Of a DNA stretch of 32,000 nucleotides, positions 1-32,000 are shown piece by piece. The notes under the pieces were generated by a model. That model had not been told where the DNA came from. It worked only from the letters and a program-made list of their open reading frames with translations, and did no database searches. Both the position numbers and the translations under genes were made by a program. Within the stretch, counting starts at the first letter, position 1. Each line of letters begins with the position of its first letter. This stretch comes from an uncultured Chloroflexia bacterium (lineage in GTDB: Bacteria > Chloroflexota > Anaerolineae > Anaerolineales > Anaerolineaceae): the NCBI GenBank assembly GCA_963704755.1, contig OY969938.1:2760001-2792000 (forward strand), read 5' to 3'.

Positions 1-460
1 AAACCCGGCCAATGGTTAACCAACGCAATATCAACATTCGGGCGAAGGATTGGCCTTGTTGCCGGTTGAGGGCGCGGCTCTTAGCCCCTCTCCGAAGCGC
101 TGTAGGGTGGATGAAGGGCTCATTTATTACGCCGGCTACCTGCATACCGGAAAGACCTGCGAATCCTTGCCCGTAACCCACCATCCGGATATAACGGTGG
201 GTTGCGGAGAAAGAAAACCACGGAGCTCGGAGTGCATGGAGAAAAAAGTAGAGCCTTGTTGGGTTGAGCGGGTCATACGCAGCGAGTGGGTTACATAGCT
301 TGAGCGAAACCCAACATCCGGGCGGATGGATTGGTCTCGTTTGCCGATTGTGGTTGAGGCTCTTAGCCCCTCTCCCGTTTCTGGAAGAGGGGTTGGGGTG
401 AGGGCGAAGCGCCAACTTTCAGAAAGGTGGCGCCTCGGGGAAAAAAAAAGATATATTGAC
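1..460. repeat. Non-coding mosaic of short interspersed repeat families (REP/MITE-like)
   Basis: Contains CCTTGCCCGTAACCCACCATCCGGATATAACGGTGGGTT (165-207), which recurs at 16310-16355. Also contains GTTGGGTT-type cores (about 258-272, 308-315) and a hairpin+GGTTGGGGTGAGGGC unit (362-410) that recurs inverted at 16577-16626. ORF-track ORFs 50..298 and 136..465 lie wholly in these repeats. Confidence 0.7.
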
Positions 461-484
461 AGCACACTGTCATAATGCTATACT
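456..484 (+). promoter_or_regulatory. Sigma-70-type promoter of marR (TTGACA-N17-TATACT) with overlapping inverted repeat
   Basis: TTGACA at 456-461 and TATACT at 479-484, with a 17-nt spacer. The inverted repeat TGACAG-N4-CTGTCA (457-472) overlaps the promoter. The ATG at 491 is only 6 nt after the -10, which implies a leaderless or near-leaderless mRNA. Confidence 0.6.
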
Positions 485-490
485 ACGGCT

Positions 491-988
491 ATGGACAATC
501 AACCCAAACATGGTGACAGCTTCAATGCCCTTGCTCTGGCTATCTTTAGCGTCAATACTGCGTTAGTCACCGCAGGCGATGCCCTGACTAAACCCGTCGG
601 CCAATCCAGCGCGCGGTGGCGGATACTGGGCCGCGTTTCCGCTGTGCCGCAGACGGTTTCGCAAATTGCCCGCGTCATAGGCTATGCCAGGCAAAGCGTC
701 CAGCGAGTGGCGGACGACCTGGTCAATGAAAAATTGGCCGAGTATATTCCAAATCCGCGCGATCAGCGGGCGCACTTGCTCAAACTGACGCCAAAAGGCC
801 GGCAGGCGCTGACAACTATCGAAGCCGAGCAGCAGCGCTGGGTCGAGCGTCTTTTATCTGTTTTAGACGAACAGGAGCTGGCAAGACTTGCCGGACAGTT
901 GCGCTCTATTAGCGAATGTATCCAGGATGATTACCAGCGAACGTATGGAAAGCAAGCTAAAAAAGGAGAAAAATATGGCAACCGATAA
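491..988 (+). CDS. MarR-family transcriptional regulator
   Basis: 165-aa ORF with a winged-helix MarR-like core (SQIARVIGYARQSVQRVADDLVNEKL...RDQRAHLLKLTPKG). It overlaps the downstream SDR gene by 14 nt. Confidence 0.85.
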   Translation: MDNQPKHGDSFNALALAIFSVNTALVTAGDALTKPVGQSSARWRILGRVSAVPQTVSQIARVIGYARQSVQRVADDLVNEKLAEYIPNPRDQRAHLLKLTPKGRQALTTIEAEQQRWVERLLSVLDEQELARLAGQLRSISECIQDDYQRTYGKQAKKGEKYGNR

Positions 989-1706
989 AAAGGTAGCACT
1001 GATTACCGGCGCAAACAAAGGTATCGGGCTGGAGATTGCCCGTCAGCTTGGTCAGCAAGATATAACGGTATTGGTAGGCGCGCGGGATGCAGAGCGTGGC
1101 AGGACTGCGGTACAACAACTGACCCGTGAGGGTATCGACGCTCACGAAGTAATTATCGACGTTTCCAACGAAGCGTCGGTTAAGAAAGCGGCTCAAGAAG
1201 TCGAGCGACAATATGGGCGGCTGGATATTTTAGTCAATAATGCCGGCATTTCGCGCGAGCGCGGGCAAAAGCCAAGTGAGTCTTCAGCAGATTACGTGCG
1301 TGAAACCTACGAAACCAACGTGTTCGCTGTCGTAACGGTTACGAACGCCATGCTTCCGCTTTTGCGTAAAGCTCCGGCCGGCCGAATTGTCAATCAGTCG
1401 AGCAGCATGGGTTCGCTCGCATTGGCGACTGACCCGAAGTCGCCCTTTGCGAACCTCAACCTGCTGGCTTACAACTCCTCAAAGGCAGCACTCAACTCAG
1501 TTACTGTTGAGTACGCCAAAGAGCTACGCGATACACCCATTAAAGTGAATGCGTCTGACCCGGGTTATGTCTCTACTGACTTGAACCACCATCAGGGGTA
1601 TAAAACGCCTGAGCAAGGAGCGGCGGCCGCCGTAAAACTTGCCATCCTGCCTGATGACGGCCCGTCGGGCACGTTTCAGGACGAAAACGGCGAGGTGGCC
1701 TGGTAA
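975..1706 (+). CDS. Short-chain dehydrogenase/reductase (SDR) family oxidoreductase
   Basis: ORF 888..1706 trimmed to ATG 975, which is preceded by AAGGAG (963-968). Carries the TGANKGIG Rossmann motif, NNAG and the catalytic YNSSK (YxxxK). Confidence 0.9.
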   Translation: MATDKKVALITGANKGIGLEIARQLGQQDITVLVGARDAERGRTAVQQLTREGIDAHEVIIDVSNEASVKKAAQEVERQYGRLDILVNNAGISRERGQKPSESSADYVRETYETNVFAVVTVTNAMLPLLRKAPAGRIVNQSSSMGSLALATDPKSPFANLNLLAYNSSKAALNSVTVEYAKELRDTPIKVNASDPGYVSTDLNHHQGYKTPEQGAAAAVKLAILPDDGPSGTFQDENGEVAW

Positions 1707-1803
1707 CCCAGCACGCCTTTCATAAAAATGTAGGGGATCCGCTATAGACCCACCACAATCCTGGTTATCTTCATTATGGCAAAGCTGTGGGCAGAACTTT
1801 GCG

Positions 1804-1839
1804 CCTTCTCCCTCCCAGGGAGAAGGTTGGGATGAGGGT
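1804..1839. repeat. Hairpin+GGTTGGGATGAGGG repeat unit
   Basis: CCTTCTCCCT-ccc-AGGGAGAAGG forms a 10-bp stem (1804-1826), followed by TTGGGATGAGGGT. Same architecture as the units at 362-410, 11626-11672 (inverted) and 16577-16626 (inverted). Confidence 0.6.
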
Positions 1840-2026
1840 AGATGCCGGCCAACCTAAGCGTTGGGGTTTGCAAATTGCCCTTATCGCCGGTTGGCGTTGA
1901 AGAGCGGGCTCGGCCGACAGAATGGAGGGACCGGCCCGATCGCTTCAGGTGTGCATCTACTGTTACGCCGGCGCACTGTGTTGGCTCGTGCCAAAGAGCG
2001 GCCAACCCGAATCCTTGCAAATTGAT

Positions 2027-2055
2027 TTGAAGAACTTCCTTTCCTGTACTACAAT
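2027..2055 (+). promoter_or_regulatory. Putative sigma-70 promoter for the CBS-domain gene
   Basis: TTGAAG (2027-2032), 17-nt spacer, TACAAT (2050-2055). Lies about 50 nt upstream of ATG 2105, which has a GGAAAGGAG RBS. Confidence 0.5.
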
Positions 2056-2104
2056 ATTTACAGATCAATGATATCGGTTTTTTGTTGCTGGGAAAGGAGT
2101 CATA

Positions 2105-2596
2105 ATGGACACCATCAGACACATCCTGCAAATTAAAGGAAGTTACACCTGGTCGATTGCGCCGAACGAGACGGTCTATGAGGCGCTTCGGATGATGGCC
2201 AACAAGGACGTTGGCGCGTTACTGGTCATGGAGAATGAAAAATTGGTGGGGATTTTGAGTGAACGCGATTATGCCCGTAAAATCATCCTGCAAGGGAAGA
2301 CCTCCAAAGATACCAAGGTCCGTGAGATTATGACGACTACCGTCTATACCGTCCATCCGGACCAGACGATCGACGAATGCATGGACATCATGACCCACCG
2401 CCACATCCGTCACCTGCCGGTGGTGGAAAACGATCGCCTGATGGGCATCATTTCCATCGGCGACGTGGTCAACGACATTATCCATCGACAGCGCCAGACG
2501 ATCAGCAGCCTGGAGACTCGTATGCTGAACGGTGAAACCGAGCCGCCCGCTCCGGCTGTCCCGCGCTTCCCATCGATACCTAAAAAAACTTCCTGA
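2105..2596 (+). CDS. CBS-domain pair protein
   Basis: 163-aa ORF with a good RBS. Has two CBS-like repeats (VGALLVMENEKLVGILSERD... and HLPVVENDRLMGIISIGDVV) and a Pro-rich tail. Confidence 0.85.
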   Translation: MDTIRHILQIKGSYTWSIAPNETVYEALRMMANKDVGALLVMENEKLVGILSERDYARKIILQGKTSKDTKVREIMTTTVYTVHPDQTIDECMDIMTHRHIRHLPVVENDRLMGIISIGDVVNDIIHRQRQTISSLETRMLNGETEPPAPAVPRFPSIPKKTS

Positions 2597-2661
2597 AGTC
2601 TGCTGGGGATCGGGGCAATCAGGCCAGGGGCGAAGCTCGCCGGGTGAGGCTCTGTCCGTAA

Positions 2662-2808
2662 ACCTGAAAAATATTTTCAGGTGATTGTTTTGGGCGGCTT
2701 GCCGCCCAAAACAATCACCTGATCGTAACTATTCGGACACCTGAAAAAATGTTCCCGAATTCGAGGTGTTTGCGGGAGCGAAGCCCTCGCAAACACCTCG
2801 AATTCGGG
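2662..2808. repeat. Three consecutive long hairpins/perfect palindromes between the CBS gene and lysC
   Basis: Three structures are present. 2662-2682 is ACCTGAAAA-ata-TTTTCAGGT. 2679-2720 is a 42-nt perfect palindrome, AGGTGATTGTTTTGGGCGGC/GCCGCCCAAAACAATCACCT. 2754-2808 has a 21-bp stem, CCCGAATTCGAGGTGTTTGCG...CGCAAACACCTCGAATTCGGG, followed by ATTTTCT. CACCTGAAAAA recurs at 2738-2748 and could pair alternatively with 2674-2683. Confidence 0.7.
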
Positions 2809-2941
2809 ATTTTCTCAATCGGTCTGAGCAGTTACACCTTATGTAAAGTTTACTCGGGCAATCCTGGCCGTGTAATGTATAATTTGCCTATTAACGTCCT
2901 GGCAATTCTTATCCCCCTTCCCAAAATTCGAGGAACGTCCC

Positions 2942-4371
2942 ATGGCAAGCCCTATTCCCCAAACCCTGGTCATGAAATTCGGCGGAACGTCGGTTGGTAC
3001 GCCGGAAGCAATGGCCCAAACAGCCCAAATTATCCGTAAACAACGCATGCTTTCGCCGCGGCTGGTGGTGGTCACATCAGCCCTTTCCGGCGTTACTGAC
3101 CTGCTGCTGAACAGCGCTATCGCCTCTGCCCGGGGTAACCTGGATGTGTATAACCGGGCCGTGGTCGATATCCGCGCCAAACATGAGGCTATCCTGACCA
3201 GTTTGATCGGCAATCCGGCCGATCAGGATGAAGCCCGCAGCGAGATCGACCCACTCTTGTTGAATTTCTCCAACCTGTGCCAGGCGATATTTGTCCTGGG
3301 TGAGGCGACGCCACGCGCCCTGGACGCGGTCGCCTCCCTGGGTGAGCGCATGTCGGTGCGGGCTTTGGCCGCGGCATTAAAGGGTGTCGATGTCTCCGCC
3401 CAAGTCGTCGAGGCCACTCGCCTGGTGGTCACCGACGATCATTACCAATCGGCCCACCCCGATTTCGAGGTCACCGCCCGGACCAGCCGGGAAGTGCTCA
3501 ACCCGCTCCTGGAGCAGGGCATCGTTCCGGTCGTGACCGGCTTCATTGGCGCCTCGGTCAGCGGGGTGATCACTACCCTGGGGCGCGGCGGCAGCGATTA
3601 CACGGCCGCTTTGTTGGGCGCAGCCCTGCCGGCGGACGAGGTCTGGATCTGGACCGATGTGGACGGCGTAATGACCGCCGACCCGCGCATCGTGCCCGAG
3701 GCCCATACCATCAAGGAACTGACCTATCGCGAGGTCTCCGAACTGGCTTACGCCGGGGCCAAGGTGCTCCATCCCAAGACGATCCGCCCGGTCATCGAGG
3801 CCGGCATTGGCCTGCGCGTGTTGAACACCTTCAACCCCGAAAATCCGGGTACGCGCCTGGTGCTGGACCTGCCGGTCTCCGGCCAGAACATCGTCAAATC
3901 GGTCACCACAGTCCGCGGGCAAAGCCTGATCACCCTGGAAGGCCACGGCATCATGGGTGTGGCCGGCGTGGCCGGGCGCACCTTTGCCACCATCGCCTCC
4001 ACCGGTACCAGCGTGGCATTGATCTCGCAGGCCTCGTCCGAGCAGTCGATCTGCTTTACCGTGCCGATGGATGCGGCCGATCAGGTAGTGAACGCGCTGA
4101 CCAACGAGTTTTACCGCGAGATGCAGCGCAAAGATATCGACCGTATTTGGGCCACCGACGAGGTGGTCATCGCCACCGTGGTGGGTGAAGGCCTGCAAAG
4201 GACCCCCGGGGTGGCCGGTAAAATTTTCAGCGCCCTGGGTGCGAAAAAGATCAACGTGATCGCCATTACCCAGGGTTCGTCCGAAGTATCGATCAGTTTT
4301 ATTCTTGCTCCCGGGGATGTGCAGAAAGCTATTCAAAGCCTGCACGACCTGGTGATTATCGAGGAGGTCGC

Positions 4372-4375
<4 letters not shown>
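2942..4375 (+). CDS. lysC: Aspartate kinase
   Basis: 477 aa. N-terminal KFGGTSVG kinase motif, conserved TLGRGGSDYTA motif, C-terminal ACT-like repeats. GAGGAA RBS 6 nt upstream. ATGA stop/start overlap with asd. Confidence 0.95.
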
Positions 4376-6081
<1,706 letters not shown>

Positions 6082-6089
6082 ACGAGACT

Positions 6090-6454
6090 GTGACTCAGTG
6101 TGGCAGTGATTTGGTGATTCAGTGTCATGTTTCACGTGTCAGGTGTGGAAGCAGTGTTGCTGTGTTCCAGTGATCCGGTGTCACGTGTCAGGTGGGGCGT
6201 AGTGTTGCGGTGAATCAGTGATTCAGTTTCTCGGTGTTTCGTTGATGCCGGCCTATTGATTCTCGGCAATCGGTTAATAAGGTAATCAGTCAATAAGGCG
6301 ACAAGTCAAAAAGGGAAAAGTCAATAAGGCGATAAGTCAATAAGGGAAGAGGAATGTCGCGTTCCTCCCTCGTTGCCTTATTGCCTTGTTACCCCTTAAA
6401 ACTAATCTCTATTCTCTAATCCCTATTCTCTTTCCCCCTCTTTTCCCTCCGTGG
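6090..6454. repeat. GT-rich then CT-rich low-complexity tract with degenerate tandem and inverted repeats
   Basis: TCACGTGTCAGGTG(T/G)GG..AGTGTTGC.GTG occurs at 6132-6164 and 6181-6212. GTCAATAAGGCGA(C/T)AAGTCAA(A/T)AAGGGAA units (about 6286-6345) are partly complementary to CCTCGTTGCCTTATTGCCTTGTTACCCCTT (about 6368-6400). The CT-rich tail resembles 11690-11815. Confidence 0.6.
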
Positions 6455-7739
6455 TGCCTCAAAATAAAATGTTACTTTGGGATAATCGTTGCCTCAAATA
6501 GAAATGTTACCGGAGAATTCTTAACAATTGATTGACCTTTTTATTGATACTGGCCTGTAAGGACACAGGGTTCAGATGAACATATTGGGCAGTAAGACTG
6601 GCCTTGACTTTCAGGGGAAGAAGTCCTGGGCTAAGACCCGGCGATAGGGGGTCTTGGCCAGATCATACTTACGGATCGTCTTGCCGTCAACGGTTTCTTT
6701 AGCAATCAGTTTGAGAACTGGCTGGAAAAAATTGATGTAAAGACGCAAATCGGAGTAAATGGATTTGAGCAAGGCAAGTTCTTGTGGGGTTTCGAAGCGG
6801 TCATAGCCAATGGTATGTCGAACAACCGACCAATTCTTCTGTTCCACATGAGCCTGATCATTCTTGTGGTAAGGCCGCGAACGCGTAAAGGTAATGAGTT
6901 CGCTCTGGCAGTATCGCAAAAGTGTATCGTTGATGAATTCACTGCCATTGTCTGAATCCAATCCCAAAAGAGGAAAAGGCAGGTTATGGCGCAATTCCTC
7001 AATGGCTTGAGAGACAGCTGTCTGGGTTTTGTTGGCCAGGCCCAGGCACTCGGTCCAGCCGGTGGCTAAATCGGTTGCAGTGAGGGTATTGAGGTAGGTA
7101 CCCTCGGTGGTTGTACCACAATGGGCCACCAGGTCGATTTCCAGAAAGCCTGGCTTCTCGTCCTCCCAAGGGGTAAAGGTGCGGATGGGAATGGCTTGTT
7201 TGAGCAAACTGCCCGGTTTGGTAGTCCCAAGCCCACGTGGGGTGGGGGCGAGGCGTGCCTTTTTCAAACAGCGATCTATGGTGGCCCGGCTCAAGCTCAA
7301 CAAAAGCGCTTTGGTTTCCTCGCTCAACTCTATTTCCTGCCAGCGCTCTAAAACATCCACCATTTCAGGAATAAAAGGCTGTAGTCGTTTTGAGCAGATG
7401 CACCCACTAACTTCCCAAATCTTTTCCAGAGCCACGACGACTTCCCCGTTGTATTTCTTCCGTCGCCCGGCTTTCTTCAACCCCTTTGGCTTGGAACCAT
7501 GCTTCAACAGCCGAATAGCGTATTTACGATGATATCCGCTTGTGGCGATAAATTCATCCAAAATCTGTTTCTTCTCGGCTTTCCTGGCTTTCAAATAGCG
7601 CGGACGAATGCTTTCTAGCATCTCCCGCCGACTGCGTTAACTCATCATGAGCTCCCTCTGCGGTGCTTTATTCCGCGTTAGGGTAACATTTATTTTGAGC
7701 CAACGTTATTTCGCAAAGTAAGATTAATTGTGAGGCAAT
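6455..7739 (-). mobile_element. Insertion sequence (about 1.29 kb) with doubled terminal inverted repeats and an rve/DDE transposase
   Basis: Left end: TGCCTCAAAATAAAATGTTAC (6455-6475) and TTGCCTCAAATAGAAATGTTACC (6489-6511). Right end, reverse-complemented: TGGCTCAAAATAAATGTTACCC (7682-7703) and TTGCCTCACAATTAATCTTAC (7719-7739). These ends bracket the transposase ORF. Confidence 0.75.
6611..7621 (-). CDS. DDE (retroviral-integrase/rve-type) transposase; the C-terminus continues in another frame to 6507
   Basis: 336 aa. N-terminal HTH region (ILDEFIATSGYHRKYAIRLL). DDE candidates are EIDLVAH, LDSDNGSEF and HVEQKNW. After the stop, the -1 frame reads LKVKASLTAQYVHLNPVSLQASINKKVNQLLRILR and ends inside the inner terminal repeat (6507-6509). 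The shift is at the G4/C4 run 6614-6617. Family is not certain (IS481/ISNCY-like). Confidence 0.85.
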   Translation of the reverse strand: MLESIRPRYLKARKAEKKQILDEFIATSGYHRKYAIRLLKHGSKPKGLKKAGRRKKYNGEVVVALEKIWEVSGCICSKRLQPFIPEMVDVLERWQEIELSEETKALLLSLSRATIDRCLKKARLAPTPRGLGTTKPGSLLKQAIPIRTFTPWEDEKPGFLEIDLVAHCGTTTEGTYLNTLTATDLATGWTECLGLANKTQTAVSQAIEELRHNLPFPLLGLDSDNGSEFINDTLLRYCQSELITFTRSRPYHKNDQAHVEQKNWSVVRHTIGYDRFETPQELALLKSIYSDLRLYINFFQPVLKLIAKETVDGKTIRKYDLAKTPYRRVLAQDFFP

Positions 7740-7747
7740 TCGCCCTC

Positions 7748-7777
7748 TTGACTCCTCCCCCTACATTAAGGTACACT
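7748..7777 (+). promoter_or_regulatory. Putative sigma-70 promoter of the aromatic operon leader
   Basis: TTGACT (7748-7753), 18-nt spacer, TACACT (7772-7777). The leader-peptide ATG lies 9 nt after the -10. The -35 lies 8 bp outside the IS right end. Confidence 0.5.
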
Positions 7778-7786
7778 GCTTCCATC

Positions 7787-7867
7787 ATGCAAAACAGCTT
7801 CTCGTTTTACGCCAGCTTTTATTTTTATTACGGCCATCTTTCCAAGACAGCCGGCGGCGGCGCTTAA
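7787..7867 (+). CDS. Phe/Tyr-rich leader peptide (26 aa) of the aromatic amino-acid operon
   Basis: ATG 7787 to TAA 7865-7867 translates as MQNSFSFYASFYFYYGHLSKTAGGGA. There are 4 Phe and 4 Tyr codons within codons 5-15. It is followed 30 nt later by an intrinsic terminator and then aroH. It is too short to appear in the ORF track. Confidence 0.7.
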   Translation: MQNSFSFYASFYFYYGHLSKTAGGGA

Positions 7868-7894
7868 ACGGGGAACGAAATCCACTCTTGACCC

Positions 7895-7930
7895 AAAACG
7901 CGATGCCAAACGGCATCGCGTTTTTAGTTT
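7895..7930 (+). terminator. Intrinsic terminator (attenuator) in the aro operon leader
   Basis: AAAACGCGATGCC-aaac-GGCATCGCGTTTTT, then AGTTTT. The 9-bp GC-rich stem (7899-7907 with 7912-7920) is extended by A/T pairs. The T-run ends about 20 nt before the aroH RBS (GGGAGG) and ATG 7952. Confidence 0.8.
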
Positions 7931-7951
7931 TGTCCGGGAGGTGAACAATCT

Positions 7952-8329
7952 ATGTCCGTTCGAGGCGTCCGTGGAGCAGTAGTTGCCGATACCGACCAGC
8001 CAGGTGCAATCCTGGCCGCTGCCCGTGATCTGCTGGAAGCTATTCTGCACGCCAATCCAACGCTGGCCCCGCTTGACCTGGCCAGCGTTTTGTTTACAGT
8101 TACCGAGGACCTCACTTCCGCCTATCCAGCCCAGGCCGCCCGCGAATTGGGCTGGACCGGTGTGCCGCTGATGTGCGCACGTGAGATTCCTGTCCCCGGC
8201 AGCCCGGCCCGCTGCATCCGCGTGTTATTGCACTGGAACACCGAGCTGCCCCAATCCGCTATTTGCCATGTTTACCTGGGTGAGGCCGCCAGCCTGCGCC
8301 CGGATTTATCCGTCAGGAGGTCATCATGA
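7952..8329 (+). CDS. aroH: Chorismate mutase, AroH class
   Basis: 125 aa. Collinear with B. subtilis AroH (VRGVRGA..., [24 protein letters not shown]). Its TGA overlaps the ATG of the next gene. Confidence 0.92.
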
Positions 8330-9420
8330 TGATTATTATGCGCAGCGACGCCACACCCGAGCAGGTGAAGGACGTCGTTGCAAAAGTCGAAGCCAACGGG
8401 CTCAAAGTCCATATCTCGCAGGGGAGCGAGCGGGTGATTATCGGCGCTATCGGTGACGGGCGACCGGTGGTCAAAGACCAGTTCACTTTATTGACCGGCG
8501 TGGACCGGGTGGTGCCGATCTCGCGGCCCTACAAGCTGGCCTCACTCGAGTTCCAGCCGGCCAAGACCAGCTTCCAGGTTGGCCCGGCCACCTTCGGCGG
8601 CGATCAGATCGTGCTGGTCGCCGGGCCGTGCTCGGTGGAGAGCCGCAGCCAGTTGCTCGAGACCGCCCAGGCCGTCATGGAGGCCGGCGCGCACGTGCTG
8701 CGCGGCGGGGCCTACAAACCGCGCACTTCCCCCTACAGCTTTCAGGGATTGGGCGAGGAAGGCCTGGAACTGCTGGCCGAAGCCCGCGAAGTGACCGGCA
8801 TGCCGGTGGTGACCGAGGTCCTGGCGCCCGAACAGGTCTGCATGGTGGCCGAATACGCCGACATGCTCCAAATTGGTGCCCGCAATATGCAGAACTTCGC
8901 CCTGCTGCACGCCGCCGGCGAGTCGCAGCACCCGGTGCTGCTCAAACGCGGCATGAGCGCCACGGTCGAAGAGCTGCTGATGGCGGCCGAGTATATCCTC
9001 TCGCACGGCAACCGCCGGGTAGCATTGTGCGAGCGCGGCATCCGCACCTTCGAGACCGCCACCCGCAACACCACCGATATCAACGCCGTGCCGGTTTTGC
9101 AATCGCTCACCCACCTGCCGGTGATGGTCGATCCCAGCCACAGCACCGGGGCCTGGCAGTACGTCGCGCCGGTCGCACGGGCGGGTATCGCTGCCGGAGC
9201 CGATGGGCTGATCATTGAAGTCCATCCCCACCCGGACGAGGCCCTTTCGGATGGCGGGCAGAGCTTGAAGCCGGAGCGTTACGCCGAGCTGGTCGCCCAG
9301 GTGCGCGCCATCGCCGACGCGCTAGGACGGCGGGTGGCCCCGCCCTTGCGGTCCCCGTTACCTGAACCGGCTCCTGGAGAAATGGATCCCAACAATGGTT
9401 GGCAGCCAGACCTTGCCTGA
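8326..9420 (+). CDS. aroF: 3-deoxy-7-phosphoheptulonate (DAHP) synthase, type I-beta, with an N-terminal ferredoxin-like/ACT-like regulatory domain
   Basis: 364 aa. AGGAGG RBS 5 nt upstream. Core motifs are [26 protein letters not shown] and DPSH. An N-terminal extension of about 75 aa resembles that of Thermotoga-type DAHPS. Confidence 0.93.
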
Positions 9421-10282
9421 GCATCTGGCCGACTGTACTACCGCCATCGTTGGGCTGGGCCTGATGGGCGGTTCGCTGGCCCTGGCACTGCGCGGGCGCT
9501 GCCGGCGTCTGTTGGGCATCGACCCGGACACGGCCACCCTGACCCTGGCTGAAAAGATGTACCTGGCCGACGAACTGGAACCGCAATCAGGAGACCTGCT
9601 CGAGCAGGCTGACCTGATCGTGCTGGCCGCGCCGGTAGAAGTGATTTTGGCCCTGCTGGGTGAACTGCCCCGCCTGCACGGCGGACCGGCCGTGGTGCTG
9701 GACCTGGGCTCGACCAAGTTCCAGATCTGCGCCGCCATGGACGCCCTGCCCGAACGATTCGAGGCGGTCGGCGGCCATCCCATGGGCGGCAAGGAACGCT
9801 CTTCGCTGCGCGAGGCCCAGGCCGAGATTTACCATGAGGCGCCGTTCGCGCTGGTGCGCACCCGCCGCAGCACGCCGCGCGCCTGCCGTCTGGCCGAAGA
9901 GCTGGCCAGCGCGGCCGACGCCTGCCCGTTGTGGCTGGATGCCGAGACCCACGATCGCTGGACGGCGGGCACCAGCCACCTGCCGTACCTGGCCGCCAAC
10001 GCGCTGGCAGCCATTACCCCGGTGGAAGCGGCTCCGCTGGTCGGACCGGGTTTTCGCAGCACTACCCGTGTGGCCACCACCCCCGTCGAGGTCATGCTGG
10101 ATATCCTCCGGACCAACCGTGAAAATGTGCTGACCGGCCTGGCCGAGCTGCGCGGCCGGCTGGACCTGCTGGAAAGCCTGCTGGCGGACGAGCGTTACGG
10201 CGAGCTGGCCGGCGCGCTGACCGAAGGGGCCGATCACTGCCGGGCGCTGCTGCAAACCGGGCGGATTGTGAGGGAGCCATGA
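9395..10282 (+). CDS. tyrA: Prephenate dehydrogenase
   Basis: 295 aa with a GLGLMGGS Rossmann motif and GGHPMGG. Its start overlaps the DAHPS tail by 26 nt, so the start is moderately uncertain. Confidence 0.88.
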
Positions 10283-11613
10283 GCATCCTGCGCGTCGTTC
10301 CGGGCTACCCGCTGCGCGGCACGGCCAGCCTGCCGGGAGATAAGTCGATCTCCCACCGGGCGGCCCTGTTCGCCGCCATCGCCAATGGCGAAAGCCGTAT
10401 TGGTCACTTCCTGCAATCGGGCGTGACGGCGGCCATGCTGCGCGGGCTGACCGGCCTGGGCGTGGATTGGTCGCTGGAAGGGGATTGCCTGCGTGTGCAC
10501 GGCCGTGGCCTGGGCGCCTGGCAGACCCCGTCACAGCCGCTGGACTGCGGCAATTCGGCCACCACCCTGCGCCTGCTGACCGGCGCGGTCGCTGCGGCCG
10601 GCATCTCGGCCGTTTTGGACGGCTCGGATGGACTGCGCCGCCGGCCGATGGGGCGCATTTGCGAGCCGCTGCGCAGCATGGGCGTGCCCATCCAGGCGGC
10701 GGCGGGCGATTGTGCGCCTCTGAGCCTCTCGGCTCGCCCGGCCGGTACGGAACTGCGCGCAGCGATTCACGTTTTGCCGGTGGCCAGCGCCCAGGTCAAG
10801 TCCTGCCTGATGCTGGCCGGTCTGGCTGCGCCGGGTACCACTACCATCGTCGAGCCGGGCCGCTCGCGCGACCACAGCGAGCGTATGTTGAGCGCCATGG
10901 GCGCCGAGGTCCACAGCGGGCCGGCCGATAATGCCCCTGGCTGGCAAATAACCCTCCGCCCACCGGCTGCCGGCCTGGCTCCGCTGGACCTGGACGTGCC
11001 GGGCGACTTCTCGGCGGCGGCTTTTTTGATCGTGGCGGCTCTGGTCACGCCCGGCTCGGACCTGCTGATCGAGGGCGTAGACCTCAACCCCACCCGCACC
11101 GGCCTGCTGGAGGTGCTGATCGAAATGGGCGGAAAGATCGACGTGCTCGACCGGCGCGAACAGGCCGGTGAGCCGGTCGCGAACCTGCGCGTGCGGGCCA
11201 GCCGGCTCCAGGCCGGCCAGGTCTGCGGCCAGCGGGTGGTCGATATGATCGACGAATTCCCCATTTTCGGCGTGGCCGCGGCTTACGCTCACGGGGCCAG
11301 CCGGGTCTGGGAAGCCGGCGAGCTGCGTTACAAAGAATTGGACCGCATCAGCAGCCTGTGCGCCGAATTGGCCGGGCTGGGGGCGCCGGTCGAGGAAGCC
11401 CCGGACGGGTTCACCGTCCACGGGCAGGGCAGGCTGCCGGGCGGCGCTTGCGGCAGCGCCCACGGCGATCACCGCCTGGCCATGTCACTGGCCGTGGCCG
11501 GCCTGGCTGCCCAGGCCCCGGTCGAAGTGCAAGGCGCCGAAATGATTGGCGAATCCTTCCCGGGGTTTGTGGAAGGACTGGCCGCTCTCGGAGCGAAGGT
11601 GGAGGTGATATGA
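10279..11613 (+). CDS. aroA: 3-phosphoshikimate 1-carboxyvinyltransferase (EPSP synthase)
   Basis: 444 aa with the LPGDKSISHRAALFAA motif. ATGA overlap with the tyrA stop. GAGGGAG RBS. Confidence 0.95.
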   Translation: MSILRVVPGYPLRGTASLPGDKSISHRAALFAAIANGESRIGHFLQSGVTAAMLRGLTGLGVDWSLEGDCLRVHGRGLGAWQTPSQPLDCGNSATTLRLLTGAVAAAGISAVLDGSDGLRRRPMGRICEPLRSMGVPIQAAAGDCAPLSLSARPAGTELRAAIHVLPVASAQVKSCLMLAGLAAPGTTTIVEPGRSRDHSERMLSAMGAEVHSGPADNAPGWQITLRPPAAGLAPLDLDVPGDFSAAAFLIVAALVTPGSDLLIEGVDLNPTRTGLLEVLIEMGGKIDVLDRREQAGEPVANLRVRASRLQAGQVCGQRVVDMIDEFPIFGVAAAYAHGASRVWEAGELRYKELDRISSLCAELAGLGAPVEEAPDGFTVHGQGRLPGGACGSAHGDHRLAMSLAVAGLAAQAPVEVQGAEMIGESFPGFVEGLAALGAKVEVI

Positions 11614-11619
11614 AGGCCG

Positions 11620-11815
11620 TTTGCCCTCATCCCCCGGCCCCTTCCCCCAGAACGGGGGAAGGAGAGAAAGACGCATTTCTTTTGTCTTTCCCTCGTTGCC
11701 TGATCGACTTCTCACTATTCTCTACTCTCTACTCTCTACTTTCCATCCTCTTTTCCTCGTCGCCTTCTTGCCTTGTTGCCTTTCCCCCTTCTTCCAACTT
11801 TTTACCTTCTTCTTG
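11620..11815. repeat. Repeat insertion inside the aro operon (inverted hairpin+CCCTCATCCCC unit, then a CT-rich low-complexity tract)
   Basis: GCCCTCATCCCCCGGCCCCTTCCCCCAGAACGGGGGAAGG (about 11626-11668) is the inverted form of the hairpin+GGTTGGGGTGAGGG family. The tract CCCTCGTTGCCT...TCTACTCTCTACTCTCTAC...GCCTTGTTGCC resembles 6368-6450. Confidence 0.65.
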
Positions 11816-11822
11816 AGGCATT

Positions 11823-12698
11823 ATGAAACGTTATTTGAATTTAGGATTAATTGGTTATCCGCTCGAACATAGCCTGTCGCCACGGCTGCACCAGGCAGCT
11901 ATGCGCGCAACCGGCCTGGCCGGTGAATATCACCTTTACCCGGTGCCGCCGGTGCCCCAGGGCACGGCCGGCCTGGTGGGATTGGTCGCGCGCCTGCGCA
12001 GCGGTGAGATCGACGGGCTGAACGTGACCATCCCGCACAAGCAGTCCATCCTGCCGCTGCTGGACCGGCTCAGCCCCACCGCCGAGCAGATCGGCGCGGT
12101 CAACACCCTGTACCTCCAGGACGGGCGCGTGACCGGCGATAACACCGACGCGGCCGGTTTCTGGACGGACCTGAAAAATCAGGCCGGCGCCGCTGAGTTG
12201 AACGGCGGCCGCGCCCATCGGGCCCTGGTGCTGGGCGCCGGCGGAGCCGCTCGCGCGGTGGTGTATGCCCTCGCGCAAGCCGGCTGGCAGGTGACCCTGG
12301 CCGCTCGCCGGACCGGCCAGGCCGAAGAACTGCTGGACAGCCTGGGCATCCATGGCCAGGTCGTATCCCTCGACCCGGCCGGGTTGGTCACCGTCGACCA
12401 GATCGATGCGCTGGTCAACGCCACCCCGCTGGGCATGACCCCGCGAGTCGCGGCCTGCCCCTGGCCTGAGCAGTTGGAACTCCCGGCCGGCGCGATTGTA
12501 TACGACCTGGTCTATAACCCCCAGGAAACCCGCCTGCTGGCACGGGCTCGTTCGGCCGGGCTGCGCGCTTTCAGCGGGGTGGGGATGCTGGTCGAACAGG
12601 CCGCCCTGGCGTTCCAATGCTGGACCGGCCTGGATGCGCCTCGCCCGGCGCTCTGGCAGGGCCTGCAAACTGCACTGTCTCAAAAGGCGGCCGTGTAA
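11823..12698 (+). CDS. aroE: Shikimate dehydrogenase
   Basis: 291 aa with NVTIPHK and GAGGAARA motifs. Its TAA shares one base with the aroC ATG (TAATG). Confidence 0.93.
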   Translation: MKRYLNLGLIGYPLEHSLSPRLHQAAMRATGLAGEYHLYPVPPVPQGTAGLVGLVARLRSGEIDGLNVTIPHKQSILPLLDRLSPTAEQIGAVNTLYLQDGRVTGDNTDAAGFWTDLKNQAGAAELNGGRAHRALVLGAGGAARAVVYALAQAGWQVTLAARRTGQAEELLDSLGIHGQVVSLDPAGLVTVDQIDALVNATPLGMTPRVAACPWPEQLELPAGAIVYDLVYNPQETRLLARARSAGLRAFSGVGMLVEQAALAFQCWTGLDAPRPALWQGLQTALSQKAAV

Positions 12699-13882
12699 TG
12701 ACCCTGCGTTTCCTCACCGCGGGTGAATCACACGGCCCGGGGCTGACCGCCATCCTGGAGGGCCTGCCGGCCGGGCTGCGCCTGGATGAAGCCGCCATCA
12801 ATGCCGACCTAGCCCGCCGCCAGAAAGGCCTGGGAGCCGGTCCGCGCATGAAGCTGGAGAGCGACCAGGCCCAGGCGCTTTCGGGGGTGATGGAAGGGCT
12901 GACCACCGGCGCGCCCCTGGCGCTGTTCATCCGGAACCGCGACCACGCCCGCTGGCAGGGCCGGGAGATCGAGGAATTCACCATCCCGCGCCCGGGCCAC
13001 GCCGACCTGAGCGGGGCGCTCAAGTACGGCTATGCCGACCTGCGCCCGGCCCTGGAACGGGCCTCGGCCCGTGAGACGGCCGCGCGGGTGGCTGTGGGTG
13101 CGGTCTGCCGCCAGTTTCTGGCCGGGTTTGGCATCCAGGTCGGCGGGTACGTCGTCTCGATCGGCGAAATCGACGCTGATTTGGCGGGCATCCCCCTGGC
13201 CGAGCGCCACGCCCGTTCGCTGGAGAACGAGGTGCACTGCCCCGATCCGGCCGCGGCCGAGGCCATGCAAGCCCGTATCCGCCAGGTGATGCAGGAGCGC
13301 GATACCCTGGGCGGGATAATCGAGGTGCTGGCGCTGGGCCTGCCGGCCGGGCTGGGCTCCTTCGTCCAGTGGGACCGCCGCCTGGATGCCCAACTGTCCG
13401 CCGCTTTGATGAGCGTGCAGGCTATCAAAGGCGTCGAGATCGGCCCGGCCTTCGCGAACGCCCGTTTACCCGGCACCCAGGTGCAGGATGCCATCCGTCT
13501 TCAAGGGCAGACGCTGGTGCGCGAAAGCGACCGCTCCGGCGGGCTGGAGGGTGGGGTGACCACCGGCCAGCCACTGCTGCTGCGGGCGGCCATGAAGCCG
13601 ATCGCCACCACCCTGACTCCCCAGCGCTCGGTGGACCTGGCCAGTGGGGAAGAAGTGGCCACCCGCTACGAGCGCTCCGATTTTTGCCCGGTCCCGCGCG
13701 CGGTCGTGATTCTGGAAGCCATGATGGCCTTCGTGTTGGCCAATGCCCTGCTGGAAAAGCTGGGCGGCGATTCGCTGGCCGAGATGCAGCCGCGTTTTGC
13801 CGCGCTGCGCCAGGCGCGCCTGGCCGATCTGCCCATGGACGGTCACGGCCACCCGTTTTGGCCGGTCGGGGGTGAGGCATGA
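12698..13882 (+). CDS. aroC: Chorismate synthase
   Basis: ORF 12617..13882 trimmed to ATG 12698, giving the canonical N-terminus MTLRFLTAGESHGPGL. RSDFCPVPRA motif near the C-terminus. Confidence 0.93.
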   Translation: MTLRFLTAGESHGPGLTAILEGLPAGLRLDEAAINADLARRQKGLGAGPRMKLESDQAQALSGVMEGLTTGAPLALFIRNRDHARWQGREIEEFTIPRPGHADLSGALKYGYADLRPALERASARETAARVAVGAVCRQFLAGFGIQVGGYVVSIGEIDADLAGIPLAERHARSLENEVHCPDPAAAEAMQARIRQVMQERDTLGGIIEVLALGLPAGLGSFVQWDRRLDAQLSAALMSVQAIKGVEIGPAFANARLPGTQVQDAIRLQGQTLVRESDRSGGLEGGVTTGQPLLLRAAMKPIATTLTPQRSVDLASGEEVATRYERSDFCPVPRAVVILEAMMAFVLANALLEKLGGDSLAEMQPRFAALRQARLADLPMDGHGHPFWPVGGEA

Positions 13883-15456
13883 GCCCTTCGCGCTCCTTTT
13901 TGTTCCTCTACGGGCCCTCCGGGGCGGGCAAGAGCAGCCTGGGCGCCCGGCTGGCTGAGCGCCTGCACCTGCCGTTCTATGACCTGGACCACCTGATCGA
14001 GCAGTCTGCCGGCCGGAGCATCCCCGAGTTGTTCGCTGGCCAGGGTGAGGCGGCCTTCCGCGCCCTGGAGAGCCGCGAACTGCGGGATGTATTGGCCCGT
14101 CCGTCCGGGGTGGTCGCCCTGGGCGGCGGAGCGCTGCTCGACCCGGCCAACCGCGACCTGGCCGAAAGCGCCGGGCGGGTATTGCGCCTGGCGGCCCCGC
14201 TCGAGGTGCTGGCCGGGCGCCTGGACCGTCATCGCGAGGTTCGTCCGCTGCTGGCCGGCGCTGCCGGGACGGGCCGCCCAGCAGCCGGCCTGGCAGCGCT
14301 GCTGGAACAGCGCGCCGGGCATTATGCCTCGTTTACCAATGGTTTGGATACCTCCTCCGGCACAATCGAAGACCTGCTGCCGGCCGCCCTGCAGGCGCTG
14401 GGCGCATTTTTCGTCGAGGGCATGGGCGCTCCCTATCCGGTGCGGGTCATCCCCGGCGGGTTGGATCACCTGGGCGGCTTGCTGGCTGAGCTGGGGTTAA
14501 AAGGACCACTCGGCCTGGTCTGTGACGACCACACTGCCCCATTGTACGCTGAGCGGGTGCTTGCATCGCTGCGTATAGCCGATTACACGGCCAGCCTGAT
14601 CACCATCCCCAGCGGCGAAGAGCACAAAACCATCCAGACCGTGGGCGCGATCTGGGCCGGGCTGGTCGCGGCCGGGCTGGAGCGCGGCAGCACCCTGGTA
14701 TCCCTGGGCGGCGGCGTGACCAACGACCTGGCCGGCTTTGCCGCGGCTACCTTCCTGCGCGGCATGGGCTGGGTCACTCTGCCGACCTCGCTGCTGGCCA
14801 TGGTGGATGCCAGCCTGGGCGGCAAGACCGGCGCAGACCTGCCCCAGGGCAAGAATCTGATCGGCGCCTTCCACTCGCCGGCGCTGGTGCTGGCCGATCC
14901 GCAAGCGCTGGCCAGCCTGCCCGTGGCCGAATTGCGCAGCGGCATGGCCGAGGTGGTCAAGCACGGCGTGATCGGCGACCCGGGCCTGTTCGAACTGTGC
15001 CGGGCCGGCCTGCCCCAGGATGAGGCCGGTTGGGATGAGCTGGTCCGGCGGGCCATGGCGGTCAAGGTCGCCGTCATCCAGGCCGACCCGTACGAGCGCG
15101 GCCTGCGGGCAGCGCTCAACCTGGGCCACACCATCGGCCACGGGGTGGAAAAAGCCAGCGGTTATAACCTGCGCCACGGCGAGGCGGTCGGCATTGGCAT
15201 GCTGGCCGAGGCGCGCCTGTCCGAGCGGTTGGGCTTGGCCACGCCCGGCCTGGCCGGGCAGATCGCGGTCGTGCTGGACGGGTTGGGCCTGCCCACCCGC
15301 ATCCCGGCCGAGCTGGACCGCGCGGCGATTTTACAGGCCATGCGCCTGGACAAGAAACGCAGCGATGGGAAAATCCGCTTCAGCCTGCCGGTGCGGGTCG
15401 GCGAGGTTAAGGTCGGGGTGGCCATCGACCTGGACGAATCGATTCTGGAGGGGTAA
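13879..15456 (+). CDS. aroK/aroB: Bifunctional shikimate kinase / 3-dehydroquinate synthase fusion
   Basis: 525 aa. The N-terminal 160 aa or so carry Walker A (GPSGAGKS) and shikimate-kinase-like sequence. The remainder is DHQ synthase (GGGVTNDLAGFAAATFLRG, LGHTIGHGVE). ATGA overlap with aroC. Confidence 0.92.
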   Translation: MSPSRSFLFLYGPSGAGKSSLGARLAERLHLPFYDLDHLIEQSAGRSIPELFAGQGEAAFRALESRELRDVLARPSGVVALGGGALLDPANRDLAESAGRVLRLAAPLEVLAGRLDRHREVRPLLAGAAGTGRPAAGLAALLEQRAGHYASFTNGLDTSSGTIEDLLPAALQALGAFFVEGMGAPYPVRVIPGGLDHLGGLLAELGLKGPLGLVCDDHTAPLYAERVLASLRIADYTASLITIPSGEEHKTIQTVGAIWAGLVAAGLERGSTLVSLGGGVTNDLAGFAAATFLRGMGWVTLPTSLLAMVDASLGGKTGADLPQGKNLIGAFHSPALVLADPQALASLPVAELRSGMAEVVKHGVIGDPGLFELCRAGLPQDEAGWDELVRRAMAVKVAVIQADPYERGLRAALNLGHTIGHGVEKASGYNLRHGEAVGIGMLAEARLSERLGLATPGLAGQIAVVLDGLGLPTRIPAELDRAAILQAMRLDKKRSDGKIRFSLPVRVGEVKVGVAIDLDESILEG

Positions 15457-15897
15457 ATGAGCAATGCGGTACTGGTCCTGCACGGGCCGAACATGAATCT
15501 GCTGGGCGAGCGTGAGCCGGGGGTTTACGGCCAGGTCAACCTGGCCGAGATCGATGCATGCCTGTGTGCCCTGGGCGAAACCCTGGGCCTGGAGGTGCGC
15601 TGCGCGCAGTCCAACCACGAGGGCGTGCTGATCGACGCCCTGCACGACGCGCGCACCTGGGCCGCCGGGGTGGTCTTTAACCCGGGCGGCTACACCCATA
15701 CCTCGGTCGCCTTGCGCGACGCGGTCGCGGCTATCCACATCCCGGTGGTGGAAGTACATCTTTCCAATACCCAGGCCCGCGACGACTTTCGCCATACCTC
15801 GCTGATCGCCCCGGTCTGCCGCGGCAGCATCGCCGGCTTTGGCTGGTATTCCTATGCCCTGGGGTTGTATGCGATCAAGAACGGATTGGGAGAGTAA
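15457..15897 (+). CDS. aroQ: Type II 3-dehydroquinate dehydratase
   Basis: 146 aa with LHGPNMNLLGEREP, NPGGYTHTS and EVHLSN motifs. It starts immediately after the aroKB stop. Confidence 0.95.
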   Translation: MSNAVLVLHGPNMNLLGEREPGVYGQVNLAEIDACLCALGETLGLEVRCAQSNHEGVLIDALHDARTWAAGVVFNPGGYTHTSVALRDAVAAIHIPVVEVHLSNTQARDDFRHTSLIAPVCRGSIAGFGWYSYALGLYAIKNGLGE

Positions 15898-15899
15898 GG

Positions 15900-16815
15900 G
15901 GTTGGGGAAGTGTTTCAGTTTTAAAGTGATTTGGTGGATCTGTAAAAGAGTGTCGGGTGTCATGTATTGGGTGGCAGTCGTGTAGGTTGGGTTGCGGGCT
16001 CTTTGAGCATATATTCCGCAATCCAAGTGTTTGTCTGTACAGGCCTTGCCCGTAACCCAACGAGGCTTATACGGCTCCAGGCTTTGCCCTCACCCCAACC
16101 CATCTCCCAGTCGTGTAGGTTGGGTTGCGGGCTCTTTGAGTATATTTTTCGTAATCCAAGTGCTTGTCTGTACAGGCCTTGCCCGTAACCCAACATTGTG
16201 TTTGGCGATTGCCATTGTTGGGTTGTGGCAAGGTTTAGATGATCAGAGATCCTGTTTATACCCAAACTCGATGAATGAGCCCGCAACCCAACCTACAAGA
16301 CTTACGAAACCTTGCCCGTAACCCACCATCCGAATATAACGGTGGGTTACTGCGGTGCATCTATTAGCCAGCGTTGAAGAACGGCCTCGGTCTGGAGACC
16401 GGGCCGATCCACTTTGGGCAATCGTTCTTTTAAATAGTAGTTTCTCTTCTTCTCTTTCTTTTCTCTGTGAACTCTGTGTGCTCTGCGGTGAAGCGTTTTT
16501 TCTCCGTGTTCTCCGTGCCTCCGTGGTTTTTTACTCTTTCATAAAACGCTTTTCAACAGGCTTATACGACTCCAGGCTTCGCCCTCACCCCAACCCCTCT
16601 CCCAGAAACGGGAGAGGGGCTAAGAAGGTCATACCCGTAACCCAACAATGGTAATTGCCAAACGCAACGTTGGGTTGCGGGCATGGCCTGAGATGTTACC
16701 CTATCCGGCAATTCGCCGGCGGTTTGGATGAACCCGCAACCCAACCTACAGGTTTTTTCACTGTGGTGAAGCGTTTTTCTCCGTGTTCTCCGTGCCTCCG
16801 TGGTTTTTTACTCTT
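15900..16815. repeat. Dense cluster of nested REP/MITE-like repeats
   Basis: An 87-nt unit is tandemly duplicated at 15975-16061 and 16108-16194 (about 94% identity, 133-bp period). There are at least 10 copies of the core GTTGGGTT(G/A)CGGGC or its complement in both orientations (e.g. 15986, 16048, 16119, 16181, 16279, 16635, 16672, 16736). GGTGAAGCGTTTTTCTCCGTGTTCTCCGTGCCTCCGTGGTTTTTTACTCTTTCATAA occurs twice (about 16487-16550 and 16766-16826). A copy of the 165-207 element sits at 16310-16355. Confidence 0.8.
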
Positions 16816-17925
16816 TCATAAGACATTTTTCAGCAGCGGTATTCTGCGGAAGACAAAATGCGTGGCCGCAAAGCATAACGGTACGCAAACGATGCACATG
16901 ATGATCCACTTGACGACCGGCGTGAAGGTGACCGGGCTGAACCACAGCGTGACCGCGGTCAGGATAACCGGGTGGAACATGTATACGGCAAACGAATTAT
17001 CCGACAGCGTTTTGACCAGCCGGCTCTGCCGGTTCCATTTTTCGCGAAAGACGGCGATCAGCCCGATGGCCATGGCCACCGCTACAAACGATTCCCAGAC
17101 CGCAAACAGCGCACTTTCCCAGGTGAAGCCGCCTAACAGGGCGTCCGTTCCACCCGGAACAAGGCTGGCAGCGATCACCAGGACCAGCCAACTGAACAGG
17201 CCCAGCCCAATCGCGCTGATCAGCCACCATTTCCCGGCCTTATAGCTGATCCGGGCGAACAGGTGATTGCGCGAGGCGAAAATACCCATGGCAAAAAGGA
17301 TAATGTATGAGGCGAAATAACAGAGCTGCATGTTCAGGATATTCGTCCCGATCGGTTGGACGATGCGAATCAGGAAGGCACACACGGCGATAGCCAGGAT
17401 CAGGAGCAAGGCTTTGCGCACGGATAGTTTGAATTGCGGTTGGTCCGCGGCGGGCCGGTGGATCACCAGGCGACCCGCGCCATAGACCAGCGAAAAGATG
17501 AACAGCGCCACCGTGAACCACAGCACCCCGGTGCCCGAAAGGAAGTCGTACAGGTTGTAGCTGCCCGGCCTTTGGCCAAGTTCGACCAGCCCGATGAACG
17601 GGGTAATGACGACCATATAGATCAGCGCAGGGACGATCAGGCGCTTGAACCGTTCTCCGGTAAACTTCCCGAAACCCTTGCGGTCGTAGCTCCCGGCGAC
17701 GAAATAGCCGGAGATCATGAACAGGAAGCCCATGAAATAGGCTTGCTGAAAGGAAAGGTAAAAGGCGAACCAGGCGGTAGTTACCTTGTCGAGCGGCCTG
17801 GTTTCGATGTAGTAAAAACCGCCCAGGCCGCTGTACGTCACGGCCAGGTGGTGCATGACCACAAATATGATCACCAACAGCCGGAGATTATCGATATAAA
17901 AAAGCCGTTCCTTTACTTTTTCCAT
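16816..17925 (-). CDS. Acyltransferase family 3 (OpgC/OafA-like) integral membrane protein
   Basis: Polytopic membrane protein. The N-terminus MEKVKERLFYIDNLRLLVIIFVVMHH is typical of acyltransferase_3 proteins. The longest ORF extends to 17985, but I see no RBS there. GAAGGAAGG precedes ATG 17925. Confidence 0.8.
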   Translation of the reverse strand: MEKVKERLFYIDNLRLLVIIFVVMHHLAVTYSGLGGFYYIETRPLDKVTTAWFAFYLSFQQAYFMGFLFMISGYFVAGSYDRKGFGKFTGERFKRLIVPALIYMVVITPFIGLVELGQRPGSYNLYDFLSGTGVLWFTVALFIFSLVYGAGRLVIHRPAADQPQFKLSVRKALLLILAIAVCAFLIRIVQPIGTNILNMQLCYFASYIILFAMGIFASRNHLFARISYKAGKWWLISAIGLGLFSWLVLVIAASLVPGGTDALLGGFTWESALFAVWESFVAVAMAIGLIAVFREKWNRQSRLVKTLSDNSFAVYMFHPVILTAVTLWFSPVTFTPVVKWIIMCIVCVPLCFAATHFVFRRIPLLKNVL

Positions 17926-18053
17926 TAATCTCACGCTACCTTCCTTCGAAACATTCGAAACCGATAAGGTATTATCCGGGCTCATGTCAAGGAAATTCGT
18001 AACTGCTCACAGGGCAATCGCATTATGCCAATTTAGTCCCAACTGAGAGATAA

Positions 18054-18098
18054 TTTTGAGTGTTATTGTGGGGCTACGCCCCACAATAACACTCAAAA
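18054..18098. repeat. 45-nt perfect palindrome (21-bp stem, 3-nt loop)
   Basis: TTTTGAGTGTTATTGTGGGGC-tac-GCCCCACAATAACACTCAAAA. Its 5'-T-run...A-run-3' polarity is not terminator-like on either strand. The GT-rich arm resembles those at 2679-2720, 2754-2808 and 22411-22459. Confidence 0.75.
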
Positions 18099-18129
18099 AC
18101 ACCTAATTTCCGAACTGGCCCGAGTAGTC

Positions 18130-18165
18130 AAAATATCGCGGGTGCCGGGCACCCGCGATATTTTT
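18130..18165 (-). terminator. Intrinsic (bidirectional-type) terminator downstream of the SPFH gene
   Basis: AAAATATCGCGGGTG-ccggg-CACCCGCGATATTTT, flanked by A-run and T-run. It lies 4 nt beyond the stop codon at 18169-18171. Confidence 0.75.
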
Positions 18166-18168
18166 GGA

Positions 18169-19146
18169 TTATTCTTTTTCTGTAGGCGGATTGAGGTTTT
18201 TGCCTGTCTGGCCCATCCCCAGCGAGACCAGTCCGCTCATGCCACCCAGGTTCATGGTGTCCACAGCGCTGCTGGGCACGATCACCAGGGCTCCCTTTTC
18301 CTTCAGCCCTTCGAAGAGCATATTCATAGCCCGCAGGTGCAGGGCGGTCGGGTTGTTCTGGTAGGCCACGGAGGCCTGGGCAAAGCTATCGGCCACTTGC
18401 ATTTCCGCTTCTCCCAGGATGACCCGTGACTGGCGTTCGCGTTCGGCCTGGGCCTGGCGGCTCATCGCATCTTCGAGCGCCTGAGGGATGGTCACATCGC
18501 GGATTTCAACCGACTGGACTGAAATACCCCACGGCGTGGTGCGCTCGTCGATGATCTTCTGCAGATCCTCGTCCATTTTGGCCCGCCCGATCAGGATATC
18601 GGCCAGGGTCATCTGGCCAATGATCTCGCGCAGGGCGGTCTGGGATGCCCAGCTAATCGCGGCGCGATAGTTCTCAACTTCAAGGGCGGCTTTTTCGGCG
18701 TCCCATACCATCCAGAACAGTACCGCATCCACGTCCACCGGGACGGTGTCTTTGGTCAGGGATTTCTCGGCGTTGAAGGGCGTCACCATCACCCGGTGAT
18801 CGATCCACACCGGGGCGGTATCGATGATCGGCAGCATCCAGAACATCCCCGGCCCACGCAGGCTTTGGAATTTGCCCATGCGCAGCACAACCGCTTTCTC
18901 CCACTGCTTGGCGACCTTGAGGTAAAACAGGAAATACAAAGCCAGCAAGAACAAGACAATGACGTACCCGGATTTTATTTCCTTCGCTGCCCCATAGATC
19001 CCGGCGATCCAGAAAAGGGCAGAAACGAAAATGGCGATCTCGTTGATGTGGTATGTATTCGGCGTCCTGCCGAAGCGATCCATCGTCTGGCTGGACGATT
19101 GGGTATCCGAATTGGTTTGATTACCTTGAAAACGTTTTTTTATCAT
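18169..19146 (-). CDS. SPFH/band-7 (stomatin/slipin-like) membrane protein
   Basis: 325 aa with N-terminal TM segments followed by an SPFH core (AVVLRMGKF...TKDTVPVDVDAVLFW...VEIRDVTIPQALEDAMSRQAQAERERQSRVILGEAE). ATGA overlap with the upstream GntR gene. Confidence 0.9.
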   Translation of the reverse strand: MIKKRFQGNQTNSDTQSSSQTMDRFGRTPNTYHINEIAIFVSALFWIAGIYGAAKEIKSGYVIVLFLLALYFLFYLKVAKQWEKAVVLRMGKFQSLRGPGMFWMLPIIDTAPVWIDHRVMVTPFNAEKSLTKDTVPVDVDAVLFWMVWDAEKAALEVENYRAAISWASQTALREIIGQMTLADILIGRAKMDEDLQKIIDERTTPWGISVQSVEIRDVTIPQALEDAMSRQAQAERERQSRVILGEAEMQVADSFAQASVAYQNNPTALHLRAMNMLFEGLKEKGALVIVPSSAVDTMNLGGMSGLVSLGMGQTGKNLNPPTEKE

Positions 19147-19571
19147 TTTGTCCTCGTATTTTCGTGATCGGTCCGGGCGACTTCTCGGTCGGACCGGATA
19201 ATTTCTTCAACCGCGTCAGTGGCCTCTTGAACAGAGAAGCCCAATTTTGCGGCATTTTGCAGGTAGTCTCTGGCCAGCTCTTCCAGGCCGTCTTCATTTG
19301 GCTGCTGAGGCGGGCTCTCACCGGTCTCGTTCCAGATGTAAGTCCCGCGTCCCCGTTGAGTGGAGATCAGGCGCATCTCATCCAGGATGCGGTACGCGCG
19401 CGCCACGGTGTTGAAGTTCACGCGCAGGTCTGCGGCCAGTTGGCGCACGGTAGGGAGCTGATCGCCGGGTTTGAGCTCGCCGGTCTGCATGCTTTGTTGG
19501 ACCTGGTCCACGATCTGGGTGTAGATCGGAACGTCGGAGCGGAAGTCCAGTTTCAGCTTCAATTGGATCAT
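19143..19571 (-). CDS. GntR-family transcriptional regulator, short YtrA-like subtype
   Basis: 142 aa with a winged HTH (LPTVRQLAADLRVNFNTVARAYRILDEMRLISTQRGRGTYI) and only a short C-terminal domain. AGGGAG RBS 7 nt upstream of ATG 19571. Confidence 0.88.
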   Translation of the reverse strand: MIQLKLKLDFRSDVPIYTQIVDQVQQSMQTGELKPGDQLPTVRQLAADLRVNFNTVARAYRILDEMRLISTQRGRGTYIWNETGESPPQQPNEDGLEELARDYLQNAAKLGFSVQEATDAVEEIIRSDREVARTDHENTRTK

Positions 19572-19588
19572 TCATGGTCTCCCTTCCG

Positions 19589-19656
19589 TTGTATCTTTGT
19601 ATTATTGTATAATTGTATCATTGAATACATTGTATATCAAATTTCTTGTATGTCAA
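19589..19656 (-). promoter_or_regulatory. gntR-SPFH promoter/operator region with an 8-bp-periodic TTGTAT array
   Basis: On the minus strand: TTGACA (19651-19656), N16, TACAAT (19629-19634). On the plus strand, TTGTAT starts at 19589, 19597, 19605 and 19613 (exact 8-bp period), then TTGAAT at 19621 and TTGTAT at 19630 and 19646. Inverted repeat TGTAT-N6-ATACA at 19614-19629. Confidence 0.6.
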
Positions 19657-20005
19657 GGGGGCACGCAATATTTTTTTTTGGCTATATATTCATTAAATAA
19701 TCGACTAATGAAAAGAAGAAATGCTGCTTGTAAATGAAAAGTGAAGAATTAGAAGTAAATTCCAATCTATCTTTTAGAAAATGTTTATCTAATGATGCAA
19801 AAGGCGGTATGGTATAATCTCCTTTTGGTTTTTTGAGTTGATTTAAAAAAACAAATTGACAATCTCCTGAAACAGGGGAAAGTCTCCTAGTTTGGGGGAA
19901 ACCGCTAAGGACAAATTCCTATTTGCTGTAATTTTGAGAGCCTTACAGTTTCATGCGAATCAATATATAAATTGTTGCTATTTGGCTCAAGACATCCAGG
20001 ATAAC

Positions 20006-21127
20006 ATGCCAGAAGAACTAATTATCAAAGAATGCAAACGATGTGGTGCTCCGCTAACACATGTGGAAAATGAAATGGTGTGTGAATATTGTGGGGCCAG
20101 ATATGAACTTCCCAAAAATTTCAGGCAAAATGTCCCAACGCCTAATCCGATTACACCAGTTCACGAGCAATCAAATTTTGCCTATGAGCCTGCCAGGAAA
20201 CCTAGGAAAAGCAAGGCGATTGGATATATCGTTTTTTTACTTTTCGTAGTTGTCTTAGGTAGCGTGTTGTTGGTTGGAAAGTCCAGTATATTTACCAGCC
20301 AAGCTGGAGATACAAATGGGAAAAACAATCCCAATGCTCTAGCCGAGTTGAGCATGTATCGGCGAAATTCTTCCGCCCTACCTGATCAAAACCCGGCAGA
20401 TTTCATTCATGAAAAGACCTTTTCCTATGGGGTTATTTACAACGGTGGGGACGATAAGGCCTTTAATCTTCATATATTGGTAGAAAACCATCAAGATTTT
20501 GTAATTGACCAAAATATAAAAGCGGATAATATGCAATTAGAATCTGAAGCGGTTTCAGATAATACAAGCTTGATATATTCGTGCGAGGTCACCGATACCT
20601 CATCGCAGGATTTGGAACCAAATCAGGCTGTAAGTTTGGCATACCTACGTTGCCAGCCCATCTTGAGCCCAGAAGTGAAATTTATTACAGTAAATATTGC
20701 TTTCACAAATTGGGGTCAGCGAGAATTTCAAATTCCCATTAATATAGATATGGAAAAATTGAACGTACGTTATAAAATCGAGCGATGGAGTGATTTGGCT
20801 TCGCTGGAAATATCCTTTTATGCCGATGAACCACAACCTGTAGGCTTGTACTTTAAAGATATTTCGTTGTTAGATGGAAAGGGCACCCCTATTCAAATAG
20901 AAGCTTGCAAAGCAGGAAGCACTTTATTTGGCCCTGCAGGCGACTACTTTTCTACCCTAGCACAAAGCTACAATCATGCGGCAGATATAAATTGCACAAT
21001 CCCTCAATCAATTGATGGGGATATTAATGCTATTACACTTGTAATGACCATCCGTGGAAAAACCGTTTCGTTGACAACCCCGGTAGACACGATATCAGAT
21101 ACAATTTTATATGATACGACCGACTAA
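20006..21127 (+). CDS. Hypothetical membrane-anchored protein: N-terminal zinc ribbon, one TM helix, large extracytoplasmic domain
   Basis: ORF 19892..21127 (TTG start) trimmed to ATG 20006, which is preceded by AGGA. CKRCGAPL...CEYCG zinc ribbon, TM helix AIGYIVFLLFVVVLGSVLLVG, and about 260 aa of beta-rich sequence with no family I recognise. The gene is markedly AT-rich relative to its neighbours. Confidence 0.7.
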   Translation: MPEELIIKECKRCGAPLTHVENEMVCEYCGARYELPKNFRQNVPTPNPITPVHEQSNFAYEPARKPRKSKAIGYIVFLLFVVVLGSVLLVGKSSIFTSQAGDTNGKNNPNALAELSMYRRNSSALPDQNPADFIHEKTFSYGVIYNGGDDKAFNLHILVENHQDFVIDQNIKADNMQLESEAVSDNTSLIYSCEVTDTSSQDLEPNQAVSLAYLRCQPILSPEVKFITVNIAFTNWGQREFQIPINIDMEKLNVRYKIERWSDLASLEISFYADEPQPVGLYFKDISLLDGKGTPIQIEACKAGSTLFGPAGDYFSTLAQSYNHAADINCTIPQSIDGDINAITLVMTIRGKTVSLTTPVDTISDTILYDTTD

Positions 21128-21407
21128 GAACTGTCTCAATTCAGACAAACACCAATACATAATTTTTGATGCAATAATTTGTAAGCTTTATCTAGGTAGC
21201 AATATGGGGCATTTTCATCGCTATACATATATCCAATCGATTATAGACAGAAAATTATATTATTCTCTTTAATTGAACCTGCGCCGCTGCATGAAAGGCT
21301 CGAAAAATAACAAAAAGTTTTGCCGGTAAGAGTACTGCTGCGCTCCCAATAAATAAGAGTATCGAATAAAATTGCAATTATTAATTACCCCTCGAACTTT
21401 TTCTGGG

Positions 21408-21437
21408 TTGACATTGACGTACTCTGACGGTTATTAT
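21408..21437 (+). promoter_or_regulatory. Putative sigma-70 promoter of the methyltransferase gene
   Basis: TTGACA (21408-21413), 17-18-nt spacer, TTATTAT (21431-21437). AAGGAAAG RBS before ATG 21461. Confidence 0.5.
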
Positions 21438-21460
21438 CAATATTATAAGGAAAGCAACTG

Positions 21461-22057
21461 ATGGCCAACGAATCGGAAACCGGGGATGCGCAAGAATTCG
21501 AGCAGCGCTCGGCATCCTATGAAACTTCTTTATCACAAAGATTAATTTTTGACCCCATCCATCGCATTTTGCTAGACCAGATCCCCCCGATCCAGCCGCC
21601 GGCGGACATCCTGGATATTGGCTGCGGTACCGGGCGGCTGCTGCGTAAGATCGCCCAGCGCTGGCCCTCCGCCCACTTGATCGGCGTGGACCCGGCCGAA
21701 GGGATGATCGCGCAGGCGCGCCGCTTTGCCCCCGAGATTACTTTTTACGTCGGGCAGGCCGAATCGCTGCCCTTGCCGGATGCGTCGCTGGACCTGGTGG
21801 TCAGTACCATGTCATTCCACCATTGGCAGGATCAAGCGGACGGGATTGCTCAGGTCGCGCGGGTGTTGCGCAAAGGCGGTATTTTCGTGCTGGTTGATCT
21901 GTTGACCCCCCTCGGGTTATGGAAGGTTTTCCCCCACGGGCGGCAGGTGGAGCCTGGGCCGGTCAAAGAGATGTGCCGGCAGGCGTGTATCACCATCCAC
22001 TCTCAACGCCGTTTTAAGAGCCAGTTTATCCTGCTCAGCCTGGGCGAGCGCGACTAG
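21461..22057 (+). CDS. Class I SAM-dependent methyltransferase
   Basis: 198 aa with motif I ILDIGCGTGR, post-I IGVDPAEGM and motif II/III DLVVSTMSFHHW...GGIFVLVD. Confidence 0.9.
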   Translation: MANESETGDAQEFEQRSASYETSLSQRLIFDPIHRILLDQIPPIQPPADILDIGCGTGRLLRKIAQRWPSAHLIGVDPAEGMIAQARRFAPEITFYVGQAESLPLPDASLDLVVSTMSFHHWQDQADGIAQVARVLRKGGIFVLVDLLTPLGLWKVFPHGRQVEPGPVKEMCRQACITIHSQRRFKSQFILLSLGERD

Positions 22058-22064
22058 GCCCGGC

Positions 22065-22349
22065 TTATCCGTCCTGGTCAGGTTTCTTGGGTTCCGACTC
22101 ACCGGTTTCATCTGAGGAGAGCAATTTGCGCAATTCTTCGAACCCTTTGGGGTCGGGTGTATCCACCAGCAGCTCCTGAATGTGGGTCTGTTCCTGGACG
22201 GCCTGGTACATCTCCTGGCGCATGATAGGGATATCGCGCGGAGCTTTGATACCCAGTTTGACCCGGTCTCCCTCGACGCCCAATACGGTAACGATAATCG
22301 AATCGCCAATTGCTATGCTTTCATCCACTCGCCGGGTTAGTACTAGCAT
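22065..22349 (-). CDS. csrA: Carbon storage regulator CsrA with a long acidic C-terminal extension
   Basis: MLVLTRRVDESIAIGDSIIVTVLGVEGDRVKLGIKAPRDIPIMRQEMY is a canonical CsrA core. AAGGAG lies 5 nt upstream of ATG 22349. The GTG at 22355 in the ORF track is less likely as a start. 94 aa in total. Confidence 0.92.
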   Translation of the reverse strand: MLVLTRRVDESIAIGDSIIVTVLGVEGDRVKLGIKAPRDIPIMRQEMYQAVQEQTHIQELLVDTPDPKGFEELRKLLSSDETGESEPKKPDQDG

Positions 22350-22410
22350 AACCACTCCTTGCCTGTCACTATATGCAACCTGCTAAATTAACCTGAATTT
22401 GGGAGAAATA

Positions 22411-22459
22411 TTTCATGTTTCGTGTTTGGCGGTTTCGCCAGCAAACACGAAACATGAAA
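22411..22459. repeat. Strong hairpin (17-18-bp perfect stem) between flgL and csrA
   Basis: TTTCATGTTTCGTGTTTG (22411-22428) pairs with CAAACACGAAACATGAAA (22442-22459), with a small GC inner stem. It may terminate flgKL transcription (the minus strand has TATTT after the stem) or act as a regulatory element. Confidence 0.65.
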
Positions 22460-22611
22460 GGACTTTTAACAGGTTAAATTTTACCGCCAGGCGCGGAAAA
22501 ATTGCTCTATTGAGAGGTTATTTTAGGGTTTTTGTGGCATTTTGCTCCACTATAACCCTGTATTCCTTTGAGTTCGAGCGATTATGAGGATGTTGTTGCT
22601 GCGCCCGGCCT

Positions 22612-23496
22612 TTAGCTGAGGTAGTCGAACAGGCTTAGGGCCGAAATAGCCCGCTGGCTGACTTCAATGACCGCCTGGTAAGTGGTTTGCTGGCTGTTCA
22701 ACATCGCGATACCTTCGGCCATGTTGATGTCTTCATTTTCTGACAGCAGGCTTTTCATCTGGGTCTTGGATTGGTCCAGGTAATCGGAGACCTGATCCAC
22801 CTGGCGCATGCGCGCCCCGTTAGCGCTGCGGTAAGTGGTCACGTTATCCAACCCTTTTTGAAGTGCGTCCAGCGAATCGCGCAGGGCGTCGGTGTCGTTG
22901 TTGTCGAGCGCGTCGCGGGCGTCCATCATGGCCTTCATCAGCGGCTGAAAGGCCTGGTCACCCTGGGTATTGACTGTGACCGTTTGGCCTGGTCCCAGGT
23001 TGCGCACCATGGCTCCACTGTCGCCGGAATAGACCAGGTTGCCGTCCGTGTCGATGGAGAAGGGTTTGGTATTGATCTGGTAGCCGGAGAAGATGTATTG
23101 GCCCTTTTCGCTTGAATTGGCAGTCTCGAGCGCCTGCTGGATAAGACCGTCCAGTTCGGTGCCCAGGTCATTTTTACGCTCGTCCGCCCCCATGGTGTCG
23201 TTCAAGCCGCTGGTGACCAGGTTGATCGCCCGGGTGGCGGTGTCTTCCATCTGGCCAAAGGCATAATCGGTGGCGCTCATCCAGTCGTTCGCGTTAGCGG
23301 CCGTATCCTGATAGGATTGCAAAGTAGTCAAACTGGAATTGAGCTTTAGGCTGAGCGAAGACGCAGCAGGATTATCGGAAGGTCGTAAAAAGGATTTATT
23401 GTTGTAGACCTTTTCCTGTAATTTGTTGATGGCCTCTAAATTGCTGCTCATATGGCGGATCGCACTTTCAGTCATCATTTGGTTGGTAACGCGCAT
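22612..23496 (-). CDS. flgL: Flagellar hook-associated protein 3 (hook-filament junction)
   Basis: 294 aa with a flagellin-like N-terminus (MRVTNQMM...LQEKV...RPSDNPAA) and C-terminal helical region. Confidence 0.9.
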   Translation of the reverse strand: MRVTNQMMTESAIRHMSSNLEAINKLQEKVYNNKSFLRPSDNPAASSLSLKLNSSLTTLQSYQDTAANANDWMSATDYAFGQMEDTATRAINLVTSGLNDTMGADERKNDLGTELDGLIQQALETANSSEKGQYIFSGYQINTKPFSIDTDGNLVYSGDSGAMVRNLGPGQTVTVNTQGDQAFQPLMKAMMDARDALDNNDTDALRDSLDALQKGLDNVTTYRSANGARMRQVDQVSDYLDQSKTQMKSLLSENEDINMAEGIAMLNSQQTTYQAVIEVSQRAISALSLFDYLS

Positions 23497-23517
23497 GGAT
23501 GGCCTCTCGTTCCCGGA

Positions 23518-24927
23518 TTATAAGGTGCCCATTTTGTTGATGATAGTATCCAGCAGGTCATCATAAACCGTCATAATACGGGCAGCCGCCTGATAGCCGC
23601 GTTGGTACATCAACAAGTTGGTCGCTTCCTCGTCCTGGTTTACACCGGTGGCCGATTGGCGTTGATCGCTTAATGCCTGGGTTACCTGTTCATAATTGGA
23701 CTGGTTGGTGCTGGCCGATTGGATGGTCTGCCCCAGGCTGGTAATTTGGGAGTTATAGTAATCGTTCAGCGTGCTGGTGCCGCCATTCATGACCTTCTGG
23801 TCCTTCAATTGAGTCATCTGGGTGGCGATGTCGGAGTTGCCGGGTTCATCGGCAGCGCTGGAGGCGGCCAAGTTTTCGGCGTTCAGGTCAGGGTTGACCT
23901 TGATCGTGCCGGCGTTGATATTGCCGTCGTCGTCGCCGACGAAAAAGTTCAGCCCGGTAGAAGCGGGGTCGTCCAGGCCGAAGCCGTTCTGATGGATGGC
24001 GTTGACCTGGCTGGCCAGGTTAGAAGCCAGTTCGTTCAGCCCGTCGATTTGCCCGGGAATGATGGTATCGCGCACGGTGAACAGGCCCTTGAGCTGGCCC
24101 GAGGAAGGCGATACGACCTGGGTGATGTCATCCGCCCAGACGACCTGGTTGACGGCGGTATCGTCGGGATTGGTCTGGGTGGTCAGCTTGAACGAATCGT
24201 TGCCGGTAACCAGGGTGTGCCCGCCGATCGAAACCACCACCGCGCCGTTGGTTTGTTGGTAAGAAACCGCGCCGGCCAGGTTGGCCAGTTTATCCAGGGC
24301 CTGGTCGCGCTGGTCCAGCAGGTCGTTGGGTTGTTCTCCAATCGACATAACCCGTGAAATTTCAGTGTTCAGGCTGGCGACCTGGGCTGCCGTGTCGTTG
24401 ATATCGTCCACGGTCTGGCTGACGGCCAGGTTTTGGTCGGAGCGTAACTGGTTAAGCTGCTGCCAGCGGTCGTTGAATCCGTTGGCCAGGTTTTCGGCAT
24501 CTTTCAGCAGGTTGGTGCGCAGGCTTGTATTGCTGGCGTCGCCGGAAAGGTTCTGCCAGTCGGTCCAAAACTGGTCCATGCGTGGCAGCATCCCGGCATC
24601 GGATGATTTACCCAGGGTTGATTCCAACTGAGACAGAATGCCGCTTTGGGTCTCCCAGTTCTGGCTGTCGGCGCTCACGCTGCGGTAGCGGGTATCGAAG
24701 AAATCCAGATTAAAACGTTGGATCTGCGAGACCGTTACCCCGCCGCCGATCTGGCCGGCCGTATACCCGGAAGTAGTGGTGGGCAGGGTCGCCGAAAGGA
24801 TCGGGGCCTGGCGGTGGTAGCCGACCGTATTGGCATTGGCCACGTTGTGTTCGGTTACTTCGATCGCTTGTGAGTTGGCCAGGATGCTCTGGAGCGCAAT
24901 ATTAAGTCCAAAAGACAGGTTTGGCAT
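23518..24927 (-). CDS. flgK: Flagellar hook-associated protein 1
   Basis: 469 aa. N-terminal rod/hook motif (LNIALQSILANSQAIEVTEHNVANANTVGYHRQ) and C-terminal VNQDEEATNLLMYQRGYQAAARIM. AGGAGG RBS. Confidence 0.92.
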   Translation of the reverse strand: MPNLSFGLNIALQSILANSQAIEVTEHNVANANTVGYHRQAPILSATLPTTTSGYTAGQIGGGVTVSQIQRFNLDFFDTRYRSVSADSQNWETQSGILSQLESTLGKSSDAGMLPRMDQFWTDWQNLSGDASNTSLRTNLLKDAENLANGFNDRWQQLNQLRSDQNLAVSQTVDDINDTAAQVASLNTEISRVMSIGEQPNDLLDQRDQALDKLANLAGAVSYQQTNGAVVVSIGGHTLVTGNDSFKLTTQTNPDDTAVNQVVWADDITQVVSPSSGQLKGLFTVRDTIIPGQIDGLNELASNLASQVNAIHQNGFGLDDPASTGLNFFVGDDDGNINAGTIKVNPDLNAENLAASSAADEPGNSDIATQMTQLKDQKVMNGGTSTLNDYYNSQITSLGQTIQSASTNQSNYEQVTQALSDQRQSATGVNQDEEATNLLMYQRGYQAAARIMTVYDDLLDTIINKMGTL

Positions 24928-24936
24928 ACGCGCCTC

Positions 24937-25452
24937 CTAAGCCCGAAATTCCAGTCCCCAAACCGCAGTATCTACCGATGCGGGCTGGGCCGGCGGGCGG
25001 TAGCTTGCTTCAGGTTGGGCGAGGCTGAGCAGGAAAGACTGGGCCGCGTGCAGCCAATCCATTCGCACGCACACCAGGGCCTGGTTGGCCTGGTTCATTT
25101 CTTTTGCCTGCACGGCCAGGGTGGTGATGCCTTCACTCAGGTGATTGATGCGGATCGATTCGCGGTCGGGAATGTGAGGCAAAAGTTCGCGGATGGAGGT
25201 ATCCCCATTTTGCAATCCAAGCGCGACAGCCAGTTCCTGGACGATTTTACGGCGCTGGTCTTCGACCAGGCTGAGTTTATCCAGGAGCGCCTCTTTGTCT
25301 TCAACCAGCCCCATCAATTCCTTCTGGTTGTTCAACAGCGCTTCGCGTTCCCGGCGAGTCAAATCTAGAAAATCCTGCAGGGCTCGCAGTTGTTTGACTA
25401 ATAAATTTTCTAATTCCAGAACGTTTCCAGTGATTTTATCGTTCTCGACCAT
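24937..25452 (-). CDS. flgN: FlgN-family flagellar export chaperone
   Basis: 171-aa helical protein in the flgM-flgN-flgK-flgL position. Heptad-rich N-terminus (LELENLLVKQLRALQDFLDLTRREREALL). AGGAG RBS. Confidence 0.75.
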   Translation of the reverse strand: MVENDKITGNVLELENLLVKQLRALQDFLDLTRREREALLNNQKELMGLVEDKEALLDKLSLVEDQRRKIVQELAVALGLQNGDTSIRELLPHIPDRESIRINHLSEGITTLAVQAKEMNQANQALVCVRMDWLHAAQSFLLSLAQPEASYRPPAQPASVDTAVWGLEFRA

Positions 25453-25471
25453 TGATCACTCCTGATAGATT

Positions 25472-25771
25472 CTAAGAGCCGGGAGCGAGCCGGTTTACTA
25501 AGGTTTTTGCGACGTCGCGTATTTGAACGGTATAGTTACCGTTTTGGACTGCCTGACGCAGGGTATCCAGCTTTTTGTTATCAACCTCATCGGCGCTATC
25601 CATGCTCGCGCGCGCCTTGGCCAGCAGGCGGCCTTTGTCCGAAACGTCGGCGTGGTCATATTGTGACTGAACCAAGCTGGTCTCGTTCATCGCCGTCTTG
25701 TGGTCAACCCGCTGAGTGGGGTCCGTTCCTTGAGAGGAAAGGGATGAAACGGAATTATTTTCTACTTTCAT
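25472..25771 (-). CDS. flgM: Anti-sigma-28 factor FlgM
   Basis: 99 aa. The C-terminal KLDTLRQAVQNGNYTVQIRDVAKTLVNRL matches the FlgM sigma-28-binding helix pattern. AGGAGG RBS. A sigma-28 promoter lies upstream. Confidence 0.85.
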   Translation of the reverse strand: MKVENNSVSSLSSQGTDPTQRVDHKTAMNETSLVQSQYDHADVSDKGRLLAKARASMDSADEVDNKKLDTLRQAVQNGNYTVQIRDVAKTLVNRLAPGS

Positions 25772-25820
25772 GGATACAACCTCCTGAGGTCATTGCGAAC
25801 GATAAATCACTGTAATGACA

Positions 25821-25847
25821 TTATCGGCCGCCGGCCGGGAATCTTTA
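25821..25847 (-). promoter_or_regulatory. Sigma-28 (FliA)-dependent promoter for flgM-flgN-flgK-flgL
   Basis: The minus strand reads TAAA (25844-25847), N15, GCCGATAA (25821-25828), an exact match to the TAAA-N15-GCCGATAA consensus. The TAAA overlaps the flgG stop codon. Confidence 0.8.
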
Positions 25848-26585
25848 CCCCTTGCGCATATTGATTGCGATCGAAATCATATCATCTGTCTGTTGGAACG
25901 TTTTTACAGACATTTGAAAATTGCGTTGCAGGGTCATTATGTTGGTCATTTCCCTGGTCATGTCCACGTTTGACTGTTCGATCGCGTGTGAGCTGATCCA
26001 CCCGCTGGTCGAATTGGGGGCCGCCACCTGGGCCGCGCCAGAGGCATCGGAGACGCCCCACAGGTTGTTGCCCAGGTTGATGAGGGCCGTCGGGTTGGCA
26101 AAGCGGGCCAGTTCCACATGGCCGGCTTCGACGGTGCTGCCATCTTCGAGCTGGACTTCGACGGTGCCATCCGCCTGGACGGAGATATCGCTCATGTTAT
26201 CGGGAATTTGTCCGTCCCAGACGAGTTTGTTGCCGTTGGCGGTTACCAGGTTATTATCCGAGTCCAGTTGGAATTCACCGTTGCGGGTATAGCCGGTGCC
26301 GCCGTCGGCTAATTTCACCTGGAAGAACCCCTCACCCTGGATGGCCCAATCCAGCGGGTCGGTCGAGCTTTTCAGATCGCCTTGCTGGCTGATCATCTGC
26401 GTGCCGGATAAGGTAACACCCTCCTTGCTGCTGGCTTCGAGCAGTTCCTGGAAGTTGGAGCGGCTGGCTTTGTAGCCGTTGGTGTTGACGTTGGCCAGGT
26501 TATTGGCGGTCACATCCAGATCCGCCATGCGGTTCATGATGTCCTGGCGGGATATATTAAGGATTTGGAAGAGGGAAGAAGACAT
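25845..26585 (-). CDS. flgG: Flagellar basal-body rod protein FlgG (distal rod)
   Basis: 246 aa. N-terminal LDVTANNLANVNTNGYK and C-terminal SNVDMTREMTNIMTLQRNFQMSVKTFQQTDDM rod-protein motifs. Confidence 0.88.
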   Translation of the reverse strand: MSSSLFQILNISRQDIMNRMADLDVTANNLANVNTNGYKASRSNFQELLEASSKEGVTLSGTQMISQQGDLKSSTDPLDWAIQGEGFFQVKLADGGTGYTRNGEFQLDSDNNLVTANGNKLVWDGQIPDNMSDISVQADGTVEVQLEDGSTVEAGHVELARFANPTALINLGNNLWGVSDASGAAQVAAPNSTSGWISSHAIEQSNVDMTREMTNIMTLQRNFQMSVKTFQQTDDMISIAINMRKG

Positions 26586-26602
26586 TGCGGGTTCTCCTGG
26601 AA

Positions 26603-27364
26603 TTAGCCTACCCGTCCGAGGGTGGATATGGTCTTGCCTAAAAGGTCATCCTGGGTCTCGACCATCTTGGAGGCTGCCTCATAGGAGCGGGCGACCTCTT
26701 CCAATTGGGTCATCAGTTGCGTGGGATTGGCATTGGAGGCTTCCAGGGTTTTCTGTACCACCGCGGAAGTTCCCTCGCCGGTTGATTCGGCCGGCCCGCT
26801 GAACAGGTTGCCTTCGGCGCGTTTTAACTCATTGGCCGGGTCGGCAAAGGTTGCCAGGCCTAATTTGCCGGCTTCGTCGCCATTGACGCTGATGGTGCCG
26901 TCCTGCCCGACCTCGAAATCGCCGTCGGGTAATTTGATTGGCTGGCCGTTGTCGTCCAGAACGTTGTACCCATCCACCGTGACCAGGTTGTTATCGGCGT
27001 CGCGGATGAAACGGCCGTCACGGGTATAACGCTGGCCGTCCGGCGTTTGCACGGTGAAAAATGCGCTCCCGTCGATGGCCAGGTCGTAATCGTTGCCGGT
27101 GTTTTCCAGGCCGCCCTGCGAAAAGTCGGTGGTCTCACCGCCCGACATGGTCCCCAGGCCCAGGTCGCCCACATAGGTCAACTGGTTATCGCCTAGTACG
27201 TTGCCGGGAGAATACAGGACCGGGGTACTTTTGAAATCTTCCACCGACGAAAGCACCTGTTTGAAGCCGGGAGTATCCAGGTTGGCTACGTTGTGGGCCA
27301 GGGTCTGCTGCCGGTCGGTGTTCATGACCATCGCGGATGCGGCTGCGTATAATCCTTTGATCAT
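26603..27364 (-). CDS. flgF: Flagellar basal-body rod protein (FlgF/FlgG paralogue)
   Basis: 253 aa. N-terminal LAHNVANLDTPGFK and C-terminal SNANPTQLMTQLEEVARSYEAASKMVETQDD. ATGA overlap with the upstream gene. Confidence 0.85.
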   Translation of the reverse strand: MIKGLYAAASAMVMNTDRQQTLAHNVANLDTPGFKQVLSSVEDFKSTPVLYSPGNVLGDNQLTYVGDLGLGTMSGGETTDFSQGGLENTGNDYDLAIDGSAFFTVQTPDGQRYTRDGRFIRDADNNLVTVDGYNVLDDNGQPIKLPDGDFEVGQDGTISVNGDEAGKLGLATFADPANELKRAEGNLFSGPAESTGEGTSAVVQKTLEASNANPTQLMTQLEEVARSYEAASKMVETQDDLLGKTISTLGRVG

Positions 27365-27801
27365 TGGCTAGCACCTCCTATGGAACTGCTCTGTTGGGAA
27401 GTATCCAAAACCAGGTTGACCTCTTCGCGGGTCATGCCCAACTGTTTGGCAATGTCCAGGTCGTTCATATTCGCCGCGGACATGGCCGTTACCAGGCGGT
27501 TACGTTCGTTGATTGTGGCTGAAGGGTCGCTCATCGTTGAAAGAGAGTTCTTGTCTTGCGAAATCTCCAGGAGCTTCTGGAAATCCGATTGAGCCATAAG
27601 CCCGGTAGGGGTGGCAGGGGTCGTTGCGGCTGAAGAAGTGGCTGACGCGCTGCGGTTGGTCTTGACCAGGTCGCGCATGCCGTTCATAACCGGGGATAAC
27701 TGATCGGCCTGGTCTGTTTTTCCGCGGGCCAGGGCCGTCTCACGTAAAAGCTGGACGAGACTGTAGGTGTCTTCTAGAGATACTTTTGGAATACTACTCA
27801 T
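27361..27801 (-). CDS. Hypothetical protein translationally coupled between fliA and flgF
   Basis: 146 aa. Its start overlaps the fliA stop (ATGAGTAG) and its stop overlaps the flgF start (ATGA). It has an N-terminal helical region, an S/T/A-rich linker (SASATSSAATTPATPTG) and a C-terminal HTH-like segment (MNDLDIAKQLGMTREEVNLVL). Confidence 0.7.
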   Translation of the reverse strand: MSSIPKVSLEDTYSLVQLLRETALARGKTDQADQLSPVMNGMRDLVKTNRSASATSSAATTPATPTGLMAQSDFQKLLEISQDKNSLSTMSDPSATINERNRLVTAMSAANMNDLDIAKQLGMTREEVNLVLDTSQQSSSIGGASQ

Positions 27802-28549
27802 GATTCATAATCGCTTTCAGGTTCAGTATTGCGCGCGCATGGAGCTGGCAGACTTGTGATTCGGTGATGTCAAGAACCTTGCCAATTTCACGAAAGGTGA
27901 GGTCGTCGTAATAATATAAGGAAAGAATAGTTTGTTCGCGCTCAGGCAGCAGGCGGATAGCGTCCGCCATGCCGTCGACCAGGTCAGATTCTTCGGCTAC
28001 CCCGGAGGGGTCGGGCTGTTTCTCGTCGCAGATGCGTTCGTGCAGTGAGCCTTCATCGTCTTGCACCAGTTCGGTATTGTTATCCAGCGAGAGGAAAACC
28101 CGGTTTGAGTCGCTCAGCCCTTGCTGGACTTCGTCCAGGCCCAGGCCCAGCTTGACGGCGATCTCCTCTTCGGTAGGCTCGCGTTGCAGTTCTACCCACA
28201 GCGTGGAAACGGTCTTCTGGATGGAGCGTACCCGGCGGCGGGCCGAGCGCGGCATCCAATCGGAGTAGCGCATGTAATCCAAAATTTTTCCGCGGATGCG
28301 GACACTGGCAAAGGTGCTGAAGCGGGTGCCATAGGATGGATCGTAACGGTCCACCGCGTCGATTAACCCGAGCAGTCCCTGGTGGACCAGGTCTTCGTAC
28401 TCTGTGCCCATTTCACGGTTGATCCCCAGGCGGCCCAGCAGGTAATGCACCAGCGGCACCGATTGGAGTACCACCCGCTCGCGGTCTTCCGGCCGGCGAT
28501 GGACGAGGTACTGTTCGAGAATGGTTTCAGCTTCAGCTTGTAGCGTCAT
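27794..28549 (-). CDS. fliA: Flagellar RNA polymerase sigma factor (sigma-28, FliA/SigD)
   Basis: 251 aa. Region 2 is DLVHQGLLGLIDAVDRYDPSYGTRFSTFASVRIRGKILDYMR. Region 4 HTH is LTFREIGKVLDITESQVCQLHARAI. Confidence 0.92.
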   Translation of the reverse strand: MTLQAEAETILEQYLVHRRPEDRERVVLQSVPLVHYLLGRLGINREMGTEYEDLVHQGLLGLIDAVDRYDPSYGTRFSTFASVRIRGKILDYMRYSDWMPRSARRRVRSIQKTVSTLWVELQREPTEEEIAVKLGLGLDEVQQGLSDSNRVFLSLDNNTELVQDDEGSLHERICDEKQPDPSGVAEESDLVDGMADAIRLLPEREQTILSLYYYDDLTFREIGKVLDITESQVCQLHARAILNLKAIMNHE

Positions 28550-28640
28550 GATCTTTTTGTTCCGGTTTGGTCCTTAAATCTTTTGCGCTGTGATGAAAAT
28601 TTTCCTTCTATGATGAGATTTAATCTTGAGAACTGTCTTG

Positions 28641-28988
28641 TTATTTCGATCTGGCCGGTTGTTGGCCCAATGAGGATTCGCGCTGGTTTGAGTTTGCCTG
28701 GGCCGGCTGCTTGAGGACCGAGCTGAACTGGTAGGCGACCAGCCACAAAAGCGCCCCCAGGCCCACGGTGGTAACCACCACGCGGAGGAAGATATACACC
28801 ACGCCGGCACCGGCGAGATACGACAAAGCCGCCACGACGATATCCATGACGATGACGATGAAGACCGGCAGGGAAAATGCCATTTCCAGCAAGACCGGCA
28901 AGGGTGGGTTGACCCCTTTCTGGCCTATATCATTCGAGTCTGCCATGGCCGTTTCGGCGTCGCCGGCGTCTTTTAATTTCTTAGCCAT
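28641..28988 (-). CDS. Small hypothetical membrane protein (2-3 TM) occupying the usual flhG position
   Basis: ORF 28641..29000 trimmed to ATG 28988. That ATG lies 2 nt after the restored flhF stop, with AAAGGA 11 nt upstream. The hydrophobic core is LPVFIVIVMDIVVAALSYLAGAGVVYIFLRVVVTTVGLGALLWLVAY. Confidence 0.6.
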   Translation of the reverse strand: MAKKLKDAGDAETAMADSNDIGQKGVNPPLPVLLEMAFSLPVFIVIVMDIVVAALSYLAGAGVVYIFLRVVVTTVGLGALLWLVAYQFSSVLKQPAQANSNQRESSLGQQPARSK

Positions 28989-28990
28989 TG

Positions 28991-30290
28991 CTAAATCCAT
29001 CCTTTCCCGAACAGTGCGGCGGCCAGGCGGGAAGCGTCAGCAGCTTGTAGCGATCCGGAAGCCGATTTTCCATAAGTGAAATAGGTCAGCGGGAGCTGAT
29101 TCTTGCGAACTCAAGTTGTACACGTTGCCGAACGTGTAGGTCTCATCCAGTTTGGTGATCACCAACCCGTCGATGTGGAACACCTTAAGCACGGCGGCCG
29201 TCTGGGTCAGGTTGCTTTCTTTGCTGGCCGCGGAGGCTACCAGCAAAGTGCTCCGCCCGGGGACCTCGGTCAACAGTTCGCCCAATTGGACCAATTGGCT
29301 CTCGTCCATGGGGTTGAAGCCGGGCGTATCGAGGATGATCAGGTCGCTATCATGCTCGTTTTGCACGATCGCGCGCAGGTCGCTGGGTACATACACGATT
29401 TGCAGCGGTATCCCCAGTGCATCGGTGTAAGCCCTGGCCTCGGCAATGGCGCCGGTGTGGACCGTATCGGCGCATACCCAGGTGACTTTCTTCCCCAGCC
29501 GGTTGCGGTAATAGATCGCCAGCCGGGCGGCTGTGGTGGACTTGCCCACGCCGCTGGGCCCAATCAAGCTGACCACCGGCCGGCTGTTCAGCAGGATCGA
29601 GGCCGGCTGTACGTTGATCTCGGCTTCCAAAAGCTCGGAGAAATACTTCTTGCATAGGGCCGCGTCCTGCAGGATCGGCAGCGAATACGAATCGATGGCC
29701 ACCCGCACCAGCCGATCCACAAAATTCGCGTTCAGCTCTTGCGATAACAGTTGCTGGCGGATTTTTTGCACCGATTCAGGTAGATCGGCCGGCAGCGGTG
29801 CGCTGGGCTGGTCTTCGAGCATTTTCCGCGCCAGGGGCTTTGGCCTGGGTTTGATTTCGCTGACGACCTCGACTGTTTTTACCGGCGCCGGATTCGGGCT
29901 GGTTGTCAGCTCAATTTCCTGGCGAGAAAGGTAGCGTGGTTTCCAATGACTCTGCTTTTCCGGCTCGTCTTTCTTGACCTGGGCCAATTCGGTCGCCCAT
30001 TCGATCTTTGGCCGTTCCTCGATGAATTCGACGCCTTTGCCGTCGGCGCTTGGGCGCAAGACCAGGGCTGATTTTTCGACAGGTTCCTGTCCGGGTTCGG
30101 GCAGGTCATCTGGCAGTTCTGATTCGCGCATGGCCACGACTTCGACGCCTTTTTTGCGCCGCATCCCAAATTTACCGCCGCCCAGGGTGACCTCGCGCGC
30201 AGAAACGACGATTGCATCTGGTCCCAGTTCCTTCTGGATCAAGTGCAAAGCGTCGATCATGGTTTCAGCCTGATAGGTTTTGGTCAACAT
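28991..30290 (-). CDS. flhF: Flagellar biosynthesis GTPase FlhF, with an apparent 1-nt frameshift near the 3' end
   Basis: Start set at ATG 30290 (GAGGAA RBS; the ORF track extends to 30350). SRP-type GTPase motifs GPSGVGKSTT, DTPG and TKLDE. The annotated frame ends at 29037 with an unrelated tail. The +1 frame from about 29105 reads KNQLPLTYFTYGKSASGSLQAADASRLAAALFGKGWI and stops at 28991-28993. Confidence 0.88.
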
Positions 30291-30355
30291 AATTTCCTCG
30301 TTACTGCACAACCAATCGGGTACTTCCTGCGTAAGCCTGACTGGTTGCATTTCCT

Positions 30356-32000
30356 CTAGCTAATTTCAACAATGCCGTGGGCTTTTACTTTGGTGCCAGG
30401 GCTGACCTCTGAATAGGCCATTACCGCCAGGTTTGGCAAGGATTGTTCGACCAGGCGGCGGAAGGCCATACGCAGTTCGCGCGGGCAGATAATCAGGGGC
30501 AAATGCCCTTTTCCGGCCAGGGCTTCCATCTGGTCGCCGGTTTTCCGGATAATTTTTTGGGCAGTCAGGGCGTCGATCTGGAAAGCCGGGCCGCCTTCGG
30601 CGGCGACCAATGAACCGCGCAGGTTGGCTTCGATCTGCGGGGCGAGGGTGAAGACGTGCAGGGTGTTGGTCTCGTCGCGGTATTGGGCTGAAATGGTATT
30701 GGCCATCGTCTGGCGGACTGCTTCGGCCAGGATGTTGGGATCGCGGGTGACGCCGGCGTGGTTGGCCAGCACTTCCAGAATGCCGCTCAAATCGCGGATG
30801 GGTACCCGCTCGCGCAGTAGCCGGCGCAGGACGCCTTGCAGCTCGCCCAGGCTGAGCATTTCGGGAATGACCCCATCCACCGAAGCCGGTGACTTCTTGC
30901 GAAGCTGGTTGATCATTTCCTGCACCAGTTGGCGGCTCAACAAATCGGGGGCATAATTGCGCACTGTTTCGGTCAGGTGGGTGCACAGCATGGAGAGCGG
31001 GTTGACGACCGTGTACCCGCGCAGTTCTGCCTGGCCCTGTTCGGCTTCGGTGATCCACAGGGCCGGCAGCCCAAAAGCCGGCTCGCGCGTCTCGATGCCT
31101 TTGATCGGCTCTTCCACATCCGAGCCGGGAATGGCCAGTAAGCGGTCGAGGATAATTTCGCTGGTGGCAACTTCCTGGCCGCGGATCTTGATGCGGTAAG
31201 CCTGGGGTGAAAGGCGCAGGTTGTCGCGGATCCGCACAACCGGCAGTACCAGGCCGAGCTCGGCCATCAACTGCCGGCGAATTCCGGTGATGCGGCGTAA
31301 GAGGTTATCCTGTGCGTTTTCTTCGATCATCGGGATCAGGCTGTAGCCGATTTCCAGTTCGATGGGATCCACCACTACCATTTGCAGCATCTGTTCGGGT
31401 GTTTCCGGCTCGGTCGGCAGAACTTTGGTTTCCGGCTCGGCCTGGGCGGCTATTTCACGGGTTTTCATCCGGTCCACAAAATAGGCGGCCACCCCAAAGC
31501 CAACACTGATCAAGGCGAAGGGCAGTTTGGGCATGCCGGGGATAACCATCATCAAGGCCACGATGATGGCCCCAATCGCCAGCATGTTGAAATTGGAGAT
31601 TTGGCCGAACAGGTCGTTCCCCAGGGATTCTTCGGAAGTCGAGCGGGTCACGATCAGGCCGGCGGCGGCTGAAACGAGCAGTGAGGGGATTTGAATGGCC
31701 AACCCGGCGCCGATGGTCAGCAAGACGTAGGTCTGCAAGGCGGTGGACATGTCCATGCCGCGCTGTAAGATGCCGATCACAAAACCGCCGACGATGTTGA
31801 CCACCATGATGATGATGGCCGCAATCGAATCGCCTTTGACAAACTTGCTGGCGCCATCCATAGCCCCATAAAAATCGGCTTCGGTTTCGACGGCCTTGCG
31901 GCGGGCGCGAGCCTGGTTCTCATCGATCAAGCCGGCGTTCATATCGGCGTCGATGGCCAACTGTTTACCGGGCATGGCGTCCAGGGTAAAGCGGGCGGCG
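30356..32000 (-). CDS. flhA: Flagellar type III export apparatus protein FlhA (5'-partial; N-terminus lies beyond the window)
   Basis: The reading frame stays open to the window edge (…AARFTLDAMPGKQLAIDADMNAGLI…). It contains the conserved TM region, the linker and the large cytoplasmic domain, ending ...AVMAYSEVSPGTKVKAHGIVEIS. Confidence 0.93.
   Translation of the reverse strand, partial: AARFTLDAMPGKQLAIDADMNAGLIDENQARARRKAVETEADFYGAMDGASKFVKGDSIAAIIIMVVNIVGGFVIGILQRGMDMSTALQTYVLLTIGAGLAIQIPSLLVSAAAGLIVTRSTSEESLGNDLFGQISNFNMLAIGAIIVALMMVIPGMPKLPFALISVGFGVAAYFVDRMKTREIAAQAEPETKVLPTEPETPEQMLQMVVVDPIELEIGYSLIPMIEENAQDNLLRRITGIRRQLMAELGLVLPVVRIRDNLRLSPQAYRIKIRGQEVATSEIILDRLLAIPGSDVEEPIKGIETREPAFGLPALWITEAEQGQAELRGYTVVNPLSMLCTHLTETVRNYAPDLLSRQLVQEMINQLRKKSPASVDGVIPEMLSLGELQGVLRRLLRERVPIRDLSGILEVLANHAGVTRDPNILAEAVRQTMANTISAQYRDETNTLHVFTLAPQIEANLRGSLVAAEGGPAFQIDALTAQKIIRKTGDQMEALAGKGHLPLIICPRELRMAFRRLVEQSLPNLAVMAYSEVSPGTKVKAHGIVEIS

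Follow-up and report, generated by a model that had tools for sequence, protein, structure and literature searches.

A putative Phe/Tyr leader-peptide attenuator upstream of the aro operon in Anaerolineae

The aro operon located in the 32,000-nucleotide stretch of DNA analyzed here (hereafter the window) is very probably controlled by a ribosome-mediated transcription attenuator, whose leader peptide would tune the expression of the chorismate mutase, common-pathway and tyrA genes to the supply of charged tRNA-Phe and tRNA-Tyr. Features that characterize this class of regulators are present in the window, namely a cluster of codons for the end products, an intrinsic terminator, a mutually exclusive antiterminator and a 1:2 protector helix. 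Computational analysis of the window and of related loci established these parts, together with their conservation, mutual exclusivity and geometry.

Results

The sensor ORF of the leader comprises 26 codons on the forward strand (7787-7867), starts with the ATG at 7787, ends with the TAA at 7865-7867 and encodes MQNSFSFYASFYFYYGHLSKTAGGGA. Phe occupies codons 5, 7, 11 and 13 and Tyr codons 8, 12, 14 and 15, which agrees with an earlier note on this DNA that had counted four Phe and four Tyr within codons 5-15 of this ORF. In translated letters the regulatory run reads FSFYASFYFYY (7799-7831, forward strand), so that eight of its 11 codons are aromatic, four for Phe and four for Tyr. This run is more than chance: a scan of the Phe/Tyr density in about 47,900 stop-free 11-codon segments, covering all six frames of the 32-kb window, found at least six Phe plus Tyr only in six overlapping segments inside the leader ORF, and the maximum elsewhere was five. 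The GC content of the leader patch is 46-52% compared to 63-73% in the aro operon, which bears out the locally AT-rich patch in GC-rich surroundings described before. Codon usage differs as well, with UUU 3 / UUC 1 in the leader versus UUU 17 / UUC 34 in the operon, and the U-ending codons (UUU/UAU) have a greater share in the regulatory run than in the operon genes.

The ORF is followed by an intrinsic terminator (7895-7931, forward strand), which consists of a 13-bp stem (7895-7907 / 7912-7924), the loop AAAC and the U-tract UUUUUAGUUUU at 7921-7931. Its core stem GCGATGCC / GGCATCGC (7900-7907 / 7912-7919) is lengthened to 13 bp by an A-U extension, and TTTTTAGTTTT follows; the canonical terminator with an AAAC loop recognized earlier could thus be confirmed, with a longer stem. 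It is the top forward-strand terminator match within the first 16.5 kb of the window. The ribosome binding site of aroH (GGGAGG, 7936-7941) and its start codon (7952-7954) are located 3' of the terminator and outside of it (7936-7954, forward strand), also in line with the earlier description.

Both MFE folding and RNAalifold predict a further hairpin, H1 (7831-7853, forward strand), as a putative anti-antiterminator and possibly a pause hairpin. In H1, CGGC at 7831-7834 pairs with GCCG at 7850-7853 and UCUU at 7837-7840 with AAGA at 7844-7847, so that its 5' strand begins within the last Tyr codon, and its 3' strand doubles as the first part of the antiterminator strand. In the alignment of relatives 88% of the H1 cells are paired, with changes on both sides in 7/8 pairs, and the corresponding values for the terminator are 94.6% and 10/13 pairs. 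Taken together, 92% of the cells of both helices are paired, 17/21 pairs have changed on both sides and 0/500 shuffles were as good, which points to strong covariation of H1 and terminator. RNAalifold predicts the two helices independently, and they were replicated in the metagenome set with 99.9% of the cells paired. H1, although conserved and covarying, is absent from the earlier note. The leader RNA of the window as a whole folds with -50.6 kcal/mol (z = -5.0 versus shuffles). Region 2 can also pair with the 5' part of the ORF, and this pairing shows moderate enrichment only (median z -1.85).

The predicted antiterminator connects the leader with the terminator. According to the MFE of the partial transcript its leader-side strand GCCGGCGGCGGCGCUUA (7850-7866, forward strand) consists of the final five sense codons plus the stop codon, and its terminator-side strand (7897-7914, forward strand) takes in the terminator's 5' arm and loop together with the first 3 nt of its 3' arm. 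The earlier note had suggested folding the RNA with the ribosome-occupied part constrained, and with a stalled ribosome covering the RNA to 7842 and the RNA polymerase at 7914 the antiterminator 7850-7863 / 7900-7914 is indeed the MFE structure. In this fold of 7843-7914, positions 7850-53 pair with 7911-14, 7856-59 with 7904-07 and 7861-63 with 7900-02, and the 4-bp segment at 7911-7914 also uses the last loop base of the terminator. The pairing of 7856-7863 with 7900-7907 proposed previously (7/8 pairs including one G-U) is therefore real, but its extent has to be revised, since it is only the central third of this longer helix.

In the family, folding of the same partial-transcript state gives the antiterminator as MFE structure with at least 8 of 14 pairs in 45/55 members. 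In the genome alignment 76.9% of the antiterminator cells are paired, a figure that counts two deliberately unpaired columns, versus 36-50% in slid controls, and in the metagenome set the value is 96.6% versus 37-52%. The median duplex energy is -20.1 compared to -10.8 kcal/mol for shuffles, and z is below -2 in 53/55 members. Divergent subfamilies with an altered terminator (GCGUGGAGC...) have a leader 3' part that is changed to match (z -2.1 to -4.5 in 9/12 loci). The complementarity is not above shuffles in the Caldilineaceae-type leaders L048 and L070, nor in L061. The one informative column pair of the antiterminator gave p = 0.001 in the genome alignment without correction for phylogeny, and the variable column did not covary significantly in the independent metagenome set (p = 0.37); therefore, we do not claim strong covariation of the antiterminator. 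The outer antiterminator pairs show no compensation when the terminator stem covaries in the metagenome set. The alignments thus support the antiterminator by in-register complementarity, energy z-scores and wholesale co-change, and single-column covariation is weak.

In the window the antiterminator contains two internal loops and reaches -13.4 kcal/mol versus -21.4 kcal/mol for the terminator, and the model therefore needs kinetic pre-emption. The antiterminator of the E. coli trp operon is likewise weaker than its terminator. As predicted by folding, H1, antiterminator and terminator are three mutually exclusive structures, strictly so because the antiterminator shares the 3' strand with H1 and the 5' arm, the loop and the first bases of the 3' arm with the terminator. 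The leader strand at 7850-7866 is fully under a ribosome sitting at the stop codon.

The regulated operon (7952-15897, forward strand) encodes eight products according to NCBIfam: aroH (AroH-type chorismate mutase, 7952-8329), DAHP synthase (8326-9420), tyrA (prephenate dehydrogenase, 9395-10282), aroA (10279-11613), aroE (11823-12698), aroC (about 12704-13882), an aroK-aroB fusion (13879-15456) and aroQ (15457-15897). Most of them exceed the curated family cut-off, and tyrA is below it. These products make chorismate, prephenate and the Tyr branch, and the NCBIfam annotation of the operon contains neither trp genes nor pheA. The proposal that the sensed amino acids fit the operon content, with chorismate mutase, prephenate dehydrogenase and the common pathway, therefore holds. 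Judged by the names of its best AroH relatives, the source bacterium is Anaerolineae-like. Upstream of the aspartokinase-asd genes of the same window there is no comparable leader peptide, and only two long palindromes are found.

Conservation in relatives had been set beforehand as a point on which the whole idea could fail, and the outcome clearly favours it. A covariance model of 111 positions (R1) was built from 54 relatives, with the window sequence excluded. It matches the window at 7817-7929 on the forward strand over model positions 1-111 of 111 (88 bits, E 2.7e-18), and the other match in the window is solely the reverse strand of the terminator. Furthermore, R1 matches 59/80 genome loci, untrained loci among them, and 80/80 metagenome loci, about 140 in all, the metagenome loci having been gathered by a pattern that specifies the leader motif only. 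The same loci share the F/Y-rich leader ORF, a terminator that follows its stop codon by 44-71 nt, and the promoter geometry. The element heads the aro operon at all loci with sufficient downstream sequence; the ORF that follows it is AroH in 71/80 metagenome loci and incomplete or mis-called in the remainder. At one locus with the gene order DAHPS-aroH (L050) it is located upstream of DAHPS. With a length of about 150 nt and 7-8 aromatic codons, the element is spread across the whole class or phylum.

A pattern scan found the proposed sigma-70-type promoter TTGACT-N18-TACACT at 7748-7777 on the forward strand, with the -35 hexamer at 7748-7753 and the -10 hexamer at 7772-7777. The end of the -10 hexamer and the leader ATG are separated by 9 nt. 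An IS element lies about 22 nt upstream of the -35 hexamer, with its transposase on the opposite strand, and it could alter the promoter strength in this particular genome. In 46/53 relatives a TTGAC-N17-TAGAAT promoter ends 6-13 nt before the leader ATG (mode 10 nt, 32/46). SD-like 4-mers upstream of the leader ATG were found in 0/53 loci, compared to an SD-like motif upstream of aroH in 50/53 of the same loci. The conserved distance of about 10 nt between -10 hexamer and ATG together with the 0/53 SD-like motifs supports the view, conjectured in the earlier note, that the leader ORF is leaderless or near-leaderless, with the transcription start predicted from the promoter.

It is conceivable, although we consider it unlikely, that the attenuator works as described on a transcript that is not leaderless, with a start further upstream or with TTGAC-N17-TAGAAT not being the promoter, and with initiation in an SD-less 5' UTR by another route. 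The start is placed by prediction only, and a distance of 9-10 nt from the -10 hexamer makes a start 2-3 nt upstream of the AUG likelier than one on the AUG itself. In a few members (L026, L027 and L044) the best promoter precedes the leader ATG by 25-30 nt, a GGAGG motif stands before this ATG in divergent subfamilies such as L080, and leaderless genes are predicted to be rare in Chloroflexi, with about 4.7% in 4/12 genomes (PMC3160421). On the other hand, a near-consensus promoter at a fixed short distance and the contrast in SD-like motifs between leader and aroH speak against such a transcript, and the conserved spacing is hard to explain with a start elsewhere. We therefore retain the leaderless or near-leaderless start as the preferred reading.

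Two further alternatives concern the role of the ORF. In the 55 aligned family members the leader contains a median of 7 Phe plus Tyr, the leader ATG and the aromatic codons share one frame in 55/55 and N-terminal indels are nearly all multiples of 3. At each of the last four columns of the aromatic run, 48-55 of the 55 members have an aromatic codon, with Phe and Tyr swapping freely. In the 3' part of the leader the nucleotides are conserved and two reading frames are used, ending in '..AAVGGA*' or '..RLPLAALK*' with stops at most 4 nt apart; one locus (L035) has the leader MCSSRVAYWFYFYSGISPRTAGGSA. Because relatives read the same nucleotides in two frames, the alignment indicates that the C-terminal '..AAVGGA' is conserved as RNA and not as peptide.

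This conservation of the 3' half at the RNA level is what a translation-independent switch would also show, in which a protein, tRNA or metabolite binds the leader RNA in a T-box-like, TRAP/PyrR-like or riboswitch-like manner and the ORF is incidental, and the U(U/A)U-rich run might conceivably serve as an unstructured spacer or bind a protein. Such a switch is nevertheless very improbable. ATG, frame and stop are conserved, the stops being kept in both frames used, and the triplet indels and the retained aromatic identity despite Phe/Tyr interchange are signs of a translated sequence, whose encoded amino acids fit the pathway. The structured part is small, with one 8-bp hairpin and the terminator, there are zero Rfam matches even at E up to 10 and zero T-box matches, and the 5' strand of H1 lies exactly inside the footprint of a ribosome on the last aromatic codons.

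If the ORF is translated, its product might be a functional aromatic micropeptide, for example with a membrane or signalling role, and it could even act alongside attenuation, as S. meliloti peTrpL is reported to do. Conservation of the aromatic core (..FYFYYG..) is good throughout the family, and leader peptides with a dual function are documented (PMC7298713). However, the N-terminus varies in length and sequence, the C-terminal third is in two different frames among the members, Phe and Tyr do not keep a fixed order and neither the window peptide nor a family-typical peptide matched any family in NCBIfam or Pfam at E up to 10. Such traits are typical of a codon sensor and not of a folded or targeted peptide, and we regard a functional micropeptide as hardly credible. 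The last alternative, a chance ORF beside an ordinary terminator that shields the aro operon from transcription coming from upstream, for instance IS read-out, could draw on the IS element immediately upstream, but it is effectively refuted by the conservation data, as ORF, hairpin and terminator occur at about 140 other loci with unrelated upstream genes, and in addition the Phe/Tyr density is unique in the window, a dedicated promoter is located upstream of the terminator and the IS transposase is encoded on the opposite strand.

For the codon-sensing attenuator, translation of the ORF, transcription start, stalling and the regulatory response can be pictured after the classical trp/his/phe paradigm. 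Transcription would begin at the leader AUG or a few nucleotides upstream, and the first ribosome would therefore load on a leaderless or near-leaderless mRNA. With plentiful Phe-tRNA and Tyr-tRNA it should reach the stop codon at 7865-7867 and cover 7850-7866; with the antiterminator strand covered, the terminator (7895-7924 plus U-tract) would form and transcription would stop before aroH. If no ribosome is present, H1 (7831-7853) is expected to sequester the antiterminator strand so that the terminator forms as well, and in this ribosome-free state H1 may be assisted by the 5' part of the ORF, which can pair with 7858-7877. When either charged tRNA is scarce, the ribosome would stall with a late aromatic codon (about 7820-7831) in the A site, and its footprint would cover the 5' strand of H1. 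The freed strand 7850-7863 could then pair with 7900-7914 on emergence from the RNA polymerase, which would pre-empt the terminator and allow transcription of the operon.

Discussion

Taken together, the element may found a cis-regulatory RNA family not described so far, with Chloroflexota (Anaerolineae and neighbouring classes) as a new phylum for leader-peptide attenuation, an obligately leaderless sensor and one element over the whole shikimate pathway plus chorismate mutase and tyrA. We put this joint reading forward tentatively, as a possibility in which we have somewhat less than even confidence. In its obligately leaderless form, the very first ribosome at the 5'-terminal AUG would be the Phe/Tyr sensor. 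The MFE structure of the large 'MLKST..' subfamily contains a 14-bp helix of the 5'-terminal AUG region with the stop-codon region, and it is tempting to speculate that this helix could bar later ribosomes, so that only the co-transcriptional pioneer ribosome would be read out.

Anaerolineae are abundant in sludge, sediment and subsurface and are hardly tractable, and to our knowledge almost no gene regulation has been described for this class. The element provides a testable regulatory mechanism for aromatic amino-acid biosynthesis in these organisms and would extend ribosome-mediated attenuation to another deep bacterial phylum in a leaderless form. A leaderless attenuator is also relevant to the way in which transcription and translation become coupled on leaderless mRNAs. 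The covariance model R1 could become the seed of an Rfam family and help to annotate MAGs more accurately, in which the mini-ORF is unannotated or mis-called, and the Phe/Tyr leader could be used as a compact sensor part. No new principle is involved, as attenuation has been textbook knowledge since the trp operon.

The mechanism is known and the family is new, being absent from Rfam 15 and with no Chloroflexota description found. A cmscan of 7000-8600 against Rfam at E up to 10 returned one spurious lncRNA match only, on the other strand, and the whole window gave nothing at the gathering thresholds. Covariance-model matches in the window were zero for the T-box (RF00230) and for the leaders Phe_leader RF01859, Trp_leader RF00513, His_leader RF00514, Leu_leader RF00512, Thr_leader RF00506 and leu/phe leader RF01743, and a T-box or a known leader family is therefore ruled out. 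A literature search for Chloroflexi, Chloroflexota or Anaerolinea in combination with leader peptide or attenuation revealed nothing relevant; it did not cover Lopatovskaya et al. 2010 (Mol Biol 44:128), reportedly a broad survey of predicted attenuators, which is the main residual risk to the novelty claim. The earlier note had known of no description of an aro-operon-wide F/Y attenuator of this form. This still applies to Chloroflexota, but the case is less unprecedented than held there, because the aroR-aroF attenuator and leader ORFs without a ribosome binding site are known.

In Firmicutes, RNA-level control of aromatic amino-acid genes is usually exerted by T-box leaders (RF00230), which are also reported in Chloroflexi. 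These leaders share with the window element a terminator/antiterminator decision in the 5' leader of amino-acid genes and, under the model for the window, the reading of tRNA charging. In contrast, the window element is without T-box sequence, specifier loop and stem I, and its approximately 150 nt contain a conserved frame for which translation is predicted.

The enterobacterial attenuators trpL-trpE, hisL, pheL-pheA and pheM-pheST resemble the window element in having a short ORF in which codons for the regulated amino acid are clustered, and in the exclusive helices 1:2 (protector/pause), 2:3 (antiterminator) and 3:4 (terminator). In both cases a ribosome at the stop codon masks region 2, according to the model proposed here, and the antiterminator is weaker than the terminator, so that control is kinetic. 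However, there is no sequence or covariance-model similarity between them and the window element, and the phylum is a different one (Chloroflexota, class Anaerolineae). The enterobacterial leaders sense a single amino acid and control a terminal-branch gene, whereas the leader of the window has a mixed Phe plus Tyr run and its target is the common-pathway operon with chorismate mutase and tyrA. Furthermore, the sensor ORF of the window is apparently leaderless and without SD, and the antiterminator of the window extends into the terminator loop and the top of the 3' arm as well.

Leader ORFs without ribosome binding site or 5' leader are reported from Corynebacterium and Mycobacterium. As described, these leaderless sensor sORFs are located at or near the 5' end of the transcript without SD, like the window ORF, whose 5' end is predicted, and stalling at clustered codons remodels the downstream RNA and controls the operon, as it would in the model for the window. 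The output in the window differs from these accounts, being an intrinsic terminator upstream of and separate from the aroH ribosome binding site, and amino acid and phylum differ as well.

As far as the published descriptions allow, the nearest functional precedent for a Phe/Tyr attenuator of the aromatic pathway is aroR-aroF of C. glutamicum, in which a Phe-Tyr-Phe leader is located upstream of DAHP synthase (Neshat et al. 2014, as summarised in PMC11802643; also PMC4046766, PMC3890552) and which reportedly responds to Phe and not to Tyr (PMC11802643). Compared by description, both systems place a leader with aromatic residues upstream of an aromatic-pathway operon, which starts with DAHP synthase in the case of aroR-aroF. 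The latter belongs to the Actinobacteria, has three aromatic codons versus 7-8 in the element presented here and precedes an operon of other content.

A Conserved Phe/Tyr-Rich Leader ORF Upstream of the aro Operon

The aro operon of the window starts with aroH (plus strand, ATG 7952), which encodes an AroH-type chorismate mutase of 125 aa and is preceded by the RBS GGGAGG (7936-7941). According to NCBIfam, the genes for DAHP synthase and prephenate dehydrogenase, aroA, aroE, aroC, an aroK-aroB fusion and aroQ follow on the same strand up to position 15897, and the operon covers the whole common pathway together with chorismate mutase and the Tyr branch. This agrees with the content named in the earlier note, chorismate mutase, prephenate dehydrogenase and the common pathway without Trp genes; neither trp genes nor pheA were found among the operon genes.

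The Phe/Tyr-rich leader ORF claimed for 7787-7867 is present at this position (plus strand, ATG 7787 to TAA 7865-7867). It comprises 26 codons (MQNSFSFYASFYFYYGHLSKTAGGGA), with Phe at codons 5, 7, 11 and 13 and Tyr at codons 8, 12, 14 and 15. Among the approximately 47,900 stop-free 11-codon windows in the six frames of the 32-kb window, at least six Phe plus Tyr per 11 codons are reached only inside this ORF and therefore the density is not due to chance. The GC content of the leader region is 46-52% vs. 63-73% in the aro operon, and the leader RNA folds much more stably than its own shuffles (z = -5.0).

For comparison we used 80 genome loci encoding AroH relatives, the closest of which come from Anaerolineales and Anaerolineae MAGs. 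Conservation of the ORF in relatives that keep the operon, which had been proposed as a test, was seen in most of these loci, where a Phe/Tyr-rich mini-ORF lies 70-150 nt upstream of aroH (e.g., MLKSTRWFAFYFYYGFRSPVAGGGA and MQKFSRFYFYYYYGVPHLAAGGGA). A covariance model (R1), built on an alignment (A3) of 54 relatives and excluding the window sequence, matches the window element in full length at 7817-7929 (88 bits, E 2.7e-18), and its sole other match in the window is the reverse strand of the terminator. R1 also matches 59 of the 80 genome loci, untrained ones among them, and gave full-length matches including the terminator in all 80 loci of a metagenome set, which had been collected by scanning contigs with the leader motif alone. 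The next ORF is AroH in 71 of these 80 loci, the others being truncated or mis-called. In L050, an Anaerolineaceae MAG locus with the gene order DAHP synthase-aroH, the attenuator (L050:1813-1924, leader MNFNTSSRYFAYVYFYGNGNPNACGGA, 77.6 bits) is located upstream of the DAHP synthase gene, and thus it tracks the 5' end of the operon and not aroH itself. L041, a close relative, carries a reduced leader version (YYY..F).

In a 55-sequence leader alignment (A2) every member has its ATG in the same frame as the aromatic codons, and almost all differences in N-terminal length are multiples of three. Of the aromatic codon columns, the last four encode an aromatic residue in 48-55 of the 55 members, with free interchange of Phe and Tyr. 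Over its final 20 nt (consensus GCCGUUGGYGGCGCUUAA) the ORF is conserved at the nucleotide level. Due to a 1-nt indel in some members, the same nucleotides are read as '..RLPLAALK*' instead of '..AAVGGA*', with the stop codons of both frames only 4 nt apart. As the nucleotides are kept but read in two frames, the 3' end of the ORF shows the pattern typical of an RNA element superimposed on a reading frame that has only to remain open. In 24 of the 55 leaders (A2 columns 37-39; e.g., L007, L009 and L010) the aromatic run begins with one Trp codon (..R-W-F-A-F-Y-F-Y-Y..), although the aro operon has no trp genes; the window leader has no Trp codon. Where present, this codon could confer some added Trp sensitivity or be incidental.

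Terminator, Hairpin H1 and Antiterminator

The terminator hairpin with an AAAC loop reported upstream of aroH was confirmed as a perfect hairpin, GCGAUGCC-AAAC-GGCAUCGC, whose stem extends to 13 bp (plus strand, 7895-7907/7912-7924) once the flanking A-U pairs are counted and which is followed by UUUUUAGUUUU. A strong hairpin with a U-tract is found 44-71 nt past the leader stop in nearly all genome loci bearing the mini-ORF. Directly after the aromatic run lies a second hairpin on the same strand, H1 (7831-7834 with 7850-7853 and 7837-7840 with 7844-7847; family consensus ACGGY..CCG-loop-CGG..RCCGU). RNAalifold predicted both hairpins unguided. Together, 92% of their cells are paired in A2, with changes on both sides in 17 of 21 pairs, whereas none of 500 column shuffles was as good and slid controls reached 36-54%; in the metagenome set 99.9% of the cells are paired.

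In A2, positions G82-U97 of the leader (window 7850-7865) form a strand with complementarity to the 5' arm, the loop and the first 3'-arm bases of the terminator (7898-7914). The 8-bp antiterminator pairing of the earlier note is therefore real but incomplete, as it represents the central third of this longer helix. Even with two deliberately unpaired columns counted, 76.9% of the antiterminator cells are paired in A2 vs. 36-50% in slid controls, and 96.6% vs. 37-52% in the metagenome set. The median duplex energy is -20.1 kcal/mol vs. -10.8 kcal/mol with shuffled leader strands, with z < -2 in 53 of 55 members. In 45 of 55 members, at least 8 of the 14 pairs of the antiterminator were present in the MFE structure when folding was restricted to the RNA that is free with a ribosome stalled at the last aromatic codons and the polymerase just past the loop; for the window this structure consists of exactly 7850-53:7911-14, 7856-59:7904-07 and 7861-63:7900-02. 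In divergent subfamilies with a differing terminator (GCGUGGAGC...) the 3' part of the leader also differs and matches that arm (z -2.1 to -4.5 in 9 of 12 loci). One variable leader column shows U-A 20, C-G 16, U-G 5 and C-A 7 times in A2 (p = 0.001, uncorrected for phylogeny), but covariation at this column is not significant in the metagenome set (p = 0.37), and this single-column covariation is the weak point of the antiterminator case. No antiterminator could be demonstrated in the Caldilineaceae loci L048 and L070, which have a W/F/Y-rich leader variant (..WRGFSFGNFWFGYYFG..).

Folding of the window sequence indicates that the antiterminator alone (-13.4 kcal/mol) is weaker than the terminator (-21.4 kcal/mol), which wins once fully transcribed. 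The antiterminator of the E. coli trp operon is likewise weaker, and there the pre-formed 2:3 helix blocks the 3:4 helix kinetically.

Predicted Promoter and Probable Leaderless Start

In 46 of 53 loci, the leader ATG is preceded at a distance of 6-13 nt by a predicted near-consensus promoter (TTGAC-N17-TAGAAT); the mode is 10 nt (32 of 46), and the distance in the window is 9 nt. SD-like 4-mers were found in none of the 53 loci upstream of the leader ATG, compared to 50 of 53 upstream of aroH. Because of this conserved short distance and the lack of an SD-like motif, transcription likely starts 0-3 nt upstream of the leader AUG, and the ORF is probably leaderless, which is in line with the previous conjecture. 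Exceptions are a few members in which the promoter lies another 25 nt or so upstream, and certain divergent subfamilies whose longer leader ORF is SD-led. One such subfamily (L055, L062, L064, L074 and L080) has a longer, apparently SD-led ORF upstream of aroH with the motif E/D-Y-F-A-Y-Y-Y-A-Y-A, together with the differing terminator (GCGUGGAGC...) and a leader 3' part that matches its arm. According to a published prediction, few genes in Chloroflexi are leaderless (PMC3160421).

Only about 22 nt separate the -35 hexamer from an IS element on its upstream side (~6455-7725, inverted-repeat-like ends at ~6455-6511 and 7682-7725), which encodes an rve/IS481-like transposase (ORF 6611-7621, minus strand) and leaves core promoter and attenuator intact; the sequence just upstream of the hexamer (AATTCGCCCTC) retains its likeness to the relatives. 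In the transposase frame, an ATG at 7648 follows an RBS but runs into a TAA at its fourth codon (7639-7637), so that the transposase ORF may be N-terminally truncated or inactivated. A near-identical strain (L081, a 1.3-kb metagenome contig, Logan ERR11571143) has the same leader and terminator and, in the 236 nt upstream of aroH (L081:1-236 vs. window 7716-7951), differs only in its -35 hexamer, which is TTAACT rather than TTGACT. The contig breaks off at the equivalent of 7716, as expected since a repeated IS end breaks assemblies.

Proposed Mechanism

The 5' strand of H1 begins within the last Tyr codon. Assuming a downstream ribosome footprint of about 12-13 nt, a stalled ribosome would cover this strand, and so free the strand of the antiterminator, whenever one of the last three or four aromatic codons occupies its A site. 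Once at the stop codon, the ribosome would cover ~7850-7877 and hence all of the leader-side strand of the antiterminator. If no ribosome is present, this strand would be sequestered by H1 and also by base pairing between 7858-7877 and the 5' part of the ORF, for which family-wide enrichment is only moderate (median z -1.85). As the aroH RBS lies outside the terminator, the regulatory output would be transcriptional. In this model, H1, antiterminator and terminator would reproduce the classical attenuation logic point for point; we infer leader translation, ribosome stalling and the physiological response. The attenuator interpretation of the earlier note is supported and extended, and the element very probably acts as a leader-peptide attenuator.

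Repeats and Other Features of the Window

GC-rich hairpins (CCCCTCTCCC...GGGAGAGGGG; 11613-11823 and 16590-16620) resemble a dispersed REP-like repeat, and one of them lies within the operon in an unusual 210-nt pyrimidine-rich spacer separating aroA and aroE. In many relatives (e.g., L007, L009, L014 and L017) such a hairpin is inserted between the attenuator terminator and aroH, which explains the bimodal spacing between the two (70-90 vs. 117-151 nt). Downstream of aroQ (15900-16850) there is a cluster of direct repeats (15975-16061/16108-16194, 94%; 16497-16559/16774-16836; 16063-16110/16558-16605) in which the motif GCCCGTAACCCA recurs throughout; 16297-16348 has a copy at 152-203. Short tandem-like motifs adjoin the left end of the IS element (6100-6350), GTCAATAAGG four or five times (6280-6350) and GTGTCACGTGTCAGGTG twice (6130-6200), and are possible protein-binding iterons. 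Two near-perfect long palindromes with stems of ~20 bp (2661-2722 and 2738-2815), each preceded by ACCTGAAAAA, are intergenic and located upstream of the aspartokinase-asd genes (2942-5388), where neither a leader peptide nor an Rfam riboswitch was found. A flagellar gene cluster (minus strand, 22612-31975) encodes a flagellin-like protein, FlgK, FlgN, two FlgF/G-type rod proteins, a FliA-like sigma factor and an FlhF-like SRP GTPase, and is notable in an Anaerolineae-like genome because cultured Anaerolineae are mostly described as non-motile.

Comparison With Known Attenuators

No Rfam family, including T-box, matched the leader region even at E up to 10. Full-text literature on leader peptides or attenuation in Chloroflexi, Chloroflexota or Anaerolinea yielded nothing relevant, with the broad survey of Lopatovskaya et al. 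(2010) outside its coverage. By its proposed mechanism, the element is a classical leader-peptide attenuator; judged by sequence and covariance model, it belongs to none of the described families. The closest functional precedent is the aroR leader of C. glutamicum, which contains Phe-Tyr-Phe, precedes the aroF (DAHP synthase) operon and is reported to respond to limitation of Phe but not of Tyr (PMC11802643; PMC4046766). A sensor ORF without RBS or 5' leader has precedents in the C. glutamicum ilvB leader (Morbach 2000, cited in PMC10272879) and in the leaderless poly-Cys sORFs of mycobacteria, which in contrast act on translation and not on termination (bioRxiv 10.1101/834739).

The element defines a new family, a variant on a familiar type of regulator, which is widespread in Anaerolineae and neighbouring Chloroflexota. 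It combines a Phe plus Tyr run as sensor, a sensor ORF that is apparently leaderless and presumed control over an entire aro operon. As comparative genomics we consider the finding solid and publishable, and the family well suited to an Rfam entry; it follows the principle of known attenuators and adds no new one.
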